Shown here piece by piece: positions 1 through 64,000 of a DNA stretch of 64,000 nt (its first letter is position 1; each line of letters starts with the position of its first letter). Source of the stretch: Bacteroidales bacterium (GTDB lineage Bacteria; Bacteroidota; Bacteroidia; Bacteroidales; UBA7960); NCBI GenBank assembly GCA_007118495.1, contig SKRM01000003.1, forward strand, positions 12,334 to 76,333, given 5' to 3'. Both the position numbers and the translations under genes were made by a program. The notes under the pieces were generated by a model. The model ran no database searches. It had not been told where the DNA came from and worked only from the letters and a program-made list of their open reading frames with translations.

Positions 1-1
1 A

Positions 2-958
2 GGCGATCTGTCAGTGTGGGAGGGAATAGCCCAAGACGCCGTTGTCATGAACCTCGATGATATGCTGTGCGTAGGTGTTACCTCAAATATGCTTGTTTCA
101 TCAACCATTGGCCGAAATAAAAAACGTATTCCAGGTGAGGTGATCAAGGCCATTATCCACGGAACAGCCCGTTTCATTGACCGGATGAATGAGCTTGGCA
201 TAAACATGGTACTTACCGGAGGAGAAACTGCCGATGTGGGTGATTTGGTTTCGACGGTTATAGTTGATTCTACCGTGACGGCCCGCATCAGGCGCGAACA
301 GGTGATTGCTAACGATAAGATCAGTCCCGGCGATGTGATTGTGGCATTGTCATCCTCCGGACAAACTACCTATGAAGATGTATACAACAGCGGCATGGGT
401 AGCAATGGATTGACTTCAGCACGGCACGATGTTTTTGCCGGCGAGTATGCAAAGAAGTATCCAGAGAGTTATGACAACAGCCTCGAAAACCATGTGGTTT
501 ATACAGGTAAAAGCCTGCTGACTGACTCTCTTGAAGGTACGCCCCTTGATATGGGCAAACTGGTACTTAGCCCCACCCGTACATATGCCCCGGTTGTCAG
601 AAAAGTTTTTGAGGAGCTCAAACCCCTGATAAATGGTATGGTTCATTGCAGTGGTGGCGGACAAACGAAAGTACTTCACTTCATGGATAAAATCCATGTG
701 ATAAAAGACCAGTTATTTGAACCCCCACCTTTATTCAAACACATTCAGCAGATGTCAGGTACTTCATGGAGAGAAATGTACCAGGTTTTCAATATGGGTC
801 ACAGACTTGAGTTCTATGTGCCTGAAAAAGCCGCTGCATCTATTTTGGATATTTCAAAAGCCTTCAGGCTTGAAGCAAAAATAATAGGTCGCGTAGAGGC
901 CTCATCTGAAAAGAAACTGACCATATCTGTCCCAACGGGAACATATATATACTCTTGA
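2..958 (+). CDS. AIR synthase (PurM)-family protein, 5'-truncated by the window edge
   Basis: The frame is open from base 2, and the ORF track starts at an internal codon at 14. PurM-family pattern in the translation: DDMLCVG, TGGETADVGD, ALSSSGQTTY, GSNGLTSARHDVF, VHCSGGGQTK. Confidence 0.75.
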   Translation, partial: GDLSVWEGIAQDAVVMNLDDMLCVGVTSNMLVSSTIGRNKKRIPGEVIKAIIHGTARFIDRMNELGINMVLTGGETADVGDLVSTVIVDSTVTARIRREQVIANDKISPGDVIVALSSSGQTTYEDVYNSGMGSNGLTSARHDVFAGEYAKKYPESYDNSLENHVVYTGKSLLTDSLEGTPLDMGKLVLSPTRTYAPVVRKVFEELKPLINGMVHCSGGGQTKVLHFMDKIHVIKDQLFEPPPLFKHIQQMSGTSWREMYQVFNMGHRLEFYVPEKAAASILDISKAFRLEAKIIGRVEASSEKKLTISVPTGTYIYS

Positions 959-983
959 TTATAAAATTGGCTGGCATTTTTTG

Positions 984-991
984 TAATTTTG
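984..991 (+). promoter_or_regulatory. Candidate Bacteroidota -7 promoter box (TAATTTTG matches TAnnTTTG) upstream of prfA
   Basis: Exact TAnnTTTG lies 9 nt before ATG 1001. If it is functional, the leader is very short, or the real start is the in-frame ATG at 1013. No convincing -33 TTTG at canonical spacing. Confidence 0.3.
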
Positions 992-1000
992 CATGCTTAA

Positions 1001-2086
1001 ATGCGTGAAGCTATGTTATTGGAGAAACTAGAAGCAATAAATCAACGGTATCAGGAAGTGGGAGAGCTGATCACCAGGCCCGACATCATGTCTGACATGA
1101 AGCGCTATATTCAGCTAAGTAAAGAATATAAAGACCTTCAGCCCATCATTGATGCTTTTTTGGAATACAGAAATGTGCTAGATAACAAAAAATCAGCCAA
1201 AGATATTCTCAGTAATGAGAAAGATTCTGAATTCAGAGAAATGGCCAGGGCCGAACTGGATGAATTAGCTGAAAAGGAAGAGGAGTTGGAAGAAAAGATC
1301 CGGCTATTGCTCATCCCCTCTGATCCCCAGGATTCGAAAAATGCCATTGTAGAGATCCGTGCCGGAACCGGTGGCGATGAAGCAGCTATTTTTGCCGGTG
1401 ATATTTACCGTATGTACACCAAATACTGTGAAAGTAAACGCTGGAAGACAGAGTTGGTTGATATGAATGAAGGCACATCAGGCGGTTTCAAGGAGATTAT
1501 TTTTAATGTCATTGGTGATGGTGTCTATGGATTGATGAAATACGAATCAGGGGTTCACAGGGTGCAACGGGTTCCCCAGACAGAGACCCAGGGTCGTGTA
1601 CATACATCTGCGGCCACAGTGGCGGTGTTGCCAGAAGCTGATGAATTTGATATTGACCTCAAGCCATCTGATATCAAAAAGGAAACCTTCTGCTCATCAG
1701 GACCAGGTGGTCAGTCAGTAAACACAACCTATTCAGCGGTTCGCCTTACACATACTCCCACAGGTATTGTGGTGTCATGCCAGGATCAGAAGTCTCAGAT
1801 CAAAAACATGGAAAAAGCCATGAAGGTGCTTCGCACCAGGCTGTTTGACATGGAGTACAAAAAATATCTTGATGAAATTTCATCACAGCGAAAGACCATG
1901 GTTTCAACCGGTGACCGTTCAGCCAAGATCAGAACTTACAACTACCCCCAGGGACGGGTTACCGACCATAGAATCAGTCTCACACTTTACAACCTGCCAG
2001 TTATAATGGATGGAGACATACAGGATATCATTGATGCCCTGCAGGTTGCTGAAAATGCTGAAAAGCTCAAAGAAGGTGTTTCATAA
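1001..2086 (+). CDS. prfA: Peptide chain release factor 1
   Basis: 361 aa. GGQ loop [13 protein letters not shown]1-type PxT anticodon motif in [19 protein letters not shown]-terminal helical domain typical of RF1. Confidence 0.95.
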
Positions 2087-2098
2087 ACCACGAAGTAT

Positions 2099-2974
2099 AT
2101 GAACAAGAAAGAGTTAACAGCACTCATCCTGAAAAAAAAATCATTTCTTTGTATTGGCCTTGATACCGATATTGACAAGATCCCTGCATTTCTTAAAGAG
2201 ACTTACGATGATCCGGTTTTTGAATTTAACCGCATGATCATTGATGCTACCATCGACTTTGCAGTTGCCTATAAGCCAAATCTGGCATTCTATGAATGCA
2301 ACGGAAAAAAGGGATGGGAAAGCCTTGAGAAAACAATTAACTATCTGTCGGGTCATCAGGGTGGGCCAGTATTTACCATTGCAGATGCCAAAAGGGCTGA
2401 TATTGGTAATTCATCCATTTATTATGCCAGGACATTTCTTGAAAACCTCAATTTTGATGCTGTTACTGTAAATCCATATATGGGTAAAGACTCAGTGGAG
2501 CCTTTCTTGCAGTTTCCGGGCAAATGGGCCGTCATACTGGCTCTCACATCAAATAGCGGAGCCCATGATTTTCAGGTTCTGCAACCCCAACTTCCTTTGC
2601 TTCTTGAAAAATTCGGCATCAAAACCTGCTATTGGAAAAAATTCTACGAAGTAGTCATGGAAGAAAGCATGAAGTGGGGCAGCACTGACAACATCATGTA
2701 TGTGGTGGGTGCAACACAGGCAGACATGCTTGGGTCGGTCAGGGAACTGGTTCCTGAACACTTTTTCCTGATACCAGGTGTTGGTGTGCAGGGTGGCAGC
2801 CTTGAGGCCATTGCCGCAAAGGCGATGAATAAAGATGTGGGCATTCTGGTGAACAGTTCAAGGGGAATAATTTTCGCATCAGAGGGAGAGGATTTTGAAG
2901 ATAAAGCCAGGTTGGCTGCTCTTGCACTCAAAAAGAAAATGGAACGCATCCTCCAGGGGCGTAGCATGATATAA
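2099..2974 (+). CDS. pyrF: Orotidine 5'-phosphate decarboxylase (long, type 2)
   Basis: 291 aa. Motifs FLCIGLDTD, NLAFYE, IADAKRADIGNS, LTSN and PGVGVQGG, as in long-form PyrF. Confidence 0.88.
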   Translation: MNKKELTALILKKKSFLCIGLDTDIDKIPAFLKETYDDPVFEFNRMIIDATIDFAVAYKPNLAFYECNGKKGWESLEKTINYLSGHQGGPVFTIADAKRADIGNSSIYYARTFLENLNFDAVTVNPYMGKDSVEPFLQFPGKWAVILALTSNSGAHDFQVLQPQLPLLLEKFGIKTCYWKKFYEVVMEESMKWGSTDNIMYVVGATQADMLGSVRELVPEHFFLIPGVGVQGGSLEAIAAKAMNKDVGILVNSSRGIIFASEGEDFEDKARLAALALKKKMERILQGRSMI

Positions 2975-3007
2975 CACAAAACATAATAAATTAAAACCCA
3001 GTATATT

Positions 3008-4270
3008 TTGGACTTTCAATCTTTCGGCCTCGATCAAAGAGTTATGGATGGCATAGAGGCCATGCAGTATGACACACCAACCCCGGTGCAAGAACAGGTA
3101 ATCCCCGAGATCATTAAAGGGCATGATATCATAGCCTGTGCACAAACCGGAACCGGTAAAACAGCCGCTTTTCTAATCCCGATCATTAACAAACTGCTTC
3201 AATCTCAAGTGCAGGAAAAGGTAAAAGTGCTGGTTATTGTCCCCACAAGAGAATTGGCGGTACAGATCTCTCAACAGATGGAAGGATTCAGCTATTTTGC
3301 CGGAACCAGCTCAATTCCAATTTATGGAGGTGGTACAGGAGCGGTATATTCCAATGAAAAAAAGGCCCTTACCAGTGGTGTGGATATGGTTGTTTGTACC
3401 CCGGGCAGGATGATAAGTCATCTGAACCTGGGCTATGTCGATTTGAGCAGTTTGGAGTTTCTGGTTTTGGATGAAGCTGACCGTATGCTTGATATGGGCT
3501 TTTTTGATGACATCATGAAGATCATATCCTACATTCCGAATAAAAGACAGAGTCTGCTCTTTTCGGCCACCATGCCGCCCAAAATCAGAGAGATGGGAAG
3601 AAAGATCCTTAACAAACCCAAAGAGATCAATATCGGAATTTCCATGCCCCCCGAACAAATCAGGCAAGAAGCATATGTCTTGTTTGAAGAGCAAAAGCCT
3701 GCCTTGGTAAATTATTTGACAGGTGATGATAAAATGAAGAGTATCCTGATCTTTAGCGATACCAAGGTTGGCGTTAAGCAATTGAGCCGCTCGCTGAAGT
3801 CAAAAGGCCTCGATGTTGAAGAAATTCATTCAGACCTGCAGCAATCAGAACGCGAAGCGGTTATGAATCGGTTTAAAAGCAAGCAGTTGCGCATTCTTGT
3901 TGCCACAGATATTATTTCAAGGGGTATCGATGTTGAAGACATCGACCTTGTCATTAATTATGATGTGCCAAATGATGCAGAAGATTATGTGCACAGAATA
4001 GGCAGAACAGCCAGGGCCGGTGCACATGGCAAAGCGTGTACCCTGATTGGCACGAAAGAACAACGAAAGTTCGCCTCCATTGAAAAATTGCTTGGAAAAC
4101 AAGTGGAGAAAACCCGGCCCCCTGAAGGGATCGGCAAAACCCCCGATTATTCACCTGAAAGTTATAAACCCGATAACCGTGGGCATGGTTTTGGAAAGCC
4201 AGGTTTTAGAAAAGATAAAAACAGACGAAAACCATTCAGCGGTCGAAAGGCAAAAGATTCAGCAAGATGA
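3008..4270 (+). CDS. DEAD-box ATP-dependent RNA helicase (RhlE-like)
   Basis: Q motif TPTPVQEQ, motif I AQTGTGKT, Ia PTRELA, II VLDEADRML, III SAT, VI HRIGRTARAG. Arg/Lys/Gly-rich C-terminal tail. TTG start as given by the ORF track. Confidence 0.93.
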   Translation: MDFQSFGLDQRVMDGIEAMQYDTPTPVQEQVIPEIIKGHDIIACAQTGTGKTAAFLIPIINKLLQSQVQEKVKVLVIVPTRELAVQISQQMEGFSYFAGTSSIPIYGGGTGAVYSNEKKALTSGVDMVVCTPGRMISHLNLGYVDLSSLEFLVLDEADRMLDMGFFDDIMKIISYIPNKRQSLLFSATMPPKIREMGRKILNKPKEINIGISMPPEQIRQEAYVLFEEQKPALVNYLTGDDKMKSILIFSDTKVGVKQLSRSLKSKGLDVEEIHSDLQQSEREAVMNRFKSKQLRILVATDIISRGIDVEDIDLVINYDVPNDAEDYVHRIGRTARAGAHGKACTLIGTKEQRKFASIEKLLGKQVEKTRPPEGIGKTPDYSPESYKPDNRGHGFGKPGFRKDKNRRKPFSGRKAKDSAR

Positions 4271-5031
4271 GAACAGAGGTATTTGCACAATCTTTTCTCG
4301 GGCAGCGTGATGAGATACTGAAAATCATAGACAACCTTGATCAGCTTGGTGAAAAGGTGGGCGTGGGGAAACGCAATGTAGTAAAAAGAATACCCACCGG
4401 CCAGATGATCATCAATGTAAAAGCATTCAAGATTCCGGTGCTTGTTAATTCACTGGTATACGGACATTTTCGCAAATCAAAAGCCCGCAGATCATTTGAA
4501 CATGCTGTCTTGTTGCTTGAAAAAAACATCGGAACGCCCGAGCCCATTGCTTTTGTGGAGGAAAAAAATGGGTTTGGGCTAAGAAAGAGTTTTTATGTTT
4601 GCAGGCATATTGACGAAGACCTTTCGTTCAGGACAATGATAGAACAACCTGAATATCCCGACAGAGAAGAAATACTCAGACAGTTTACCCGATTTACCCA
4701 CCATATGCATGAACATGATGTGTTGTTCATGGATCACTCACCCGGAAATACACTGATTGTTAAAAGAGGTAATGGAAAGTATGATTTTTTTCTGGTTGAC
4801 CTGAACCGGATGCGCCTTGGTGTTAAAATGGGGTTTGAGATGCGCATGAAAAACTTTGCGCGCTTATCGGCAACAGAAGATATGGTGAAGATCATTAGCA
4901 GTGAATATGCCCATATAACCGGACTGAGTAAAAACGAAGTCGGTGAAAGGATGTACTACCATACAGCGGCTAATCACCGGCGCAGGGCCAGGCAAAAGCT
5001 AAAAAACCGCTTTCTGGGCAAATACAGGTAG
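4267..5031 (+). CDS. Lipopolysaccharide (Kdo/WaaP)-kinase-family protein
   Basis: 254 aa small kinase-like protein. Catalytic-loop-like FMDHSPGNTLI and FFLVDLNRM. The start overlaps the helicase stop in ATGA (4267..4270). Confidence 0.55.
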   Translation: MRTEVFAQSFLGQRDEILKIIDNLDQLGEKVGVGKRNVVKRIPTGQMIINVKAFKIPVLVNSLVYGHFRKSKARRSFEHAVLLLEKNIGTPEPIAFVEEKNGFGLRKSFYVCRHIDEDLSFRTMIEQPEYPDREEILRQFTRFTHHMHEHDVLFMDHSPGNTLIVKRGNGKYDFFLVDLNRMRLGVKMGFEMRMKNFARLSATEDMVKIISSEYAHITGLSKNEVGERMYYHTAANHRRRARQKLKNRFLGKYR

Positions 5032-5038
5032 AAAGATA

Positions 5039-5434
5039 TTATTTGTCATCGTCTTGCTCAGACTCTGAATCACCCAGATCCTCAAAGGTAATATCTTCTT
5101 TTTTGCTTTTTGTTTCAGGCTCATCTTTCATGTACTCATCCCTTTCTAATGATTCAGACGGAATGATTTCGCCCTGTAGTTCATCGACGGCTCTGTACGA
5201 CTCCTCAAGTGCTTCACGGAATTTTTCGAAATCCTCCCTGTAAAGAAACAGTTTGTGTTTTTCGTAGAAAAACTTACCGGTCTGCTGATTAAACCGTCTT
5301 TTGCTTTCAGTAATAGTTAGATACAATTCATTGGAACGTGTCGACTTCACATCAAAAAAGTAGGTTCGTTTCCCTGCTCTTACAGATTTTGAATAAATAT
5401 CGTCCCTGGGAACATTGCTTCCTGACTCATCCAT
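5039..5434 (-). CDS. PUR-alpha-like DNA/RNA-binding protein (DUF3276 family)
   Basis: 131 aa. KSVRAGKRTYFFDVKSTRSNELYLTITESKRRF and KHKLFLYREDFEKF match my recollection of the Bacteroidota DUF3276 family. Acidic C-terminal tail. Confidence 0.8.
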   Translation of the reverse strand: MDESGSNVPRDDIYSKSVRAGKRTYFFDVKSTRSNELYLTITESKRRFNQQTGKFFYEKHKLFLYREDFEKFREALEESYRAVDELQGEIIPSESLERDEYMKDEPETKSKKEDITFEDLGDSESEQDDDK

Positions 5435-5512
5435 GATTATTCTCCTCTTTTCTTTTCAAAAAATTGCTGTTACAAAAATTAAAGAGCGCAGGCTTTAAAA
5501 ATTAGCCCAAGC

Positions 5513-5520
5513 CAAATTTA
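5513..5520 (-). promoter_or_regulatory. Candidate -7 box (TAAATTTG on the minus strand) for the PUR-like gene
   Basis: The plus strand reads CAAATTTA, which is the reverse complement of TAnnTTTG. It lies 79 nt upstream of the minus-strand start at 5434. Confidence 0.3.
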
Positions 5521-5533
5521 GTAAAAATTCTCT

Positions 5534-5541
5534 TACTTTTG
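5534..5541 (+). promoter_or_regulatory. Candidate -7 box (TACTTTTG) for the nusB unit
   Basis: Exact TAnnTTTG 72 nt upstream of nusB ATG 5614. It sits back-to-back with the minus-strand box at 5513..5520. Confidence 0.35.
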
Positions 5542-5613
5542 CAGTGGTTTTCGCAAACGCACAAACTGTTATAAACAAATGAATCCGATACCGGAAAACT
5601 GAACCCAAACATT

Positions 5614-6567
5614 ATGCTTAACAGAAGGCATCTTCGTGTCAAGGTACTGCAAAGTCTTTATGCTTATTACCAGACCCACAACAACGACCTTGATGCAGGG
5701 GAAAAAGAATTGCTGCATGGCATTGACCGTATATATGATATGTACATTTTCCAGCTATTGCTTTTGGCTGAACTCTTGCATCATGAAGAACACATGCTTG
5801 AAGGCAACAGGCTGAAGCACCTGCCAAGTTTTGAAGACCTAAACCCAAGCAAACGCTTTCTTGACAACAAATGCCTGCTTTTGATAGCCAATGATCAGGA
5901 ACTACAGAAAAAGGCCAAAAGAAGGGGTGTTAGCTGGCAAGCCCAGGCAGAGCTTGTCAGAAAACTTATGTCGCACGTCAGAAAGCAGAAATATTATGCT
6001 GAATATTTGCAGTCAACACAAACAAGCATGGATGAAGATGTGCGTTTTGTACTGAAACTCCTAAAAAAAGACATCCTGCCATTTGAATTGCTTCATTCAT
6101 TTTATGAAGAAAAAAGCATTTACTGGCTTGATGACTGGGAACTGGTGAACAAGATGCTCATAAAAACCCTTAAGTTGTCAACTGAAAGCGAAGGAGGGTT
6201 GGCACTCATGGAACTTTTCAAAGAAAGATCAGATAAGGTTTTTGCCAGAGAACTGTTTAAGATAACCATTATGAATCATGATGAGTTCAATACCATCATA
6301 TCCGGAAAAACCAAAAACTGGGATGTTGAACGTATTGCGCTCATGGATATGATCATCATGGAAATGGCGCTGACAGAAATCCTGAAATTTGAAAACATCC
6401 CTGTCAAGGTAAGCCTCAATGAGTATATTGAGTTGTCAAAGATGTACAGTACACCTAAAAGCAATATATTTGTAAATGGTGTCCTTGACAAGCTGGTTGA
6501 AGAATTTGCCAAAGACAACAAAATTAAGGGATATTATCCTGCACTGCAAAACAAACCTTTACAATGA
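5614..6567 (+). CDS. nusB: Transcription antitermination factor NusB (long Bacteroidota form)
   Basis: 317 aa. N-terminus RRHLRVKVLQSLYAY. C-terminal NusB core: WDVERIALMDMIIMEMALTEI, PVKVSLNEYIELSKMYSTPKSNIFVNGVLDK. Confidence 0.88.
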   Translation: MLNRRHLRVKVLQSLYAYYQTHNNDLDAGEKELLHGIDRIYDMYIFQLLLLAELLHHEEHMLEGNRLKHLPSFEDLNPSKRFLDNKCLLLIANDQELQKKAKRRGVSWQAQAELVRKLMSHVRKQKYYAEYLQSTQTSMDEDVRFVLKLLKKDILPFELLHSFYEEKSIYWLDDWELVNKMLIKTLKLSTESEGGLALMELFKERSDKVFARELFKITIMNHDEFNTIISGKTKNWDVERIALMDMIIMEMALTEILKFENIPVKVSLNEYIELSKMYSTPKSNIFVNGVLDKLVEEFAKDNKIKGYYPALQNKPLQ

Positions 6568-6612
6568 TTTCGTAATTTTACACATATTCATTTACCCATT
6601 AAATCCTGACTG

Positions 6613-6939
6613 ATGAATTTATTAAATGTTTTATTGATGGCCCCCCCGGCTGAAGGTGGTAGCGGAATCGGAGCTTTTTTGCCGCTTATTTTGATTGTCG
6701 TTGTATTTTACATGTTCTTTATCCGTCCCCAGATGAAAAAACAGAAAGAACTGCGTAAGTACAGGGAAAATCTGAAAAAAGGAGACAAGATTATTACCAT
6801 TGGCGGTATTCACGGAAGAATAGTCGAAGAACAGGAACGAACCTTTACCATTGAAGTGGAAGGCGGTAACAGGTTGCGTATAGAAAAATCTGCCGTTGCC
6901 ATGGACGGGGCTTCAGAGCAGCTTGGTGACAAGCGATAG
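6613..6939 (+). CDS. yajC: Preprotein translocase subunit YajC
   Basis: 108 aa, single TM helix, FFIRPQMKKQKE, KKGDKIITIGGIHGRI. Confidence 0.9.
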   Translation: MNLLNVLLMAPPAEGGSGIGAFLPLILIVVVFYMFFIRPQMKKQKELRKYRENLKKGDKIITIGGIHGRIVEEQERTFTIEVEGGNRLRIEKSAVAMDGASEQLGDKR

Positions 6940-7947
6940 ATGAACTGGAAGTACTTGTGGAGTAAGAAGGATGTCCTGACCCCGGGTGAGTTGGCAAATA
7001 AACGCAGGGCTTACATCTTTCTTCTCTGCTTTTTATGCAGTGCCCTTTTCTGGCTGGTAACAAAGCTGTCAAGAGAAAACCAATCTGCATTTCAAACTGA
7101 GATCGTATTCGAAGCCTTCCCTGAGGGTCTGCTGCCAGCCTATCAAAGTGACAGCGTTCTGCGGTACACAATCAGAAGCACTGGTATCAGACTGGTGCAA
7201 TTAAATTTTATGTCGGGTAGAGAAAGACTTACCCTTGATGCCGCTATGCTACCCCTGATTGAAAGACCATCAGGTGTCTTTCGTTACATGACGGCCAGAC
7301 AGATTCTGGCTGAATTGCAGAACTTACATGAGCCCTGGGGTGAGGTTACTGAAGTATGGCCCGACACTGTTTTTTTACAGCTTGTTGCATCGGGCGAAAA
7401 GAAACTGCCGGTAAAGCTTGAAGCAGATATCTCTTTTCATCAAGGGTTCAATTTGTATGGAGACATTCGCCTTAATCCTGACAGTGTAGTTGTTTCGGGC
7501 CCTGTATCGGTTTTAGATACCATAGATTTTATCGAAACCCAATATTGGGATGCAACCAGACTCAGACAGACAGTAAACCAGACACTCAAGCTGGAGCTTC
7601 CACGACATATTCCTTTCATGAAAGCCATCCCCCATGAAATTGAAGCGAGAATCCCGGTTGAGGAGTACACAGAGTCTTCAGTTGAAATTTCGCTGAACGT
7701 AATTTGTCCTGAGGGCTATCCCCAGCCAGATGTAAGGTTATTCCCCGGCAGGGTAAACGTGACATTTTTGGTGGCATTAAGAGATTACTCTATGGTGACA
7801 GCCGAACTTTTTAGTGCTGCTGTCGAGTGTCCATCGCTTACCACAACCAGCGATGGACGGTTAGCGGTTTCCTTAACCAGTTATCCTTCATTTGTGGATA
7901 TTTTGTCGGTAAAACCTGAGGCTGTTGAATACATTGTTTTGGAGTAA
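6940..7947 (+). CDS. YbbR-like (CdaR-family) domain protein, membrane anchored
   Basis: 335 aa. N-terminal TM helix (YIFLLCFLCSALFWLV) followed by repeated beta-rich segments. It occupies the conserved position between yajC and coaE. The start abuts the yajC stop. Confidence 0.55.
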   Translation: MNWKYLWSKKDVLTPGELANKRRAYIFLLCFLCSALFWLVTKLSRENQSAFQTEIVFEAFPEGLLPAYQSDSVLRYTIRSTGIRLVQLNFMSGRERLTLDAAMLPLIERPSGVFRYMTARQILAELQNLHEPWGEVTEVWPDTVFLQLVASGEKKLPVKLEADISFHQGFNLYGDIRLNPDSVVVSGPVSVLDTIDFIETQYWDATRLRQTVNQTLKLELPRHIPFMKAIPHEIEARIPVEEYTESSVEISLNVICPEGYPQPDVRLFPGRVNVTFLVALRDYSMVTAELFSAAVECPSLTTTSDGRLAVSLTSYPSFVDILSVKPEAVEYIVLE

Positions 7948-7958
7948 AAGCATTATGT

Positions 7959-8552
7959 ATGATAAAAGTGGGACTAACCGGAAATATAGGTAGCGGAAAA
8001 ACAACCGTTGCAAAGTTGTTTTCCATGCAAGGGATACCCATTTACTACGCAGATGAACGGGGAAGATATTTACTTGATCAACCCAAAACCAGAGATCAGG
8101 TTAAAGGTTTTTTCGGATCAGATATCCTCATGGCAAATGGGATGGTTGACAGAAAAAAGCTGGCTTCGGTAGTTTTCGCCGACCCGGTGAAACTTCAATG
8201 GCTCAACAATCTCATACATCCGCTGGTTCGTAAAGATTTTCAACAATGGTGTTCTATCCAAACAGCTTCTCCTTATGTGATCAAAGAGGCGGCTATTTTA
8301 GTGGAGACCGGCCAGCATAAGACACTTAACTATCTGATTGTGGTAAAAGCTCCCCTTGACGTTCGTTTAAAGCGTGTTTGTGCGCGCGATGGAGCGAGCC
8401 CGGCTGAAGTAATGAAAAGGATGTCGAATCAGATGGATGAAAAAGACAAAGCCATAGAGGCTGATTTTATCATTGAAAATGACGGACAACATGCTATCTT
8501 ACCCCAGGTTCTCGACATCCATCATGATTTGTTAAAAAAAGCATGCCTGTAA
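7959..8552 (+). CDS. coaE: Dephospho-CoA kinase
   Basis: 197 aa. P-loop GLTGNIGSGKTT. Typical length and layout. Confidence 0.9.
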   Translation: MIKVGLTGNIGSGKTTVAKLFSMQGIPIYYADERGRYLLDQPKTRDQVKGFFGSDILMANGMVDRKKLASVVFADPVKLQWLNNLIHPLVRKDFQQWCSIQTASPYVIKEAAILVETGQHKTLNYLIVVKAPLDVRLKRVCARDGASPAEVMKRMSNQMDEKDKAIEADFIIENDGQHAILPQVLDIHHDLLKKACL

Positions 8553-8597
8553 TATATACCACTGTTTTTGCGTTTTTTTTAGGTTAACCCTATTCAT

Positions 8598-9662
8598 ATG
8601 AGATTGCTGCGTCGTCTGGTTTTTCTGGTCTTTCTTGCCCCGGGTGTTTTTGCAGGCCATGTTAACGCCCAGGCTCAATCCGGGAGGGTATATGAATTTC
8701 TGAACCTGCCCCATACAGCCAGAACTACTTCAATGGGCGGGTATGCCAAGCCATCTTTTGATGCTGATCTTGGCATGGCCCTGAGTATTCCTTCAATGCT
8801 GCCACATCAGCCCGAACAGCAACTCTCGCTGAGTTTTGTTGATTATTTTGACGATATTCACTACGGAACCGTTGCATTCTCAAAATATTTTGAAAACCTG
8901 GGACATTTCAGTGGTGCCTTACATTATATAAGCTACGGTCATTTTACCGAAGCGGATGAAACAGGTATGATCATCGGAAGTTTTACAGCAGGGGAGTACA
9001 GTATGCAAATTGGATGGGGAAGAGCACTAAATGATTATCTTTCAATTGGGAGCAACCTGAAATTCATTTATTCAAATTTTGACTATTACAATTCAACGGG
9101 ATTGGCTGCAGATATTGCGGTTTCATATATTAATCCCGAACATTTGCTGACTGCCTCACTGGTAGCTAGAAATATTGGCCGTCAGATATCATATTACCAT
9201 GAAGGCGGCCCTGAATCTCTGCCATTTGAATTGGTAGCCGGCGTTTCAAAACAACTCTCAAATGCACCTTTCAGATTCAGTCTTACAGCACATAATTTGC
9301 AGCGTTTTGACCTGACTTATGATCCACCCCTTTTTACAGGAGAGCAGAACCGAAATACTTCTGGATCACAATTAAATGGCCGCGATACATCACTGCCTGA
9401 TCAATTGATGCGCCATGTGGTTTTTGGTGCCGAATTTCTTCCTTTTGACAGTTTTAGCCTGAGGATGGGTTATAATTACCGGCGCAGACAAGAAATGAAA
9501 GTTGACACCCGCATGTCAACAGTTGGATTCTCATGGGGATTTGCCGTGAAGATTTCAAGGTTTGAATTCCATTACGGTCGCGCTGATTATCATCTGGCTG
9601 GCTCTCCTAATCACATAACAATCAGTACCGATCTCAGAGATTTATTCAGTGCGTTGGAATAA
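8598..9662 (+). CDS. porQ: Type IX secretion system protein PorQ (outer-membrane beta-barrel)
   Basis: 354 aa with a signal peptide. YEFLNLPHTARTTSMGG, ARNIGRQISYY, LPFELVAGVSKQL, RHVVFGAEF, SLRMGYNYRRRQE and GFSWGF match the PorQ family pattern as I remember it. Confidence 0.75.
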   Translation: MRLLRRLVFLVFLAPGVFAGHVNAQAQSGRVYEFLNLPHTARTTSMGGYAKPSFDADLGMALSIPSMLPHQPEQQLSLSFVDYFDDIHYGTVAFSKYFENLGHFSGALHYISYGHFTEADETGMIIGSFTAGEYSMQIGWGRALNDYLSIGSNLKFIYSNFDYYNSTGLAADIAVSYINPEHLLTASLVARNIGRQISYYHEGGPESLPFELVAGVSKQLSNAPFRFSLTAHNLQRFDLTYDPPLFTGEQNRNTSGSQLNGRDTSLPDQLMRHVVFGAEFLPFDSFSLRMGYNYRRRQEMKVDTRMSTVGFSWGFAVKISRFEFHYGRADYHLAGSPNHITISTDLRDLFSALE

Positions 9663-9681
9663 TTGGCTATTTTTGACCATT

Positions 9682-11304
9682 ATGGATAAAAACGGTTCTT
9701 CTTTTTTGGTCATCTTTATGCTATCGGCCATTTCATTCATGGCTGTCTCAGCAACTGCATCTGAAAAACATCATGCATACTGGGTTGTTTTTACTGACAA
9801 AGACCATGTTGTTTTTGATCCGTATGAGTATTTCGATCAGCGGGCCATTGACAGAAGGCTCAGGCATGGCATCTGTTTATACCAGGAATCAAATTTTCCG
9901 GTCAGGCAAGATTATATCGATTCAGTTTCTTTTTATGTGTATGAAGCTGATGTGGTTTCACGTTGGATGAATGCTGTTCACGTCTATAGCCGTCCGTCAA
10001 AAGTTCATCAAATTGCATCACTTGGCTTTGTTAAAGAAGTGATTCCGGCGTCAGTGAGGCTGATGCTGGCCTCAAGCCCAGGTCAATGGATACCGGGATT
10101 TCTCTTTGGAGATCCCGATACCACATTACTCAAAGCTCAGCTAAAACACATGGGTGTACAGAGATTTCATCAGCAAGGTTTCAATGGAGAGGGTGTTAGA
10201 ATTGCCCTGTTTGATGCGGGGTTCAGCGGTGTTGACAGCCATGAAGCATTTCAACACATCAGAGAGGAGGGAAGAATAAAGGCCACCTGGGATTTTCACC
10301 GTGAAAGAGAACATGTTTATGCATACAGCGTCCACGGAACCATGGTGTTGTCAGTGCTTGCAGGAAAGGCAGGTGATATTCCTATGGGAGCGGCAACAGG
10401 GGCAGATTTTCTGTTGGCCAGAACTGAAATTTTCAGGGAGCCCCTGGTTGAGGAGAAATACTGGCTTGCCGCTGTTGAATGGGCTGACCAACATGGCGCA
10501 GATATAATCAACTCTTCACTCGGTTATGTCTATCACCGGTATTTTCCCGAACAAATGGACGGTCAGACTTCATTGGTAGCCAGGGCTGCCAACATGGCTG
10601 CATCCAAAGGCATTCTGATCGTAAATGCTGCAGGCAATGAAGGAGCCAATGAACAGTGGAGGGTGGTTGTAACCCCCTCAGATGCTGATAGTGTGCTGAC
10701 AGTGGGTGCGCTTGATTACCCTTCTATGGTCAGGGCATCATATTCGTCGGTTGGCCCCACTGCCGATGGGCGCTTAAAGCCAAACGTGAGCGCCCTGGGA
10801 AAGGTATCTGCCGCGGGACGCAGAGGTTATTTGACTACCACCGGAACATCTTTCGCCAGTCCGCTGGTCGCCGGATTTGCCGCCTGCTTATGGCAAATGT
10901 ATCCCACCATGAGCAATATGGACATATTCCGCGCCATTGAAAGAAGTGCCCATCTTTTCCCTTATTTTGACTACGGGCATGGTTATGGTACGCCCCAGTC
11001 AACATTTTTTCTGCTTGACCATTCTATGCCTGCTGCCCCGACCCTTGATATCATTTCAGATACCGATCATGTAAGCATTGTTTTGCGTACTGATATTACC
11101 GCTGAGAATATTGAATATCAGGCCGATTTGACCGGAAACAACTATCTTTATTATCACATCAGTGATGCAGGGGGCCAGATACTGGCCTATTATGTCATCA
11201 AAATGGAAGATTCCAATGTGATCAGAAAAGAAAAAAGTATATTTGAAAAAGGCCAACAACTGCTGGTGCATTACAAGGGATATACAACAGCCATGCAATT
11301 TTAA
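9682..11304 (+). CDS. Secreted S8 (subtilisin-like) serine peptidase with I9-like propeptide
   Basis: Catalytic triad contexts IALFDAGF (Asp), HGTMVLSVLAG (His), GTSFASPLVAG (Ser). Signal-peptide-like SFLVIFMLSAISFMAVSATA. Start moved to ATG 9682; the ORF-track start 9649 overlaps the porQ end. Confidence 0.85.
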   Translation: MDKNGSSFLVIFMLSAISFMAVSATASEKHHAYWVVFTDKDHVVFDPYEYFDQRAIDRRLRHGICLYQESNFPVRQDYIDSVSFYVYEADVVSRWMNAVHVYSRPSKVHQIASLGFVKEVIPASVRLMLASSPGQWIPGFLFGDPDTTLLKAQLKHMGVQRFHQQGFNGEGVRIALFDAGFSGVDSHEAFQHIREEGRIKATWDFHREREHVYAYSVHGTMVLSVLAGKAGDIPMGAATGADFLLARTEIFREPLVEEKYWLAAVEWADQHGADIINSSLGYVYHRYFPEQMDGQTSLVARAANMAASKGILIVNAAGNEGANEQWRVVVTPSDADSVLTVGALDYPSMVRASYSSVGPTADGRLKPNVSALGKVSAAGRRGYLTTTGTSFASPLVAGFAACLWQMYPTMSNMDIFRAIERSAHLFPYFDYGHGYGTPQSTFFLLDHSMPAAPTLDIISDTDHVSIVLRTDITAENIEYQADLTGNNYLYYHISDAGGQILAYYVIKMEDSNVIRKEKSIFEKGQQLLVHYKGYTTAMQF

Positions 11305-11306
11305 CT

Positions 11307-12035
11307 ATGAAAACAATCAAATACATCATTACCCCACCCTTGGCATTATCCTTATTCATAACCTTAGTCTTACCTTCAATCTTATCTGCGCAGCAAGTAA
11401 TTATTGCTGAAGACCTTCGCGAGTCAGCTGTATCAAAAGATTTTGGCATGAATCGCAAACACTTCAGACATGCATATATTGGAGTTCACTTTTTGGCCGG
11501 ACAAGCAGAAGAATCAGGGGCTGATGTAAGATATGGCAAGTCATGGTCATTTGAATATGGAGTAAGGTATAAACGCAAGTTTTCAGAATTCTATTCGGTA
11601 GGTGGTGAACTTTTTACCCGCAGGCTCGCCATATGGCCTGAGCAAATTGAAGGAAAAATGATTCCCGGACCTGATATATATGATGATGAAAAACTTGTCT
11701 ATCTGCAGCTTGGCGGAGGATTATACCATAGAATAAATGTGGGTGAAAGAGGCAATTATATAGGCAGGTTTTTTGACACCGGTGCCTATGCAGCCTGGAA
11801 TTTTCACGTCAGGCATGTGTATTTCAAGGAACAGGATGACGCTTATCTCAGAGTGAGGCGAACGGGTATGTCTTTCCCGGCATTATTTGAGTACGGAGTG
11901 CTTGCACGACTTGGCTTTAATAACATTGTGCTAAAGGCAAGTTACAGGCTGTCTGATACTTTCAGGTCGTCGGCAGAGTTGCCTGACATACCACGCTTAC
12001 ATTTTGGTGTCGAAGTTGGTTTGCATTCTATGTAA
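11307..12035 (+). CDS. Hypothetical secreted, possibly outer-membrane beta-barrel protein
   Basis: 242 aa. Signal peptide ending LSAQQ. Alternating aromatic/hydrophilic strands (SWSFEYGVRY, GAYAAWNFHV, VLKASYRL). No recognisable catalytic motif. Confidence 0.45.
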   Translation: MKTIKYIITPPLALSLFITLVLPSILSAQQVIIAEDLRESAVSKDFGMNRKHFRHAYIGVHFLAGQAEESGADVRYGKSWSFEYGVRYKRKFSEFYSVGGELFTRRLAIWPEQIEGKMIPGPDIYDDEKLVYLQLGGGLYHRINVGERGNYIGRFFDTGAYAAWNFHVRHVYFKEQDDAYLRVRRTGMSFPALFEYGVLARLGFNNIVLKASYRLSDTFRSSAELPDIPRLHFGVEVGLHSM

Positions 12036-12057
12036 ACAGAAGAGACTGTCGGTTTTT

Positions 12058-12699
12058 TCATATTTTTTCAATCATCGTCAGACCATCTCTGATTGGAAGC
12101 AATACCTGGTTTAGTCCACTGTGCCCCCGCACGTATGTGTTGAATTGAATGAGGCCATTTGTTTCAGGGTCATTTTCAGTGTTTTCACCAAGCACTTTGC
12201 CACTCCAAAGTACATTATCGGCAAGGATAACACCTCCAGACCTTACCCTGGGCAAGATCAGATCAAGATAGTTGACGTAGTTCTCTTTGTCAGCATCAAT
12301 GTAGACCAGGTCAAACGTCTCTTTCAACAAGGGAATAATATCCAGAGCCTCTCCAATATGCAGTATAATTTTATCTTCCATACCTGCCTCACGAAAAAAA
12401 GTTCTGGAAAAATCTTCCAGCTCCTGATTGTGATCAATGGTGTGTATCAATCCTTTCTTTTTAAGACCTTCTGCGAGACACAATGCAGAATAGCCTGTGT
12501 AAGTGCCGATTTCAAGTACCCTGTCTGGCTTGATAATGCGACTGATAAAAGATAAAAACCGTCCCTGCAAATGGCCTGACAGCATTCTTGCCTTGAGAAT
12601 TTTAGCCTGGGTTTCGCGGCTGAGTCTACGCAGTATTTCAGGTTCAGGGCTTGAATATTCTGAAGCGTACTTTTCAATCAGTGGATTGGTAATGTCCAT
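12058..12699 (-). CDS. Class I SAM-dependent O-methyltransferase (caffeoyl-CoA OMT-like)
   Basis: 213 aa. VLEIGTYTGYSALCLA (SAM motif I), VYIDADKENY, GGVILADNVLW. Confidence 0.85.
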   Translation of the reverse strand: MDITNPLIEKYASEYSSPEPEILRRLSRETQAKILKARMLSGHLQGRFLSFISRIIKPDRVLEIGTYTGYSALCLAEGLKKKGLIHTIDHNQELEDFSRTFFREAGMEDKIILHIGEALDIIPLLKETFDLVYIDADKENYVNYLDLILPRVRSGGVILADNVLWSGKVLGENTENDPETNGLIQFNTYVRGHSGLNQVLLPIRDGLTMIEKI

Positions 12700-12710
12700 C
12701 TGTTTAATAA

Positions 12711-13934
12711 TTAAGGTTTAAACACCAGCATGCTCATGGCTCGTGGATCCATGATTTCGTTGGCCACCTCCAACAGATCGTCTGCAGTGACCAGGTCTAT
12801 TTTTCGGTTTATTTCGTCCATGCTGTCAACGTCATCAAAATGTGCCACGCTTTTACCAATCGACAGCATTTCATTTACGTTTGATTCAAAAGAAATAGCC
12901 ACCTGACCGGTTAACTGCTTTTTAGCCCGATGAAGTTGCAGGGTGCCAAGCCTGACACCCCTGAGCCTGTCAAGCTCTTTATGGATTAAATAAAGGGTTT
13001 TGTCAACATAGGCCGGATCAGTTCCAAAATAAATATTGAAGATGCCAGTGTCAGAAAATGCCTGGTAGGTGCTCTCTATATTATAGCAGAAGCCATGTTT
13101 TTCTCTAACCGATAAGTTCAATCTTGAGTTGAGTCCGGGGCCTCCAAGTATATTGTTCAAAAGCATTAATGGCGTTTTCTTTTCGTCGGCCAAACTATAG
13201 GCCTGGTTGCCGATCATACAATGCGCCTGGTGGTTTTTTCTGTGAACCCATTTTTGCTGCGGTATGTATGCAGCAACAGGTTTACGCACTTTATTGCCCT
13301 GTTTTGCCGGTAGCTCACCGAAATACTTTTCAGCATAACCAATCAATTTCTCAAGTTTAATATCACCCACAGAACATATGACCATCTGATCGGTCATATA
13401 ATGCTTGTCCATGAAGTTATACACCGACTGCCTTGAGAATGATTTAAGGTGTCCTGGTGTACCCAGGATGTTTAATCCCAGTGGATGTTCGCTGAATATG
13501 ATTTCATCAAAATCATCATAAATCTGGTCAGCCGGACTATCCTTGTACGAATTGATTTCATCAAGTATGATGTCTTTTTCCTTTTCAAGTTCTTTTGCCG
13601 GGAAAGACGATCTGAAGGTGATGTCTGAGGCCAGGTCAAACCATCTTTTGTAATACGATGTCATAAAAGAACCATAGATACAGGTTTCTTCTTTGGTGGT
13701 GAAAGCGTTAATTTCACCACCCACATTTTCCATATGGCTAAGCACATGGTAGGCTTTGCGCCTGGTGGTGCCTTTGAATATTACATGTTCAATGAAATGG
13801 GCCATCCCGTGCTCATGGGGTTGTTCATCCCTTGAGCCTGTGTTAATGACCAGCCCGCAATGGGCAACAGGAGAATTTGAACGGCGGTGAATCAAACGCA
13901 CCCCGTTTGAAAGTTTATGTCGCTGGTAACTCAT
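12711..13934 (-). CDS. M16 (pitrilysin/insulinase) family zinc peptidase
   Basis: 407 aa. Inverted zinc motif HFIEH (GMAHFIEHVIFKGT) with downstream ENVGGEINAFT. Confidence 0.88.
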   Translation of the reverse strand: MSYQRHKLSNGVRLIHRRSNSPVAHCGLVINTGSRDEQPHEHGMAHFIEHVIFKGTTRRKAYHVLSHMENVGGEINAFTTKEETCIYGSFMTSYYKRWFDLASDITFRSSFPAKELEKEKDIILDEINSYKDSPADQIYDDFDEIIFSEHPLGLNILGTPGHLKSFSRQSVYNFMDKHYMTDQMVICSVGDIKLEKLIGYAEKYFGELPAKQGNKVRKPVAAYIPQQKWVHRKNHQAHCMIGNQAYSLADEKKTPLMLLNNILGGPGLNSRLNLSVREKHGFCYNIESTYQAFSDTGIFNIYFGTDPAYVDKTLYLIHKELDRLRGVRLGTLQLHRAKKQLTGQVAISFESNVNEMLSIGKSVAHFDDVDSMDEINRKIDLVTADDLLEVANEIMDPRAMSMLVFKP

Positions 13935-14497
13935 CTTTTTCGCAGGGGAAACTTCATGGGGTAATCGGTTGAAACGAGCCCTTTTGAAATATTTCCCAGT
14001 TTTTTTCTAAGCAGGGTTTTCTTCAGGGGAGAGATACGGTCAACCATCAATATACCTTCAATGTGGTCGTATTCATGCTGGATAATTCGGGCAGTTAATC
14101 CGGAGTATTCATCTTCATGCTCCTGAAAATTCTCATCCATGTACTTAATACGTATTCTCGACTGACGCCGGATATCTTCCCTTAACTCCGGAAAACTCAG
14201 GCATCCTTCATTAAACAGCCAGAGATCGCCCAATTCTTCAAGTATAACGGCATTGATAAAAACTTTTTTAAACCCATCCAATTCGGGCTCTTCTTCGGCA
14301 AACGGAGTGGCATCAATCACAAATAACCTGATGCTTTTCCCCACCTGGGGAGCTGCCAGGCCAACACCGCTGGCCTTATACATGGTTTCCCACATATCTT
14401 CAATAAGTTGTCCAAGGCCAGGATAGTCCTGGTCAATGGGCTGCGCCTTTTCTTTGAGAACCGGGTCTCCATATGCCACTATGGGTATTACGCTCAT
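13931..14497 (-). CDS. def: Peptide deformylase
   Basis: 188 aa. GVGLAAPQVG, EGCLSFP, QHEYDHIEG. ATGA overlaps with both neighbours. Confidence 0.95.
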   Translation of the reverse strand: MSVIPIVAYGDPVLKEKAQPIDQDYPGLGQLIEDMWETMYKASGVGLAAPQVGKSIRLFVIDATPFAEEEPELDGFKKVFINAVILEELGDLWLFNEGCLSFPELREDIRRQSRIRIKYMDENFQEHEDEYSGLTARIIQHEYDHIEGILMVDRISPLKKTLLRKKLGNISKGLVSTDYPMKFPLRKR

Positions 14498-14922
14498 TGA
14501 TTTCGCTGATTTGATTTTCTTTCAAGATAGTGTTGCAGAATGAGCGTGGCACTTATGGTATCAACCAACGCCTTGTTTTGGCGCGCTTTTTTTCGCAAAC
14601 CGGCGTCTATCATAGTTTGCTTTGCCATACTTGAAGTGAAACGTTCATCTATCCTCTCAACAGGCATAGAGGGAAATTGTTTGCGAAGATGACGAACAAA
14701 CGGATCAATATAGCGTGCGGCATCAGAAGCCCTGTTTTGCATATCAAATGGTTCGCCCACCACTATACAGTCAACTTCTTCGCTGGCGATATACTCTTTG
14801 AGAAAAGAGATGATCTCACTTGAGTGCACAGTTTTCAAACCACCTGCAATCATTTGAAGCTCATCGGTTACAGCGATGCCAACTCTTTTCCTGCCATAAT
14901 CAATGGCCAGTATTCTTCCCAT
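14494..14922 (-). CDS. ruvX: Holliday junction resolvase-like / pre-16S rRNA nuclease RuvX (YqgF)
   Basis: MGRILAIDYGRKRVGIAVTD is the classic YqgF N-terminus. The ORF track extends to 15243, but that extension is low-complexity and runs across the dapD start. Start set at ATG 14922, 15 nt downstream of a -7 box. Confidence 0.85.
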   Translation of the reverse strand: MGRILAIDYGRKRVGIAVTDELQMIAGGLKTVHSSEIISFLKEYIASEEVDCIVVGEPFDMQNRASDAARYIDPFVRHLRKQFPSMPVERIDERFTSSMAKQTMIDAGLRKKARQNKALVDTISATLILQHYLERKSNQRNQ

Positions 14923-14936
14923 CTGCTGATTTTTTG

Positions 14937-14944
14937 CAAAGATA
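14937..14944 (-). promoter_or_regulatory. Candidate -7 box (TATCTTTG on the minus strand) for ruvX-def-M16
   Basis: The plus strand reads CAAAGATA. Exact TAnnTTTG 15 nt upstream of the ruvX ATG. Confidence 0.35.
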
Positions 14945-14988
14945 CAACATTGCACCAGATAATTAATCTCATATTGCCTGACAAATCT

Positions 14989-14996
14989 TACTTTTG
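14989..14996 (+). promoter_or_regulatory. Candidate -7 box (TACTTTTG) for dapD
   Basis: Exact TAnnTTTG 30 nt upstream of dapD ATG 15026. It is divergent from the ruvX box 45 nt away. Confidence 0.35.
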
Positions 14997-15025
14997 CATA
15001 AAGGACAATTTTAAAATACGTAAAG

Positions 15026-15847
15026 ATGCAGATTGATTTATTAAAGCAGACCATTGAAGAAGCATGGGATGACAGAAGCAGGCTTGATGATGCCAGGGTT
15101 AGGGAATCTGTCGAACAGGTAATCGGTTTGCTTGATACTGGCAAACTCAGGGTAGCTGAACAAATTGTGGGAAATTGGATAGTTAATGACTGGATAAAAA
15201 AAGCCGTTATACTGTATTTTCCCCTCAGGCAAATGCAGACCATTGAGGCCGGACCTTTTGAGTTTCATGACAAAATACCCTTGAAAAAGGGATACAAACA
15301 ACTGCAGGTCAGGGTTGTACCTCACGCCATTGCCCGTTATGGCTCTTTTTTGGCCCCGGGCGTAATCTTGATGCCCTCTTATGTTAATATCGGTGCCTGG
15401 GTCGATGAAGGTACCATGGTGGATACATGGGCTACGGTAGGCAGTTGTGCACAGATTGGTAAACATGTGCACCTGAGTGGGGGTGTGGGTATTGGTGGTG
15501 TTTTAGAGCCCGTACAGGCTGCCCCTGTCATTATTGAAGACCATTGCTTTATTGGATCAAGGTGTATCGTGGTTGAGGGTGTGCGTATTGAGAGTGAGGC
15601 TGTGTTGGGTGCCAATGTGGTGTTGACAGGTTCTACCCGGATTATTGATGTTAGTGGTCCTGAGCCCATTGAATACACAGGCCGGGTGCCGGCTCGTTCG
15701 GTGGTGATTCCGGGAACATTGCCCAAAACGTTTAATGCCGGAACCTACCATGTGCCTTGTGCTTTGATTATAGGTAAAAGAAAAGAAAGCACTGACCGAA
15801 AAACCAGTCTCAATGAAGCACTTCGCGAACATCAGGTTGCTGTTTAG
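15026..15847 (+). CDS. dapD: 2,3,4,5-tetrahydropyridine-2,6-dicarboxylate N-succinyltransferase
   Basis: 273 aa, collinear with E. coli DapD as I recall it. MPSYVNIGAWVDEGTMVDTWATVGSCAQIGKHVHLSGGVGIGGVLEP is nearly identical. Confidence 0.95.
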   Translation: MQIDLLKQTIEEAWDDRSRLDDARVRESVEQVIGLLDTGKLRVAEQIVGNWIVNDWIKKAVILYFPLRQMQTIEAGPFEFHDKIPLKKGYKQLQVRVVPHAIARYGSFLAPGVILMPSYVNIGAWVDEGTMVDTWATVGSCAQIGKHVHLSGGVGIGGVLEPVQAAPVIIEDHCFIGSRCIVVEGVRIESEAVLGANVVLTGSTRIIDVSGPEPIEYTGRVPARSVVIPGTLPKTFNAGTYHVPCALIIGKRKESTDRKTSLNEALREHQVAV

Positions 15848-15884
15848 TGTCTCTTGCAGATATTGATTGTCAAAATAAAACGCC

Positions 15885-17462
15885 ATGCCCTCTATTTCAG
15901 CTGTCATTATTTCATATAATGAAGAAAGGCACATCGAAAGATGTATAAAATCACTTCTGGTGATCGCTGATGAGGTGGTGGTTCTTGACTCTTATTCGAC
16001 AGACAGAACTCCTGAAATATGCAAAGAACTCGGAGTGACCTTTCACCAGCAGGCATTTGCCGGCTATATTGAGCAAAAGAACCATGCGATGCGTCTTGCC
16101 TCGCATGATATTATTCTTTCACTGGATGCTGATGAGGTATTGTCTGAGAGGTTGACCCAGTCAATCAGAGAGGTTAAGGACAATTGGACTCATGATGGTT
16201 ATCGTTTTAACCGCTTAAATAACTTTTGTGGGCAATGGATGCGATATACCAACTATTATCCCGACAGAAAGCTGCGCTTGTTCAACCGCAGAAAGGCCAG
16301 GTGGGGTGGGGTAAACCCCCACGATATGATTCTGATGGACAAGGGGAGTCGGGTGGGCCATCTAAAGGGTGATTTGCTTCATTGGATGTGTGAAAGCCTG
16401 CATGAACATTTACAGACCATTGACCGTTTTAGTGCAATTGCAGCCAGTGAGGCTTTTAAAAAAGGAGTCAGGGCATCGGCATGGAAGGTCTTCTATAAGC
16501 CAATTTGGCGATTCATACAATACTACCTCATAAAAAGAGGTTTTCTTGATGGTTATATGGGGCTGGTGGTTAGCAGACATGCGTCATTCCTCTGCTTTCA
16601 GAAGTATGCAAGATTAAGGGAGTTACAAAAAAAAAACCACCCGAAAGTGGCGGTTATTATTTCAACATACAATGAAGCTGCAGCGCTTGAAAAAGCACTT
16701 GATGCATGGTTAATGCAAACCCATTATCACTTTGAATTACTTGTGGCAGATGATGGCTCACAACAAGATACGGCCCGGGTGATTGAAAAACATGACCTGA
16801 ACAAACGCATGCCAATTAAACACATTTGGCATGAAGACGCTGGTTTCAGAAAATGTACCATTTTAAACAAAGCCATCATGGCGACCAATGCTGATTACCT
16901 TATATTCAGTGATGGAGATTGTATCCCGAGAAACGATTTTGTTGAAAACCACCTGAAATACGCTGAAAGGGGGCGTTTCTTGAGTGGCGGGTATGTTAAA
17001 CTTAATGAAAAGGTTTCAGAAAATGTAAAATGTGATCAGGTTGTGACACAAAGCTTGTTTTCAATGAAACAGTTGCTGAGAAACGGACAAGACAAAAGCA
17101 TCGGTTTGCTTAAACTGACCTCAAGCAACTGGCTTGCGTTATTGTTGAACTGGTTTACGCCAACACGGGCAACCTGGAATGGGCATAATTCAAGTGGTTG
17201 GAAGTCAGACATAGTGGCAGTGAACGGATTCAATGAGGACATGGAATATGGCGGTCTTGACAGAGAATTGGGAGAACGGCTCAAAAATGCAGGAGTTCGC
17301 GGAAAGCAAGTCAGGTATAGAGCCATTTGCTTACACCTGAACCACTCCCGTCCGTATAGGGACGCACGAAAAATGCAACAGAACCTTGAACAAAGAAAAA
17401 AGGTAAAAAAAGAAAAAATCACCTGGACTGAAAACGGAATTTATAAGGGCCGGACAGTTTAG
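15885..17462 (+). CDS. Bifunctional family-2 glycosyltransferase (two GT2 domains fused)
   Basis: 525 aa. Domain 1: SAVIISYNEERHI..LDSYSTDRT..LDADE. Domain 2: VAVIISTYNEAAAL..VADDGSQQDT..FSDGDCIP. Each has its own DxD. Confidence 0.8.
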   Translation: MPSISAVIISYNEERHIERCIKSLLVIADEVVVLDSYSTDRTPEICKELGVTFHQQAFAGYIEQKNHAMRLASHDIILSLDADEVLSERLTQSIREVKDNWTHDGYRFNRLNNFCGQWMRYTNYYPDRKLRLFNRRKARWGGVNPHDMILMDKGSRVGHLKGDLLHWMCESLHEHLQTIDRFSAIAASEAFKKGVRASAWKVFYKPIWRFIQYYLIKRGFLDGYMGLVVSRHASFLCFQKYARLRELQKKNHPKVAVIISTYNEAAALEKALDAWLMQTHYHFELLVADDGSQQDTARVIEKHDLNKRMPIKHIWHEDAGFRKCTILNKAIMATNADYLIFSDGDCIPRNDFVENHLKYAERGRFLSGGYVKLNEKVSENVKCDQVVTQSLFSMKQLLRNGQDKSIGLLKLTSSNWLALLLNWFTPTRATWNGHNSSGWKSDIVAVNGFNEDMEYGGLDRELGERLKNAGVRGKQVRYRAICLHLNHSRPYRDARKMQQNLEQRKKVKKEKITWTENGIYKGRTV

Positions 17463-17468
17463 TTGGTG

Positions 17469-17476
17469 TAATTTTG
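17469..17476 (+). promoter_or_regulatory. Candidate -7 box (TAATTTTG) for tsaC
   Basis: Exact TAnnTTTG 51 nt upstream of ATG 17527, just after the GT2 stop. Confidence 0.35.
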
Positions 17477-17526
17477 GCATAACAATTGGTTTTTTATTAC
17501 AAACAAAAATAGTTTCAAATAAGCTT

Positions 17527-18096
17527 ATGTCAGGAAAATATGATTTAGAAAGGGTCCTTGAAATACTGAATGAAGGCGGGACCATTTTATACCCCACCGA
17601 TACAATCTGGGGCATAGGTTGCGATGCGACCAATTCAAAGGCAGTTGCCAGCATATATAATATCAAGGAGAGGGTGGCTGAGAAATCAATGATTATCCTG
17701 GTCCGTGATTTAGATATGCTGAAAGACTATGTACCTGACCCACCTGAAATTGCACTTGAACTGATAGCCAGTGTCAGTGATCCATTAACCATTATATACC
17801 CTAAAGCTGTCAATCTTCCGCAAAATATTTTGGCTGCCGACGGATCTGTCGCAATCCGTATCCCCAACCACGATTTTTGTCAGGCATTGCTGACTGCTTT
17901 CAGAAAGCCCATATCTTCTACATCAGCAAATATGAGTGGTTCACCCAACCCCTATTCATACAGAGGTGTTGAAAAACAGATCAAATTAGCCGTTGATTAC
18001 ATCGCACCTTTTGAGCAGGAGAAGGCAAGCAGGCCAAAACCCTCGACCATCATCAAAATTGACAAAAAGGGTGATATGCATATTATCAGAAACTAG
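17527..18096 (+). CDS. tsaC: L-threonylcarbamoyladenylate synthase (YrdC/TsaC type)
   Basis: 189 aa. GGTILYPTDTIWGIGCDA and SSTSANMSG, typical of the YrdC domain. Confidence 0.88.
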   Translation: MSGKYDLERVLEILNEGGTILYPTDTIWGIGCDATNSKAVASIYNIKERVAEKSMIILVRDLDMLKDYVPDPPEIALELIASVSDPLTIIYPKAVNLPQNILAADGSVAIRIPNHDFCQALLTAFRKPISSTSANMSGSPNPYSYRGVEKQIKLAVDYIAPFEQEKASRPKPSTIIKIDKKGDMHIIRN

Positions 18097-18109
18097 ACCA
18101 GCTGTTAAA

Positions 18110-19525
18110 GTGATAAAAATAGACCATAAAGTGCTGAAAGTGGTAGCTGATGAAGCGGCCAGACTGGGAATGCCTGTGTATATTATCGGGGGCTGGGTCA
18201 GGGATATTATGCTCGGACGCAAGTCAAAGGATATTGACATTGTGGCGGTGGGAAGCGGTATAGAATTGGCCACCCGGGTGGCTGAGAGCCTTAACCGTGT
18301 AAATGAACTGAAGATTTTCAAGAACTTCGGGACTGCCATGCTGAAATACAGAAACTGGGAGCTTGAATTTGTGGGAGCCCGAAAAGAATCATACCGCTCT
18401 GACTCAAGAAAACCCATTGTTGAAGACGGTAGCCTTGATGATGATATGAAGCGGAGAGACTTTACCATCAATGCGCTTGCCATTAGCCTGAATAAAGATG
18501 ACTTTGGTCAGGTGATCGATCCGTTTGGCGGACTTGCTGATCTTGAAAGAAAACTTATCCGCACCCCACTTGATCCGGATATTACCTATTCAGATGACCC
18601 TTTGCGGATGATGCGTGCTGTGAGGTTTTCAAGTCAACTTAATTTTGAGATAGATACTGTGTCATTTGAAGCCATCAGGCGCAATGCGGGTCGGCTTGCG
18701 ATTGTATCCATTGAGCGGATCATGGATGAGTTCAATAAAATTATGCTGTCGCCCATTCCAGGTGAGGGTATCAGAAAATTACGGGCCTCGGGTTTGCTCA
18801 AAGAGTTTTTCCCTGAGCTTGACGCCATGCATGGGGTTGAAGTAGTCAATGGCAAAGCCCATAAAGATAATTTTTACCATACCCTGATGGTTCTTGATAA
18901 CCTTGCTAAGCATACTGACGACCTATGGCTGCGATGGGCGGCGCTAATGCACGATATTGCCAAACCTGCCACCAGACGTTTTGATGAAGAGAACGGCTGG
19001 ACTTTTCATGGGCATGAATTTTTAGGTGCTAAAATGACGGCCAAAATCTTTAAGCGTCTCAAACTGCCTCTGAATGAAAAGCTGAAATATGTTCAACAGC
19101 TGGTTTTACTCCACCTCAGGCCCATTGCACTAACTGAAAGCATTGTTACAGATTCGGCTGTCAGAAGACTTTTATTTGAAGCAGGTGATGTGATTGATGA
19201 CCTGATGCTGCTTTGTGAGGCCGATATAACTTCAGGCAATCCTGAAAAGGTTAAAAAATACCTTAAAAATTTTGAGAATGTCCGGAAAAAGTTGAAGGAA
19301 ATTGAAGAAAAAGACAGGTTAAGGAACTGGCAACCACCTGTTACTGGCGAAGACATCATGCGGGCTTTTGCGTTATCTCCCTGTCGCGAAGTAGGGCTGA
19401 TCAAAACAGCCATTCGCGAAGCCATTCTTGAAGGCGAAATAAAGAACAACAGAGAAGAAGCTTTGGCACTAATGGGGAGGGAAGGAGAAAAATTGGGCTT
19501 GCAGTTTCGCGAAAAAATAAATTAA
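18110..19525 (+). CDS. CCA tRNA nucleotidyltransferase / poly(A) polymerase-family protein with HD domain
   Basis: GGWVRDIMLGRKSKDIDI, RRDFTINALA, DPLRMMRAVRF, and an HD region LMHDIAKP. Start placed at the in-frame GTG at 18110 right after the tsaC stop. The ORF-track start 17993 overlaps tsaC. An ATG further downstream, at the MPVYIIGG Met, is also possible. Confidence 0.8.
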   Translation: MIKIDHKVLKVVADEAARLGMPVYIIGGWVRDIMLGRKSKDIDIVAVGSGIELATRVAESLNRVNELKIFKNFGTAMLKYRNWELEFVGARKESYRSDSRKPIVEDGSLDDDMKRRDFTINALAISLNKDDFGQVIDPFGGLADLERKLIRTPLDPDITYSDDPLRMMRAVRFSSQLNFEIDTVSFEAIRRNAGRLAIVSIERIMDEFNKIMLSPIPGEGIRKLRASGLLKEFFPELDAMHGVEVVNGKAHKDNFYHTLMVLDNLAKHTDDLWLRWAALMHDIAKPATRRFDEENGWTFHGHEFLGAKMTAKIFKRLKLPLNEKLKYVQQLVLLHLRPIALTESIVTDSAVRRLLFEAGDVIDDLMLLCEADITSGNPEKVKKYLKNFENVRKKLKEIEEKDRLRNWQPPVTGEDIMRAFALSPCREVGLIKTAIREAILEGEIKNNREEALALMGREGEKLGLQFREKIN

Positions 19526-19579
19526 TCAGTACTTTTGAAACCTGAACTGCACCTTGCGGAAGGCCATAAATTTCTATGT

Positions 19580-20194
19580 ATGATTATTTATAAATTCAGG
19601 GTAACATTTGAAAATCAGGATGAATTTCTGAGAGAGATTGAATTGCGTGCAGACCAAACCTTTGAAGATTTTCATCAGGCTATTCTGGGAAATCTCGGAC
19701 TTGACCCGGGCATGCTGGCATCATTTTATATTTGCGATTACAGATATCGAAAACTCAGAGAAATTCATCTGATTGACAGTGAATCAGCCCCCATCGTTTT
19801 AGATGATGACCTTGAACAGGAAACTCTGGGCAAGAAACCACTGCTCATGCATGAGTGTGCGTTAAAAGATTTTATAGATGATCCCCACCAACGGTTGATG
19901 TTTGTTTATGACAACCTGAATAATTGGACATTTTTCATTGAAATGATCAAAATTCTACCAGCCGGTAATGCCACTGTATATCCCAGATTCACCAAGTCGG
20001 TCGGACCGGTTCCCCGTGAACTGACAGCAACTCCCAAACAGATTCCCGGGGTTGAGAACAATATGGATTTTCCATTTGAACCAGAAGAGGAACTTCCAGG
20101 TGATCTTTCAGACTATGACCAGATAGAAGGTGAAGAAGATTTCACTGAAGAAGATCCTGAAGAGCCAAGAGATGAGTTCACTGACGACCAATAA
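19580..20194 (+). CDS. PRiA4b-ORF3-like (MM3350-like) domain protein with acidic tail
   Basis: YKFRVTFENQDEFLREIELRADQTFEDFHQAI resembles the PRiA4_ORF3 family as I recall it. The C-terminal 60 aa are strongly acidic. Start set at ATG 19580; the ORF track uses TTG 19535. Confidence 0.5.
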   Translation: MIIYKFRVTFENQDEFLREIELRADQTFEDFHQAILGNLGLDPGMLASFYICDYRYRKLREIHLIDSESAPIVLDDDLEQETLGKKPLLMHECALKDFIDDPHQRLMFVYDNLNNWTFFIEMIKILPAGNATVYPRFTKSVGPVPRELTATPKQIPGVENNMDFPFEPEEELPGDLSDYDQIEGEEDFTEEDPEEPRDEFTDDQ

Positions 20195-21086
20195 GACGCT
20201 CCTGGTTGTTACAGGTCCTACAGCTGTCGGAAAGACAGAAATTACCACCCTTATGGCCAGGAGACTGCAAACCCACATCATATCTGCTGATGCCAGACAG
20301 TTTTACCGTGAGATGAAAATTGGCACGGCTTTTCCTGATGATAAAACCCTGGCAACAGTCCCCCACCATTTTATAGGGCAGCTGTCAATGCATGAATACT
20401 ACAATGCGGCCGTGTTTGAAAAGGAGGCACTTAGCTTGCTTGAGGCCCTCTTTTTGCAGCACGATATGGTGATTCTGACCGGAGGATCGGGCTTGTATAT
20501 TGACACCCTCTGCCATGGTATCGATACGATGCCCGATCATGATGAAGAAGCCAGAAAAAAAACACAGGCCTTGTATCATGATCAGGGTATTGCCGGCTTG
20601 CGCTCATTGCTCAGACAGTTTGATCCTGAATATTATGAAAGAGCTGATAAGGCCAACCACAAGCGACTCATGCGCGCACTTGAGGTATGTTTTGCAACCG
20701 GTCAGCCTTATTCGTCATACAGGCAGGCAGTGATAAAAGAAAGGCCATTCCGAATCAGGTATATTGTTTTAAACAGGCCACGTCATGAGCTTTTTGACAG
20801 GATCAATACAAGGGTTGATGAGATGTTGTCAGACGGACTCATTGAAGAGGCCATAGGCCTGTTCAGATTCAGGCATCTCAATGCACTGAATACGGTTGGG
20901 TATAAAGAAATATTTGCCTGGTTGGCCAATCGCCTGACACTGCAAACTGCTGTAGAAAAGATCAAGACCAATACAAGACGCTATGCCAAACGACAGCTAA
21001 CCTGGTTTGCCAGGTACAAAGACGCGGCATGGTTCAACCCGGATGAATTTGAAAACATTATGGATTGGGTTGACAATGATAGCTGA
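20172..21086 (+). CDS. miaA: tRNA dimethylallyltransferase
   Basis: P-loop GPTAVGKTE, ISADARQFYREMKIGTA, TRRYAKRQLTWF. Start at ATG 20172, which overlaps the upstream gene by 23 nt. Confidence 0.92.
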   Translation: MSSLTTNKTLLVVTGPTAVGKTEITTLMARRLQTHIISADARQFYREMKIGTAFPDDKTLATVPHHFIGQLSMHEYYNAAVFEKEALSLLEALFLQHDMVILTGGSGLYIDTLCHGIDTMPDHDEEARKKTQALYHDQGIAGLRSLLRQFDPEYYERADKANHKRLMRALEVCFATGQPYSSYRQAVIKERPFRIRYIVLNRPRHELFDRINTRVDEMLSDGLIEEAIGLFRFRHLNALNTVGYKEIFAWLANRLTLQTAVEKIKTNTRRYAKRQLTWFARYKDAAWFNPDEFENIMDWVDNDS

Positions 21087-21906
21087 TAAGCCCCTGCATG
21101 GGAGATAGCATAAAGTTACTGATTTTCAGACCCGATTTAGCCGCTACATCCTCCAGTATTTCCCTGAAATGGTAAGCCACCGAACCCACCAGACCTATCT
21201 CTGCCTGGTTGTAATTTGTAATTTTCATGAGTTGATTACTGAAAAATTCATCAAAACACGAAACAACCAGATTGTGGATTTCATGTTGGTGTAAATGTGT
21301 TGCGATAAAGGGGGCAAATGATGCCAGAAAACGGTTGGGGTTTTTATGGTTGTAAAGATGGGTGAGAATTTCTTCATCTGAAAGACCAATCTCTTTTTGA
21401 AAAGAAACCATGACGGGTTGGGGCAGTTGTCCTCTCAGTAACCGGTAGAGAAAAGATTTGCCAAGATGGGCTCCACTGCCCTCATCACCGAATAAATAGC
21501 CAAGAGATGGTATATATTCTTCAATTTTTTCGCCATCAAAGGTGCAGACACTCGCTCCGGTTCCCAGTATGCAGACAATGCCTTTTTTATAGCCGAACAA
21601 GGCCCGGCCAGCTGCCAGAAGATCTGATGATACTTCAACCTGCCTTCCGGGCAAAACTTCTTGTATTATTTCTCTTATCAGGGCAGCTTTTGTGGGCTTA
21701 AGGCATCCTGCACCATAAAAATGCACACGGCTGACCAGATCTGGTTCAATATGGTTGCAGCAGGCATCATGAAGCATCCTGACCCCTTCAGTTGCCTTGA
21801 GGTAGTAGGGGTTCATGCCCGCTGTTTTGAATGAGACCACTGTTTCATTGTTGCGTAACAAAACCCAGTCGGTCTTGGTACTGCCACTGTCGGCCAGTAA
21901 TATCAT
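21058..21906 (-). CDS. BadF/BadG/BcrA/BcrD-type ATPase, N-acetylglucosamine-kinase-like
   Basis: 282 aa. LLADSGSTKTDW, ILGTGAS, GDEGSGAHLG (ASKHA-fold phosphate motifs). Its 3' end overlaps the convergent miaA by 29 nt. Confidence 0.7.
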   Translation of the reverse strand: MILLADSGSTKTDWVLLRNNETVVSFKTAGMNPYYLKATEGVRMLHDACCNHIEPDLVSRVHFYGAGCLKPTKAALIREIIQEVLPGRQVEVSSDLLAAGRALFGYKKGIVCILGTGASVCTFDGEKIEEYIPSLGYLFGDEGSGAHLGKSFLYRLLRGQLPQPVMVSFQKEIGLSDEEILTHLYNHKNPNRFLASFAPFIATHLHQHEIHNLVVSCFDEFFSNQLMKITNYNQAEIGLVGSVAYHFREILEDVAAKSGLKISNFMLSPMQGLISYHCQPNP

Positions 21907-21910
21907 CAGT

Positions 21911-22708
21911 TTATTTATTTAAGAATTCCTTTGCCAGCAGTTCTTTTAATTGCAGGGGTTTGATATTGCGTCTGATCTCACCGGCCTTGCTCCATGAAAT
22001 TTTTCCTGTTTGTTCGCTGACAATAAGGGCAATGGCATCTGTTTGTTCAGTGACACCTATGGCTGCTCTGTGTCTGAGACCAAGTGCGGCAGGTATTCTG
22101 GTGATTTCAGAAACCGGAAGAACACAACGGGCTGCCTTGATACGGTTTGAGACAATAATTACGGCTCCATCATGAAGCGGACTGTTTTTATAGAAAATGG
22201 AACCCAGCAGCTGTTCTGAAATCAAGGCATCCATCTGTTGTCCGGTTTCCATAAAGGCTTCAAGCCGGTCATTCTTTGTTATAACCACAAGGGCACCGGT
22301 TTTACTTTCAGAAAATTGCTCCAGGACATTAACTATGGCGGGTATGTTCAGTGCGGGCTCCTCTTCCATTTGCCAAATACCCTTCATAAAGGCAAGAGAG
22401 CCTTTGTGAATAAGACTTCTTTTTCCCAATAGCAATAGAAATTTTCTGATTTCAGGTTGAAAAACAATGATCAATGCCAGTACCCCGACAGAAATGAACT
22501 GGCCCAGAATGGCTGCCAGTAACTCCATCTCAAAAATACGAACAAGCCACCACAAAAGGTATATAGAGATTATGCCAAGAAAAATATTCATGGCGCCAGT
22601 ACCGCGTATAAGGGCGTATAGCTGGTAAATCAGGATGGCCACAAACAGTACATCAAGCACATCCAGTAGTCTGATTTGTAAAAAGCCCGGGATAAAAAAT
22701 GCTGACAT
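21911..22708 (-). CDS. cdaA: Diadenylate cyclase CdaA (membrane-anchored DAC domain)
   Basis: 265 aa. Three N-terminal TM helices, then DAC motifs HDGAVII, LGLRHRAAIG, SEQTGKIS. Confidence 0.92.
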   Translation of the reverse strand: MSAFFIPGFLQIRLLDVLDVLFVAILIYQLYALIRGTGAMNIFLGIISIYLLWWLVRIFEMELLAAILGQFISVGVLALIIVFQPEIRKFLLLLGKRSLIHKGSLAFMKGIWQMEEEPALNIPAIVNVLEQFSESKTGALVVITKNDRLEAFMETGQQMDALISEQLLGSIFYKNSPLHDGAVIIVSNRIKAARCVLPVSEITRIPAALGLRHRAAIGVTEQTDAIALIVSEQTGKISWSKAGEIRRNIKPLQLKELLAKEFLNK

Positions 22709-22739
22709 GGTTATATGTTCAGAGAATTGAATAAAGATA

Positions 22740-22747
22740 CAAATTTA
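22740..22747 (-). promoter_or_regulatory. Candidate -7 box (TAAATTTG on the minus strand) for cdaA, overlapping the folP stop
   Basis: The plus strand reads CAAATTTA, 32 nt upstream of the cdaA ATG at 22708. Confidence 0.3.
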
Positions 22748-23605
22748 CTTTTGGCCCTGGTATACCTGTGATATTTTTACTGCATCAACAGCCGCCTTGA
22801 CATCATGCACACGTAGTATATGGGCACCCTTATCCAGGGCAATTGTATTGAGCACAGTACTGCCATGAAGTGCATCTTCAGGCTTGCATGCCAGTACCTT
22901 ATTTATCATTGATTTTCTCGAGAATCCAACCAGTACCGGAAGGTCAAACATGGTAAAATAGTCAAGATTCGAAAGCAACTGATAATTTTGCTCCAGGGTT
23001 TTTCCGAAGCCAAAACCCGGGTCGATGATCAGGTCATGCACACCAGCATCTCTGAGTTGCCTGATCTTTTCTGCAAAAAAACCAGCAATATCTTTTATCA
23101 GATGACCATATACAGGATTTTCCTGCATATTGGCAGGGGTTCCTTTCATGTGCATAATTACATAAGGAACCTGTAGCTCGGCAACGGTTTTAAACATCGA
23201 CGGGTCGATGCTGCCTGCCGATATGTCATTGATCATATGAGCTCCATGCTCGATGGCTGCGCGGGCTGTGGACGCATGGTAGGTATCAACTGAAATGATT
23301 GCTTCGGGAAATGTCCTGACAATACCCTTTAATGCTGGTAAAAGGCGCTCCTGTTCCTCATTTGTAGCAATGATGCCGGCTCCGGGTCTGGATGATGCAC
23401 CACCTATATCAAGCACAGCTGCTCCTTCTGACAGGCATTGTTCAGCCCGCCTGATGGCATCCATCGGTTTTAGCGAACGGCTGGGCTCATAAAATGAATC
23501 AGGTGTAATATTCAGTATCCCCATGACAAGGGGTGAAGATAAATTGATAATTTTGCCCCGGAAGTTGAGGGTCTTTTTTGGGCAAAAAAACGTATCTTTC
23601 GCCAT
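22745..23605 (-). CDS. folP: Dihydropteroate synthase
   Basis: 286 aa. GILNITPDSFYE, DIGGASSRPG, DPGFGFGKT, ILRVHDV. Confidence 0.93.
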   Translation of the reverse strand: MAKDTFFCPKKTLNFRGKIINLSSPLVMGILNITPDSFYEPSRSLKPMDAIRRAEQCLSEGAAVLDIGGASSRPGAGIIATNEEQERLLPALKGIVRTFPEAIISVDTYHASTARAAIEHGAHMINDISAGSIDPSMFKTVAELQVPYVIMHMKGTPANMQENPVYGHLIKDIAGFFAEKIRQLRDAGVHDLIIDPGFGFGKTLEQNYQLLSNLDYFTMFDLPVLVGFSRKSMINKVLACKPEDALHGSTVLNTIALDKGAHILRVHDVKAAVDAVKISQVYQGQK

Positions 23606-23649
23606 GGGATTCTATTAATGTGACTATTCCCTAAAACAATTATCCGACA

Positions 23650-24219
23650 ATGGGCACCTTATCTAAAACAGACAAACAATATAACCAGATCGCTGAGTTA
23701 TGCAGGGACATATTTTTGAAAAAAATGCAAGATTATGGCAGTGCCTGGAGAATTCTTCGTCCGGCTTCACTTACCGACCAAATCTATATCAAGGCCCAGC
23801 GTATTCGCTCATTGCAAGACAAAGGTAAACAAAAAATACACGAAGGGATTACACCTGAATTTATCGGCATCGTAAACTATTCAATCATGGGGCTTATACA
23901 GCTTGAACTTGGTCCCAGTGATGTGATTGACATGGATGCCAATACGGCCAGGAGTGAATATGAGGCCTATTTTGAAAAGGCAAAGCAACTGATGGATGAC
24001 AAAAACCATGATTATGGCGAGGCATGGCGCGATATGCGGGTATCATCCCTGACCGATATTATCCTGATGAAACTATTAAGGATCAAACAAATTGAGGACA
24101 ATCAGGGCAAAACATATGTCTCTGAAGGCATTGATGCCAATTATTATGATATTGTGAATTATGCCGTATTTGCCCTGATTAAACTTGAACTTGAAACTTC
24201 TGAACCCCAAAAAAAGTAG
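23650..24219 (+). CDS. DUF1599 domain protein (two repeats)
   Basis: 189 aa. The repeated pattern DYGSAWRILRPASLTDQIYIKAQRIRSL / DYGEAWRDMRVSSLTDIILMKLLRIKQI is characteristic of the family. It sits in the usual position divergent from folP. Confidence 0.8.
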   Translation: MGTLSKTDKQYNQIAELCRDIFLKKMQDYGSAWRILRPASLTDQIYIKAQRIRSLQDKGKQKIHEGITPEFIGIVNYSIMGLIQLELGPSDVIDMDANTARSEYEAYFEKAKQLMDDKNHDYGEAWRDMRVSSLTDIILMKLLRIKQIEDNQGKTYVSEGIDANYYDIVNYAVFALIKLELETSEPQKK

Positions 24220-24225
24220 GCAAAA

Positions 24226-25305
24226 GTGCTGCAGTTTCTTTTAAAACGTTTATGGTACGGGTTATTGGTTCTTTTTGGTGTGGTTACACTGGTGTTTCTA
24301 TTGTTTAAAATTCTACCCGGTGACCCTGCACGCATGATGCTTGGGCAACGGGCAGATATTTCATCTGTTGAAGCCATTCAGCGTGAACTCGGACTTGACA
24401 GACCTTTACATAAACAATACCTTCATTACCTGAATGATCTTTCGCCCCTCAGCATTCATAAGCATGCTGCCGAACAGAGCCTTGTTTATTTCTCTGAAGA
24501 CACCTATAAAGCCAGGCCGATCGTAAAAGCAGGTGAATATGTCATGGTAATCAAACAGCCCTATCTGCGACGTTCATACCAAAGTGACCGTGACGTAACT
24601 GAAATATTGTGGTCAGCCTTTCCGAATACGCTTCTTCTGGCTTCGGTATCCATTCTTTTCGCCATGCTGGCCGGTGTTGCGCTGGGGATTATGGTTTCTC
24701 TTTTCAGAAGCCAGTCACTGGCAAGGACCACTCTTGTATTATCGGTACTGGGGATGTCTTTACCCTCATTTTTTGCTGCCATCATCATTGCCTGGGTTTT
24801 CGCCTACCTGCTGGGAGATATCACCGGGCTTCAAATGACAGGGTCATTGTGGGAGGTTGATGATTTTGGCAGGGGAGAGTATATTGCCTTGAAAAACATG
24901 ATACTGCCAGCTTTTACCCTTGGAATCAGGCCACTGGCCATTGTTACCGAACTTACGAGAAGCTCACTGAGCAATGTGATGGCGCAGGATTACATCAGAA
25001 CGGCAAGGGCTAAAGGCTTGTCTGAGCTCAGGGTAATTACACAGCATGCCCTCAGAAATGCCTTAAACCCTGTTATAACAGCAGTATCAGGTTGGTTTGC
25101 CTCATTGATGGCGGGGGCTGTTTTTGTAGAATATGTCTTTGACTGGAAAGGGGTTGGCGTTGTTATTGTTGATGCCCTGGAATACTATGATTTTCCGGTG
25201 TTAATGGGTGCCGTACTGGTTATTTCAGTTATGCTGGTACTGTTAAATATTTTTGTTGATGTAATATATGCATGGCTCGACCCCAGGGTCAGGTTGTACG
25301 CATAG
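24226..25305 (+). CDS. ABC transporter permease (DppB/OppB-like), orphan
   Basis: 359 aa. LLKRL..LPGDPAR N-terminus, EAA-type loop YIRTARAKGLSELRVITQHALRNAL, six predicted TM helices. No ATPase or binding-protein gene nearby. GTG start. Confidence 0.85.
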   Translation: MLQFLLKRLWYGLLVLFGVVTLVFLLFKILPGDPARMMLGQRADISSVEAIQRELGLDRPLHKQYLHYLNDLSPLSIHKHAAEQSLVYFSEDTYKARPIVKAGEYVMVIKQPYLRRSYQSDRDVTEILWSAFPNTLLLASVSILFAMLAGVALGIMVSLFRSQSLARTTLVLSVLGMSLPSFFAAIIIAWVFAYLLGDITGLQMTGSLWEVDDFGRGEYIALKNMILPAFTLGIRPLAIVTELTRSSLSNVMAQDYIRTARAKGLSELRVITQHALRNALNPVITAVSGWFASLMAGAVFVEYVFDWKGVGVVIVDALEYYDFPVLMGAVLVISVMLVLLNIFVDVIYAWLDPRVRLYA

Positions 25306-25403
25306 TATGTGGAACGCAAAATCGCATGAGGTACTGAATGAAAACATGTTGTCAGTAAATTGTTAAGTATATTTACGTATTTCTATATATATAAGTCGAT
25401 ATT

Positions 25404-26195
25404 ATGAGAAAGAAAATTGTTGCAGGAAACTGGAAAATGAACCTTTCACTTGATGAGGCCCTGGCCTTGTCAAATGAATTAAAAGTGATAATAAACCACC
25501 ATAACAAACAGGCACACAGTAGAGATGTCTCAAGACTACCTGAAGTGGTATTGTTTCCGCCATATGTTTACCTGACAAAGGTTCACGACGTTTTTGTGCA
25601 TGATGGTTCAATATCGGTAGGGGCGCAGAATTGCCACCACGCAGATAAAGGAGCCTTTACGGGAGAGGTGGCTGCGTCAATGATCCGCTCAACGGGTGCA
25701 ACACATGTTCTTATAGGGCATTCAGAACGGCGAACTTATTTTAACGAAGATGATGCATTGCTCTCGCAGAAGCTCAAGGGGGCTTTAGGTCAGGGATTAG
25801 TTCCGATTTACTGTTGTGGCGAAAGCCTGGAGGACAGAGAGTCAAATACATTTAAACAGATTGTAACCGATCAACTGGTCAAGGGATTGTTCTGGTTAGA
25901 CAAAGATACCATAAAATCTGTTGTTATCGCCTATGAGCCTGTCTGGGCCATTGGTACGGGGCTTACTGCCACAGCTGAACAGGCACAGGAAATGCATCAG
26001 CACATCCGGCAGTTGCTGTCTGAAAAATATGGTCACGATACAGCTGAACAGATACGCATTTTGTATGGTGGAAGCTGTAATGCAAAAAACGCAGCCGAAT
26101 TGTTCGCCGGCAAAGATGTGGATGGTGGCCTTATCGGTGGTGCCTCTTTAAAGGCGCATGATTTCTTCGGAATCATTTCGAGTGCATGCAGTTAA
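25404..26195 (+). CDS. tpiA: Triose-phosphate isomerase
   Basis: 263 aa. AGNWKMN, IGHSERR, AYEPVWAIGTG, YGGS. Confidence 0.95.
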   Translation: MRKKIVAGNWKMNLSLDEALALSNELKVIINHHNKQAHSRDVSRLPEVVLFPPYVYLTKVHDVFVHDGSISVGAQNCHHADKGAFTGEVAASMIRSTGATHVLIGHSERRTYFNEDDALLSQKLKGALGQGLVPIYCCGESLEDRESNTFKQIVTDQLVKGLFWLDKDTIKSVVIAYEPVWAIGTGLTATAEQAQEMHQHIRQLLSEKYGHDTAEQIRILYGGSCNAKNAAELFAGKDVDGGLIGGASLKAHDFFGIISSACS

Positions 26196-26225
26196 TCAGC
26201 ACTTTGACAATTAATTTAAAACATT

Positions 26226-27083
26226 ATGGAATACATTGAATTAAGTTGCAAGCTATCACCGACCGAACCCTGGACTGATATATTTATTGCTGAGCTCGCA
26301 GAGGCAGGGTTTGAAAGCTTCACAGAAGATGAGCAAGGCTTTAAAGCCTATATTCCTTCTTGCCACTATCCTGCCGAAATGGTCAAGAGTATATTTGAGA
26401 GCAAGCGTCCGTTGTCGCCTGAGAAACTATCGTGGCAGGTAGTTAGAATAGGAGGTAAAAACTGGAATGCTGTATGGGAGAGCAATTTTCAACCTGTGGT
26501 CATTGATGATCGTTGCCATATCAGGGCACCATTTCATGAAGCAAAAGACAGCATCGAATATGAGATTATCATCGAACCAAAAATGTCATTTGGTACGGGG
26601 CACCATGAGACCACCTCATTGGTTGTTAAATGGCTGCTTGAAACAGATTTGAAAGGGAAATCAGTTTTAGACATGGGATGCGGTACCGGCATCCTCGCAA
26701 TTCTGGCTGCTAAAATGGGTGCTGATCGCGTGACAGCCATTGATAATTATATTTATGCATGGGAAAATACACTTGAGAATGCTGAAAGAAACCATGTTAG
26801 CATGAAGGTTTTACATGGAGATGCGTCACTGCTCGGAAAAGAGAGCTTTGATGTTGTCATTGCCAATATAACCCGAAATGTTTTGCTTGAGGATATGCCA
26901 GCATACAACAAGGTATTGAACAAGGGGGGGGTGATCTTTCTTAGTGGTTTTCTTTCATTCGATAAAGATGCTATCTTTGCCGCCGGAAACAGTCTGGGAC
27001 TGCAGTATGCAGGAGAAAAAACATTGAAAGACTGGGTTTCTCTCAAACTCGTAAAACCCTTAACCAGTAATCATGGAGTTTAG
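26226..27083 (+). CDS. prmA: Ribosomal protein L11 methyltransferase
   Basis: 285 aa. PrmA N-terminal domain, FGTGHHETT, VLDMGCGTGILAI, VIANI. Confidence 0.88.
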   Translation: MEYIELSCKLSPTEPWTDIFIAELAEAGFESFTEDEQGFKAYIPSCHYPAEMVKSIFESKRPLSPEKLSWQVVRIGGKNWNAVWESNFQPVVIDDRCHIRAPFHEAKDSIEYEIIIEPKMSFGTGHHETTSLVVKWLLETDLKGKSVLDMGCGTGILAILAAKMGADRVTAIDNYIYAWENTLENAERNHVSMKVLHGDASLLGKESFDVVIANITRNVLLEDMPAYNKVLNKGGVIFLSGFLSFDKDAIFAAGNSLGLQYAGEKTLKDWVSLKLVKPLTSNHGV

Positions 27084-27702
27084 CTGGATATTAGTTTTGT
27101 TGTTGGTTATGGCCTATTTGCTAGGCTCAATCCCTACTGCGGTATGGATGGGAAAATGGCTCAAGGACATTGATGTGCGTGAACATGGAAGTGGTAATGC
27201 CGGTGCAACAAACGCCATGCGTGTGCTTGGCCCGCGAATTGGACTTGTCGTACTGCTACTTGATGCCATCAAGGGAATTCTTGCGGTTGCCCTTTCGTTT
27301 CTGACCCTTGACCACTTTGCTTCACCTTTGGTGTTTGTTGTGTTTCAACTCGCACTTGGTGCCATGGCCATTACCGGACACGTGTTTCCGGTTTTTGCCT
27401 CATTCAAAGGGGGAAAGGGTATTGCCACGCTTTTAGGTATCATCCTTATGTTGTTTCCTGAAGCTTTTTTAATATGCCTGCTTGTTTTTCTGGCGATATT
27501 TTTAACAACCCGTTTTGTGTCTCTGGGATCAATATCGGCCTCAATTGCCCTTCCTGTTGCGGTCATATGGATAACCGACGACACCATGCTTCCAAAAATT
27601 CTTTTTGCGCTTGCTGTAGCTGTTTTTGTTCCTGTCATACACAGAAAAAACATCTCCAGATTAATCAAAGGGAAAGAAAACCGCATATCTTTTAAACGCT
27701 AA
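27073..27702 (+). CDS. plsY: Glycerol-3-phosphate acyltransferase PlsY
   Basis: 209 aa polytopic protein. GSGNAGATN, FKGGKG. Confidence 0.93.
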   Translation: MEFSWILVLLLVMAYLLGSIPTAVWMGKWLKDIDVREHGSGNAGATNAMRVLGPRIGLVVLLLDAIKGILAVALSFLTLDHFASPLVFVVFQLALGAMAITGHVFPVFASFKGGKGIATLLGIILMLFPEAFLICLLVFLAIFLTTRFVSLGSISASIALPVAVIWITDDTMLPKILFALAVAVFVPVIHRKNISRLIKGKENRISFKR

Positions 27703-27736
27703 GAGCAAGGGTGAGGTTTCTTTAGCCATGCTATCA

Positions 27737-27744
27737 TAATTTTG
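27737..27744 (+). promoter_or_regulatory. Candidate -7 box (TAATTTTG) for the nfeD-floA unit
   Basis: Exact TAnnTTTG 170 nt upstream of nfeD ATG 27914. Confidence 0.3.
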
Positions 27745-27913
27745 GTTATTTTTGTTATATACATGATATTGTTGTAACGTGAAAAAGAATCAATTACTGG
27801 GACTTGTTATTTTATCTTTTATGATCCCACCCCATAAATGAAGCCAGAATTAAAGCTGCAAAAGAATTTTTACCTAAAGCCATGAGTTATTATAAACCAC
27901 AATAAAATATATT

Positions 27914-28381
27914 ATGCCCTGGTTGATCATAGTTAGTCTGATTTTGGCAGGAATTGTATTTCTGCTTCTTGAAATCCTGGTGGTACCCGGTGCCACAGTG
28001 GTCGGTCTATTAGGTATCGGATTGGTGATCGCAGGCATTGTAGTCTCATTCAACAACTATGGGTTGGAGATTGGGATAATTACCATAGCTGCCACCCTCC
28101 TGGTGAGTATTGTCTCGATTGGGCTGGCCTTGCGCTCCAATACCTGGAAAAAGGCCATGCACAATTCTGTTCTTGAAGGAAGGGTTAATATTGTTGAATT
28201 AGACAAGGTTATAAAAGGTGATGAGGGAGTATCGATTACGCGCCTGAATCCGGTAGGAAAGGCCATGATCAAAGACGACTACTACGAAGTCAGGTCAAAT
28301 GATAACCTCATTGCCGAAAACACCCCCATTGAAGTTGTCAAAGTTGAAGGAAATAAAATTATTGTCAAACCTAAAGTGTAA
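27914..28381 (+). CDS. NfeD-family membrane protein
   Basis: 155 aa. Three TM helices, then a C-terminal OB-fold-like segment (GVSITRLNPVGKAMIKDDYYEVRS). Immediately precedes floA, the classical pairing. Confidence 0.8.
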   Translation: MPWLIIVSLILAGIVFLLLEILVVPGATVVGLLGIGLVIAGIVVSFNNYGLEIGIITIAATLLVSIVSIGLALRSNTWKKAMHNSVLEGRVNIVELDKVIKGDEGVSITRLNPVGKAMIKDDYYEVRSNDNLIAENTPIEVVKVEGNKIIVKPKV

Positions 28382-28387
28382 AAAAAG

Positions 28388-29398
28388 ATGGATCAAAACA
28401 TTGGAGTGATTATTGCCATAGCCCTGGTAAGCATTGTGGGTTTGTGGATTATCTTTTATTTTATTCCGGTTGGATTATGGTTCTCGGCCCTTGTTTCAGG
28501 GGTGCGGATCAGCCTGCTTCAATTGGTTCTGATGAGATGGAGGAAAATACCCCCGGCCGTTATTGTAAATAACCTGATTTCAGCCACCAAGGCAGGCCTG
28601 ATCTTAAACAGAAACGACCTTGAAGCCCACTACCTTGCAGGAGGTAGGGTAAAAGCTGTGGTCAATGCACTGATCAGTGCTGACAAGGCGAATATTCCGC
28701 TCGATTTCAAGACGGCAACAGCCATTGACCTGGCTGGCCGTGATGTGCTTGAAGCCGTTCAGATGTCGGTTAAGCCCAAAGTGATAAATACCCCGCCAGT
28801 GGCTGCTGTTGCCAAAGATGGTATCCAGCTTATTGCAAAAGCAAGGGTTACGCTAAGAGCCAACATCAAGCAATTGGTTGGTGGTGCCGGTGAAGAAACC
28901 ATTCTTGCCAGAGTCGGTGAAGGTATTGTTACTTCTATTGGTTCGGCTCAGCACCACAAGCAGGTTCTTGAAAATCCTGACAGCATCTCGAAAGTAGTAC
29001 TTTCTAAAGGACTTGACTCGGGCACAGCTTACGAAATCCTTTCAATTGATATTGCAGATATTGATGTGGGTAAGAATATCGGTGCCATGCTGCAGATAGA
29101 CCAGGCCAATGCCGATAAGAATATTGCACAGGCCAAGGCTGAAGAACGCAGAGCAATGGCGGTTGCTGCTGAACAAGAAATGAAAGCCAAGGCACAGGAA
29201 GCCAGGGCGAATGTAATTCAGGCTGAGGCAGAGATTCCCAAAGCCATTTCTGAGGCATTCAGAAGCGGAAACCTCGGCATTATGGATTATTACCGCATGG
29301 AAAACATCAAGGCTGATACCACCATGAGAGATCAGATCAGCAAACCGGGCGGCCAGTCTACCAGTAAAGGCAAATCTGGTGACAATCCATCCAAATAA
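28388..29398 (+). CDS. floA: Flotillin-like protein FloA (UPF0365/YqfA)
   Basis: 336 aa, collinear with B. subtilis YqfA as I recall it: [75 protein letters not shown]. Confidence 0.92.
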
Positions 29399-29417
29399 TC
29401 CCGGATAAATTCATTTC

Positions 29418-29450
29418 AGGCCATCTGTCTACACTGACAGATGGCCTTTT
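29418..29450 (+). terminator. Rho-independent terminator after floA
   Basis: Perfect 12-bp stem AGGCCATCTGTC / GACAGATGGCCT with a 6-nt loop (TACACT), leading into a 4-T tract whose first T closes the stem. It starts 20 nt after the floA stop. Confidence 0.8.
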
Positions 29451-29483
29451 ATAAACCCAGAAATCAAAAGATGGACGTATTAC

Positions 29484-31571
29484 ATGGCCATTTCTTTTTT
29501 ATTTGATTACCCTGTCTGGCTAATCGCAGTTTGCCTGACCATTGGCCTGCTAATAAGTGGTTTGTTGTATTACAAAAACCAGCGTGATGGATTAAACAAC
29601 CATACCGCCCGGGTACTTGCCGTATTTCGCTTCATTGTTGTCAGCCTTATATGTATTTTGTTGCTGGGGCCCTTGGTTGAGCGACAAACCCAGTATGTAG
29701 AAGAACCCATCCTGGTATTTATGCAAGACAACTCATCATCATTGTTGTTGTTTGAAGATTCAGCCTGGTACAGAGAAGATTATACTGATCAAATCAGACG
29801 TTTTATTGAATCTGTTTCACCTGCATTTGAAACAAGACTATATGCATTTGGTGAGTCAGTAACAGCCGACCCTGAGCTTTCTTTTACTGATCGCGAGACC
29901 AATATGGCGGCCATTTTCACCGAGCTCGAAATAAGGTATAGTAACAGGAACCTTGCGGCCATCATTGTTGCAGGCGATGGTTTGTTTAACAGGGGGATCA
30001 ATCCCCTGTATGCCAGCGCAGCAACAAATATTCCTGTTTACACCATAGCCCTGGGAGATACTGTTCCCCGCAGAGACCTTGTGCTTACAGATGTAGGCCA
30101 TAACAGGATTTCATATCTGGGAAACCGTTTTCCTGTTGAGATTGATATTGAAGCATTTCAAAGCAGGGGTTTAAGTAGTAAACTTTTGGTTAGCAGAGAT
30201 GAAGAAGTTCTGTATGAACAAGAGGTTTTTTTTGATTCTGACCACCACACAGAAACCATAAGCCTGATTCTTGAAGCCGATAAACCCGGCATGCAAAGGT
30301 ATAAGGCTGAAATTTTGGCTGTTGAGGATGAGGTTAGTCTGAGAAATAATTACAGGGAATTTTTTGTTGACATTATTGACCGTCGCCAGCAGGTACTTAT
30401 CCTGGCCAATGCACCCCATCCGGATGTTGCGGCCATAAAGTTGTCGCTTGAGCAAGGTGGTCAATATGAAATTGACGTTAGCCTGATCAGAGATTTTCAA
30501 GGAAGTTTTGCAGCTTATGATGTTGTTGTACTGCACCAGCTTCCTTCAGCGCATGAGCGATCTGCCGACCTGATTGAAAAGATTTCTGAGGCCAACACAG
30601 GGGTTTTGTTCATTACAGGCAGGCAAACTGACCTGGATAAATTTAATCAATTGGGCCGGGGTATTGTTATTGACTTGCGGTCAGATGATTTCACAGAGAC
30701 TTATCCTTCATATAACCACAGTTTTGCATTGTTTTCACTTAGAGAAGATATTGTAAGCGCTTTGATGCAAATGCCTCCTCTGTATTCACCATTTGCCAGT
30801 TATACAATGCCTTCTTCTGCCAGTGTGTTATTGTTTCAGCGTATAGGCAATGTGGTTACCTCATATCCTCTGATCGGATTTGGCAGTGATTTACAAGGCA
30901 GAACAGGAATTATTGCAGGTGAGGGTATTTGGAGATGGCGGTTGCAAACGTATTATCGCCATGGCAGCCATGAGGCATTTGATGTGCTGATGTCAAGGAT
31001 AGTTCAATTCTTGTCAATACAAGAAGACAGAAGCCTTTTCAGGGTCAGGACAGAAAACCTGATCATGGAAAATGAACCATTTACTGTTGAGGCTGAACTA
31101 TATAACAGAAGCTATGAGTTAGTGAATGAACCCGATGTCAACTTGACTATTTATGACGGAGACGGTGCAGAATATCAGTTTTATATGGGCAAAACAACCA
31201 ATGCTTACCGCCTCGATGCAGGAAGCTTTCCAACAGGAGTTTACTCCTGGCGTGCCGAAGTATCACTCGGAAATGAAGTTTTTAGCGAAGAAGGTGTTGT
31301 AAACATATCTTCCCTTGATCTTGAAGTACTTACAACCATGGCAGATCATCAACTACTATACCAGCTGGCCCAAGCTTCAGGAGGTAAAATGTATTATCCA
31401 GGGCAGTGGGATTTATTAAGTGATGAATTGTTATCAAGAGATGATTTCAGACCAAGATTATACAACCAAAAGGAATACACAGAATTGATCAATATCCGCT
31501 GGCTGTTTTTTCTGATGCTAATGCTACTCTCAGCTGAGTGGCTGATCAGGAAGCGTTCTGGAGGGTATTAA
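29484..31571 (+). CDS. vWA-domain membrane protein (BatA/BatB-like topology) with long extracytoplasmic extension
   Basis: 695 aa. Two N-terminal TM helices. MIDAS-like DxSxS (FMQDNSSSL), IIVAGDGLFNRG, PVYTIALGD. C-terminal TM plus EWLIRKRSGGY. Function unknown. Confidence 0.5.
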   Translation: MAISFLFDYPVWLIAVCLTIGLLISGLLYYKNQRDGLNNHTARVLAVFRFIVVSLICILLLGPLVERQTQYVEEPILVFMQDNSSSLLLFEDSAWYREDYTDQIRRFIESVSPAFETRLYAFGESVTADPELSFTDRETNMAAIFTELEIRYSNRNLAAIIVAGDGLFNRGINPLYASAATNIPVYTIALGDTVPRRDLVLTDVGHNRISYLGNRFPVEIDIEAFQSRGLSSKLLVSRDEEVLYEQEVFFDSDHHTETISLILEADKPGMQRYKAEILAVEDEVSLRNNYREFFVDIIDRRQQVLILANAPHPDVAAIKLSLEQGGQYEIDVSLIRDFQGSFAAYDVVVLHQLPSAHERSADLIEKISEANTGVLFITGRQTDLDKFNQLGRGIVIDLRSDDFTETYPSYNHSFALFSLREDIVSALMQMPPLYSPFASYTMPSSASVLLFQRIGNVVTSYPLIGFGSDLQGRTGIIAGEGIWRWRLQTYYRHGSHEAFDVLMSRIVQFLSIQEDRSLFRVRTENLIMENEPFTVEAELYNRSYELVNEPDVNLTIYDGDGAEYQFYMGKTTNAYRLDAGSFPTGVYSWRAEVSLGNEVFSEEGVVNISSLDLEVLTTMADHQLLYQLAQASGGKMYYPGQWDLLSDELLSRDDFRPRLYNQKEYTELINIRWLFFLMLMLLSAEWLIRKRSGGY

Positions 31572-31590
31572 TCTGCAAACCAATGCAACA

Positions 31591-32826
31591 ATGGAAAATG
31601 TATTATTGTATGTGATTATTGCCATTTTGGTGGCAGACTTTATTTTTGACAGGGTCATGGACTATCTGAACGCCAGCAGATGGAGCAATGATTTACCCCC
31701 TGAGCTTATTGGAATCTACGACCAGGAGAAGTACCGGAAGTCACAAGATTACACAAAAGCCAACACCAGGTTTGGAACACTGTCATCATCTGTCTCCTTT
31801 GTCTTTATCCTCCTGATGCTGGTGTTTGGCGGATTTGGCTATTTAGACATCCTGATTAGGTCATATACCAACCATCCAGTATTGGTAACACTCTTGTTTT
31901 TTGGCCTACTTGGTTTGTTATCTGATCTGCTGTCTACCCCTTTTGATATCTATAAAATATTTGTGATAGAAGAAAAATTTGGATTCAATAAAACCAGCCC
32001 ATTAACATATTTTACTGACAAGCTAAAGGGATGGATGCTCGCCCTGATTATAGGTGGCGGCTTGCTGGGTCTGTTTGTGTGGTTTTATGTGTCAGCAGGA
32101 AGTTATTTTTGGTTGTATGCATGGATTGTTTTTTCAGGCTTCAGCATTTTTATGACCATGTTTTACAGTACATTGATTGTTCCACTATTCAACAAGCAAA
32201 CTCCCCTTGGTGATGGAGAGCTTCGCACAGCCATCGAAGATTTTGCCCGCAAGGCAGGATTCAGGCTCGACAATATTTTTGTTATTGACGGTTCAAAACG
32301 CAGTGCCAAAGCCAATGCCTATTTCAGTGGAATCGGACCTAAAAAACGCATTGTATTGTACGACACCCTGATTGAAAACCACACAACAGATGAACTTGTG
32401 GCAGTGCTGGCCCATGAAATCGGACACTACAAAAAGAAACACACACTTAAAGGAAGTATTATATCTATCCTCCATACGGGGTTGATGTTGTTTCTTTTGG
32501 GTTTATTCATTAATGAAGCTGCCCTTTCATTGGCTCTTGGAGCTGAGCAGCCCGGATTTCACATGGGATTGCTTGCTTTTGGCCTGTTGTACGCACCTGT
32601 TTCATTAATTCTTGGTATACTTGGAAACAGCATGAGCCGTAAGCATGAATACGAGGCCGACACCTATGCTGCAGAAGAATTTGAAGCTGCGCCTTTGCAA
32701 GATGCACTAAAGAAGCTTTCTGTCAGCCACCTCAGCAACCTGAGGCCCCATCCTGCTTACGTATATGTGCATTATTCGCATCCGCCATTGCTGCAGCGGC
32801 TTGCTCACCTAGATAAATTGAAATAA
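31591..32826 (+). CDS. M48 family (Ste24/HtpX-like) membrane zinc metallopeptidase
   Basis: 411 aa polytopic protein. HEXXH in LAHEIGHYKKKH, downstream EYEAD. Confidence 0.85.
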   Translation: MENVLLYVIIAILVADFIFDRVMDYLNASRWSNDLPPELIGIYDQEKYRKSQDYTKANTRFGTLSSSVSFVFILLMLVFGGFGYLDILIRSYTNHPVLVTLLFFGLLGLLSDLLSTPFDIYKIFVIEEKFGFNKTSPLTYFTDKLKGWMLALIIGGGLLGLFVWFYVSAGSYFWLYAWIVFSGFSIFMTMFYSTLIVPLFNKQTPLGDGELRTAIEDFARKAGFRLDNIFVIDGSKRSAKANAYFSGIGPKKRIVLYDTLIENHTTDELVAVLAHEIGHYKKKHTLKGSIISILHTGLMLFLLGLFINEAALSLALGAEQPGFHMGLLAFGLLYAPVSLILGILGNSMSRKHEYEADTYAAEEFEAAPLQDALKKLSVSHLSNLRPHPAYVYVHYSHPPLLQRLAHLDKLK

Positions 32827-32837
32827 ACCGATGTGTC

Positions 32838-34115
32838 ATGAAATCAAAACAATCACATGTTCCCCTGGCAGAAAAATTGCGTCCCATCGTGCTGGACGAT
32901 TACCTGGGGCAGGTGCATCTGGTAGGAGAGGGGGCCATTCTCAGAAAATCAATTGAGAGCGGCAACATTCCCTCTATGATTCTTTGGGGCCCTCCCGGAG
33001 TTGGGAAAACCACACTCGCAATATTGATTTCGCATAAGCTTTTCAGACCTTTCTATACCCTGAGTGCCATAAGTTCTGGTGTTAAGGATGTTCGTGAGGT
33101 AATCGCAAAGGCCAATGAAGCCGGCGGGGGAGCCATATTATTTATCGATGAAATTCACCGGTTCAGCAAATCACAACAGGACAGCTTGCTGGGTGCAGTC
33201 GAAAAAGGCATTGTCACGCTCATTGGAGCAACCACAGAAAATCCGTCATTTGAAGTAATCTCTCCCTTGTTGTCAAGGTGTCAGGTCTATATCTTACAAG
33301 ACCTTGACGAGAAAGAGCTTTTATTGCTGCTTGCCAAGGGGGTAGAAAGCCTGCAGGCAGATACGGGCAAAACAATTTATTTGAAAGAAACTGAAGCCCT
33401 CATGCGGGTTTCGGGCGGAGATGCAAGAAAGTTATTGAATGCCCTGGAGCTTACTGTTCATTCCAGTAGTGAGCCAACTGTAAATATTGATAATGAAATG
33501 GTCTTGTCTGTCATACAGCAAAACATGGCATTGTATGACAAGGGGGGTGAGATGCATTATGATGTTATTTCAGCATTCATTAAATCAGTCAGGGGGAGCG
33601 ACCCCAATGCTGCATTGTATTACCTGGCCAGAATGATAGAGGGCGGTGAAGACCCCAAGTTTATAGCCAGACGTTTGCTGATTCTGGCTTCAGAAGATAT
33701 TGGAAATGCAAATCCGAATGCTTTGCTGCTGGCCACCAGTTGCTTTCAGGCTGTTACCATGATCGGTATGCCCGAAAGCCGTATTATTCTTTCGCAAACT
33801 ACCATATACCTGGCTGTGTCACCAAAGAGCAATGCATCTTATCTGGCCATCGATAAAGCGCGCGAACTGGTGAGAAAAACCGGTGATTTGGCTGTCCCTT
33901 TGCACATAAGGAATGCACCGACCAAACTGATGAAGAAGGTGGGCTATGGCAAAGATTATCAATACGCCCATAACCATCCCGATCACTTTGTTTTTCAAGA
34001 GTTTATGCCAGATGAATTATCTGGCACCCAAATTTTTGAACCAGCCGGGAATGCCCGTGAAAATGAAATGAGAACGCGACTTAAGACATTGTGGAAAGAT
34101 AAATATAAATACTAA
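32838..34115 (+). CDS. rarA: Replication-associated recombination protein A (AAA+ MgsA/RarA)
   Basis: 425 aa. Walker A GPPGVGKTT, Walker B FIDEIHRF, GATTENPSFE, and the MgsA C-terminal domain (DPNAALYYLARM). Confidence 0.92.
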   Translation: MKSKQSHVPLAEKLRPIVLDDYLGQVHLVGEGAILRKSIESGNIPSMILWGPPGVGKTTLAILISHKLFRPFYTLSAISSGVKDVREVIAKANEAGGGAILFIDEIHRFSKSQQDSLLGAVEKGIVTLIGATTENPSFEVISPLLSRCQVYILQDLDEKELLLLLAKGVESLQADTGKTIYLKETEALMRVSGGDARKLLNALELTVHSSSEPTVNIDNEMVLSVIQQNMALYDKGGEMHYDVISAFIKSVRGSDPNAALYYLARMIEGGEDPKFIARRLLILASEDIGNANPNALLLATSCFQAVTMIGMPESRIILSQTTIYLAVSPKSNASYLAIDKARELVRKTGDLAVPLHIRNAPTKLMKKVGYGKDYQYAHNHPDHFVFQEFMPDELSGTQIFEPAGNARENEMRTRLKTLWKDKYKY

Positions 34116-34125
34116 GCAATTTTTC

Positions 34126-35307
34126 ATGAATACACGCAACCTGTTTTTCAGGCATATGGCACAAACCTCTTCATTTCCGGTAGCCCTTGAAATTGAAAGG
34201 GCCAGTGGTGTGTATATGTTCGGGTATGATGGAAAAAAATATCTTGATCTGATCAGTGGTATTTCAGTGAGTGCCCTGGGACACCTGCATCCCGCAGTTA
34301 CTGAGGCTGTGCGCAATCAGCTTGAAAAATATATGCACCTGATGGTTTATGGTGAATTTATTCAGGAAGAACAGGTTGCATTGGCTGCGATGCTGACGGG
34401 TTGTTTGCCTGAGAGTCTTGATAATGTATACCTTGTAAATTCAGGGAGTGAAGCCATTGAGGGCGCCCTTAAGCTTGCCAAAAGATATACAGGCCGCAGC
34501 GAACTTGTTGCATTTCGAAATGCCTACCACGGAAGCAGTCACGGAGCTTTGAGCATAACCGGTAATGAAAAATTGAAGCAAGCATTCCGTCCACTTCTGC
34601 CTGATGTGACCCATATCAGGTATAATGAACCGGCTGATCTTACTGTGATTTCTAAAAAAACGGCCTGTGTCGTTGCAGAGACCATACAGGGTGAGGCTGG
34701 TGCTATTGTTCCGGATAACGACTGGCTGATTGCCCTCCGGAAACGTTGTGATGACACCGGCTCTTTGCTTATCCTTGATGAAATTCAGGTAGGAATGGGA
34801 AGAACCGGAACGCTTTGGGCGTTTGAATCATCAGGAATTGTTCCCGACATACTGGTTCTGGCCAAGGGTTTTGGCGGTGGTTTGCCGCTGGGTGCATTCA
34901 TTGCAAACAGACAGATTATGGCATGCCTCACAGATAATCCTGTACTGGGTCATATAACTACATTTGGTGGTAATGCCCTGTGTGCTGCTGCTGCAAGGGC
35001 AAGTCTTGGAGTGGTGCTTGATGAAGAATTATGGAAAAATGCGGCCAGGATGGAGCAATTGCTCAGAGCTGAACTCCATCATCCAGCCATCAAAAACGTC
35101 AGGGGCAGAGGCCTGCTTTTGGCACTTGAGCTTGAAAGTTTTGAAAAGACACAAAAAATGATGCAGTTGTGTATTGCCAGAGGCCTTGTTACCGATTGGT
35201 TTTTGTTTGCGGATAATTGCATTCGAATTGCTCCTCCGTTGATTATAACCGATACACAAATCCGTGAAGCCACGGGGATTCTTTTGGAATGTCTGGATCA
35301 AATTTAG
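34126..35307 (+). CDS. Class-III PLP aminotransferase (acetylornithine/ornithine aminotransferase-like)
   Basis: 393 aa. NSGSEAIEGALKLA, LILDEIQVGMGRTG, VLAKGFGGGLPLGAF (PLP lysine context). Confidence 0.85.
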   Translation: MNTRNLFFRHMAQTSSFPVALEIERASGVYMFGYDGKKYLDLISGISVSALGHLHPAVTEAVRNQLEKYMHLMVYGEFIQEEQVALAAMLTGCLPESLDNVYLVNSGSEAIEGALKLAKRYTGRSELVAFRNAYHGSSHGALSITGNEKLKQAFRPLLPDVTHIRYNEPADLTVISKKTACVVAETIQGEAGAIVPDNDWLIALRKRCDDTGSLLILDEIQVGMGRTGTLWAFESSGIVPDILVLAKGFGGGLPLGAFIANRQIMACLTDNPVLGHITTFGGNALCAAAARASLGVVLDEELWKNAARMEQLLRAELHHPAIKNVRGRGLLLALELESFEKTQKMMQLCIARGLVTDWFLFADNCIRIAPPLIITDTQIREATGILLECLDQI

Positions 35308-35387
35308 TATTGATTTGTCGAAATAATGTGATTATCTTTAGCTTGTTCTTGTCTGGATAAAGTTTGTACACATTGAATTTGACATAC

Positions 35388-36095
35388 ATGGATGCAGAAC
35401 TTAAAAAGCTGCTTGAGAGCAAACCTCTGCAAAGCCTGCCAGTCATAGGTTTTTTTGAAAACTATCCACTGGAAACCTGGCTTCGCCAGGATGACTTTAT
35501 TCTTTTATGCGGAATCAGCGATTACCCATGGGCTTATCTGTGTGGTGACAATCCCGAAAGCCTTTTTACCCTTTTGGAGACCTTTAACTACCAGAGTCTT
35601 TATTTTGCCAATGTTGAAGAATGGATGCTGCCGGTGCTGACCCATCAGCGGAAAATTGAGTGGAAGCTTACCACCCACAGGTATTATTTGCCCGAAAACC
35701 GTACAGTTGAGCAGCCTGAGTATATTTTGAGGATACTTGAACCCTCCATGGCATCATACATATATGAGCACTCTGCCTACAGAGATTTTACATCGGTTGA
35801 TTATATCCGGGAGCGACTTGATAAGGATGTATCGGCAGGAATATGGATTGATGGTGAATTGGTGGGATGGGGGTTAACCCATGATGATGCATCACTGGGT
35901 TTTTTAAATGTCATACCTCGTTACAGGGGGCAAGGACTCGGAGAGAGCATTCTTCGGTTTATGGTCAATGAGAAACAAAACAAGAATAAAGCCATATTTG
36001 TGAATATTGAGCCACATAACCACCAGTCAATCAATCTGGTTAAAAAACTTGGCTTTACATTTGACCGCGAGGTCAGTTGGGTAAAACTGGTCTGA
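35388..36095 (+). CDS. GNAT family N-acetyltransferase
   Basis: The C-terminal half carries the acetyl-CoA motif RYRGQGLGESIL. Start set at ATG 35388; the ORF track uses TTG 35364. Confidence 0.7.
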   Translation: MDAELKKLLESKPLQSLPVIGFFENYPLETWLRQDDFILLCGISDYPWAYLCGDNPESLFTLLETFNYQSLYFANVEEWMLPVLTHQRKIEWKLTTHRYYLPENRTVEQPEYILRILEPSMASYIYEHSAYRDFTSVDYIRERLDKDVSAGIWIDGELVGWGLTHDDASLGFLNVIPRYRGQGLGESILRFMVNEKQNKNKAIFVNIEPHNHQSINLVKKLGFTFDREVSWVKLV

Positions 36096-36122
36096 ACCCG
36101 ATTAGCGAAACCCAGGTCATTT

Positions 36123-37214
36123 TTATTTCTTGCGGAGTACGAACAATTCAATGTGCTCTCTGCTTCTTATATCATCAAGCCACGATTTTTTCTTAGCTGG
36201 CTTTTGTTTTACAGGTTCACTGATATGGTCAATAAGGTCAATGATGTGACTATGGCTTGAAATAGCAGTAGTCAATGGATGGGTGTCGGTTTGTCTGCTG
36301 ACCACTGCATAATCAGAAAACAGCAATACAATCTGTGCCCCTGTTTCACATTGGGTGTCTGCCTGGCGAAAAAATGCATCAAAAAAACCCCCATCAAAAT
36401 AACATGCCTGATCCATTGATTTCTCTGCTTTACCCGGTATCCAGGGAGGGTTAAACACAACCAGATCATTTACTGAGGCCTTGAAACCGCCAAAAAAGCT
36501 TTTTTGTATTGGATAGATTGACTGCTTGTATGGTTCGCCCAATTTTTCAAGCTCTTGATTCAGGCTGAAAATGGCATTGGGATTGATGTCGGTGGCATGA
36601 ATGTTTCTGACTCCATGGGCGTGCAAAATAAAAGATATGACACCACATCCTGTTCCTATGTCAAGTGCCTTTTCAGGTTTTGTGGTGGTCTTAAGCCATT
36701 TGTCAAACAAGAGGAGATGTTCGTTGCGTGTTGGGAAATAAGTGCCGTAAAAAGGATGGATACGGTGTGCAAGCATGGGATATTGTATGCCTTTTTCATA
36801 CCACTGTCTGGCACCGTTCAGTCCCAGATAATCTGGCCATGTGATCAGAAAATTTGCATTGTCCGGATAGAATAATTTTAACCAGGGGTTTTCAACTGAC
36901 TTACTGAGTTCGACCTTGTGATCTTTTACACCAACAAGTACCCGCTGACTGTACGTATGCCATATCTCTCTGTATATCCGGGCCTGCTCATAATTATGCA
37001 CGGGGTAATCGGTCAGGATGCGCTTCTTTAGCCAGGAATAAAAAGACATGGCAAATCCGTAAGTTCCGGTAAGCAAAACACTTTCGCCACGTGTGATCAA
37101 TGCCCAAAGGTCAGCGAATTTATCGCCCGGGCTTGCTTTTTGCAATTTGTCTGGTGTTGCAATAATCGCCGGCCTTAACAGAAGGTCTGGTATGGTTTCA
37201 GAGTTTGTCTGCAT
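36123..37214 (-). CDS. Class I SAM-dependent methyltransferase with NPPW motif (HemK/RsmC-like) and N-terminal extension
   Basis: Motif I LDIGTGCGVISF, motif IV VVFNPPWIP. Start uncertain: Met codons at 37214, 37232 and 37304. Every option overlaps the 3' end of mrpG. Confidence 0.7.
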   Translation of the reverse strand: MQTNSETIPDLLLRPAIIATPDKLQKASPGDKFADLWALITRGESVLLTGTYGFAMSFYSWLKKRILTDYPVHNYEQARIYREIWHTYSQRVLVGVKDHKVELSKSVENPWLKLFYPDNANFLITWPDYLGLNGARQWYEKGIQYPMLAHRIHPFYGTYFPTRNEHLLLFDKWLKTTTKPEKALDIGTGCGVISFILHAHGVRNIHATDINPNAIFSLNQELEKLGEPYKQSIYPIQKSFFGGFKASVNDLVVFNPPWIPGKAEKSMDQACYFDGGFFDAFFRQADTQCETGAQIVLLFSDYAVVSRQTDTHPLTTAISSHSHIIDLIDHISEPVKQKPAKKKSWLDDIRSREHIELFVLRKK

Positions 37215-37584
37215 CAATGGCTTTGTCTTCATCAGATACAGTTCCATCCATTTCATTGCGGTCAATGGCATCCTGAAGTTCATCCATAATATATCCCTGG
37301 CCAATGGGTACCTTCATATGGTGTGATACCCTTGCAAGCATGTGGGCACCTATGGGTGCAGTCAAAATAACAAATAAAACCACCATTAGGGCTTCGATGG
37401 CAACAATCCACTGGGGGTGCCAGAGGACAACAGCGGCCAGCATCAAAATGGCTCCAAGTGATGCAGCTTTTGTGATAGCATGCATACGCATGTATACATC
37501 CTGAAGCTTAACAACTCCAATGGCTGCCACAAGCATGAAAAGAGCTCCTGAAATCAGCAATATGGAAACAATCCACTCCATCAT
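37198..37584 (-). CDS. mrpG: Mrp-type Na+/H+ antiporter subunit G
   Basis: 128 aa. VKLQDVYMRMHAITKAASLG matches the MnhG/PhaG signature. Overlaps mrpF by 4 nt. Confidence 0.88.
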   Translation of the reverse strand: MMEWIVSILLISGALFMLVAAIGVVKLQDVYMRMHAITKAASLGAILMLAAVVLWHPQWIVAIEALMVVLFVILTAPIGAHMLARVSHHMKVPIGQGYIMDELQDAIDRNEMDGTVSDEDKAIDADKL

Positions 37585-37871
37585 TGTTGTACCCTCCTTT
37601 TTAGGTATTTGGCAAAAGCAATATTGCCCATAAAAACCAACAGGGCAATGGCTACGGCCACATTCAGAAATACGGGTTGCCCTGTAAGCATTACATAGTT
37701 AATGATAAGGCCAATTACAAGTGAAGCAATCAGATCCATAACCACAATGCGGTCAGGTAGCGATGGCCCCGTGAGCAGCCGGTATAAACCTGCAAACAGT
37801 GAAATAGTCAGACAGGCAAAGCTGAAATAGACAGCAAAGCTTAGTACAGGATATGTGTCTGGTTGTATCAT
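37581..37871 (-). CDS. mrpF: Mrp-type antiporter subunit F
   Basis: 96 aa, three TM helices. LTGPSLPDRIVVMDLI is the MrpF/PhaF signature. Confidence 0.85.
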   Translation of the reverse strand: MIQPDTYPVLSFAVYFSFACLTISLFAGLYRLLTGPSLPDRIVVMDLIASLVIGLIINYVMLTGQPVFLNVAVAIALLVFMGNIAFAKYLKRRVQQ

Positions 37872-37882
37872 GACAATTTGTA

Positions 37883-38230
37883 TTAATCAAAGATAAGACG
37901 GATTCTGTCTTCAAGTTCATTTTTGATTTTCCGGATAAAAGCATCCTTATCAAAAAGATACATGGCGTGTATATAAATTTTTTTCTTGTCGGGCGACATG
38001 TCAACTGTCAGACTGCCAGGTGTCATTGATATAAGGTTGACCAGGGCAATAACAGCTGTTTCGTTTTTCAAATCAATGGGAACCTCCACAAAACCAGGTC
38101 GCATAAGGTCTTTCGGAGTGATGATATCATAAGCAACATACAAGCTCGACACGACCAATTCTTTCAGATAATATCCAATAAACAGTATCAACCTGAAAAT
38201 TCGAAGCAAAAAAGTGAAAATTTTTAGCAT
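37883..38230 (-). CDS. mrpE: Mrp-type antiporter subunit E (short form)
   Basis: 115 aa. SSLYVAYDIITP, LISMTPGSLTVD, IYIHAMY. It cannot be extended because there is an in-frame stop 8 codons upstream. It is shorter than the ~160-aa Bacillus/Staphylococcus subunits as I recall them. Confidence 0.75.
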   Translation of the reverse strand: MLKIFTFLLRIFRLILFIGYYLKELVVSSLYVAYDIITPKDLMRPGFVEVPIDLKNETAVIALVNLISMTPGSLTVDMSPDKKKIYIHAMYLFDKDAFIRKIKNELEDRIRLIFD

Positions 38231-38244
38231 AGTGGCACGGCTTT

Positions 38245-39729
38245 TTATTGTTTACCCAAAACAGCTTGAATGTATATTAAAGGATCTGTCAGCTGCACAG
38301 CAGCTTCATGTGTAATCTTCATCACAGGGCCTACAAAAACTCCAAGCAATATAACTGCCAGGACCAACAGTGATGAAGCAGCAAGGGTCAGGTTACTCAC
38401 CCTTGAAGGTGCAGGCATGTTTTCAGGTTCACTTTTCCAATAGGCTTCATTCCAGATTTTGACCATTGAAAACAAAGTGAACAAGCCCACAGCAATGGCC
38501 ACACCGGTAATGAGGTAATCACCGGCTGCAAACCCTCCTTTTACAAGAAACAGTTTTCCGAAAAATCCCGGAAGGGGTGGTATCCCGGCCAGTGACATGG
38601 CCGGAACAAAAAACAGCAGGGCGAGAAAGGGCATGCTTTTATACAAGCCTCCCAGGTATTTGAGGTCATAACTGCCTGACCGTTGATATACCAGTCCGCC
38701 AGCCAGAAAGGTCCCTGTCTTTGACAGCATATTGTGCACTGTAAAATATATTGCAGCTGCAACAGCCTGGGGTGTGAAAATGACCAGCCCCATGACCATA
38801 TAACCCACCTGACTGATAATATGGAATGAAAGTATCTTGCGGATGTCAAATTGTGAGGCTGCCATCAAAACACCCACTGTCATTGTCAAACCGGCAATGA
38901 CCAGTAGAAAGATCTTCCAGAACATGACATCCTCGACCACAAATAAGCTGTAAAACCTCATCATGGTATATATGCCTACCTTGGTGAGGGTTCCGGCAAA
39001 CAATGCGGTAATGGCCACGGGAGGTGTATGATATGAGGCCGGCAGCCAAAAGAAAAAGGGAAACAGGGCTGCCTTTATGCTAAAAGCTATGAAAAATAAC
39101 ATCAGGGCGCTGTTCATATAGGGCATTTCTTCCCAGCTTCTCATCTTATAAGCCAGATCAGCCATATTGAGTGTTCCTGCCTGTCCATACATTATCCCGA
39201 TGGCAGATACAAAAAAGATTGATGCCACAAAACTGATGGTTACATATTTTACACTTCCCCGTAATTGTTCTGCTGATCCGCCAAGAGCAATGAGAACGAA
39301 TGACGAGGTAAGCATAACCTCATACCAGACATACATATTAAATATATCGCCGGTAATAAAAGCTCCGTTAACACCCATAAGCAAACCGAACACCAGGGGA
39401 TAGTAGCCAGCTGTCTGGCGCTCTTTGTCAATAAATCCGGGGCTATAGATCATAACCACCAATGCCACAAATGAAGTTGTTGTCAACATGATTGCCGACA
39501 AAAGGTCAACTACCAGGGTGATCCCGTAAGGTGCAGGCCAGCCCCCAAGCTGGAGCGTCATGATTCCCTTTCTGGATACCTCAGCCAGCAAAAGAGCTGA
39601 CAAAAATGTCAGGGCAAATGATGCAATAAGGCTGAACACCTGTTGAAAGGCAAGCCATCGCCGGGTAAATATAAGCGCTACCATAAAAAGCAGAGGCAGC
39701 ATTATGGGTAACACAAGAATCATAGTCAT
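38245..39729 (-). CDS. mrpD: Mrp-type antiporter subunit D (NuoN/NuoM-like proton-pumping subunit)
   Basis: 494 aa polytopic protein with the NADH-quinone oxidoreductase chain M/N pattern (WLPASYHTPPVAITALFAG, SQVGYM). Confidence 0.9.
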   Translation of the reverse strand: MTMILVLPIMLPLLFMVALIFTRRWLAFQQVFSLIASFALTFLSALLLAEVSRKGIMTLQLGGWPAPYGITLVVDLLSAIMLTTTSFVALVVMIYSPGFIDKERQTAGYYPLVFGLLMGVNGAFITGDIFNMYVWYEVMLTSSFVLIALGGSAEQLRGSVKYVTISFVASIFFVSAIGIMYGQAGTLNMADLAYKMRSWEEMPYMNSALMLFFIAFSIKAALFPFFFWLPASYHTPPVAITALFAGTLTKVGIYTMMRFYSLFVVEDVMFWKIFLLVIAGLTMTVGVLMAASQFDIRKILSFHIISQVGYMVMGLVIFTPQAVAAAIYFTVHNMLSKTGTFLAGGLVYQRSGSYDLKYLGGLYKSMPFLALLFFVPAMSLAGIPPLPGFFGKLFLVKGGFAAGDYLITGVAIAVGLFTLFSMVKIWNEAYWKSEPENMPAPSRVSNLTLAASSLLVLAVILLGVFVGPVMKITHEAAVQLTDPLIYIQAVLGKQ

Positions 39730-40067
39730 TCGTTTTCTGAAAGTTCGTCTAAATCAACCGTTCCGGTAACGCTATAAAACCTGTATACCAATACCAGTGC
39801 GAACGCGGTAACACCCAGTCCAATTACTATAGCTGTGAGTATCAGTGCCTGCGGAAGGGGGTCAGACATGGTCGCGGTTTCACCTTCAAGATTCCTGATA
39901 AAGGCAGGATAACCGCTGGTAAGCCCACTTGCCACAAACAATAGCAGGTTGGTGGCATACCCCAGAAATATGAGTCCGAGAACCAGCTTAAAAATATTTC
40001 TGCGTAAAAGCAGGTACACTGCCGATCCGTACAACACACCTATTAGAACTGCCAGCAATAAAAGCAT
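39726..40067 (-). CDS. mrpC: Mrp-type antiporter subunit C (NuoK-like)
   Basis: 113 aa, three TM helices. PLPQALILTAIVIG. Confidence 0.88.
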   Translation of the reverse strand: MLLLLAVLIGVLYGSAVYLLLRRNIFKLVLGLIFLGYATNLLLFVASGLTSGYPAFIRNLEGETATMSDPLPQALILTAIVIGLGVTAFALVLVYRFYSVTGTVDLDELSENE

Positions 40068-40069
40068 AT

Positions 40070-40483
40070 TTAATCCTCCATAATTGAAAACATAACCAAC
40101 ATAAGCATTCCCGCCACGGTAAGGTAAACCCCAACATCGAACAGGAGAGGAGTGCCCAGCTTTAATTCAACTACCGTATGCTGAAACAAAGTGATCCACT
40201 CACCGGTCATGAATGGAGAACCGCTGAAAAGGGCTGGAACACCGCTTAAAAGGGCGATGAGCAACCCAAGGGCTGTCATAGTAACCGGACTGAATGATAT
40301 ACTTTTCTGGGTTTTGCTTACACCAAATGCCATGGCGTAAAGGATAAATGCAGCTCCAAGCATCAGGCCACCTATAAAACCGCCACCAGGTTCATTGTGT
40401 CCGCGGTATAAAACAACCAGTGACAATACAATCAGGATGGGTCGCATATGCCGGGCGGCGATTTGTAAAATAACTGACTCCAT
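40070..40483 (-). CDS. mrpB: Mrp-type antiporter subunit B
   Basis: 137 aa. YRGHNEPGGGFIGGL is the MnhB signature. Confidence 0.88.
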   Translation of the reverse strand: MESVILQIAARHMRPILIVLSLVVLYRGHNEPGGGFIGGLMLGAAFILYAMAFGVSKTQKSISFSPVTMTALGLLIALLSGVPALFSGSPFMTGEWITLFQHTVVELKLGTPLLFDVGVYLTVAGMLMLVMFSIMED

Positions 40484-40484
40484 A

Positions 40485-42791
40485 TCAGATCTCTTTTCGT
40501 TTAGATAACTTGATCATTGAAAAGATTCCCAGTGCAGCTATGGCTATTACACTGATCTCTCCCAATGTGTCCAGTGCCCTGAAATCTACCAGGATCACAT
40601 TTACCACATTTCTGCCAAATGCTTCACTGTAGCTTGCCTCTTTAAAAAACGACGAAATGGGTTCACTCATCTGGGTTGTGCCAGCCTGAAGCACCAAAAC
40701 CATCATAAAGGCACCCACCAGTGAGGCAACAAGTCCGTCGCGCATTCTGGCTCCGCTCTCAGAGTATTTTGCATATTTTGGCAGGTGATAAAGCACAGCC
40801 ATGGCCAAAATGACCATTAATACTTCAACCATTATCATGGTTATGGCCAGGTCAACGCCGCTGAAGGCAATAAATATGATGGATATTCCAAACCCGATCA
40901 CTCCCATGGCCACCAGAGCAATGACCCTTGAGTGTGAAATCACTGCCGACAAGGCTGCTGCAATAATTAGTACAACCACTGCCACAAGGTTCAGTGGCAT
41001 GTCTGCGAAGTTCAGTTCAAGTATGATGGGGTCAGCCCTCCAAATCATTACCCAGACCAGAACAGAAGCCACGGCAAAAACTGTCATCAGATAAAAACGG
41101 TGGTATCCATGCTGTATCCGGCTGGTTTGTTTTTTGGTAAAATGAAGAAATCCATCAACAGCAGCTACAAATCCGTTGGAGAACTCTCTGGCAAAATACC
41201 TCAGGTTAATACTGCCTGAATGTTCCAGAATCATGCGCTTATACCGGTACATGAAGTAACCCGTAAAAAGGGTCAAAGCACTTAAAAGAAGAACAAGATT
41301 GAATCCATGCCAGAGTTTCAGACCCACAGCAACATGACCCGGACTGACAGAGGTAATGGCCATGGCGGTAAGAGGTGCTGCAAGATTAGCCGGGAAAAGT
41401 CCCAGCAGTAAGCTAAGCAGCACAAGTACCACAGGTCCTGCCATGAGTGCTACATAGGGGTCAAAGGGCTTCTTTTGGTAATCGGATCTTTTCCCCCAGA
41501 AAACATCCAGTGATAGTCGCAGTGAGAGGAAGACAAGCACAGAATTGGTAAAAAAAGCGGCCAGTAAAATAAGGTAACGAGAAGTAGGGGCCAGGCTTGT
41601 GGCCTCATAGATGAGCTCTTTGCCAACAAACCCGAGCATGGGTGGTATTCCGGCCATTGAAACCAGAGCCAGTGACATAACAATGGCAGCCACAGGCATT
41701 TCTTTGAACAGGCCACCCAATTTGGTAATATCTCTGGTGCCTGTCATTTTTTCAATATTTCCGGCCATCATAAACAGGGTGCCCTTGTATAAGGCATGGA
41801 CCAGCAAAAATATGATGGCAGCATTTATTGCATATTGGGTGCCTGTTCCTATAAGCAGAACCAGGGTGCCAAGGGCGCTCACAGTGGTATATGCCAGTAT
41901 TTTTTTCAGGTCAGTCTGGGTAATACTGAACCAGGCTCCCATAACCATTGTGACTGTTCCAAATGTGGTAAGCAGGATATGCCAGATTTGGGTGTCGCCC
42001 ATAACCGGATTTAGTCGGGCAAGCAAGAATACACCCGCTTTAACCATAGTGGCCGAATGCAAGAATGCGCTGACAGGCGATGGTGCAGTCATGGCACCGG
42101 GTAGCCAAAAATGAAACGGAAACTGTGCAGATTTGGTAAAAGCTCCAAGCAGGATAAGTATCAGTGCAGGCAGATACAGGACACTTGAGCGGATGGGTTC
42201 AGGATCGGCCAGTATGGTAGATAGTTCATACGTACCATAGGGCAAGCCCAACAATACAAAACCACCCAGTAACGCCAGACCCCCAAAACCAGTAATCAGC
42301 AAGGCCTGAAGGGCGGCTGTCCTGGCTTCAGGTTTTTCATGATGGTAGCCAATGAGCAGGTATGAGCTGATACTGGTGAGCTCCCAGAAAACAAACATGG
42401 TGATCAGGTTCCCTGAAACCACAATTCCCAGCATGGCTGCCATGAATAATATGAGGTAGCCCATAAACCTGCCTTTCATGGGGTAGGGTACCATATACTT
42501 TCCTGCATATATCAAAATAAATGCCCCTATGCCCAAAATGAGGAGACTGAAAAGTATTCCAAATCCATCAATATAGAAAGATAGGTTGATATCATATACA
42601 GGAATCCATTTGTAGCTTTCTGTGATAACCTCACCTTTGAGAATAACAGGGAGTGCTCTTAAATAATATATGATACCAGCAACCGGCACAATGGCATACA
42701 GAGGGCCGGCCAGATTGTTTAAATATCTTCTTGTAAAGGGAGCCAGAAACGAAAGCAATAGCAGAAGACCTATTAACAAACCGGAATTCAT
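40485..42791 (-). CDS. mrpA: Mrp-type antiporter subunit A (NuoL-like plus MnhB-like C-terminal domain)
   Basis: 768 aa polytopic protein. WELTSISSYLLIGY, FHFWLPGAMTAPSPVSAFLHSATMVKAG. First gene of the mrpABCDEFG operon. Confidence 0.92.
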   Translation of the reverse strand: MNSGLLIGLLLLLSFLAPFTRRYLNNLAGPLYAIVPVAGIIYYLRALPVILKGEVITESYKWIPVYDINLSFYIDGFGILFSLLILGIGAFILIYAGKYMVPYPMKGRFMGYLILFMAAMLGIVVSGNLITMFVFWELTSISSYLLIGYHHEKPEARTAALQALLITGFGGLALLGGFVLLGLPYGTYELSTILADPEPIRSSVLYLPALILILLGAFTKSAQFPFHFWLPGAMTAPSPVSAFLHSATMVKAGVFLLARLNPVMGDTQIWHILLTTFGTVTMVMGAWFSITQTDLKKILAYTTVSALGTLVLLIGTGTQYAINAAIIFLLVHALYKGTLFMMAGNIEKMTGTRDITKLGGLFKEMPVAAIVMSLALVSMAGIPPMLGFVGKELIYEATSLAPTSRYLILLAAFFTNSVLVFLSLRLSLDVFWGKRSDYQKKPFDPYVALMAGPVVLVLLSLLLGLFPANLAAPLTAMAITSVSPGHVAVGLKLWHGFNLVLLLSALTLFTGYFMYRYKRMILEHSGSINLRYFAREFSNGFVAAVDGFLHFTKKQTSRIQHGYHRFYLMTVFAVASVLVWVMIWRADPIILELNFADMPLNLVAVVVLIIAAALSAVISHSRVIALVAMGVIGFGISIIFIAFSGVDLAITMIMVEVLMVILAMAVLYHLPKYAKYSESGARMRDGLVASLVGAFMMVLVLQAGTTQMSEPISSFFKEASYSEAFGRNVVNVILVDFRALDTLGEISVIAIAALGIFSMIKLSKRKEI

Positions 42792-43100
42792 TGGTAAGAC
42801 GTTTTATCTGTATAAATTACCGGTATTGACCGGAAAACGAATTCATAACACAAGGTAGGGGATTATTGTTTACTAAATTAGAAAAAAAACAGATGAGTTT
42901 AACTTCAGTATTGCTGGCCTTGAAACAGTTGAACAGCGTGAAAAAAAACTGAATTTATGACACTTATTTTTTTGTTTTACACCGTAAACATGTCAATATG
43001 ACACCATTAGAGTCAAATAATACACATCTAATACACTGGCATACCTTTTGAAGAGGAATGGGTGAATCTCTAAACATTCATTGTTTAACTATTAAAATAA

Positions 43101-43107
43101 AGGAGGG
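43101..43107 (+). promoter_or_regulatory. Canonical Shine-Dalgarno (AGGAGGG) for hsp20
   Basis: AGGAGG ends 7 nt before ATG 43114. No other start codon I inspected in this window has an SD at functional spacing. Confidence 0.6.
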
Positions 43108-43113
43108 TTAGCT

Positions 43114-43551
43114 ATGTTACCAATGCTGAGAAAAAACCGTGGCAACGTGCCCAGCTTTATTGATGAGTTTTTTGGCAGAGACTGGATGGACAGCGTATTC
43201 AGTGACCAGCCAGGTATCAGTACCCCTGCAGTAAATGTGAAAGAAAACAATGATGATTTTCTCATTGAAGTGGCGGCTCCGGGTCTGGAGAAAAATGATT
43301 TCAAAATTGACCTCGACAACAATGTGCTTAGCATTTCAAGCGAGAAAGAAATCAGAAACGAAGACAAAGAAGAAGGACGCTATATGCGCAGGGAGTTCAG
43401 CTATACCTCATTCAGTCGTTCTTTCAGCTTGCCCGAAGCAGTTGATGCTGAGAAAATAAAGGCAAAGCATAAGGATGGTATTTTGACGATAACCATTCCA
43501 AAAAGGGAAGAAGCCAAAAGGAAACCACCCAAACAAATTGCTATTTCATAA
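43114..43551 (+). CDS. Hsp20/alpha-crystallin family small heat-shock protein
   Basis: 145 aa. PAVNVKENNDDFLIEVAAPGLEKNDFKIDL, SFSRSFSLPEAVD, AKHKDGILTITIPK. Confidence 0.93.
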   Translation: MLPMLRKNRGNVPSFIDEFFGRDWMDSVFSDQPGISTPAVNVKENNDDFLIEVAAPGLEKNDFKIDLDNNVLSISSEKEIRNEDKEEGRYMRREFSYTSFSRSFSLPEAVDAEKIKAKHKDGILTITIPKREEAKRKPPKQIAIS

Positions 43552-43569
43552 GGATGCCGGGCGCACCAT

Positions 43570-43606
43570 AAAAAAAGGGAGAGCCAGAAAAGCTCTCCCT
43601 TTTTTT
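43570..43606. terminator. Bidirectional Rho-independent terminator between hsp20 (+) and the rubrerythrin-like gene (-)
   Basis: A7 tract, then an 8-bp GC-rich stem GGGAGAGC / GCTCTCCC with a 7-nt loop, then a T7 tract. It reads as a terminator on both strands. Confidence 0.85.
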
Positions 43607-43618
43607 ATGGTTTGAGGG

Positions 43619-44074
43619 CTAATTGTCACGCATTACGTAATCATCGTATTCAATTTCAAACCTGAGCTTATGTTTTGACTCTTCAACAGCCAGAGCCTCA
43701 AAAACACGTTTCAGTTCAGGATTATCAACCCGTTCAGATAATTTGGTGTAAAGCTTAAAGGCTGCCTTTTCACGCTTCATGGCCAATACCAGCGCGTCTC
43801 TGTACTCCATCTCTTCAGTATTTTTGGTCCTGACCACGTAGTCGGCAATTTTAAGGTCGTTTACCCGCTCTATTTCCATGTCGAACAGACCTTCATCTTT
43901 TATTTTTTGCAATCTGGCCTTATGGCCTACTTCTTCTTTTGCAAACTGAATGAAAGTTTCCTTCATCTCTTTATTCTGCATTTTTGCAGCAAGTGATGTA
44001 TAGAAGTCAACGGCTTCTTGTTCTGATTGCATGGCAAAATCCAGGATTTCATTTACGGAGCTAAATGCTTGCAT
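43619..44074 (-). CDS. Rubrerythrin-like di-iron (ferritin-like) protein without rubredoxin domain
   Basis: 151 aa. Two ExxH di-iron motifs (AKEEVGH, AVEESKH) with upstream Glu partners. No CxxC pairs. Begins 13 nt after the upstream gene. Confidence 0.8.
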   Translation of the reverse strand: MQAFSSVNEILDFAMQSEQEAVDFYTSLAAKMQNKEMKETFIQFAKEEVGHKARLQKIKDEGLFDMEIERVNDLKIADYVVRTKNTEEMEYRDALVLAMKREKAAFKLYTKLSERVDNPELKRVFEALAVEESKHKLRFEIEYDDYVMRDN

Positions 44075-44087
44075 AATAATGTCCGGT

Positions 44088-47000
44088 TTATGTGTTTAAA
44101 AATGTATTCTTCCAATTGTCATCAAAGCGCTTAACAAGGTAATCGCATCCATGATCAAACATTTTTTTGTTGGCTTCATGGGTGGTATACGCCAGCCTGT
44201 AAAGACCTTTGCTCTGATTGCCTACAAATGAGGCCACTTCAAGCATGACATCAGCAGGACCTTCGTAGTCTGCCTTGATTCCAAGGCCAAACAGAAGTGC
44301 TTTAAGTTGGGTCAGTGAACTAAATTCAAGATTTGATTGACTTACCGGCTCAAATTGCTGAATGAATTTCTGGGTATTGGTAAAACTGCCGCCAATTTCT
44401 GTGTGCAATGATGCCGGAAGCACCAAGTCAGCCAATTGTGCTGTATCTGACATAAACAGATCTTGCACCACCAGAAACTCCGTTTTTTTCAGTGTATTTG
44501 TAACCATTTGTCCCTCCAGGGCACAACCTGCCGGATCTTCACAGAAAATAAAAGCATTTTTTATTTTACCTGCTGAAAGTAAGGCCCACTGATCTTGTTC
44601 AATATAGGCCTGCATTGTATCGAGGCCCCAAATCTCAGCCAGTTTTTCAACTACCTTTGGTTCAGACATCATATTTCCGCCAGGGGCTAAGGCTGCACAC
44701 GCACCCATGTCAAGTAACCCTTGTGCATTGTTTTTTTCCTTTAATGGAATAAGTCCACTGGCAGTTTTACCACTTTTACCGGTAATCATGCATAGGTTTC
44801 TGAGCTCTTGTGAGGTTTGCGCGCTTACATTTTTTTCAGAGAATATGAGGATTGCGTGTGGTTCCTGGTTGAATTCCCGGGCAAACCGGGCAATTTCTTC
44901 TTCACTGCATCCAGCTTCATTTAACAAATGACCAAAGTCTTCAGAGAGCACTTTTTCGCGGTATGTTTCAAATGCATCGCAATGATCATCAATAAATACC
45001 ATGTTCTCCATTTTATTTGAAAGGACGTAATGGAGTACTGCTTTAACAAAATAATACCCTGACAACATTTGAACCACCCTGGTGGCCTTTTGCTTCATGC
45101 TGTTGTTATTCTTGCTGGTAATAAGCTCAAAGGGAGTGCCCTGGTTAAAATGGGTGTTGAAGGCTTCGTATCCCGGAACACCATGTTCGTAATTGATCTC
45201 TGAATCGAATATGTATATTCTGCCCGCTTTACTTATTTGTGTCAGGGGTACCGAAAACTGGCTGTTCAGAAAATAGCCTCCTCCACGGCCCATATAATGG
45301 AAACTGCTTACCTGGTTTGTTTTGACACCAGCCCGTGCAAGTTTCTGGATCAGGTACATTTCTTCATTGGTCAACCTGGCGCCAATGTAAAACCCGTTTT
45401 CAGCCGGCTGTACACTACTGATTTTTTCCAGTATGGTTTCAAAGGCCTCTTTAAAGGATATTTCAACAAATTTTCCGTCAATTTTTTTCAATGGTTTGGT
45501 GATGCGGCTTTTATCATTCAGGTAATGATATCCGAATTTGGCATAACGGCAAATGTTTCCGTTTTTATTAATCAGCCCTTTGCTGCCCGTTGTCCTTGAT
45601 ACGAACCCGCCCTTATGGTGAAGCTCTATCTGACACCCCACTGAACAATAATTACAAATGGTGGTCATCACATCGGTTGGTACAGGCATGGTCTTGAAAG
45701 GCACATTCTCTGTCAGGGCCCCCGTTGGGCAAGTATCAATACATAGTCCGCATGATTCACATTGGGTATCCTGCAGCCGACCATCCATTGATGGAGCTAT
45801 GTGGGTATCAAAGCCTCTGTTTACAAGACCCAGGGCGTTTGCACCGTTAACCTCTGAACAAATCCTGATGCAGCGCGAACAAAGGATACACTTATTGTTG
45901 TCAATTTCAATAAACGGATGTCCAAAATCAACCTGGTATTTGCGATATTCGCCTCCAAACCGCCTTTGTTCTGCCTTATACTGGCTGGCATACTTTTTCA
46001 GGTCGCATGTATGAAGTTCTGAGCAACCACATTCAAGACAGCGCCTGGTTTCTTCAATGGCTGCCTGTTGTCTGTAACCCAGTTCTACTTCATTGAAATT
46101 ATCCCTTGCCTGGGGATCAAGTGTGGGCATCTCTTCACGGATTTGCTCTTTGAAATGTCCGTGGTATTCTTCGCTGACCTGCTTTTCAAAATGGTCTTTT
46201 TTGCTTAAAAATTCTTTTACAGGGGGGGTGATCTCCTCATTGCGCAGCCATTTGCTGCAGCTGTTTGCTGCCAGCCTTCCCTGGGCTATGGCCTCGATCA
46301 GTGTGGCCGGGCCTGTTACGCCGTCACCACAGGCAAATACATTGTCAATGGAGGTCTGCAATGTATTTGTATCTGCATCTATATCTCCCCATTTGTTAAG
46401 TTTCAGCTCTCTGCCTGCATGCTCAGATATATTATCGATGAAATCTACTACGGTTTTCTGTCCGATGGCGGCAAGGATAAAATCTAATTTGACATCAAAC
46501 TCTGATCCTTCTATTTTCACAGGCCTTCTGCGGCCTGACGCGTCGGGCTCCCCAAGCTCCATCCGTATACAACTCAGCGATTCAAGGTTGCCGTTTTTGT
46601 CTTTGTTTACCCTGGCCGGGGCAGTGAGAAACATGTAGTTGATCCCTTCGAGTTTTGATTCGTGAATTTCAATGGGATTGGCAGGCATTTCCTTTTCGGT
46701 TCTCCTGTAAATAACTGTAACATCTTCAGCACCACATCGTTTTGCTGTCCTGCAGCAGTCCATGGCAGTGTTTCCACCACCTATAACGGCAACTTTTTTA
46801 CCTGTGAAGTCATATTTCTGACCAGTCATTTCCATGTTGCGGAGAAAATCAATCCCCGAAAAGATATTTCCGGCATCATCATTTTCACAACCTATACCTG
46901 TTCCTTTCTGAGAACCAATGGCCAATATGCTGGCATCATATTTATTCTTTAGTTCAGCGTAGTTGAGGTTATCACCCAGTTTTTTCCCATAATGGATGTT

Positions 47001-47777
47001 GACACCAAGACCTGTTATCCCTTCAATTTCTTTTTCAATCACCTCATTGGGAAGGCGGTAGGGGGGAATCCCGTACCTGAGCATTCCACCAGCATGTGGA
47101 CTTGCTTCAAATATATCCACATGGTGTCCATCAATTGCCAGGTAGTATGCAGCAGTTAAACCGCCGGGGCCGGCACCTATCACCGCTACTTTTTTTCCCG
47201 AGGCAGGTTTAACAACAGGCATATAGCGGTTGTCTGAAAACATATCAATATCTGAGGTATACCGTTTAAGGTAGTCAATACCCACGCCGATATCTTCAAG
47301 TAAATTTCGGCGACAAACAAGTTCACACGGCCGCACACATACCCTGCCGCAAATGGCTGGCAAGGGATTGGTTTGCTTGATCAATTCAACCGCTTCTCTG
47401 TGTTTACCCTTGCTGATCATGGATATATATCCCTGAACATCAACCCCTGCAGGACATTCTTCACGGCATGGAGGGGCACAGTCGGCATAATGGTTGCTGA
47501 CCAATAGTTCAAGGCTGAATTTTCTTGACCTGTGCACCCGGTCATTATCTGTTTCAATGCGCATCCCTTCAGTAATTCTGGTAGAACAGGCCGGCTGCAA
47601 ACCGCGCATACCTTCTACCTCAACTACACATAAATAGCAAGACGAAAACGGTTCAAGCCTGTCGTCATGACATAGTGTGGGAATTTCTATGTCCAGTCTC
47701 CGGGCCATTTCTAAAATGGTTTCACCCTTGATACCCTGTACTATTTTACCGTTAATGATGATATTGAGTTTACCCAT
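44088..47777 (-). CDS. NuoG/HydA-N-like FeS subunit fused to a GltD-like NAD(P)H flavoenzyme and a MopB-like domain (BfuA/NfnA-like)
   Basis: 1229 aa with four parts. (1) aa 1-80: plant-type 2Fe-2S, C36/C47/C50/C64. (2) aa ~95-510: GltD-like, with CAPPCREECP, CGRVCVRPCELVC, VAVIGAGPGG, GGMLRYGIPPYRLP, VIGGGNTAMD. (3) aa ~575-695: FeS clusters CLECGCSELHTC, CILCSRCIRIC, CESCGLCIDTCP. (4) aa 705-1229: CNYCSVGCQ..C plus a molybdopterin-oxidoreductase-like fold. Confidence 0.8.
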   Translation of the reverse strand: MGKLNIIINGKIVQGIKGETILEMARRLDIEIPTLCHDDRLEPFSSCYLCVVEVEGMRGLQPACSTRITEGMRIETDNDRVHRSRKFSLELLVSNHYADCAPPCREECPAGVDVQGYISMISKGKHREAVELIKQTNPLPAICGRVCVRPCELVCRRNLLEDIGVGIDYLKRYTSDIDMFSDNRYMPVVKPASGKKVAVIGAGPGGLTAAYYLAIDGHHVDIFEASPHAGGMLRYGIPPYRLPNEVIEKEIEGITGLGVNIHYGKKLGDNLNYAELKNKYDASILAIGSQKGTGIGCENDDAGNIFSGIDFLRNMEMTGQKYDFTGKKVAVIGGGNTAMDCCRTAKRCGAEDVTVIYRRTEKEMPANPIEIHESKLEGINYMFLTAPARVNKDKNGNLESLSCIRMELGEPDASGRRRPVKIEGSEFDVKLDFILAAIGQKTVVDFIDNISEHAGRELKLNKWGDIDADTNTLQTSIDNVFACGDGVTGPATLIEAIAQGRLAANSCSKWLRNEEITPPVKEFLSKKDHFEKQVSEEYHGHFKEQIREEMPTLDPQARDNFNEVELGYRQQAAIEETRRCLECGCSELHTCDLKKYASQYKAEQRRFGGEYRKYQVDFGHPFIEIDNNKCILCSRCIRICSEVNGANALGLVNRGFDTHIAPSMDGRLQDTQCESCGLCIDTCPTGALTENVPFKTMPVPTDVMTTICNYCSVGCQIELHHKGGFVSRTTGSKGLINKNGNICRYAKFGYHYLNDKSRITKPLKKIDGKFVEISFKEAFETILEKISSVQPAENGFYIGARLTNEEMYLIQKLARAGVKTNQVSSFHYMGRGGGYFLNSQFSVPLTQISKAGRIYIFDSEINYEHGVPGYEAFNTHFNQGTPFELITSKNNNSMKQKATRVVQMLSGYYFVKAVLHYVLSNKMENMVFIDDHCDAFETYREKVLSEDFGHLLNEAGCSEEEIARFAREFNQEPHAILIFSEKNVSAQTSQELRNLCMITGKSGKTASGLIPLKEKNNAQGLLDMGACAALAPGGNMMSEPKVVEKLAEIWGLDTMQAYIEQDQWALLSAGKIKNAFIFCEDPAGCALEGQMVTNTLKKTEFLVVQDLFMSDTAQLADLVLPASLHTEIGGSFTNTQKFIQQFEPVSQSNLEFSSLTQLKALLFGLGIKADYEGPADVMLEVASFVGNQSKGLYRLAYTTHEANKKMFDHGCDYLVKRFDDNWKNTFLNT

Positions 47778-47811
47778 GATTTCAAGTTGGAGTTGATTGA
47801 TTTTTTAATGA

Positions 47812-49590
47812 TCAGCTGATGGCTATGGCTTCAAATTTACACCTGGTAAGACAAACACCACATTGAATGCATAGCTCCTGGTCAATGTGATGCACCTGCT
47901 TTCTTTGTCCGGTAATGGCATCTACAGGGCAACCCTTGATACAAGCCATACATCCGGTGCATTTTTCTTCTGCGACAGTGTAGGTGAGTAATTTTTTGCA
48001 ACTTAGTGCGGGACATTTCTTATCGCGGATATGAGCTTCATACTCATCACGGAAATACTTAATGGTGGTAAGAACTGGATTGGGAGCAGTTTGCCCCAGT
48101 CCACAAAGTGAACTGTCTTTGATGGTTTCAGCAATCTCTTCAAGCAACTCAATATCGCCCTCTTTGCCTTCGCCCCCGGTAATCCGGGTAAGTGTCTCGA
48201 GCATACGTTTGGTTCCTATCCGGCAGAATGTGCATTTGCCACATGACTCCTTCTGTGTGAAATCAAGAAAAAATCTGGCGATGTCTACAACACAGGTTGT
48301 TTCATCCATGACCACCATACCTCCCGAACCCATGATGGCCCCGGTAGCGTTTACAGAATCATAATCAACCAGGGTATGTGAAAGGTGCTCGGGAATGCAA
48401 CCCCCTGAAGGACCTCCCAGCTGAACCGCCTTAAACCTTTTATTGTCAGTGATACCACCTCCAAGATTATAAATTATATCCTTGATGCTGATACCCATAG
48501 GAACTTCTACGAGTCCGCCGTGCCTGATTTTTCCTGTCAGGGCAAAAACCTTTGTTCCCTTTGATTTTTCTGTGCCATAACTGGCATATTTTTCGGGTCC
48601 ATGGTAAATGATCCATGGAATATTGATAAAAGTTTCGACGTTGTTTATATTGGTTGGATGTTTCCAGAGCCCTGCCTCGGCCGGAAACGGAGGCCGTCGC
48701 CTTGGCATGCCCCTGGCTCCCTCAATGGAGGCAATCAGGGCTGTTTCTTCGCCACAAACAAATGCTCCGGCGCCTTCTTTGATCTGCACATCAAAATCAA
48801 ATCCGCTGATCCCAAAAAGATTTTTACCGAGGTAACCTTTTTCTCTTGCCTGTACAATGGCCAGATTCAGACGTTTGATAGCCAGGGGATATTCTGCCCT
48901 GCAGTATATATATCCCGCATTGGCACCAATGGCATAGCCACAGATGATCATGCCTTCAAGCACGCCATGTGGATCGCCTTCAAGAATGGATCTGTCCATA
49001 AATGCGCCGGGATCACCTTCGTCGGCATTGCATATGACATATTTTTGCTCTGATTGATGATTTCGCGCAAACCTCCATTTCATGCCGGTAAGAAAGCCAC
49101 CGCCACCACGTCCTCTGATGCCCGAATCCAATACAGATTGAATAACCTGGTCGGGACTGATATTCTGGCCTGCAATTTTCCTGATGGCCTTGTAACCATC
49201 ACGTGCTTCATATTCACCAATTGACTCGGGGTCAATATGACCACAGTTTCTCAAACTTATCTTTACCTGACCTTCAAAAAACTGTGCATCAGCAGATACT
49301 ATTTTGTCAGATTGTACGATATACTCAGGAATCGGGGTGAATTTCCTTATATGTTTGTCAATGATTTCATCCACCCTCGGGATATCCACTTCGCCATACA
49401 TATAGGTTCCGGTATCATCTATAATCTCAACCAAAGGTTCCTTGTAGCACATGCCGATACAACTGGTTTTCTTGAGTTCAATATCCAGTTTGTCTGATTC
49501 GATAATGCGTTGGAACTCTTTGTATGTTTTGTTGGCTCCTGCAGCTATCCCACAACTTCCCAGGCCTACGATTACCTTTGTTTGTCCCAT
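47812..49590 (-). CDS. NuoF/HydB/HndC-like FMN- and NAD(H)-binding FeS subunit (BfuB-like)
   Basis: 592 aa. N-terminal thioredoxin-like 2Fe-2S region (GSCGIAAG..CIGMC). GRGGGGFLTGMKW FMN/NADH site. CGKCTFCRIG 4Fe-4S. C-terminal 2x[4Fe-4S] (CTGCMACIKGCP, CIQCGVCLTRC). Confidence 0.9.
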   Translation of the reverse strand: MGQTKVIVGLGSCGIAAGANKTYKEFQRIIESDKLDIELKKTSCIGMCYKEPLVEIIDDTGTYMYGEVDIPRVDEIIDKHIRKFTPIPEYIVQSDKIVSADAQFFEGQVKISLRNCGHIDPESIGEYEARDGYKAIRKIAGQNISPDQVIQSVLDSGIRGRGGGGFLTGMKWRFARNHQSEQKYVICNADEGDPGAFMDRSILEGDPHGVLEGMIICGYAIGANAGYIYCRAEYPLAIKRLNLAIVQAREKGYLGKNLFGISGFDFDVQIKEGAGAFVCGEETALIASIEGARGMPRRRPPFPAEAGLWKHPTNINNVETFINIPWIIYHGPEKYASYGTEKSKGTKVFALTGKIRHGGLVEVPMGISIKDIIYNLGGGITDNKRFKAVQLGGPSGGCIPEHLSHTLVDYDSVNATGAIMGSGGMVVMDETTCVVDIARFFLDFTQKESCGKCTFCRIGTKRMLETLTRITGGEGKEGDIELLEEIAETIKDSSLCGLGQTAPNPVLTTIKYFRDEYEAHIRDKKCPALSCKKLLTYTVAEEKCTGCMACIKGCPVDAITGQRKQVHHIDQELCIQCGVCLTRCKFEAIAIS

Positions 49591-49610
49591 GGTAATTATA
49601 TCTTTTGGTA

Positions 49611-50132
49611 TTAATTGATTTCGCTTCTGCGTATTTCTTTGATGATCTTTACAGCTTCCTTTGGCGTTAATTTCCCATAGGTTTCTTCTCCGATCATCAT
49701 TACGGGCGCCAGTGAGCAGCAGCCCAGGCAGGCTACTGTTTCAACAGTAAATAGCCGGTCAGAGGTGGTTTCACCGTCTTTGATCTGCAGCATATCAAGT
49801 ATTTCATCGGTAATAGCTGTTACACTCTGAACATGACAGGCTGTCCCATGGCACATTTTTACAATGTGTTTTCCGGCGGGTGCCAGCCTGAATTGCGCAT
49901 AAAATGTAGCTACTCCGTACATTTCATTCAGTTCAAGACCTGTTTCTTCATGGATGCGGTAAAAGGCCGCACGGGGAAGAAATCCATATATATCCTGTGT
50001 GCCCTGCAACAAGGGTATAAGGTTCCCTTTTTTTGTTTTGTATTTTGCAATGAGTCCATCCATCAGGCTTAGATCAACCTGAATCTCGGGTGTTTCATTT
50101 ATTTGCCGGGGCTTGATTCTTTCAATGCGCAT
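49611..50132 (-). CDS. NuoE/HydC/HndA-like 2Fe-2S subunit (BfuC-like)
   Basis: 173 aa. MCHGTACHV and CLGCCSLAPVMMI provide the four cluster cysteines. Confidence 0.9.
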   Translation of the reverse strand: MRIERIKPRQINETPEIQVDLSLMDGLIAKYKTKKGNLIPLLQGTQDIYGFLPRAAFYRIHEETGLELNEMYGVATFYAQFRLAPAGKHIVKMCHGTACHVQSVTAITDEILDMLQIKDGETTSDRLFTVETVACLGCCSLAPVMMIGEETYGKLTPKEAVKIIKEIRRSEIN

Positions 50133-50282
50133 AATTGCAGTGGGTTTTACTGTTTCTGGCTGAAAATTACATAAAAATAGAGCAGGGGTCGAAAATGTAA
50201 TAAATATTTTTTTTGAACTATATTTCTTGCATATATCGAAAATATTTATATGGTTTTATGCAAAATCAAAGACTGTATCATT

Positions 50283-50322
50283 AAAAAAACCGGGGTTATT
50301 TGCATTAAGCAAAAACCCCGGT
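50283..50322 (-). terminator. Rho-independent terminator after glutamate dehydrogenase 1
   Basis: On the minus strand: ACCGGGGTT, a 16-nt loop, AACCCCGGT, then a T7 tract. It lies 56 nt downstream of the gdh stop and separates gdh from the nuoE-like operon. Confidence 0.7.
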
Positions 50323-50377
50323 AGTATCAAATCTGGTTAAGTCAAATGCAAACTCATTCTTAACCTTGCTGTTAATC

Positions 50378-51715
50378 TTAGATTACGCCCTGGTCAATCA
50401 TGGCATCGGCTACCTTTATAAAGCCTGCAATGTTTGCTCCTTTAACGTAGTTTATGTATCCATCCTCTTCTGTACCATGTTTCTTGCAAGCTTCATGAAT
50501 GTTCTTCATGATCTGGTGCAGTTTTTCCTCAACTTCTTCAGCTGTCCAGTTGAGTTTCATGGCATTTTGGGTCTGCTCAAGACCTGATGTGGCTACACCA
50601 CCTGCATTGGCAGCTTTGCCGGGGCCGTATAGTACCTTGGCTTCCTGAAGAATTTCAACTGCTTCAGGCGTACAGGGCATATTGGCTCCTTCTGAAATCG
50701 CCATGACGCCATTATTCACCAGGTTTTTGGCGTCTTCTACATCAAGCTCATTCTGGATGGCGCAGGGCATGGCTATGTCGCACTTGACTTCCCACGGACG
50801 CTTGCCTTCAAAGAATTGTGCATTGGGGAATTCATAGGTATATGGCTTTACAATATCCTGGTTTGAGGCACGAAGTTCGAGCAGATAGTCGATCTTATCG
50901 CCAGAAATTCCATCCGGATCATATACATAACCATCAGGACCACTAATGGTAACTACTTTTGCACCCAGCTGGGTTGCCTTGCTGGCAGCACCCCATGATA
51001 CGTTACCGAATCCTGAAATAGCTACGGTTTTACCCTGAAGCTTCTCACCACGGGTTTTGAGCATTTCTTCTGCAAAGTATACAGCTCCGTATCCGGTAGC
51101 CTCAGGACGGATCAGGCTGCCGCCCCAGTTACGTCCCTTGCCTGTGAATGTGCCGGTATGCTCGCCTGTAAGCTTTTTGTACATACCAAACATATAACCA
51201 ATTTCACGGCCACCAACTCCAATGTCTCCTGCCGGAATATCGGTGTCTGGTCCGATGTATTTATACAGCTCAGCCATGAATGCCTGGCAGAAACGCATAA
51301 TTTCAGACTGGGACTTGCCTTTTGGGTCAAAGTCAGATCCGCCTTTTGCACCACCCATTGGAAGTGTGGTCAGGCTGTTTTTGAAAATCTGCTCAAAACC
51401 AAGGAATTTCAGTCCGCTGAGGGTAACACTTGGGTGGAAGCGACAACCGCCTTTATAAGGCCCGATAGCATTGTTAAATTGCACACGGTAACCTCTGTTT
51501 ACATGCACATTGCCTTTGTCATCAACCCATTGAACTTTGAAGGAAATCACCCTATCGGGCTCAGTTATTCTTTCAATAATGTTAGCAGCCTGATATTTTG
51601 GGTTTTCAGCAACCACGTCAATGATGGTTTCAAGAACTTCCCTTGCTGCTTGCAAAAACTCTTTTTCGCCCGGATTCTTGCGTTCCAGGTCAGCCATTAT
51701 TTTTTCTAAATTCAT
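50378..51715 (-). CDS. gdh: Hexameric glutamate dehydrogenase, Clostridium symbiosum / Bacteroides GdhB-like dinucleotide fingerprint (probably NAD(H)-preferring)
   Basis: 445 aa. [15 protein letters not shown] catalytic Lys region. Rossmann turn ISGFGNVSWGAA followed by TISGPDGYVYDPDG, which I recall from the NAD-specific C. symbiosum enzyme. Confidence 0.9.
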   Translation of the reverse strand: MNLEKIMADLERKNPGEKEFLQAAREVLETIIDVVAENPKYQAANIIERITEPDRVISFKVQWVDDKGNVHVNRGYRVQFNNAIGPYKGGCRFHPSVTLSGLKFLGFEQIFKNSLTTLPMGGAKGGSDFDPKGKSQSEIMRFCQAFMAELYKYIGPDTDIPAGDIGVGGREIGYMFGMYKKLTGEHTGTFTGKGRNWGGSLIRPEATGYGAVYFAEEMLKTRGEKLQGKTVAISGFGNVSWGAASKATQLGAKVVTISGPDGYVYDPDGISGDKIDYLLELRASNQDIVKPYTYEFPNAQFFEGKRPWEVKCDIAMPCAIQNELDVEDAKNLVNNGVMAISEGANMPCTPEAVEILQEAKVLYGPGKAANAGGVATSGLEQTQNAMKLNWTAEEVEEKLHQIMKNIHEACKKHGTEEDGYINYVKGANIAGFIKVADAMIDQGVI

Positions 51716-51779
51716 AATACGGTAATTTAAAAAATTGTTAATAAAGCTTGCTGTTAATTAATTAGCAATTCAAAGGCGA

Positions 51780-51793
51780 AATTAGGCCTAATT
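51780..51793. repeat. Perfect 14-bp palindrome AATTAGGCCTAATT in the gap between the 992-aa gene and gdh (candidate operator)
   Basis: Read directly from the sequence. Flanked by two copies of TAATTAATT (about 51756 and 51789). The stem is too AT-rich and the loop too short for a convincing terminator. Confidence 0.4.
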
Positions 51794-51821
51794 AATTGAT
51801 TTAGCAAAGAAAAAGGGGAAA

Positions 51822-54800
51822 TTATTTTTCAGGTTTTAATACAATTCCTGTCTTTTTACTGCCGTCAATTTTGATCACTGCCGGACAGTTAAAACCAACA
51901 TGTCTGATATAGTCATCTTCAAAGGCTGCATCTTGCTCTTCAAGATATGAAGTGTCATAATAACCATCTTTAACGTAAGGGTTTATGGTAAAATATCCTA
52001 CATGAAAAGAGGTGAGGTTCTGGAAAAAGTGTGTACCCTGGCTCGGATCAATGTGATAGTCTTTCAGACTTGACTCAACAATCAGCCTGGCGGCCGAGAT
52101 CTGCGCCCATTTTACAGGTATGCCCAACCATGGATCATTGGAGCCCCAGCGTCCGGGTCCGATAAGAATGTAATTCTTGCCTTCTTTGGCAAGCATGGCA
52201 TTCAACTTGTTAATAGTCAATGCCATTTCTTTGGTTTTGGCCGGATCGAAAGCTCGGGGTTTTACGTAAACTATATCCCTGATGTTGTCAATTATTCCAT
52301 TGCCCAGTGCATTTCTGCTTATTATTATTGACTCACTGGGTTTGCAGATATTGACCCTGACCCTGTTCTTCTCTTGTGTTGCAACAACAGGTCTGATCTG
52401 GAGAAAATGAAACTGCCTATTCTCTCCTTTGGGAACATCAAGGTTAACCGCAAATTCAATTTCTACCTGGTTGTTCATCTCCTGCTGCCCGGTTTGCAAA
52501 AGTTTTTGCACAATTTCGGCAAGCGGAAAAGATTGGTGTTTTATGACATTGGCAAAAGTAATGATCCTGGTGCCAGTCTCGTATATTCCATCTCTGATGA
52601 TCTGGTCTTCATAATCATAGGTTGATGCCACGAATTTCAGAGCCGACTCACCTTTTATATTTCTTATTTTTATATGGTGTAAATTGATGGTTTCATCCAC
52701 AGCTGGTTGAAACTTTTCCGGATCAAGGTTCAGGCTATAGAACTCTTTTTGGCTGTCACGAAGGGCAATATCAGTGTTTGCCAGTTGCAGTGCCTTTTGA
52801 GGATATCGTGGACAGAAGCGAAGCGACATTCCCCCATCCATGATGGTTTTACCCAAACCAAATGCAATATTGGCGATACCATCTTCATATTTTTCAGGAT
52901 CAATTGGATAGAAATTCACCGACCTGGCCACGCCCGATATGGTAGGATAAAACATATTACCGTACGACCTTCCTGAAATCTCCTGGATCACCACAGCCAT
53001 TTTTTCCTCATCAATTACATTTGAAGTAGCCTCGATATATGACTTACTTTCCTGATAAAATACTGAAGCATATACACTTTTTATTGCCTGTTCAAGCTGC
53101 TGAATCCTTACATTGAGATCATGGTGGTTGTTGGGAATCATGTATGTCGAGTATACTCCTGCAAAAGGCTGATAGTGACTATCCTCAAGAAGACTTGAAG
53201 AGCGGACTGCCAGAGGCGATTTGAAAAATTCAACGATTTCCTTTGCATATGATTTCATTCTTGACGGTGTTCTGGCATAGATGAATTTTTCAAGAACGTC
53301 CTTGTCATTCAGCTGGGCAAGTGCCACCGAATACATATCGTTTTCTTCCATGAACTCATCAAAAATATCGGTGGTCAAAACCACGGTTCTGGGCACAGAA
53401 ACAGTCACACCATCCCAGCGATACATAATTTTATGCTTATTGATTACAGAGTCAATGAAGGCTAACCCCCGGGCTTTTCCGCCAAGCTGACCATCTCCAA
53501 GCCTGGTGAATACGGCATACTCATCAAGGTGGCTGGCAATGATGCCCCGCCCTTTGGTTCTTCTGTAATTGGCAATGGTGTCAATAAGGTAGTTTCGGAT
53601 TTCTTCAATATTATTGAAGTCATCGCGGCTTTTCTGTGCAAAAACATTGGCGATTGAAAACAATGCCCTGGCTTTCAGCCACCTTGAAAAATGATTGTTA
53701 GATACATGATATTCCAATACCTTGGGTTCAGCCTTGGAGATTTTTACCTGCAATGAATGCAGATTATTTGCCCGGCCTGACTCAATCCCGGTTGACGGAT
53801 CCTTAAATACAAAATCTCCAAAGCCGTAGTTTTCTTTGATATAGTGCTTAAGCTCAATGAGAAGGGTGTTGGAATATTTGTCGATAAAACTGACATCAAT
53901 ATCTTTGTTGATTGTTGCGTCCCATTTTTCAGATGACTGCAGCAGGATAGGGATATTCGGGTTTTTTTTCCGCACATGTTTGGCCAGCTTTACCCCGGCC
54001 TGGTCATCACGCTCTCCTTCTCTGGTATAACTAATGTCTGAAATAATTCCCAGCAGGTTGTCCTTGTATTTTTTATATAATTCAACGGCTTCTTCATAGG
54101 TTTTGGCCAGCAGTATTTTTGGCCTGGCACGCATTCGGAGCGTTTTGCGGTGTTCATTCAGGCCCTCAGTCATCAGTTCATTGGTCTGGTCAAAAATAAC
54201 CTTGTAAATGGTGGGCAGGTAAGATGAATAATACCGAATAGAGTCTTCAACAAGCAAGATGCCCTGTACACCGATCTTCTCAATATCAAAATCAGCATTC
54301 ATTCTGTCTTCAAGCAGTTTGATGATTGCCAGAAGCAGCCCTGCATTGCCAAGCCAGCTGAATACGTAGTCAATGGAGCTGAGGTCTTCGTTACGCAACT
54401 TAATGGAGACCTCTCTTGAGAAATGGGTAAGTACTACAATGGGAATGCCCGGATGTTTCTTTTTAACTTTTTTAGCCATTTCGAAACAATCAATCTTTCC
54501 GACATTGAGCATGGTAATCACCAGATCAAAATCTTTTTCCTTCATCAGATTGAAGGCCTCTTCTGATGAACTGGCTTTGGTAAACTGGGGCGGATACCTT
54601 AGGTTTTTTGATGTGTACTCCAGAAATATTTTCTCATTGATCCGGCCATCTTCTTCAAGCATAAACGCATCGTAATTACTGCAAATGAGCAACACATTGA
54701 TGATGCGCTTTTGCATAAGGTCTTCATATGATATCTCCTTAAACTCGTATGTATCGGTCGCGTAGCTATCGTCGTATTTATATTTTGAGTATTCTTTCAT
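51822..54800 (-). CDS. Pseudo-receiver + receiver + PEP-synthase/PPDK-type ATP-grasp + swivel-like C-terminal domain protein (paralog B)
   Basis: 992 aa.
- Pseudo-receiver, aa ~33-170: FDLVITMLN, with Met at the acceptor position.
- Receiver, aa ~178-310: ILLVEDS, IISD(255)IS, LLQSS, FIDK.
- PPDK_N motifs: GGKARGLAF, AVRSSSLLEDSHYQPFAG, MAVVIQE, ISGVARSVNFYP, EIEFAV, FLQIRP.
- C-terminus: ILIGPGRWG, GIPVKW, SQGTH(924)FFQN.
- No PEP/pyruvate TIM barrel. Confidence 0.75.
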   Translation of the reverse strand: MKEYSKYKYDDSYATDTYEFKEISYEDLMQKRIINVLLICSNYDAFMLEEDGRINEKIFLEYTSKNLRYPPQFTKASSSEEAFNLMKEKDFDLVITMLNVGKIDCFEMAKKVKKKHPGIPIVVLTHFSREVSIKLRNEDLSSIDYVFSWLGNAGLLLAIIKLLEDRMNADFDIEKIGVQGILLVEDSIRYYSSYLPTIYKVIFDQTNELMTEGLNEHRKTLRMRARPKILLAKTYEEAVELYKKYKDNLLGIISDISYTREGERDDQAGVKLAKHVRKKNPNIPILLQSSEKWDATINKDIDVSFIDKYSNTLLIELKHYIKENYGFGDFVFKDPSTGIESGRANNLHSLQVKISKAEPKVLEYHVSNNHFSRWLKARALFSIANVFAQKSRDDFNNIEEIRNYLIDTIANYRRTKGRGIIASHLDEYAVFTRLGDGQLGGKARGLAFIDSVINKHKIMYRWDGVTVSVPRTVVLTTDIFDEFMEENDMYSVALAQLNDKDVLEKFIYARTPSRMKSYAKEIVEFFKSPLAVRSSSLLEDSHYQPFAGVYSTYMIPNNHHDLNVRIQQLEQAIKSVYASVFYQESKSYIEATSNVIDEEKMAVVIQEISGRSYGNMFYPTISGVARSVNFYPIDPEKYEDGIANIAFGLGKTIMDGGMSLRFCPRYPQKALQLANTDIALRDSQKEFYSLNLDPEKFQPAVDETINLHHIKIRNIKGESALKFVASTYDYEDQIIRDGIYETGTRIITFANVIKHQSFPLAEIVQKLLQTGQQEMNNQVEIEFAVNLDVPKGENRQFHFLQIRPVVATQEKNRVRVNICKPSESIIISRNALGNGIIDNIRDIVYVKPRAFDPAKTKEMALTINKLNAMLAKEGKNYILIGPGRWGSNDPWLGIPVKWAQISAARLIVESSLKDYHIDPSQGTHFFQNLTSFHVGYFTINPYVKDGYYDTSYLEEQDAAFEDDYIRHVGFNCPAVIKIDGSKKTGIVLKPEK

Positions 54801-57800
54801 GCTTTTGGTTGGGTGGTTAGGTCAAAGTAGATCAGTGATGCGCGTTTTTTCCCATCCATAACTACTTCAAGCGGATTGTCAAATCGCACGTGCTTCAGGT
54901 ACCTGGTTTCATTAATTAAATTTGCACCCTGAAGCACTTCCCAGTTGATATAGTCTATAAGGTCATTGTGTCTTACTGAGAAATAACCCACATTCATTGA
55001 TATGACATTGTGGAAAAAATGGGAGCCAAGAGAAGCATCAAGCGGAAAATCTTCCATGCTCATCTCAACAATTATTTTTGCATTTGATATCTGCGACCAG
55101 TTAACCGGTATGCCGATAAAACGATCACGGGTTCCCCACCGACCTGGGCCTATGAGGATGTATTTACGGTTTTCGGCCGACATGATTGAATTGATCTTGT
55201 CAATTTCATCTCTTATCTTTTCGGTTTTCAGCTTATCGAAACAGTCAAGGTCGACATATACCACATCATAAATATCATTTATCCGGCCATTCCCCATGCC
55301 ATTTTCGCAATAGAGCAGTAACCTGTCATTATCAATTTTGTCAATATTGATTTCGGTTTCGATAATGTTTTTTATGAGTGGTTTGATCTGAAGCAGGTAA
55401 AACGATGCATGTCCTTCTTTGTTTTTTTCCAGGTCAACCGCGAACTCCATTTCAATAGGTGTCCCCATTGACTCAGAAATAATGTCAAGCAATACTTCAA
55501 TGGTTTTGGCAAGAGGGATATAATCGTATTTAAGAATATTGGCAAAATTAACTACCCTGGGGCCGGGATCAGTGATTCCGGGGATTAATCGTTCACTTGT
55601 AATATCGTATACCGAAGCACAATGTTTAAGGGTTCCGTGTTTTTCTGACTGTTCAATCTCAAGTTTTATAAGGCCTGCTTCTTCACCCTCCATAAGATCA
55701 AGATTATGCTTGCCCATGTCTACGGCATAAAAATGCACCTGAGAGTTTTTAAAAAGCTCTTTGGGTGTATACATTTCAAGCTGGGGATGAACAGGAGAAA
55801 AACGATAGGTTTTTTCGCCTTCAACCACATATTTTCCCAATCCGACAGCAACAGAGGCGAAGCCTTCGTCAGGCTTCATGTATGAATATGGATAAAAATT
55901 GTAAGACTGTGCAACCCCGCTGATATGCGGATAATAATTTCCATTATAATGATGCCCTACAACCTCTTGAATGATCACGGCCATCTTTTCTTCTTCAATT
56001 TTATAATTGACAGCCTTAAAGTATGCGGTGGCTGTGGGTGAAAATATGGATGCAAATACAAGCTTTATGGCTGTCATTACCTGCTCAAGCCTGACATTGA
56101 TATCGGGATGGTTGTTGGGCAACAAAAAGGTATCGAAAATACCGGCAAAAGGTTGCATGAGGGAGTCTTCAAACAGGCTCGAAGAACGTATGGCCAGAGG
56201 CCTTTCAATAATTGACAAATAGGCTTTTAACCTTTTTCGCAAGGTTGGAGTCAGGCTGCCTGCCGCAAATAACTCTTTTATCTTTTCGTAATCGGTTTCA
56301 CCGTAAATCTTATTGTAAAGGTTGTTGTTTTCAACAAAGCGCTCAAATTCTTCGGTTCCGATAATGGAAGTTCTCGGGGTGCATATACTGATATCAGGAA
56401 CCAGTTCACTAAAATCAAAACTATTGATGATCATATTGATGAAAGCCAACCCCCGGCCTTTCCCTCCCAATGACCCTGGTGAAAGACTCACCACATTGGT
56501 TTTGTCCATCAGGGCAGATTCTTCATAGTTAATCACCCGGCCCTTTTGTTTATCATGAATGCATTGTTCTATTACATCAATAAGGTAGTCTCTGAGACTG
56601 CCTGAAGATTTGAAGTCTTCAACTTTAAGTGGTTTGATACGGCGGGCTATCTGAATCTCACCCCTGGCCATCAACCAATGTGAAAAATGGTCTTTCTTCG
56701 CGTGGTAGATCAGCGATTTTTCAGGGATGGTTTTCAGATGTGTCTGGAATTCTTTCATAGATCTGGCTACGGCAATATCCCGCCGTCCTTCGTCGTCTTT
56801 GTAGATAAAATGACCAAAGCCCAGATAATAATTAATAAAACTTTGCAAATCCTGTTTTAAAGTATCAGAATTCTTGTTGATGAATGTTGACTTCAACTTG
56901 TATGCTTCAGTGGCATTTTCCGGATCAGATGACTGAAGCACCGTGGGTAGGTTGGGCGCGTTATTTTTGGCATATTCAACAAGCTTGAGCCCAGCCTTTG
57001 CATCCATCTCACCGTCTTTCTCGAACTTAACATCAGATATCAGACAAAGAAGATTGTCTCTGTACTTATTAAATAGCGTTACAGCTTCATTGTAGTTTGA
57101 GGCCAGCAAAACCTTTGGCCTTACACGCATTTTCAGAAGTTTGTATAGTTCGTCTGTATTTACCTCTTCGATCAGTTGCTGGGTTTGTTCTATAACGATT
57201 GAGTAGAGGATGGGGAGGTAACGTGAGTAATATTTTGCAGAATCTTCAACCAGCAAGATAACCTGAACCATACCAATCCGGATATCACTCTCTACATTCA
57301 TCCGGTCTTCATTGTATTTAACCATGGCCAGAAAGACCTTACTGTCGCCATTCCAGACAAAGACCTTGTCAATAGAGGTAATGGGTTTGTTCCCGTCTTC
57401 AAATAAGGCGATATCACTGTTGTTGTTGAGCAACATGAAAATGGGGATGCTGTGGTAAATCTGTTTGATAATGCGGCTCAGCTGAATGGGTGTTGACTTT
57501 TCAACCCCCATCATGACGATAACCAGATCAAAATGTTTTTCCTGCAGCTTTTCAAGTGCTTCTTCAGGGGTTGACACCCCGGTAATACGTGGGGCTGAAG
57601 ACAGGTTTAACTGGTAATATTCACCCGTAACCTGTTCAAAAAAACGTCCTTCCTGCTCAATGATATAGGCATCATACAAATTGGCCACCAGGAGTATCTC
57701 TCTGACTTTGTATTGCATCAGGTCATGGTAAATATCCCTGTCAGAATTATGCTTATTAAGAAATTTTTGCAAGAGTTGACGACTCATTGCCGAATGGGCA

Positions 57801-58351
57801 CGTTCTTGCTTAAGCACCTCACTGTCTTTGGTTTGGGAGGCAGCTTTTTTGAGATATTCTTTCCCTATCTGTGTATTCAGATGCCCGGTTATCAGGCTGC
57901 TCAGGTTGTTGATCAGGTGACGTTCTTCTATGAAAAAAGGACCTTCATCAACTTCAGGAAACTCTTTTTCGTAAAACACCTCAATACATCCTTCTTTACC
58001 ATCAATGGTTTCAAACGTTTTCCGTTGAACCCATTTGGTTTCTTTCATGCCCTGCTTGCTTTTAAACTGCATATCCCCGTACTTAATGCGGGCTGTTGTG
58101 TGTTCGGGATGTTGCCATGCGGGGGGAATGATCTCTGCGATCTTTTGCAGCATTTCAGGGATGGGCTTCTCTTCTTTCAGAATGTTGGTGGTCTGATGGA
58201 TGGCACCAAGCTCCTTAAGCCTTTCCTGTTTTTCTGCCAGCAATTGCCTGATCTCTTCATGACTGATGGTTAATTGAATATCCTTATCAGAATCAAAAGA
58301 CAGGCCTTCTTTCAGGAGTTCTGATTTAATTTTCTGCAAGTTTTTTCCCAT
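54797..58351 (-). CDS. Sensor-like N-module + pseudo-receiver + receiver + PEP-synthase/PPDK-type ATP-grasp + swivel-like C-terminal domain protein (paralog A)
   Basis: 1184 aa.
- N-module, aa ~60-157: IIPPAWQHPE..GCIEVFYEKEFPEVDEGPFFIEERHLINNL.
- Pseudo-receiver, aa ~215-350: FDLVIVMMG.
- Receiver, aa ~362-495: ILLVEDS, LISD(440)V, VLQSS, FINK.
- PPDK_N motifs: GGKGRGLAF, AIRSSSLFEDSLMQPFAG, MAVIIQE, ISGVAQSYNFYP, EMEFAV, LLQIKP.
- C-terminus: ILIGPGRWG, GIPVNW, SLGSH(1111)FFHN.
- Its stop overlaps the paralog B start in ATGA. Confidence 0.75.
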   Translation of the reverse strand: MGKNLQKIKSELLKEGLSFDSDKDIQLTISHEEIRQLLAEKQERLKELGAIHQTTNILKEEKPIPEMLQKIAEIIPPAWQHPEHTTARIKYGDMQFKSKQGMKETKWVQRKTFETIDGKEGCIEVFYEKEFPEVDEGPFFIEERHLINNLSSLITGHLNTQIGKEYLKKAASQTKDSEVLKQERAHSAMSRQLLQKFLNKHNSDRDIYHDLMQYKVREILLVANLYDAYIIEQEGRFFEQVTGEYYQLNLSSAPRITGVSTPEEALEKLQEKHFDLVIVMMGVEKSTPIQLSRIIKQIYHSIPIFMLLNNNSDIALFEDGNKPITSIDKVFVWNGDSKVFLAMVKYNEDRMNVESDIRIGMVQVILLVEDSAKYYSRYLPILYSIVIEQTQQLIEEVNTDELYKLLKMRVRPKVLLASNYNEAVTLFNKYRDNLLCLISDVKFEKDGEMDAKAGLKLVEYAKNNAPNLPTVLQSSDPENATEAYKLKSTFINKNSDTLKQDLQSFINYYLGFGHFIYKDDEGRRDIAVARSMKEFQTHLKTIPEKSLIYHAKKDHFSHWLMARGEIQIARRIKPLKVEDFKSSGSLRDYLIDVIEQCIHDKQKGRVINYEESALMDKTNVVSLSPGSLGGKGRGLAFINMIINSFDFSELVPDISICTPRTSIIGTEEFERFVENNNLYNKIYGETDYEKIKELFAAGSLTPTLRKRLKAYLSIIERPLAIRSSSLFEDSLMQPFAGIFDTFLLPNNHPDINVRLEQVMTAIKLVFASIFSPTATAYFKAVNYKIEEEKMAVIIQEVVGHHYNGNYYPHISGVAQSYNFYPYSYMKPDEGFASVAVGLGKYVVEGEKTYRFSPVHPQLEMYTPKELFKNSQVHFYAVDMGKHNLDLMEGEEAGLIKLEIEQSEKHGTLKHCASVYDITSERLIPGITDPGPRVVNFANILKYDYIPLAKTIEVLLDIISESMGTPIEMEFAVDLEKNKEGHASFYLLQIKPLIKNIIETEINIDKIDNDRLLLYCENGMGNGRINDIYDVVYVDLDCFDKLKTEKIRDEIDKINSIMSAENRKYILIGPGRWGTRDRFIGIPVNWSQISNAKIIVEMSMEDFPLDASLGSHFFHNVISMNVGYFSVRHNDLIDYINWEVLQGANLINETRYLKHVRFDNPLEVVMDGKKRASLIYFDLTTQPKA

Positions 58352-58551
58352 GGTAGTATTAATACGAAAATGCGCATATGAAAGTACAAAATTTCCATGT
58401 ATTCAAATACCCGGTGTTTATTTAGACATGTATTCATTTGGTCACGATTGCATACGTATGTCTACTTAAATGATTGATCTCTTGCGAATGTGGTATGATT
58501 TTGATGTTATATATTTTAGCCAATATATTCAAATATTTAAACCCCTTTCTC

Positions 58552-60738
58552 ATGGTCAGACAAACTACTTTTTTTGCTTTTTTTCTTGGACTAAACATTT
58601 TACTGTCAGCACAACCTAAACCATTTACGGTTGCTGATGCCATCAACGTAAAGTCATTTGCCATTCATGACGTATGTTCAGACGGTGCATTCATGGCTGG
58701 TCTTATGTCGAGCAGGCACCATATGTTTAATGTAGACCACACCAGGCACAGAGATCCATCTTATGTGGGGCAATTCACCTCTGATTTGTATGTACTGCAT
58801 GGACCAGGTCATGAAATGATTCCTTTGTTTGACAAACCCGCTGTGCATAACAACCTGCGATTGTCACCAGACGGGCAATTACTTGCATTTCTGCGGTATG
58901 AATACGAAACAACCAGTCTTTATATTTATGATGTCAGGCGCAATAGGATCCGGAAAGTCAACATAAAAACTGATCATGATATTGCCTCAAATTCGCCCCT
59001 GGTGTGGACTCCTGACGGAGGAGGAGTTGTTTTGGCATTTCGTGAGCATGGATGGAAAGAAATAGGTGATTCTATGTATACTGAAGCCACCAAAGGCCCA
59101 ATTACGGTGTATGACTCCAGTCAACCCTTTTTAAAATGGGAAAAAATCAACCACCATGCTTCTTTGTCTAAAATTGGTCTGGTGTCACTTGATAACAGAA
59201 AAGTAAGCTGGTTGCTTGAAGAAGCTCGTTACAGCAATATCCGCATATCTGCAGACGGGACATTTCTGTCATATGAAGAAGTTCACCCCAAAAAAAGTGC
59301 ATACGACCGACGTAATGAAGCTGATTATGAACTTAAATATATCAGGCTTGACCAACCTGACGAAATGCATGTTCTTATTGAAAAAAGTACTAACAGGATC
59401 AATGTGACCTGGAACCCTGACAATGATGTTTTTGCTACCATTGATTCTAACCGGGTGGCCCTGCGTGCTATTACCGAAGAAAAAATGCGGATTTTGACCT
59501 CAGACACAGTTGAAATATCGGGCACTGATACCACCAAGGTACAACTTCGCATAAACAGATGGCGCCCTGATGGAAAGAAAATTCTGGCCACTTCATCACG
59601 AGGTTATTGGCTTGTGGATGCAGAAAATGGAAACATGGAAAATGTATACAGATTTCCTGAAGACAGAAAAATTGCACCTGAGTTGAATATAAGCCAATGG
59701 TCACCTGACGGACGTTTCTTGTATCTTACCTATTCTGCACACGATAAGTGGGAGAGAGGTATGATCAGCTTAGATCTGGATGAGCTTAAAACAAAAAATT
59801 TGATACTGGATAGCAATTTGTACACACGATGGAGACTTTCAGATTCGGGTAAATATTTTATATATCAGAAATCAGATGGCGATATGCCCCCGGATTATTA
59901 TATGGCCAATGCTGACTTTGCCGAATCAAGAAGGTTAACTGACCTGAATCCATGGATGCGTGATCGCAAGATTTCAAAAAGTGAACTGGTCAGTTACCGT
60001 GATGCTGACGGTGAACTACTCTACGGGATTCTATATTATCCGGTTGATTATGAACCGGGCAAACAGTATCCACTAGTGTGTGAACTGTATGAAAGCTTTT
60101 TTCACAATGGTTACCGGCTTACCATGCAATTAATTGCCAATGAGGGTTATTTTGCGTTTTTGCCATCTGTGAATTTTATTGAAGGATACCCGGCAGAAGC
60201 ATGGATCAAGGGGGTTACCTCAGGCATTAATAAACTCATTGACAGAGGATTTATAGATGAGAAAAAGATAGGTGTTTATGGTGTCAGCTACGGTGGATAT
60301 GCTACCTCATTGCTAATCAGTCAAACCGATAGGTTTGCAGCTGCTATAAATATCAGTGGGAAAGTAAATATCATCAGTTTTCTTGGTGACAGCCCCCGGA
60401 TAGGGCGGCGAAATTATACTGCGGCTGAGATGGGGCAAGATAGAATTGGAGCTACTTTATGGGAAGCACCCATGAAATATATTGCTACATCTGCTGTCTT
60501 GCATGCAGATCGTATCAATACCCCGCATCTGCTTATGACTGGAGAGGGAGACTGGAATGTGCCGGCATCAAATACACGTGAGCTGTATTATGCTTTGCGT
60601 CGCCTTGACAAAGAGGTCGTATGGGTTAATTACCACCGTGGTGGTCATGTAGCTGGCCTTGCCAGCACTGAAAGCGACTTTTATGATCATTGGCAGCGCA
60701 TGTTTGATTGGTTTGACAAGTATTTTACTAAAGAGTAA
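58552..60738 (+). CDS. S9 family serine peptidase (prolyl oligopeptidase / dipeptidyl-peptidase-like) with beta-propeller
   Basis: Signal peptide MVRQTTFFAFFLGLNILLSAQP (start set at ATG 58552; the ORF track starts at 58474). WxPDG propeller repeats. Nucleophile elbow GVYGVSYGGYAT. GEGDWNVP (Asp) and RGGHV (His). Confidence 0.88.
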   Translation: MVRQTTFFAFFLGLNILLSAQPKPFTVADAINVKSFAIHDVCSDGAFMAGLMSSRHHMFNVDHTRHRDPSYVGQFTSDLYVLHGPGHEMIPLFDKPAVHNNLRLSPDGQLLAFLRYEYETTSLYIYDVRRNRIRKVNIKTDHDIASNSPLVWTPDGGGVVLAFREHGWKEIGDSMYTEATKGPITVYDSSQPFLKWEKINHHASLSKIGLVSLDNRKVSWLLEEARYSNIRISADGTFLSYEEVHPKKSAYDRRNEADYELKYIRLDQPDEMHVLIEKSTNRINVTWNPDNDVFATIDSNRVALRAITEEKMRILTSDTVEISGTDTTKVQLRINRWRPDGKKILATSSRGYWLVDAENGNMENVYRFPEDRKIAPELNISQWSPDGRFLYLTYSAHDKWERGMISLDLDELKTKNLILDSNLYTRWRLSDSGKYFIYQKSDGDMPPDYYMANADFAESRRLTDLNPWMRDRKISKSELVSYRDADGELLYGILYYPVDYEPGKQYPLVCELYESFFHNGYRLTMQLIANEGYFAFLPSVNFIEGYPAEAWIKGVTSGINKLIDRGFIDEKKIGVYGVSYGGYATSLLISQTDRFAAAINISGKVNIISFLGDSPRIGRRNYTAAEMGQDRIGATLWEAPMKYIATSAVLHADRINTPHLLMTGEGDWNVPASNTRELYYALRRLDKEVVWVNYHRGGHVAGLASTESDFYDHWQRMFDWFDKYFTKE

Positions 60739-60757
60739 AACCCCTTATGTATATAAA

Positions 60758-60765
60758 TATTTTTG
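60758..60765 (+). promoter_or_regulatory. Candidate -7 box (TATTTTTG) for glutamate dehydrogenase 2
   Basis: Exact TAnnTTTG 122 nt upstream of ATG 60888, just after the S9 peptidase stop. Confidence 0.3.
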
Positions 60766-60875
60766 ACATGTGCAAGGGATTATGAAAATAAATATGTTTT
60801 GCATGAAAATATAATCCATACATGAAATATCCTAACATTGCTTTTGTACGATCAACCATTTTATTCACCTTTTAA

Positions 60876-62228
<1,353 letters not shown>

Positions 62229-62238
62229 TACCTGCTGT

Positions 62239-63312
62239 TTAATGCTTTAGAAATGCCTCGGCAATGATGTCTGAGGCATTTCCTTTTCCATAGAGTTCTT
62301 CTTGAAAGTGTATGGTTTTGTTATTATACGCTTTAAATGCCTTTTTAATGCGGGCTGGATTACTTCCGGCGAGTATGTTATAACCCGCTGCGGTTAATTC
62401 TGTCCATTCGGTTTCTTCTCTGAGTGTAATGCATGGTTTTTTAAAGAAATAAGCCTCTTTTTGCATGCCTCCGCTGTCGGTAAGCACCAGGCTGGTATGT
62501 TTGAGAAGGTAGAGAATTTCAAGATATCCCACAGGGTCGATCATCAGTAAATTATCACTCTTAATACTCAAACCAGATTGATCGATGAGTTTTCTTGTAC
62601 GGGGATGAACCGGAAAAATAACCGGCAATTTGTCTGATATATATTCGAGTGCGGTCATTATATCTGCAAGGCGACCGGGATCATTTGTGTTTTCAGCCCG
62701 ATGAACTGTTGCCAGTGCAAATTGCCCGGGGATGTCGACTCCCGAAGGTGGCAAAGCCTTTTCATTGAATAGCAGGGATGCATCATACATGACATCACCT
62801 GTGGTGATTACTTTACAGGCGAAGTTTTTAAACCCTTCACGGGCCAGATTGTTAACTGCAACCGGCGTGGGGCAAAACAAAAGTTTGCTTATACGGTCTG
62901 TTAGTATGCGGTTGATCTCTTCGGGCATGGCCATATTAAATGAACGAAGTCCGGCTTCAACGTGTGCAACGGGTATATGAAGCTTAGATGCTGCAAGGGC
63001 TCCGGCCAATGTGGAGTTGGTATCGCCGTACACCATGACATATTGTGGTTTTTCTTCAAGAATAATCTTTTCGATGCCTTCTGTCATCCTTCCGGTCATG
63101 GCCCCATGTGGCAAACTGTGTATGTCAAGCTTGTGGGTTGGTTTTGGGATTTGCATTTGCTCAAAAAAGACCTCACTCATATTTTCATCAAAGTGCTGAC
63201 CGGTATGCACAATGACTTCATAAATCCCCGACTGCCTCATGATGGCTCTGCTAACTGCAGCCGCTTTGATAAACTGGGGCCGTGCTCCTATTACAGTTAA
63301 AATCTTGATCAT
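62239..63312 (-). CDS. wecB: UDP-N-acetylglucosamine 2-epimerase (non-hydrolysing)
   Basis: 357 aa. KILTVIGARPQFIKAA, VHTGQHFD, GDTNSTLAGALAA, LTDSGGMQKEA. Confidence 0.92.
   Translation of the reverse strand: MIKILTVIGARPQFIKAAAVSRAIMRQSGIYEVIVHTGQHFDENMSEVFFEQMQIPKPTHKLDIHSLPHGAMTGRMTEGIEKIILEEKPQYVMVYGDTNSTLAGALAASKLHIPVAHVEAGLRSFNMAMPEEINRILTDRISKLLFCPTPVAVNNLAREGFKNFACKVITTGDVMYDASLLFNEKALPPSGVDIPGQFALATVHRAENTNDPGRLADIMTALEYISDKLPVIFPVHPRTRKLIDQSGLSIKSDNLLMIDPVGYLEILYLLKHTSLVLTDSGGMQKEAYFFKKPCITLREETEWTELTAAGYNILAGSNPARIKKAFKAYNNKTIHFQEELYGKGNASDIIAEAFLKH
62251..62281 (+). terminator. Candidate terminator hairpin for gdhA embedded in the 3' end of the convergent wecB
   Basis: 9-bp stem AAATGCCTC / GAGGCATTT with a 13-nt loop, followed by CCTTTTCC. 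It begins 23 nt after the gdhA stop, and the intergenic gap is only 10 nt. The T-tract is weak. Confidence 0.35.
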
Positions 63313-63339
63313 GGGGTAAAGATAATGGATTATTTGCCA

Positions 63340-63347
63340 TACTTTTG
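63340..63347 (+). promoter_or_regulatory. Candidate -7 box (TACTTTTG) for aroK
   Basis: Exact TAnnTTTG 15 nt upstream of ATG 63363. The TTG 63345 used by the ORF track lies inside this box, which favours the ATG start. Confidence 0.35.
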
Positions 63348-63362
63348 CTTAAAAAAGGAGAT

Positions 63363-63866
63363 ATGAGGATCTATCTCATAGGTTTTATGGGTTGTGGGAA
63401 GAGTTCATTCGGAAAACGGTTGGCCAAAAAACTTGACTACCAATTTGCTGATCTTGATGATATTATTGAAGAAGAGGCAAATATGCGTATACCTGATATT
63501 TTTTCAATGAAAGGGGAGGAGACTTTCAGGGAGATAGAAAAAAAGGCGCTAAGGGGTACCGGAAATTTAAGTAAAGCGGTAATTGCTACAGGAGGAGGTA
63601 CTCCCTGTTTTCATGGCAATATGGACTTTATGCTTGAAAATGGAGTTACCGTATATCTTAAAATGAGCCCGTTAAGTCTGGGTCACCGTCTTGAGTTGGC
63701 CCGCAGAGAACGCCCCCTTGTTAAAGGCTTAAAAGGGGATGCCTTGTCGGATGTGATAATGCAAAAGCTAAGTGAGCGGGAACCACAATATATGCGTGCT
63801 CATTGCATTATCAAAGGAGAAACAGTGAAACCTGATCAGGTTATTTCGCTGGTTTTTGGACAGTAA
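63363..63866 (+). CDS. aroK: Shikimate kinase
   Basis: MRIYLIGFMGCGKSS P-loop at the N-terminus, DLDDIIEE, ATGGGTP. Confidence 0.9.
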   Translation: MRIYLIGFMGCGKSSFGKRLAKKLDYQFADLDDIIEEEANMRIPDIFSMKGEETFREIEKKALRGTGNLSKAVIATGGGTPCFHGNMDFMLENGVTVYLKMSPLSLGHRLELARRERPLVKGLKGDALSDVIMQKLSEREPQYMRAHCIIKGETVKPDQVISLVFGQ

Positions 63867-63885
63867 TCAGGTAAACCCCGGTATA

Positions 63886-64000
63886 TCAGTTCAAAATCGG
63901 ATCTGAAGGAAAATTAGCCCAGATAGCATAGTCATTCCCCATTTCCTTAAGCATATTACTCCAGAGCTTTTCAGGATGTCTTTCCATGACCATGTCAAGT
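63886..64000 (-). CDS. 3' end of an unidentified CDS running off the window
   Basis: The minus-strand frame is open from the window edge to the TGA at 63886..63888 (..LDMVMERHPEKLWSNMLKEMGNDYAIWANFPSDPILN*). It is convergent with aroK. It is too short to assign a function. Confidence 0.3.
   Translation of the reverse strand, partial: LDMVMERHPEKLWSNMLKEMGNDYAIWANFPSDPILN

Follow-up and report, generated by a model that had tools for sequence, protein, structure and literature searches.

A probable NfnABC/StnABC-type transhydrogenase operon with a co-transcribed di-iron protein gene in a soda-lake Bacteroidales bacterium

Introduction

The closest described systems to the operon analyzed here are the NfnABC/StnABC (Type 1 Bfu) transhydrogenases of Sporomusa ovata (8OH5) and Caldicellulosiruptor saccharolyticus (9BOV), for which biochemistry and cryo-EM structures have been published (PMC7483475, PMC10482914, PMC11829005). 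Their large subunits, StnC (1172 aa) and Csac NfnA (1178 aa), are triple fusions of 2Fe-2S, GltD-like and MopB-like domains, and the functional unit of the bacterial enzymes is a heterotrimer, arranged as a tetramer of trimers. The archaeal Nfn-Bfu of Thermococcus sibiricus (9N5U), the third enzyme of this type with a solved structure, also has three subunits; its NfnA (963 aa) is monomeric and has neither the A4 cluster nor a complete Fdh-like domain.

Two further systems are relevant. NfnSL (NfnAB) has the same overall reaction as NfnABC, and NfnL is homologous to the GltD/NfnL-like module of NfnA. However, the FAD of NfnL is the bifurcation site in NfnSL, whereas Stn/NfnABC bifurcates at the FMN-containing BC core and the FAD of its GltD module is non-bifurcating. 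Rub-Bfu, a predicted Type 4 Bfu enzyme, has a rubrerythrin-family gene within the Bfu operon, and electrons from NADH and ferredoxin are proposed to detoxify peroxide (Schut et al. 2022, PMC9304861).

Operon structure and transcription

The window, a 64,000-nt stretch of a Bacteroidales contig, contains four minus-strand genes in the order nfnC-nfnB-nfnA-fourth gene (Table 1). The order C-B-A is the same in Sporomusa, Caldicellulosiruptor and the Clostridium operon. The intergenic gaps are 20 nt (nfnC-nfnB), 34 nt (nfnB-nfnA) and 13 nt (nfnA-fourth gene), in agreement with the initial annotation, which had reported four minus-strand genes with gaps of 13-34 nt.

Table 1. Positions of the operon, its flanking hairpins and the domains of NfnA in the window
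Feature	Position	Strand	Source
nfnC/stnA, NuoE-like, 173 aa	49611-50132	minus	ORF list and Pfam
nfnB/stnB, NuoF/HydB-like bifurcating subunit (predicted), 592 aa	47812-49590	minus	ORF list and Pfam
nfnA/stnC, predicted NADP(H)-binding subunit, 1229 aa	44088-47777	minus	ORF list and Pfam
NfnA N-terminal [2Fe-2S]	about 47493-47777	minus	Pfam architecture
NfnA GltD/NfnL-like FAD and NADPH module, two [4Fe-4S]	about 46218-47495	minus	Pfam architecture
NfnA NuoG-type clusters	about 45513-46055	minus	Pfam architecture
NfnA Fdh/MopB-like domain, predicted non-catalytic	about 44091-45512	minus	Pfam architecture
Fourth gene, Cys-free di-iron-carboxylate protein, 151 aa	43619-44074	minus	ORF list and Pfam
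Hairpin GGGAGAGC-loop-GCTCTCCC, A and T runs on both sides	43570-43606		Read by eye
Terminator-like hairpin and T-run after gdh	50283-50322	minus	Read by eye
Transcribed span	43617-50095	minus	Two overlapping metatranscriptome contigs, RNA run X4

The two RNA contigs (43617-47442 and 47413-50095) jointly span the four genes and nothing beyond. The first bridges the 13-nt junction, so the fourth gene is co-transcribed with nfnA. The DNA run of the same sample (X2) gave, unlike the RNA contigs, a single contig through 42800-49743; a metatranscriptome assembly may include DNA, and its contig depth reflects expression poorly.

The hairpin downstream of the fourth gene looks like a bidirectional intrinsic terminator that closes both the nfn operon and the convergent hsp20 gene, and the RNA contig of run X4 stops at 43617. 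At the other end, the hairpin after gdh separates this gene from the nfn operon, and the stretch 50096-50381 is covered by no RNA contig of run X4. A sigma-70 promoter and terminator scan, whose scope leaves out Bacteroidetes promoters, returned sites no commoner than in shuffled sequence and missed both hairpins.

The NfnC and NfnB subunits

NfnC matched the Pfam family 2Fe-2S_thioredx (E 9.5e-47), and its top PDB matches were Csac NfnC (9bov_C, E 1e-53) and StnA (8oh5_A, E 6e-49). The motifs CHGTAC and CLGCC are kept in the alignments with both proteins, and NfnC is predicted to carry the C1 [2Fe-2S] gating cluster.

NfnB contains Complex1_51K (E 3e-46), NADH_4Fe-4S and a C-terminal Fer4 pair, together with a weak match to a thioredoxin-like 2Fe-2S domain at its N-terminus. 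Its best PDB match, over the full length, was StnB (8oh5_B, E 1e-261), followed by 9bov_B and 9n5u_B, and these matches rank above every hydrogenase HydB. Identity was 64% to StnB and 61% to Csac NfnB, compared with 54% to the HydB paralogue of its own genome. The linker 'YEAHIRDKKCPALSCKKLLTY' and residues C13, C44, C48 and E51 are kept relative to StnB and Csac NfnB. All features of a bifurcating BfuB are therefore recognizable: the FMN/NADH site, B1, the 3Cys-1His Zn linker (B2), the thioredoxin-like N-terminal B5 site and the C-terminal B3/B4, a 2x[4Fe-4S] region predicted to be the ferredoxin-binding domain.

The NfnA subunit and the identity of the complex

The Pfam domains of NfnA are Fer2_4 (4-78), Fer4_20 (100-178), Pyr_redox_2 (195-500), Fer4_Nqo3 (621-689), Molybdop_Fe4S4 (703-754) and Molybdopterin (758-1150); the Pfam E-values of the four proteins place their matches far above chance level. 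This annotation bears out the earlier description of NuoE-like, HydB-type NuoF-like and NuoG-type proteins. The GltD-like unit placed at 46248..47495 spans residues 95-510 and coincides exactly with the Fer4_20 and Pyr_redox_2 block. The initial annotation could match the triple fusion to no characterized enzyme; in this it was mistaken, since StnC and Csac NfnA have exactly this architecture.

The full-length PDB matches of NfnA were 8oh5_C (E 2.8e-234), 9bov_A and 9n5u_A. Against StnC residues 1-816 the protein is 42% identical, and its full-length identity to the NfnA of Sporomusa and Caldicellulosiruptor is 37-38%. The same StnC fragment, rebuilt from the PDB alignment, was the query that reached the Firmicutes operons; a first homologue search had given close relatives alone. 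All 28 of the StnC cluster cysteines alignable within residues 1-816 are kept, and so are the four ligands of cluster A7 (C108, C147, C151 and K171). The lysine ligand K171 corresponds to StnC K170, and R241 to StnC R239, the arginine near the FAD. StnC C114 is replaced by valine (V114), a substitution already known in the literature, where the Stn C114A mutant lost half of its activity (PMC10482914). The initial annotation had considered that the GltD-like insert might lack FAD/NAD(P)H-binding residues, but both binding motifs (GAGPGG for FAD, GGGNTAMD...YRR for NADPH) and the cluster ligands are intact.

For each of the three subunits the top-ranking, full-length matches are the solved Stn/Nfn complexes, and NfnB is closer to StnB than to its own HydB; for these reasons we read the operon as a Bfu transhydrogenase. 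It very probably encodes an orthologue-level NfnABC/StnABC enzyme together with a co-transcribed di-iron protein that would most likely remove H2O2 or O2. This agrees with the NADH/ferredoxin/NADP(H) oxidoreductase of Stn/NfnABC type that had been proposed for it. The operon shares with the characterized enzymes the domain architecture of all three subunits, every alignable cluster ligand (the A7 lysine included) and the FAD/NADPH motifs, and in NfnB the Zn linker together with B5 and the B3/B4 ferredoxin domain. The archaeal NfnB and NfnC are also strong full-length matches, but NfnA has the full bacterial-type cluster set.

The C-terminal Fdh-like domain of NfnA is predicted to be catalytically dead, as in StnABC/NfnABC. 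The Mo-ligand Cys/Sec position is gone, with 'HY--MGRGGG' at the YjgC/FdhF site, and PF01568 (Molydop_binding, the MGD-binding cap) was not found by Pfam. Several differences from the characterized enzymes should be considered. NfnA belongs to a separate monophyletic Bacteroidota/Ignavibacteriota clade and exceeds the characterized A subunits by approximately 55 residues. Its Fdh-like domain aligns to true FDHs (E 7e-49) with higher scores than to that of StnC. Given the low overall identity and this FDH-leaning domain, NfnA might use a different or additional acceptor.

The di-iron fourth gene

The fourth gene is the sole new point of this operon and is conserved in this lineage. Its product matched Pfam Rubrerythrin (E 4e-17) and has zero cysteines, and consequently no rubredoxin domain, as the initial annotation had described. 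Across 46 orthologues, E18, E48, H51, E102, E132, H135, Y25 and Y109 do not vary. The AF2 model is a four-helix bundle (pLDDT 85.8), and the structural neighbors are TM1526 (1vjx), 2fzf, DPS-like proteins, bacterioferritin and rubrerythrin. The four-helix-bundle di-iron site with two E...ExxH motifs and conserved tyrosines is shared with rubrerythrin, erythrin, symerythrin, TM1526 (1VJX) and P. furiosus 2FZF, of which TM1526 and 2FZF, the nearest folds, have no assigned function. Although the di-iron bundle is present, we rejected membership in the classical rubrerythrins because the protein has no cysteine and reaches 19.8 bits with the rubrerythrin model of NCBIfam (RuberyRbr; cut-off 200). 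Membership in Rub-Bfu was rejected as well: Rub-Bfu lacks BfuA and has its rubrerythrin gene right after bfuB, whereas in the present operon nfnB and the di-iron gene are separated by an entire nfnA.

In 62 of the 71 informative Bacteroidota/Ignavibacteriota loci the gene is found downstream of nfnA and in the same orientation, and in 53 of these it is within 200 nt. It is ancestral in the NfnA clade of these phyla and was lost or moved about three to four times while nfnABC was retained. The gene is missing from the three Firmicutes operons that were inspected, those of Sporomusa, Caldicellulosiruptor and Clostridium carboxidivorans. The initial annotation had found no counterpart for it in a characterized enzyme; this stands for those systems, yet in the present lineage it is a conserved fourth gene. 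A phylum-wide sample of 400 genomes contained no close NfnA orthologue, and the di-iron protein was missing wherever the close NfnA clade was missing. Relatives at 40-47% identity sit among SOR, rubrerythrin, rubredoxin, SOD, peroxiredoxin and PerR-type genes, in oxidative-stress islands, and others at the same identity close a GltD/Hdr-like FeS-flavoenzyme operon.

The protein is probably a peroxide or oxygen defense protein. In this role it would shield the oxygen-sensitive complex of approximately 40 irons, or spend reducing power drawn from it.

A rather unlikely alternative makes the di-iron protein a genuine fourth redox component, docked on the Fdh-like domain of NfnA and fed by the 'dead-end' A4/A5 clusters. 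The complex would then serve not only as a transhydrogenase but also as a safety valve, a peroxidase or oxidase driven by NAD(P)H/ferredoxin. The very tight and ancient synteny and the co-transcription are consistent with such a partner, the A4/A5 (C1/C2) branch has no known role in Stn/Nfn, and this clade has an Fdh-like domain that differs from its Firmicutes counterpart and is longer. Schut et al. also predicted for Rub-Bfu that rubrerythrin draws electrons from BfuBC (PMC9304861). However, conserved synteny is no proof that the protein and the complex are linked physically or by electron transfer, family members in the oxidative-stress islands function without such complexes, nfnABC persisted where the di-iron gene was lost or moved, and in three loci (L055, L061 and L080) three genes lie between nfnA and the di-iron gene. 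Because the family also ends the second, unrelated GltD/Hdr-like operon, it could further be proposed as a recurrent 'ROS sink' module on large flavin-based bifurcating complexes, with the present protein as a dedicated fourth subunit or electron acceptor on the A4/A5 branch and the complex doubling as an NAD(P)H/ferredoxin-powered peroxide/oxygen reductase; we consider this extended proposal improbable.

It is also quite doubtful that the protein handles iron, as a mini-ferritin or ferroxidase, or helps to assemble or repair the Fe-S clusters of the complex, rather than being a peroxidase. The ferritin-like fold, weak matches to encapsulated-ferritin and MbfA erythrin-domain models, and the DPS-like proteins and bacterioferritins among the best structural matches point in this direction, and in one locus (L099) a relative is followed, two genes further on, by a NifS/NifU pair. 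In contrast, the ligand pattern (E, ExxH, E, ExxH) and the pair of conserved tyrosines are of the rubrerythrin/erythrin type, the neighbors of distant members are mostly ROS-detoxifying enzymes, and there is no sign of a cage-forming oligomer.

The conserved di-iron gene is the part worth pursuing. If the protein does draw electrons from the complex, it becomes possible to test what the dead-end A4/A5 clusters do in Stn/Nfn, and likewise the predicted Bfu-powered detoxification of peroxide.

Proposed reaction and genome context

By analogy with the characterized enzymes, NADP(H) would bind in NfnA, at the FAD of its GltD-like module. Electrons would pass one at a time through the Lys-ligated A7 and then the NuoG-type chain to the B1-FMN-C1 'flavobicluster' in NfnB/NfnC. 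Bifurcation would take place there, with NAD+ reduced at the FMN and ferredoxin via the C-terminal B3/B4; the Fdh-like domain would serve as a non-catalytic scaffold. We infer that the physiological direction is confurcation (NADH + reduced ferredoxin + 2 NADP+ → NAD+ + oxidized ferredoxin + 2 NADPH), and the known reaction of the archaeal enzyme is the one proposed here.

It is very improbable that the three subunits form an NADPH-dependent reductase (Nso-type sulfur or Sfr-type Fe(III)) or an FDH/hydrogenase diaphorase, as the labels 'NADPH-Fe(3+) oxidoreductase subunit beta' and 'formate dehydrogenase major subunit' on relatives and the good alignment of the Fdh-like domain to real FDHs might suggest, because NfnA lacks the Mo ligand, the Molydop_binding domain and an H-cluster domain (no Fe_hyd_lg_C match), the BfuB/BfuC bifurcation hallmarks are complete, Nso itself was suggested to work as an Nfn-type enzyme (Kremp et al., PMC7483475), and every hydrogenase and FDH catalytic subunit in the genome comes with its own NuoEF pair. 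The diaphorase reading was thus rejected, and with it the concern in the initial annotation that the operon might serve such a catalytic subunit elsewhere.

A search for partners, also suggested there, found Rnf, PFOR and several [FeFe] hydrogenases in the genome, with five 2-oxoacid:ferredoxin oxidoreductase genes. The classical NfnSL pair was not found in the genome, and the only other GltD-like gene is YgfK-like. On these gene contents, the predicted NfnABC is the only recognizable ferredoxin-linked source of NADPH in this fermentative soda-lake organism, and it points to the NADPH route of a fermenter with Rnf, PFOR and several hydrogenases but without NfnSL. The core enzyme is already understood; the present case extends the documented range of Nfn-Bfu to a soda-lake Bacteroidales organism and corrects the database labels 'formate dehydrogenase major subunit' and 'molybdopterin oxidoreductase' on such proteins.

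The adjacent gdh gene

The initial annotation had linked the operon to an adjacent NAD-type GDH. The gdh gene does adjoin the operon, but the link is weak, since a terminator lies between them and the adjacency is limited to roughly the nine closest loci. The cofactor assignment is likewise less clear: the GDH scored 821 bits against the generic GDH subfamily model of NCBIfam and also exceeded the cut-off of one of the two NADP-specific models.

Identity of the operon

The four minus-strand ORFs are present exactly as first described, with gaps of 20, 34 and 13 nt in gene order, and all the domains named in the initial annotation were recovered with Pfam. NfnB comprises Complex1_51K, NADH_4Fe-4S and a C-terminal Fer4 pair, with an N-terminal thioredoxin-like remnant. 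NfnA carries Fer2_4 (residues 4-78), Fer4_20 (100-178) and Pyr_redox_2 (195-500) in its N-terminal half, and Fer4_Nqo3 (621-689), Molybdop_Fe4S4 (703-754) and Molybdopterin (758-1150) in its C-terminal half; the annotated GltD-like unit equals residues 95-510, the Fer4_20 and Pyr_redox_2 block. The fourth protein has a Rubrerythrin fold by Pfam and contains no cysteines.

Features of the nfn operon, its surroundings and related loci of the same genome (window positions unless a contig, C, is given)
Feature	Position	Strand	Basis
nfnC, NuoE-like, 173 aa	49611-50132	-	ORF, Pfam thioredoxin-like 2Fe-2S
nfnB, NuoF-type, 592 aa	47812-49590	-	ORF, Pfam
nfnA, large protein, 1229 aa	44088-47777	-	ORF, Pfam
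Fourth gene, di-iron protein, 151 aa	43619-44074	-	ORF, Pfam Rubrerythrin
Hairpin and T-run after gdh	50283-50322		read from sequence
Strong hairpin between A and T runs, after fourth gene	43570-43606		read from sequence
hsp20, convergent to the nfn operon, terminator hairpin common to both	43114-43551	+	
Mrp-type cation/proton antiporter cluster	38245-42791	-	
Hydrogenase, NuoEF-FdhA and rnf loci	C46:990-5142, C14:69993-73495, C59:29705-36006, C53:16415-20845, C34:24425-29503		own genome contigs
Paralogue of the di-iron protein	C17:20167-20610	-	

A search of solved structures settled the identity of the operon, which is predicted to encode an NfnABC/StnABC-type enzyme. NfnA aligned over its whole length with 8OH5 chain C, the Sporomusa ovata StnC (1172 aa, E = 2.8e-234), as well as with 9BOV chain A (Caldicellulosiruptor saccharolyticus NfnA, 1178 aa) and 9N5U chain A (an archaeal NfnA). 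The top three matches of NfnB (E = 1e-261 to 4e-249) and NfnC were the B and C subunits, respectively, of the same complexes, and every hydrogenase HydB ranked below these B subunits as a match to NfnB. NfnB is 64% identical to StnB, 61% to C. saccharolyticus NfnB and 54% to the HydB paralogue of its own genome, and NfnA is 42% identical to StnC over residues 1-830 and 37-38% to characterised A subunits at full length.

With the Stn/Nfn complexes as best matches, the original reading of a Bfu-family NADH/ferredoxin/NADP(H) enzyme is supported. The "triple fusion" in NfnA had not been matched to a characterised enzyme, but StnC has the same domain order: an N-terminal [2Fe-2S] domain (residues 1-101), then a GltD-like NADPH module (102-565) followed by NuoG-type clusters, and last an FdhF-like domain that is catalytically inactive (683-1172) (PMC10482914). 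This architecture has therefore already been described in biochemical (PMC7483475) and structural (PMC10482914, PMC11829005, PMC12018979) work. Rather than a novel enzyme, the core represents a new and divergent lineage of one already known and solved structurally.

Conservation of ligands and motifs

Residues of NfnA were compared with StnC residues 1-816, rebuilt from the PDB alignment. All alignable cysteines of the seven StnC clusters (28/28) are kept, together with the Lys that ligates the FAD-proximal cluster and is strictly conserved (K171, StnC K170) and the Arg near FAD (R241, StnC R239). StnC C114 is Val in NfnA, a natural variant already in the literature (PMC10482914). Loss of FAD/NAD(P)H-binding residues from the GltD-like insert, which would have spoken against the initial annotation, was not observed: both the GAGPGG (FAD) and the GGGNTAMD...YRR (NADPH) motifs are unbroken. 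Alignment to the Stn/Nfn B subunits showed that NfnB conserves the Zn-binding linker YEAHIRDKKCPALSCKKLLTY, the three-Cys-plus-Glu site at its N-terminus and the two-cluster ferredoxin domain at its C-terminus, all of them hallmarks of bifurcating BfuB.

True formate dehydrogenases outscore StnC as matches to the MopB-like C-terminal part of NfnA (E = 7e-49). In the alignment to these enzymes the Mo-ligand Cys/Sec position is lost, reading HY--MGRGGG, and Pfam finds no Molydop_binding cap domain. Judged by its residues, the Fdh-like domain is a remnant, like that of StnC. Within it (window 44088-45512), many MopB-type motifs (GKxGK, KxKNN..G..DMG, FCEDP.G) are kept by 97% or more of the 77 sequences compared, and a C1211-D1212 pair and the C-terminal T1229 are also conserved in this NfnA clade.

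Redox context of the genome

The genome (2.63 Mb, 78 contigs, 98% complete) contains six Complex1_51K genes, of which one is RnfC within an rnf cluster, three lie in [FeFe]-hydrogenase operons and one shares its operon with a complete Mo-type FdhA. One hydrogenase operon is HydABC-like with a 606-aa HydB, and one adjoins a HydS-like hydrogenase-histidine-kinase fusion. The alternative raised at the outset, that the nfn operon is a conventional diaphorase for a hydrogenase or formate dehydrogenase encoded elsewhere, is ruled out because all four such operons carry their own NuoE/NuoF pair.

No classical NfnSL was found in this genome, since the sole other GltD-like gene is YgfK-like; this absence matches the near-exclusive distribution reported for Stn and Nfn (PMC7483475). 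Reduced ferredoxin could be supplied by the five 2-oxoacid:ferredoxin oxidoreductases encoded in the genome, including a 1182-aa PFOR.

Transcription and operon limits

In a public metatranscriptome from alkali sediment, 98% of the window's sampled words were present. Two RNA contigs (43617-47442 and 47413-50095) span the four genes and nothing further, the first bridging the 13 nt that separate nfnA from the di-iron gene, and a DNA run of the same sample gave a single contig straight through 42800-49743. These data support a four-gene transcript expressed in situ, with the usual caveats of assembled metatranscriptomes. RNA contig depth was 28-43 for the nfn genes versus ~113-129 for hsp20, the highest of the region.

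The initial annotation had attached weight to the location of the operon beside a GDH gene. The two adjoin in the window, but gdh lies outside the four-gene unit and adjoins the operon only in the ~9 closest loci. The antiporter cluster downstream (MrpA-like of 768 aa, MnhB, 4L-like and MrpD-like) is consistent with a soda-lake organism.

Conservation of the di-iron gene

Across ~185,000 species genomes, a scan yielded 311 confirmed stretches with a relative of the large subunit, and the best 80 of these (56-76% identity) were analysed. Their taxon labels are Bacteroidales, other Bacteroidota or Ignavibacteria, except for two bins without a label and a "Thiohalospira" MAG. In the latter (L064, JBKHIH010000004.1; labelled Thiohalospira sp., Pseudomonadota), NfnA nests among Bacteroidales beside locus L066, probably as a result of misbinning or of recent transfer. 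The MAG labels of the set include the genera Draconibacterium and Marinifilum (L040, L047). The Bacteroidota/Ignavibacteriota clade is monophyletic in the NfnA tree and distant from Firmicutes NfnA.

Of the 71 loci whose sequence extends far enough downstream, 62 have a di-iron homologue after nfnA on the same strand, within 200 nt in 53 of them, and 60 of 61 extracted orthologues are 150-152 aa long. The exception, L014, is broken (9694-10146): tblastn matches just 128 of its residues, and translation from the expected start meets a stop after 4 codons. Both deep branches of the NfnA tree have the gene, which makes it ancestral in the clade, with ~3-4 losses or relocations.

At three related loci (L055:9763-13791, L061:9779-13834 and L080:6700-10785), an insertion of three genes parts nfnA from the di-iron gene, which stays last: one for a zinc-ribbon protein of 295 aa and an NfnSL-like pair (PyrK-like, 274 aa; GltD-like, 600 aa, with an N-terminal zinc-ribbon extension on reading of the sequence). 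A gap of ~450-500 nt lies between nfnA and the downstream di-iron gene at L030, L031 and L041, and in L030 it holds a 138-aa zinc-ribbon ORF.

Among 401 genomes sampled from the phylum, the di-iron protein turned up only in the window's own, and four have a distant NfnA (39% identical) without it. In contrast to the window, the operons of Sporomusa, Caldicellulosiruptor and C. carboxidivorans consist of C-B-A alone. The earlier remark that the rubrerythrin-like gene is unmatched holds for these three Firmicutes operons, but a Bfu-rubrerythrin pairing has been predicted as the BfuA-less "Rub-Bfu", the closest published idea (PMC9304861). A full-text literature search found no description of the gene and no paper tying such a gene to NfnABC. 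We regard the conserved, co-transcribed fourth gene as a real lineage-specific variant that merits modest follow-up.

Family and probable role of the di-iron protein

Alignment of 46 di-iron orthologues shows that E18, E48, H51, E102, E132, H135, Y25 and Y109 are invariant, along with the C-terminal motif HKLxFExEYD. The AF2 model is a four-helix bundle (pLDDT 85.8); it comes nearest to TM1526, which is uncharacterised, and to a hypothetical protein of P. furiosus, with DPS-like proteins, bacterioferritins and rubrerythrin next. An exhaustive HMMER search gave 793 cluster representatives of the family at E <= 1e-10, most of ~150 aa.

We examined the neighbourhoods of six family members that share 40-47% identity with the window protein as well as its ligands, LKISDY motif and terminal Asn. 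Two lie in typical oxidative-stress islands, with Fur/PerR-type regulators, ferritin, desulfoferrodoxin, rubrerythrin, rubredoxin, methionine sulfoxide reductase, a flavodiiron-type protein, SOD, peroxiredoxin and cytochrome bd, and one adjoins another rubrerythrin. The other three are the final gene of a conserved seven-gene operon (L101, L102 and L103; 1-7462) in the order GltD-like (1124 aa), FlpD/MvhD, FrhB-like, HdrA-like (~1032 aa), HdrC-like, HdrB-like (CCG) and di-iron protein (153 aa), a predicted second large FeS-flavoenzyme system closed by a gene of this family. These six neighbourhoods point to a family of ROS-defence type that is repeatedly appended to operons of putative large NAD(P)H-linked FeS flavoenzymes.

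The predicted role of the window protein is most likely peroxide or oxygen removal. One possible route for its electrons may be the A4/A5 branch of the complex, which has no known function in Stn/Nfn (PMC10482914). The genome encodes a single paralogue of the di-iron protein, on contig C17; it is 28% identical and weakly matches encapsulin-associated ferritin-like models.

Follow-up and report, generated by a model that had tools for sequence, protein, structure and literature searches.

What does a protein do that joins receiver domains to the ATP-grasp domain of a phosphoenolpyruvate (PEP) synthase? This question is raised by two adjacent genes, here called paralogs A and B, in the window that we analysed, a stretch of 64,000 nucleotides from a Bacteroidales bacterium. 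An initial annotation, made from the sequence, had read them as receiver-controlled, ATP-dependent phosphotransferases and had known of no characterised member with this architecture. The receiver plus ATP-grasp architecture is not new, as it is listed both in a census of response regulators (PMC5847659) and in a survey of aspartate-less receivers (PMC4395418), and the literature yielded no functional study of the receiver plus PPDK_N family.

Gene pair and domain architecture

Both open reading frames were found with the lengths, strand and positions first described. Their domains follow one another from the N terminus in this order:

54797..58351, minus strand: paralog A, 1184-aa open reading frame (Pfam, orthologues)
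57866..58234, minus strand: A residues ~40-162, sensor-like module of ~125 aa, without a family match in Pfam or NCBIfam
57272..57715, minus strand: A residues ~213-360, aspartate-less receiver (partial PF00072, alignment to B)
56819..57271, minus strand: A residues ~361-511, divergent receiver with acceptor Asp440 (alignment to the second receiver of B)
56492..56818, minus strand: A residues ~512-620, helical linker with motif H..W..AR (weak DUF5752 likeness)
55367..56473, minus strand: A residues 627-995, PpsA/PPDK-type (PPDK_N) ATP-grasp (PF01326, E 4.7e-40)
54800..55366, minus strand: A residues ~996-1184, family-specific C-terminal domain (CTD) with GPGRWG and S-L-G-S-H1111-F-F-H-N (alignments)
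51822..54800, minus strand: paralog B, 992-aa open reading frame (Pfam, homologues, AF2 model with pLDDT 81)
54273..54713, minus strand: B residues ~30-176, aspartate-less receiver (PF00072, model topology)
53823..54272, minus strand: B residues ~177-326, receiver with E185/D186, D255, S289 and K308 (alignment, model, Foldseek, profile)
53490..53822, minus strand: B residues ~327-437, linker of a beta-hairpin and five helices (alignment, AF2 model)
52359..53489, minus strand: B residues 438-814, PPDK_N ATP-grasp (Pfam E 1.2e-37, Foldseek, 5hv6 profile alignment)
51825..52358, minus strand: B residues 815-992, CTD with G881-P-G-R-W-G886, E909 and S920-x-G-T-H924-F-F-x-N928 (AF2, alignments)

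The proposed overlap of the two genes is seen in the junction (...AAA GCA TGA AAG...), where ATGA at 54800..54797 contains the stop of A and the start of B. Full-length paralogy of B with A from about residue 190 on is borne out by BLASTP (A 208-1174 against B 25-987, 38% identity over ~970 aa, E = 0), and by A-B alignment the numbering given for the candidate residues (D440/H1111 of A, D255/H924 of B) is correct. The cluster representative P0121 is identical to paralog A, which has 120 orthologues that are 66-86% identical to it, and public data hold more than 8000 related clusters at 90% identity, so the architecture is not a chance pattern. The tandem pair is limited to some lineages (15 of 80 loci). 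Of the 15 loci with both genes intact, 13 have them spaced by -4 to +30 nt. Most genomes carry a B-type gene alone. We take A and B to be orphan enzymes of the response-regulator type, which belong to a single uncharacterised family that is widespread, mainly among Bacteroidota.

Receivers, linker and N-terminal module

In agreement with the initial annotation, each protein has a CheY-like domain whose acceptor Asp is replaced by Met. PF00072 matches this domain in part, over residues 254-311 in A (25.8 bits, under the cut-off of 30.2) and 72-130 in B (38.8 bits), and in the AF2 model of B the acceptor position at the end of strand beta3 is taken by Met97 and the Lys position by Trp149. In alignment A1 every A-type or B-type orthologue has Met at the acceptor position; among the residues listed this position holds Met (24), Thr (7), Phe (6), Leu (2) or Asn (1), and none is Asp. 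The second receiver lies beyond the reach of Pfam (13 bits, E 0.098 against PF00072). It has (beta-alpha)5 topology in the model of B, Foldseek matches it to tandem-receiver structures such as PleD and 3luf, and all 20 of its 20 weak profile matches in the PDB are receivers. It keeps the full phospho-acceptor set of E/D, D, D255 (D440 in A), S and K, the E, D, D and K columns being invariant in the alignment, and although divergent it is intact, as had been suggested. Across 45 full-length representatives at 33-49% identity, D255 is present in 40 and K308 in 41, with the Asp replaced or missing in five.

The conserved linker that follows was also confirmed. PF19027 matches it in A at residues 529-595 (22.7 bits, cut-off 23), and in B the key positions are kept in 39 (H365), 45 (W374) and 40 (R378) of the 45 representatives. 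The sensor-like module of A occurs four times in P0216 and three times in P0331, and a profile search finds it in fragments with HisKA or AraC HTH domains or named MCP/histidine kinase, and as stand-alone proteins of ~192 aa.

The ATP-grasp core

A PpsA/PPDK-type ATP-grasp had been expected from a Pfam scan, and PF01326 detects it in both proteins. The top fold matches in B are rifampin phosphotransferase (5hv3, Foldseek E 9e-11), HpeI and PPDK, and the domain can be aligned by profile to the ATP-grasp of 5hv6. Every nucleotide- and Mg-binding residue is conserved: K442, R533, S534, S535, E539, D540, Q606, E782 and Q801 are present in all 45 representatives and E780 in 44, while position 803 is R or K. 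Some sources name such proteins "phosphoenolpyruvate synthase" or "pyruvate, phosphate dikinase", and PpsA equivalog models give weak partial matches. These matches reach only 20-55 bits, where the cut-offs are 600-1300 bits, and are confined to the ATP-grasp, and neither PF00391 nor PF02896 matches the whole proteins or the isolated C-terminal domain, which is unrelated to a swivel or TIM-barrel domain. An ordinary PEP synthase or PPDK is therefore ruled out by domain content, with practically no probability left to it. The earlier reading is upheld that the proteins lack both a PEP/pyruvate TIM barrel and a classical response-regulator output; a DNA-binding domain is likewise absent.

The missing dikinase partner domains, together with the degenerate signalling domains that abound in this family, such as the aspartate-less receiver, might also suit a scaffold or allosteric regulator in which the ATP-grasp binds adenine nucleotides as an energy-charge sensor and carries out no phosphotransfer. 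We consider this quite improbable, since E780/E782, Q801, R/K803, K442, R533 and the CTD His are strictly kept at 33-49% identity, which far exceeds the needs of ligand binding alone.

The C-terminal domain and its invariant histidine

The ~180-aa domain said to close each protein is present in A and B, and among public sequences it is found in 1774 representative clusters, always after the PPDK_N domain in the family members examined. Modelled alone it forms a family-specific alpha/beta domain (AF2 pLDDT 85.5, pTM 0.86). Its motif S-x-G-(S/T)-H-F-F-x-N is invariant in the 45 representatives, as are R884, E909, S920, G922, H924, F925, F926 and N928. In the model H924 (H1111 in A), preceded by an invariant Gly and a Ser/Thr, lies in a loop where a short helix begins; this loop is modelled with low confidence and is presumably flexible. 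The model has no match among PDB folds (best E 0.016, probability 0.23, TM below 0.3), the sequence has none in PDB, Pfam or NCBIfam, and a PS00370-type pattern is absent; the domain is without a known relative by sequence or fold. The phosphohistidine swivel domain invoked earlier was thus not recognisable with PF00391, by the fold search or by the pattern, and we infer the step from ATP to His from one invariant histidine, whose phosphorylation is suggested by conservation and by analogy.

It had also been proposed, more speculatively, that the proteins form a self-contained relay from ATP to His to Asp, which would replace a canonical histidine kinase. In such a relay His924 (H1111 in A) would be loaded from ATP and would phosphorylate Asp255 (D440 in A) of the protein's own or its partner's receiver, with protein-protein interaction as the output. 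An intact receiver and an invariant His do lie in one polypeptide, receivers can take phosphate from phosphohistidine donors, and with A and B so tightly coupled, phosphate could pass from one protein to the other. We also found no conserved histidine kinase gene near the loci, but orphan response regulators are common, so this carries little weight. Against the relay, the His motif is kept in all 45 representatives whereas about 10% of them have lost the receiver Asp, and no output domain would be left. Moreover, P0297, which lacks the Asp-bearing half of the second receiver, and possibly receiver-less forms retain the full ATP-grasp and CTD motifs, so this core appears to work without the Asp. 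These findings mildly disfavour the relay, which we regard as improbable. Since orthologues conserve the candidate His and the catalytic residues of the ATP-grasp, and most of them the receiver Asp, the phosphotransferase reading itself is not contradicted.

Linkage to glutamate and 2-oxoglutarate metabolism

The most informative feature of the family is one that the initial annotation did not contain, its linkage to gdh (glutamate dehydrogenase, GDH) and korAB genes. Two such genes lie in the window:

50378..51715, minus strand: glutamate dehydrogenase of PRK14030 type (NCBIfam NF010633, 821 bits)
60888..62228, plus strand: second glutamate dehydrogenase, NADP-specific PRK09414 type (NCBIfam NF006929, 763 bits)

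The first shares its strand with B and lies 106 bp downstream of it, with no terminator-like site found in the spacer; the second is divergent from A, with an S9 peptidase gene in between. L010, L026, L086 and L087 have this gdh / A B / gdh cassette too. We surveyed 80 species-representative loci, with flanks that reach up to 10 kb. Genes for glutamate dehydrogenase or KorAB-like proteins were found within 10 kb in 38, most of them immediately adjacent, and in 20 of the 42 loci whose flanks both extend for at least 5 kb. By our estimate, ~1-2% of random genes would lie within 10 kb of such a gene. A 445-aa GDH flanks 26 of the 80 loci, a large GDH of ~1040 aa one further locus, and KorAB-like genes 14. 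A large GDH of this kind is also present on two Lentisphaerota contigs, L004 and L005 (same protein, P0080), and at L003 outside this set. The arrangements vary: korA-korB-(A)-B-gdh may share one strand, Flavobacteriia have gdh-B-gdh, and another form is gdh / A-B-gdh with the first gdh divergent. This variety, together with the entirely different outer flanking genes at L086 and L087, points to selection for linkage and not to inherited synteny. About half of the loci, including those of several cultured Bacteroides (L051, L053), have no gdh or korAB within 10 kb. At the Bacteroides-genus loci L059, L061 and L062 the gene is upstream of and divergent from gdh, which differs from the "downstream" placement in a title of 1996. 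Reciprocal control of the two Bacteroides GDH isozymes is described in a paper cited in PMC4539542.

Gene linkage cannot separate a GDH regulator, an enzyme of the same pathway and a sensor of the same metabolites. PPDK_N enzymes of known function mostly phosphorylate small molecules, and the ATP-grasp and CTD might likewise phosphorylate a small molecule from the glutamate/2-oxoglutarate pathway, as a dikinase or kinase, in a reaction comparable to the conversion of pyruvate to PEP or of phenol to phenylphosphate or to rifampin phosphorylation, with the CTD binding the substrate and the receivers only tuning activity. The top fold matches, the operon-like position between korAB and gdh, and the invariant polar and aromatic CTD residues R884, W885, D889, W898, E909, H924, N928 and Y936, which resemble a ligand pocket, would fit such an enzyme. 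So would P0262 and P0290, although these are only putatively receiver-less. To our knowledge, however, no step at this node calls for such an activity; two receivers and the sensor modules of A are more usual in signalling proteins, and identical active-site residues in both paralogs argue against two different substrates. We therefore judge a metabolic enzyme unlikely.

Our preferred, still tentative, reading is that A and B are receiver-gated, ATP-driven histidine phosphotransfer enzymes at the glutamate/2-oxoglutarate node. The ATP-grasp would load a phosphoryl or pyrophosphoryl group from ATP onto the CTD histidine, with the CTD taking the part that the swivel domain, to which it is not homologous, plays in dikinases, and the group would then pass to a target at this node. 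Most likely this would be either or both of the glutamate dehydrogenase isozymes whose genes are neighbours, or else the KorAB-like 2-oxoacid oxidoreductase. The activity would be gated by a histidine kinase that phosphorylates the second receiver, and the pseudo-receiver may serve as a PleD-like dimerisation adaptor. Where both exist, the translationally coupled A and B probably form a heteromer, to which A would bring its extra N-terminal ligand-sensing module. With glutamate dehydrogenase and 2-oxoglutarate oxidoreductase genes as its neighbours across Bacteroidota, the A/B family probably acts on this nitrogen/carbon step.

The overlapping paralogs share a PpsA/PPDK-type ATP-grasp domain

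Paralogs A and B were called as open reading frames at the following positions of the window:
54797..58351, minus strand, paralog A, 1184 aa
51822..54800, minus strand, paralog B, 992 aa
The stop codon of A and the start codon of B share ATGA (junction AAA GCA TGA AAG), and BLASTP aligns residues 208-1174 of A with residues 25-987 of B at 38% identity and 60% positives. The ORFs, the junction and the alignment bear out the initial annotation, which had described two overlapping minus-strand paralogs. It had also assigned to both proteins a PpsA/PPDK-type ATP-grasp domain, and this assignment holds: PPDK_N (PF01326) scores above its cut-off of 27 bits at residues 627-995 of A (4.7e-40, 138 bits) and 438-814 of B (1.2e-37, 130 bits), with the catalytic residues kept. 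Among 45 full-length representatives with 33-49% identity to B, K442, R533, S534, S535, E539, D540, Q606, E782 and Q801 are present in every sequence (45/45), E780 is present in 44, and R803 is either R or K. That such a domain acts as a non-catalytic nucleotide sensor is a rival reading, to be weighed beside this retention of residues.

The N-terminal ATP-grasp of PpsA and PPDK is homologous to that of A and B (PF01326), and the motifs GGK.RG, RSSS..ED, (V/I)IQE, E.EFA and LQ.(R/K)P are present and conserved. Foldseek searches of the PDB with this domain retrieve PPDK, HpeI of HpeHI (PDB 9goj, E 1.9e-09) and, as the best structural match, rifampin phosphotransferase (RPH, PDB 5hv1/5hv3, E 9e-11). 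Unlike PpsA and PPDK, A and B have neither swivel domain nor TIM barrel and carry instead two N-terminal receiver folds, a helical linker and an unrelated C-terminal domain (CTD). Neither the swivel PF00391 nor the barrel PF02896 matches the whole proteins or their isolated segments, and the chain ends about 180 aa past the ATP-grasp; the PEP/pyruvate TIM barrel is thus absent (no PF02896 match), as had been anticipated. The NCBIfam models for PpsA, PPDK, rifampin phosphotransferase and PigC/RedH cover only about 150-200 residues of the ATP-grasp and score 20-55 bits against cut-offs of 600-1350. We therefore reject the naming of these proteins as PEP synthases found in some databases. Membership of the rifampin phosphotransferase family is rejected as well, because NF041857 reaches 21-24 bits against a cut-off of 999 and its alignment is confined to the ATP-grasp.

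The C-terminal domain carries an invariant histidine

In an AlphaFold2 (AF2) model of B (pLDDT 81), computed from 101 A-type and B-type orthologues, the CTD follows a low-confidence hinge (residues 807-812) and adopts an alpha/beta fold; modelled alone, it reaches a pLDDT of 85.5 and a pTM of 0.86. No match to the isolated domain sequence is found in Pfam or NCBIfam, nor to its profile in the PDB, and Foldseek against the PDB returns a best E of 0.016 with probability 0.23 and TM below 0.3. The structures retrieved, thioredoxin-like folds and T4 PNK, were dismissed as noise (probability at most 0.23). A PS00370-type histidine pattern, written as a regular expression, is also absent from the CTD. 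A recognisable phosphohistidine swivel, through which the initial annotation has this ATP-grasp family work, was found by none of the Pfam (no PF00391), NCBIfam, PDB profile, Foldseek and pattern searches.

The domain nevertheless carries a histidine motif of its own. R884, E909, S920, G922, H924, F925, F926 and N928 are found in 45 of the 45 representatives; the invariant histidine is preceded by Gly and Ser/Thr and begins a short helix, and its loop (residues 920-924) has low confidence in the full-length model. The position of this histidine resembles that of the catalytic histidine of dikinases, whereas the fold differs. A search of a representative library gave 1774 clusters (50% identity) that contain the CTD, always C-terminal to PPDK_N in the members examined. 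As a distinct domain with an invariant histidine motif and without known relative, the CTD appears to be new. RPH and the A/B proteins are alike in having a small histidine-bearing domain at the extreme C-terminus on a flexible linker. In RPH, however, this domain is a canonical swivel accompanied by a large rifampin-binding domain, whereas A and B have another fold, no substrate-binding insert and added receivers. Split dikinases such as phenylphosphate synthase PpsAB and HpeHI illustrate that the histidine carrier serving a PPDK_N ATP-grasp need not belong to the classical three-domain chain. Those enzymes act on phenolic substrates and keep a recognisable swivel on a partner subunit; no such partner gene is conserved in the neighbourhoods of A and B, and no PpsA or PPDK gene was found in any locus retrieved.

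An intact receiver follows an aspartate-less one

The AF2 model of B begins with two successive (beta-alpha)5 units at residues ~30-176 and 177-326, and Foldseek against the PDB matches this part to PleD, 3luf/3mf4, CheB, NtrC1 and PorX. The Pfam Response_reg match is confined to the first of these units, partially covering it with 38.8 bits in B and 25.8 bits in A (PF00072, cut-off 30.2). This unit is an aspartate-less receiver. Its acceptor position, Met97 of B at the end of beta3, is Met in 101 of 101 orthologues and, among the residues listed for the 45 divergent representatives, Met, Thr, Phe, Leu or Asn, with Asp absent there; the acidic pair is replaced by Cys/Ser-Ser and the Lys position by an almost invariant Trp. 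The second unit (REC2) falls below the PF00072 gathering threshold (13.3 bits, E 0.098), and all 20 of its weak profile matches in the PDB (E 0.02 to 1) are receivers. E185, D186, D255, S289 and K308 show no or almost no variation in the 101 orthologues, and D255 and K308 persist in 40 and 41, respectively, of the 45 divergent representatives. Residue conservation, AF2 fold and Foldseek together agree with the earlier view of an intact second receiver for most members of the family. PleD likewise has a tandem of a phosphorylatable and a degenerate receiver ahead of an enzymatic domain (Foldseek E ~1e-07 for both receivers), but A and B have the pseudo-receiver in first place, the opposite of PleD, and their output is not GGDEF but an ATP-grasp plus CTD.

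The full invariance of ATP-grasp and CTD residues, set against 40/45 for the receiver Asp and 41/45 for the Lys, means that, as judged from sequence, constraint is strongest on the core formed by ATP-grasp and CTD. Shorter relatives, examined as a clue to a minimal core, are mostly fragments or miscalled starts; the putative receiver-less proteins P0262 and P0290 may be true forms. These observations bear on the ATP to His to Asp relay speculatively proposed in the initial annotation. Such a relay would use the intact REC2 as its end point, and no histidine kinase gene is conserved in the neighbourhoods of relatives. The histidine motif, however, is invariant while the receiver Asp is lost in ~10% of representatives, and the full core is retained in variants that lack the Asp-bearing half of REC2 or, possibly, all receivers. 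We therefore mildly disfavour the relay.

The linker of B (residues 327-437) is modelled as a beta-hairpin and five helices. DUF5752 (PF19027) scores 22.7 bits in A and 22.1 bits in B on the isolated linker, against a gathering threshold of 23, and a precomputed PF19027 match is present in some orthologues. Residues 529-595 of A match positions 134-208 of this 208-position profile and residues 348-419 of B match positions 20-105. Since equivalent linkers match different halves, DUF5752 may be an internally duplicated H..W..AR helical unit.

Paralog A carries an additional N-terminal module

Paralog A has 190 extra N-terminal residues, including the following module:
57866..58234, minus strand, N-terminal module of A, ~125 aa, with relatives in the related proteins P0216, P0331, P0470 and P0480
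No Pfam, NCBIfam or PDB relative of this module was found. Its consensus is ERLKEL..IN.T...AWQYPE.T.ARI.Y.G.EY.S..F.ET.W....F....GK.G.IEV.Y...FP...EGPFL.EER.L, and it occurs in four copies in P0216 and three in P0331, longer relatives whose added parts are extra copies only and give no clue to a partner. All matches to its profile are short or fragmentary proteins. They comprise fragments with HisKA or an AraC HTH, others annotated as histidine kinase or MCP, and free-standing proteins of ~192 aa in Desulfobacterales. The module is found widely among signalling proteins from Bacteroidota, Desulfobacterales and Thermoplasmata-like archaea. With its repeats and its signalling-protein partners, it behaves like a portable input module, a role that we predict from sequence, and such a sensor module as part of this family appears to be new.

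The tandem pair elaborates a single-gene system of Bacteroidota

The nearest relatives of the window proteins are from Bacteroidales metagenome-assembled genomes. When one genome per GTDB species was scanned, at least 599 relatives came to light. Almost all belong to Bacteroidota, cultured Bacteroides, Parabacteroides, Gillisia and Lutibacter among them; a few are from Victivallales/Lentisphaerota and from genomes labelled Chlorobiota. An A-type gene is present in 15 of 80 species-representative loci, each time directly upstream of B, and B stands alone in most genomes; the tandem pair appears to be a new, lineage-specific elaboration of a single-gene system. In 13 of the 15 loci with both genes intact, A and B are separated by -4 to +30 nt. 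This spacing supports co-translation and also a heteromer, so that A and B are probably co-translated and probably assemble with each other. Two relatives, P0247 (1639 aa) and P0285 (1654 aa), have two ATP-grasp plus CTD units fused head to tail. The C-terminal end of P0285 is, as a lone case, an NTP_transf_2/Pol-beta nucleotidyltransferase domain (residues 1531-1597); this fusion could be real or an assembly or annotation artefact.

Family genes are linked to gdh and korAB

Gene context was counted in the 80 best loci of at least 599 relatives, with flanks of up to 10 kb. A 445-aa glutamate dehydrogenase (GDH) is encoded within the flanks of 26 of these loci and a large GDH of ~1040 aa at one further locus. 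The large form also occurs outside the 80, on two contigs of Lentisphaerota that encode one and the same family protein, P0080 (L004 and L005), and on the 3-Mb contig L003. In 14 loci, genes for a KorAB-like 2-oxoacid:acceptor oxidoreductase (TIGR03710 alpha plus beta subunit) immediately precede the family gene on its strand. Altogether, a gdh or korAB neighbour is found in 38 of the 80 loci and in 20 of the 42 with both flanks of at least 5 kb, against ~1-2% by our own estimate for a random gene having such a neighbour by chance within 10 kb. No other gene family is comparably linked in the 80 loci; the next, FabD, FolE and QueD, are confined to one lineage. This strong gdh/korAB linkage appears to be new.

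The gene order varies from lineage to lineage. It can be korA-korB-(A)-B-gdh on a single strand, and is gdh-B-gdh in Flavobacteriia. A gdh divergent from A-B-gdh is found in the window and at loci L010, L026, L086 and L087. At L086 and L087 the four-gene cassette is retained at 62-63% identity with all outer neighbours different. L086 also has a Crp/Fnr-family regulator gene (cNMP_binding plus HTH_Crp_2; 13082..14212) between B and the downstream gdh. One Bacteroidota metagenome-assembled genome shows B-gdh-B on one strand with a single gdh (L038, 443..8106). In the readable loci of the genus Bacteroides, the family gene lies on the upstream side of gdh, in divergent orientation, and not downstream. 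The two GDHs flanking A and B in the window are of different subfamilies, PRK14030 and the NADP-specific PRK09414. The spacer between B and gdh there is 106 bp and has no terminator-like site; a scan for sigma-70 promoters and terminators gave counts at the level of shuffled sequence, Bacteroidota promoters being outside its models. Further genes around the cassette in the window are:
58474..60738, plus strand, S9 peptidase gene, between A and the second gdh
49611..50132, minus strand, NuoE-like 2Fe-2S protein (Pfam), just downstream of gdh
47812..49590, minus strand, NuoF-like protein (Pfam)
44088..47777, minus strand, 1229-aa fusion of GltD-like Fer4_20/Pyr_redox_2 and molybdopterin formate-dehydrogenase-like domains (Pfam)
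A TTG start gives the S9 peptidase 754 aa, against 728 aa in the public gene call. The corresponding position in Bacteroides bouchesdurhonensis (L059, 4589..9632) is taken by genes for a prolyl oligopeptidase and an M24 prolidase, and such peptidase genes suggest a theme of peptide to glutamate catabolism at the cluster. By their sequence domains, the genes at 44088..50132 look like a soluble NAD(P)H-linked complex of the formate dehydrogenase or hydrogenase type. Beyond them lie genes for a rubrerythrin (43619..44074, minus strand) and a Mrp/Mbh-type proton antiporter subunit (40485..42791, minus strand), with an HSP20 gene between them on the other strand; the rubrerythrin and antiporter genes fit an anaerobic life, and a tie to A and B is not evident. 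PADLOC found no match to a defence system.

Discussion

The receiver-ATP-grasp architecture, for which the initial annotation was aware of no characterised member, has already been catalogued. By Pfam, A and B both join a receiver to PPDK_N and so belong to the "REC-pyruvate phosphate dikinase" class of Galperin et al. 2018, which has the same architecture and is described as "Bacteroides-like" (PMC5847659). Maule et al. 2015 found aspartate-less receivers to be enriched on PPDK-type effector domains (PMC4395418). The passages of the two papers on this class catalogue the domain combination only and do not mention the CTD, the second receiver, the sensor module or the gdh/korAB linkage. An intact REC2 behind a pseudo-receiver appears to be new as well. 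Beyond these two census papers, the literature searched yielded no functional or structural study of the family and no mention of BT1970, BT1972 or BT1973; BT1971 is a catalase.

How might such a protein work? We infer that the ATP-grasp would load the CTD histidine, that the phosphoryl group would then pass to a target at the glutamate/2-oxoglutarate node, and that phosphorylation of REC2 would gate this phosphotransfer activity. The target could be a metabolite, making the family a small-molecule dikinase of the same pathway, a rival that the gdh/korAB linkage would equally suit. We favour a predicted regulatory role on the GDH isozymes, based on the signalling domains, on the place of the genes between two opposed isozymes and on one literature title. 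GDH isozymes of Bacteroides are reported to be reciprocally controlled (PMC4539542), and the title of Baggio & Morrison 1996, cited in that paper, states that GDH activity depends on trans-acting gene(s) near gdhA. That these gene(s) correspond to a family member is a lead, not a result. Carried to its full extent, the regulatory reading would make the family the post-translational switch so far missing from the nitrogen metabolism of Bacteroidota: a protein phosphotransferase derived from dikinases, gated by a receiver and equipped with a new kind of phosphohistidine carrier, that reciprocally switches anabolic and catabolic GDH isozymes and/or KorAB. We consider this full proposal rather unlikely. 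According to older reports, the GDH of B. fragilis is inactivated reversibly in vivo, and a GDH switch, if true, would explain these as well as the 1996 report of trans-acting gene(s) for GDH activity in Bacteroides thetaiotaomicron.

Dedicated phosphotransfer switches of branch-point enzymes, with the gene often beside its target, are exemplified by AceK (isocitrate dehydrogenase kinase/phosphatase) and the PPDK/PEPS regulatory proteins. The likeness of A and B to these is a functional analogy only, with no kinship in sequence or fold. Bacteroidota are dominant bacteria of the human gut and of many anoxic sediments, and it is poorly understood how, at GDH, they change over from assimilating ammonia to catabolising amino acids and back; to our knowledge they lack classical NtrBC/GlnD-type nitrogen signalling. 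With thousands of members, all the signs of catalytic activity, receiver fusions and a repeated location between GDH isozymes or behind a 2-oxoglutarate oxidoreductase, the family is a concrete candidate for this switch. It would also extend the PEP-synthase/PPDK superfamily to proteins without swivel or substrate barrel and with a CTD lacking structural relatives. Homologues in cultured and in part genetically tractable genera, Bacteroides, Parabacteroides, Gillisia and Lutibacter, make experiments feasible; the A/B family opens the GDH node of Bacteroidota to direct tests of its regulation.

Follow-up and report, generated by a model that had tools for sequence, protein, structure and literature searches.

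In a 64,000-nucleotide stretch of contig SKRM01000003.1 from a Bacteroidales bacterium (assembly GCA_007118495.1; the whole stretch is hereafter the window), two adjacent genes encode proteins in which receiver domains precede a dikinase-type ATP-grasp and a tail with a conserved histidine follows it. A preliminary description likened this tail, by eye, to the PEP-utilizer mobile (swivel) domain (PF00391). The locus therefore raises the question of whether the tail is such a domain, whether its histidine carries phosphate, and which acceptor would receive it. The explanation that we favor, held as a whole with moderate confidence, is that paralogs A and B share a dikinase-like core, with the tail histidine as phosphocarrier, an external acceptor, the second receiver as input and the glutamate dehydrogenase (GDH) node as target. 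The features of the pair are as follows.

54797..58351, minus strand: paralog A, 1184 aa (ORF list, Pfam, motif-based boundaries)
51822..54800, minus strand: paralog B, 992 aa (ORF list, Pfam)
56807..57730, minus strand: receivers REC1 and REC2 of A (receiver residue comparison)
53811..54728, minus strand: receivers REC1 and REC2 of B (receiver residue comparison)
55367..56473, minus strand: PPDK_N-type ATP-grasp of A, residues 627-995 (Pfam E = 4.7e-40)
52359..53489, minus strand: PPDK_N-type ATP-grasp of B, residues 438-814 (Pfam E = 1.2e-37)
54800..55351, minus strand: tail domain of A, residues 1001-1184
51825..52370, minus strand: tail domain of B, residues 811-992
55133..55150, minus strand: GPGRWG loop of A, residues 1068-1073
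52143..52160, minus strand: GPGRWG loop of B, residues 881-886
55013..55027, minus strand: GSHFF motif of A, with the His1111 codon at 55019..55021 (CAT)
52023..52037, minus strand: GTHFF motif of B, with the His924 codon at 52029..52031 (CAC)

From N to C terminus, paralog A comprises a sensor-like domain (1-207), an aspartate-less REC1, REC2, a DUF5752-like linker, the PPDK_N ATP-grasp and the conserved-His tail; paralog B runs in the same order from its aspartate-less REC1 onward. The two are 38% identical over 970 residues, and the stop of A and the start ATG of B share bases (ATGA), making them a tandem, translationally coupled pair. A and B are paired, probably heteromeric, proteins of the response-regulator type. 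Their conserved catalytic core, in the favored explanation, would be the PPDK/PEPS/Rph-type ATP-grasp together with the tethered C-terminal domain of ~180 residues.

Both proteins belong to PPDK_N (PF01326), scoring 138 and 130 bits against a Pfam cutoff of 27, and their ATP-grasp motifs are intact (GGKGRG, RSSS, EMEFAV and LQIKP in A; GGKARG, RSSS, EIEFAV and LQIRP in B). Across 137 homologues, the ATP/Mg residues (GGK, RSS, E.EF, LQ.[RK]) are invariant or nearly so; the intact motifs suggest that the ATP-grasp binds MgATP. The NCBIfam models for PEPS and PPDK align to the ATP-grasp alone and score far under their cutoffs. Pfam detected no PEP/pyruvate-binding TIM barrel (PF02896) in A or B, and PEP-utilizers_C is missing from both by Pfam and NCBIfam, which bears out the earlier proposal that the usual dikinase acceptor domain has been lost or replaced.

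Beyond the end of the ATP-grasp (LQIKP at A 987-991, LQIRP at B 800-804), the first tail motif is GMGNGRINDIYDVVYV at A 1018-1033. It is followed by (K/N)YILIGPGRWG..D...GIPV.W.QIS.A..IVE (A 1063-1096, B 876-909) and D.S.G[ST]HFF[HQ]N (A 1105-1115, B 918-928). These shared motifs and both histidine codons are present as previously described, except that the first motif of B reads ALGNG, with Ala for the leading G of G.GNG.

The histidine singled out in the preliminary description is conserved across homologues: of 349 near-complete domains homologous to the tail, 348 keep G.HFF. A 70%-non-redundant set (n = 187) contains 19 positions that are at least 95% identical: G1020, N1054, L1066, G1068, G1070, R1071, W1072, G1073, G1080, P1082, W1085, E1096, S1107, G1109, H1111, F1112, F1113, N1115 and Y1123. 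The identity of D1076 rounds to 0.95, and this residue was placed in the 85-95% band. Within the GPGRWG loop of A, R1071 is invariant, while G1068, G1070, W1072 and G1073 reach 98-99% identity. In the register of the preliminary description, this loop is an insertion relative to the swivel domain. Judged from the aligned sequences, conservation of the tail motifs is far above chance.

P0345, the sole His-less member among the 349 domains (H->L), also has a degenerate ATP-grasp (GGK to NER, RSS to RAV, and Q of LQxRP to N), so that in this one protein both sites decayed together. This joint loss bears on the idea that the tail is a non-catalytic regulatory or oligomerization module, serving for example A-B pairing or metabolite sensing. 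The tandem, coupled arrangement of the paralogs and the existence of natural short-plus-long fusions (P0252, P0268, P0273) would suit such a role. However, the conserved His, Arg, Glu, Ser, Asn and Tyr, together with the glycine loops, look like an active site, the tail motif and the ATP site degenerated together in P0345, and we consider a non-catalytic tail highly improbable. P0051 and P0038, which looked like isolated tail proteins encoded on long contigs, proved to be fragments of full-length genes with frameshifts.

Sequence searches of Pfam, NCBIfam and the PDB returned no match to the tail. The PF00391 HMM did not match A or B at E <= 1, and a Pfam scan of 100 family members yielded no PF00391 match even at E <= 10. 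For profile-profile comparison, PF00391 profiles were built progressively deeper, from verified PDB sequences and then 120 database homologues. Contrary to the suggested relationship, hhalign probability stayed below 1.5% in every run (1.4% with 5 PDB sequences, 0.2% with 7 and 0.8% with 127 sequences). After deletion of four putative insertions, the best hhalign path coincided with the register of the preliminary description, but at 0.4% probability (P = 0.15). There are two alternative weak registers, one matching 'wLGIP' to 'RELGIP' (hhalign) and one placing 'LGIPV.W.QIS.A..IVE' on the N-terminal hairpin of the swivel domain in Rph; because the three weak registers are mutually inconsistent, the by-eye swivel resemblance is not unique.

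AF2 modelled the isolated A tail with pLDDT 85 and pTM 0.84. The predicted order of secondary structure is beta-beta-[alpha]-beta-alpha-beta-alpha(His)-beta-alpha-beta-beta, which we take to be collinear with that of the swivel domain, and the histidine sits at the N-terminus of helix 125-133 with Ser/Thr before it. To this extent the resemblance to the mobile domain holds, whereas homology to PF00391 was not demonstrable by Pfam, hhalign or isolated-domain Foldseek. Foldseek with the isolated tail gave no PDB match at E <= 0.001 (best TMq 0.36), and its top 50 contained no swivel-domain match and no PPDK, EI or PEPS entry. LdcA, whose C-terminal domain we take to belong to the SCOP swivelling beta/beta/alpha fold, was among the top weak matches. 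By these sequence and isolated-domain searches, the tail appears to be a ~180-residue domain absent from the catalogues, with no Pfam family and no structural relative found.

Comparison with PF00391 reveals both likeness and difference. Like the swivel domain of PPDK, PEP synthase and PTS Enzyme I, the tail lies behind a PPDK_N ATP-grasp, has its conserved His at a helix N-terminus after Ser/Thr, shows collinear strands and helices, and ends in a DG-containing hairpin. In contrast, it reads [LQ]G[ST]HFF where PF00391 has GGxT[SC]H, so that the GG and the Thr at -2 are missing. It also spans ~180 residues rather than ~100, with an invariant GPGRWG..D loop and invariant E, S, N and Y. Unlike the PPDK-type swivel, the tail is C-terminal on a single tether, with no PEP/pyruvate TIM-barrel partner.

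A true but extremely diverged member of the swivel superfamily would be compatible with the favored explanation, although it is a stronger claim and one that we regard as possible but doubtful. Such a domain would have to accommodate three or four proposed insertions: the GPGRWG..D...G loop, a long helix following the first hairpin, and extensions of the His loop and of the segment that precedes the C-terminal part. Besides the collinear order, the LdcA match and the hhalign path recovered once insertions are removed, three segments agree in spacing, with +9 from W to IV[TE], +10 from His to the following strand, and a 'v.vDG..G.v' hairpin closing both domains. The His domain of GWD, to our knowledge, likewise escapes PF00391. 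Against this stand the negative hhalign, Pfam and Foldseek results, the two other registers of equal weakness, and the fact that many alpha/beta folds share the beta-alpha-beta order. In our view the tail is probably analogous in function to a phospho-His carrier and possibly a very divergent PF00391 homologue.

Pfam and AF2 agree with the preliminary description that the tail comes after the PPDK_N ATP-grasp, across a 13-residue linker of low confidence (pLDDT <50 in the isolated-tail model). For the ATP-grasp and tail of B together (residues 425-992), AF2 gave pLDDT 92 and pTM 0.89, and by the latter value the predicted inter-domain arrangement is confident. The best Foldseek matches of this two-domain model are dikinases (Rph 5hv1, E = 1.8e-14; HpeI; PPDK 1kbl, 1.1e-8). 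PPDK alignments run collinearly through the tail over 650-700 columns, versus ~390-420 for ATP-grasp-only matches, a further point for the divergent-swivel reading.

PPDK central-domain states were assigned from PMC5371819 and PMC5556012. The two-domain model fits structures with a nucleotide-facing central domain (state I: 1dik, 1kbl, 1ggo, 2dik; rmsd 10.2-12.2 A, TMq 0.34-0.42) better than PBD-facing structures (2r82, 1vbg, 1vbh, 5jvj_A, 5jvl_C; rmsd 16.5-18.3 A, TMq 0.25-0.28), a comparison of Foldseek summary numbers (columns, rmsd, TM) that is confounded by the open versus closed PPDK nucleotide-binding domain. On this comparison, the modelled tail appears to dock on the ATP-grasp at the site that the PPDK central domain occupies in its nucleotide-facing state. 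The high pTM could also indicate a rigid rather than mobile domain.

The closest ATP-grasp relatives are Rph (PDB 5HV1, 5FBS) and PigC/RedH-type ligases, as indicated by Foldseek (E = 1.8e-14) and partial NCBIfam matches. Like A and B, Rph/PigC-type proteins place the His domain at the extreme C-terminus, and they perform dikinase chemistry without the PEP-binding TIM barrel that A and B also lack. In Rph, however, a 440-residue substrate-binding domain lies between the ATP-grasp and a canonical PF00391, whereas the A/B tail directly follows the ATP-grasp and is not PF00391; the N-terminal REC and DUF5752-like modules further set A and B apart. GWD, a plant and algal dikinase, offers another parallel: it has no catalytic acceptor domain of its own, and its phospho-His delivers phosphate to a substrate outside the protein. 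Unlike in A and B, its His domain precedes the ATP-grasp, and it bears carbohydrate-binding modules.

A phospho-His intermediate is common to PPDK, PEPS, GWD, Rph and PigC, and we know of no characterized enzyme of the PF01326/PPDK_N clade that works without one. By analogy with these enzymes, the near-invariant tail His probably carries phosphate: a (pyro)phosphoryl group would pass to the His of G[ST]HFF on the tail docked over the ATP site, and the phospho-His would then donate phosphate to an acceptor outside the protein. The polar set R1071, E1096, S1107, N1115 and Y1123, with D1076 (~95%), may form the acceptor site. Invariant polar residues are far more numerous in the tail than in a canonical carrier domain, a pattern that would suit a substrate-binding or catalytic lid as well.

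Such a lid, fixed over the ATP-grasp cleft, would support direct phosphate transfer to, or acyl-phosphate formation on, a bound substrate, with the histidine as general base or ligand alongside R1071, D1076, E1096, S1107, N1115 and Y1123. The many polar residues that are invariant or nearly so, the fixed interface suggested by pTM 0.89, the undetectable swivel fold (Foldseek, isolated tail) and the lack of a separate acceptor domain (Pfam, NCBIfam) are all in keeping with it, and carboxylates are the direct substrates of most ATP-grasp enzymes other than those of the PPDK_N clade. Yet the ATP-grasp here is specifically of the PPDK_N/Rph type, the clade in which, as far as we know, all characterized members work via phospho-His; in addition, the His follows Ser/Thr at a helix N-terminus as in known carriers, and the linker to the tail is predicted to be flexible. 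We therefore judge a lid rather unlikely. If true, it would itself be new, as the first PPDK_N-type ATP-grasp not using a swivel carrier.

As for the acceptor in the phosphocarrier reading, the preliminary description had nominated the in-cis receiver Asp. REC1 reads DLVIVM in A (275-280) and DLVITM in B (92-97), with Met in the acceptor position, and across the family Met occupies this position in 77 of 112 sequences and Asp never does; by its residues, REC1 is an aspartate-less pseudo-receiver. Pfam and PDB sequence searches gave no match to REC2, but only REC2 retains the PF00072 residues (E in 105/112, D in 99/112, acceptor D in 103/113, S in 108/113 and K in 111/115), and ~90% of family members keep the full receiver catalytic set there. 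In A, REC2 carries LLVEDS (366-371), the acceptor Asp440 in LCLISD, LQSS (472-475) and K493; B keeps E185/D186, D255 (LGIISD), S289 and K308. On residue content, REC2 looks like an ordinary input receiver and would, in the simplest reading, be a switch driven by a histidine kinase.

A self-contained, non-canonical His-Asp relay, in which the ATP-grasp loads the tail His and the phosphate moves to the in-cis REC2 Asp (D440 in A, D255 in B), could draw on these intact catalytic residues. Among the genes annotated between 36 and 64 kb of the window, none next to the A/B pair encodes a histidine kinase. At some loci the A-type gene is followed by one for a LuxR-type response regulator, which makes a REC acceptor in trans conceivable as well. 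However, GPGRWG and G[ST]HFF are retained in at least 15 cluster representatives that are complete proteins of ATP-grasp and tail without REC, and also in a long form that lacks REC but has an NTP_transf_2 domain. Because the whole tail persists where REC is absent, the in-cis Asp is unlikely to be an obligatory acceptor; REC1 lacks the Asp throughout the family, and the missing kinase gene weighs little since orphan response regulators are common. The nomination of the in-cis Asp is accordingly disfavored, and we attach only a very slight probability to the relay.

A literature search found no characterization or biochemistry of any family member, and only one census of aspartate-less receivers touched the REC-dikinase architecture (Maule et al. 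2015, PMC4395418). That census reported pyruvate phosphate dikinase effectors to be highly associated with aspartate-less receivers, a likeness shared by REC1 here; it describes no function, tail, tail His, second Asp-containing receiver or GDH linkage. The family comprises more than 8000 clusters at 90% identity (2392 at 50%) in Bacteroidota, Lentisphaerota and other phyla, and its members are labelled in databases only as 'PEP/pyruvate-binding domain protein' or 'response regulator'. If the tail His is indeed a phosphocarrier, the tail would represent a new carrier module for dikinase chemistry, and the family would add an enzymatic output of a rare class to two-component signalling.

The gene neighborhood bears on the target in the favored explanation. 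Two GDH genes flank the A/B pair in the window.

50378..51715, minus strand: GDH1, glutamate dehydrogenase (Pfam ELFV_dehydrog, E = 3.9e-91)
60888..62228, plus strand: GDH2, glutamate dehydrogenase, 62% identical to GDH1

GDH1, which shares the strand of B, follows it downstream at a distance of 106 bp, and GDH2 lies on the opposite side of the pair. A sigma-70/terminator scan, otherwise uninformative, found no terminator-like site between B and GDH1. From their coenzyme fingerprints, the two presumably represent one NAD-type and one NADP-type enzyme. The linkage recurs across at least two phyla: a GDH gene lies within 10 kb at 37 of the 80 species-level loci, and about half lack one in that range. 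The gene or genes are flanked by GDH on each side at L002 and L089 (Bacteroidota) and at L087/L088 (Victivallales), and locus L090 has a GDH-short-long operon.

This neighborhood points to the glutamate dehydrogenase/2-oxoglutarate node as the target, and one or both flanking GDH isoenzymes could be under covalent control. A more specific version is that the ATP-grasp and tail form a new protein-modifying dikinase under REC2 two-component control that phosphorylates the flanking GDH(s), yielding a covalent switch between glutamate catabolism and ammonium assimilation built on a phosphohistidine domain of undescribed fold; in this full form we find it improbable. Reversible inactivation of Bacteroides GDH has been reported and was not counted as evidence. 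The B. thetaiotaomicron genes BT1971/BT1972, between gdhA and gdhB, were considered as an A/B-type pair and rejected, since BT1971 is a catalase. The tight linkage to paired GDH genes across phyla suggests a testable idea, namely futile-cycle avoidance in bacteria that have both catabolic and assimilatory GDHs.

Paralogs A and B are encoded as an overlapping pair on the same strand, with the stop codon of A and the start codon of B sharing the tetranucleotide ATGA (window 54797..54800), and their products are 38% identical across 970 residues.

54797..58351, minus strand: paralog A, ORF of 1184 aa
51822..54800, minus strand: paralog B, ORF of 992 aa
57731..58351, minus strand: N-terminal extension of A (residues 1-207), no Pfam match

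In both proteins Pfam matches a PPDK_N ATP-grasp strongly (A 627-995, B 438-814), a receiver weakly and a DUF5752-like stretch at the borderline, and it has no match in the final ~185 residues. The dikinase-type ATP-grasp is intact in A and B. The NCBIfam models for PEPS, PPDK, Rph and PigC cover the ATP-grasp only, at scores far under their cutoffs, and neither Pfam nor NCBIfam detected a PEP-utilizers (PF00391) or PEP-utilizers_C domain; the proteins have no built-in acceptor domain. Because the two genes are translationally coupled and short (receiver-less) and long paralogs also occur in nature as single fused proteins of 1500-1650 aa (P0252, P0268, P0273), A and B likely assemble as a heteromer, and this pattern suggests an obligate one. 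A's N-terminal extension probably represents a small sensor-like domain, and a receiver-less long paralog, judged by eye, starts with it as well (L090:6567-7100), pairing '...IIPWGWQYPEFAQVKIQY...' of L090 with '...IIPPAWQHPEHTTARIKY...' of A.

The C-terminal tail proved widespread. Database searches retrieved 941 proteins with the tail as the only query and more than 8000 with full-length B, and when 1.84 billion cluster representatives were searched with a profile, 2392 clusters matched at E <= 0.001. Every motif and each of the two His codons quoted in the preliminary description was found at the position given there, the sole deviation being the leading Gly of G.GNG, which is Ala in B. Its candidate phospho-carrier, the tail His (H1111 in A, H924 in B), is indeed conserved, as G.HFF is present in 348 of 349 near-complete tail domains. 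After reduction to 187 sequences at 70% non-redundancy, positions at least 95% identical comprise G1020, N1054, L1066, G1068, G1070, R1071, W1072, G1073, G1080, P1082 and W1085, followed by E1096, S1107, G1109, H1111, F1112, F1113, N1115 and Y1123; D1076, whose identity rounds to 0.95, falls in the 85-95% band.

The only member without the tail His is P0345, an A-type protein of 1158 aa in which it is replaced by Leu. This protein also lacks the GPGRWG loop, and its ATP-grasp has lost GGK (to NER), RSS (to RAV) and the Gln of LQxRP (to Asn), making it a probable pseudo-enzyme partner. Since both sites decayed together, this single protein suggests that the tail His and the ATP site are parts of one catalytic apparatus. 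Seemingly 'stand-alone' tail-domain proteins in protein databases were rejected as spurious: at two loci from long-read metagenome assemblies (L085, L086), frameshifts split the A-type gene into 3-4 overlapping ORFs, which accounts for these entries.

To characterize the tail fold, we modelled A 986-1184 with AF2 from a 100-sequence alignment (pLDDT 85, pTM 0.84). A linker of 13 residues (pLDDT <50) tethers a C-terminal domain that is folded with confidence, in which the invariant His starts a helix (125-133, model numbering). The elements run in the order beta, beta, long alpha, beta, short alpha, beta, alpha (with the His), beta, alpha, beta, beta, beta, which matches that of the swivel domain in EI and PPDK, the long helix coinciding with the place of the EI helical insertion. 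The proposed kinship with the swivel domain was not recovered by a structure search with the isolated tail or by profile comparison. Foldseek of the isolated tail against the PDB gave nothing at E <= 0.001; its top 50 matches included no PPDK, EI, PEPS or Rph entry, and the best were unrelated alpha/beta proteins (highest TMq 0.36, LdcA). PF00391 profiles were assembled from seven PDB-verified and aligned swivel-domain sequences and 120 further PF00391 proteins, and hhalign assigned the tail probabilities of 1.4% (5 PDB sequences), 0.2% (7 sequences) and 0.8% (127 sequences). The sole local signal paired 'wLGIP' with 'RELGIP', in a register unlike the one first proposed by eye, and HMMER aligned LGIPV.W.QIS.A..IVE with the Rph swivel domain's first hairpin, a third register that stayed below threshold. 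With four putative insertions deleted, the best hhalign path is the by-eye register (His-His, W-W, IVE-IVT, DG-DG; P = 0.15). The resemblance is thus compatible with homology, but neither significant nor unique, and by HMM and profile-profile comparison the tail falls outside PF00391. We therefore class the conserved-His domain as uncatalogued and the A/B protein as a dikinase-like response regulator that carries it. Its closest counterparts in working are Rph and GWD, likewise dikinases without a PEP-binding barrel; literature searches returned no experimental work on the A/B family.

An AF2 model of B 425-992 (568 residues, 137 sequences) reached pLDDT 92 and pTM 0.89, values that indicate a confident predicted placement of the tail on the ATP-grasp. 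Foldseek matched this model to Rph (5hv1, 1.8e-14), HpeI (9goj) and a series of PPDK structures. Alignments spanned ~380-420 columns where targets contain, or match over, the ATP-grasp only, and 650-700 columns for most PPDK chains. Given a 568-residue query, these column counts imply that the tail aligns to the PPDK segment ending around residue 500-600, which comprises the linker and central domain. The fit tracked the position of the PPDK central domain, state I structures being matched better than PBD-facing ones (state assignments from PMC5371819 and PMC5556012).

Foldseek fit of the B 425-992 model to PPDK structures by central-domain position
State I, central domain facing the nucleotide site (1dik, 1kbl, 1ggo, 2dik): rmsd 10.2-12.2 A, TMq 0.34-0.42
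Intermediate (5jvn): rmsd 15.6 A, TMq 0.26
PBD-facing (2r82, 1vbg, 1vbh, 5jvj_A, 5jvl_C): rmsd 16.5-18.3 A, TMq 0.25-0.28

This trend suggests that the tail is modelled at the site of the ATP-loaded PPDK His domain, with open versus closed nucleotide-binding domains as a confounder. The inferred mechanism is ATP-dependent (pyro)phosphorylation of the tail His, which would then pass its phosphate to an acceptor outside the protein, within the glutamate/2-oxoglutarate node. The main rival reading is a fixed catalytic lid, with the His acting as a base or ligand; it agrees equally well with the high pTM of the combined model and with the many polar residues that are invariant in the tail.

The preliminary description had also nominated the in-cis receiver Asp as acceptor, a role that cannot be obligatory, since complete proteins made up of ATP-grasp and tail, with no receiver at all, account for at least 15 cluster representatives and retain GGK, GPGRWG and G[ST]HFF. 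ATP-grasp and tail thus form a conserved core independent of the receivers. The first receiver (REC1) is an aspartate-less pseudo-receiver in A, in B and family-wide, its acceptor position being Met in 77 of 112 homologues and Asp in none.

57512..57529, minus strand: aspartate-less REC1 acceptor site of A, Met at the acceptor position
54510..54527, minus strand: aspartate-less REC1 acceptor site of B, Met at the acceptor position

A published census found PPDK-type effector domains enriched among aspartate-less receivers and gave no function (PMC4395418). The second receiver (REC2), unrecognised by Pfam and by PDB sequence search, has a ~35-residue insertion behind its first strand and retains the acidic pair, the acceptor Asp (103 of 113), the Ser and the Lys. 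REC2 is most simply read as an input domain and would provide the regulatory input.

Genomic context links the family to glutamate dehydrogenase (GDH) genes, two of which flank the A-B pair.

50378..51715, minus strand: GDH1, one flank of the pair
60888..62228, plus strand: GDH2, the other flank

GDH1 and GDH2 are 62% identical, and no terminator-like site was found between B and GDH1. By their coenzyme fingerprints, GDH1 (GFGNV...SGPDG) looks NAD-type and GDH2 (GSGNV...SDSNG) NADP-type. Across 80 species-representative loci, no other neighbour family approaches the frequency of GDH, which lies within 10 kb in 37 and in at least two phyla; the chance level for a random gene is roughly estimated at about 1%. 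GDH genes likewise lie on both sides in Bacteroidota (L002, L089) and in Victivallales (L087, L088), where one flank has a large Bac_GDH and the opposite flank a 445-aa GDH, an arrangement shared by L001. At L090, a receiver-less short and long pair directly follows a GDH gene.

L090:6567-9764, plus strand: long paralog with a C-terminal NTP_transf_2 nucleotidyltransferase domain

This Pol-beta-type domain directly follows the conserved-His tail in some long paralogs and also occurs in P0268 (residues 1554-1594). Such long paralogs, encoded beside a GDH gene, bring to mind the nitrogen regulators that transfer nucleotidylyl groups.

Further families recur nearby, most of them recognised from sequence by eye: 2-oxoacid:ferredoxin oxidoreductase subunits, GltD-like, NfnA-like, NuoE-like and NuoF-like proteins, glutamate racemase and a LuxR-type response regulator. 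A LuxR/GerE-type response regulator gene lies directly 3' of the A-type gene at L072, L085, L086 and about 20 other loci that have no B paralog, often with GDH next; its product could be a partner or target of the A-type protein. In the window itself, genes downstream of and co-oriented with GDH1 specify a NuoE-like 2Fe-2S protein, a NuoF-like FMN/FeS protein and a 1229-aa protein in which a GltD-like pyridine-nucleotide oxidoreductase is fused to a molybdopterin-oxidoreductase module (44088..50132, minus strand). Further downstream lie two Mrp/Mbh-type antiporter-like subunit genes (38245..42791, minus strand; Proton_antipo_M, MbhD, MbhE).
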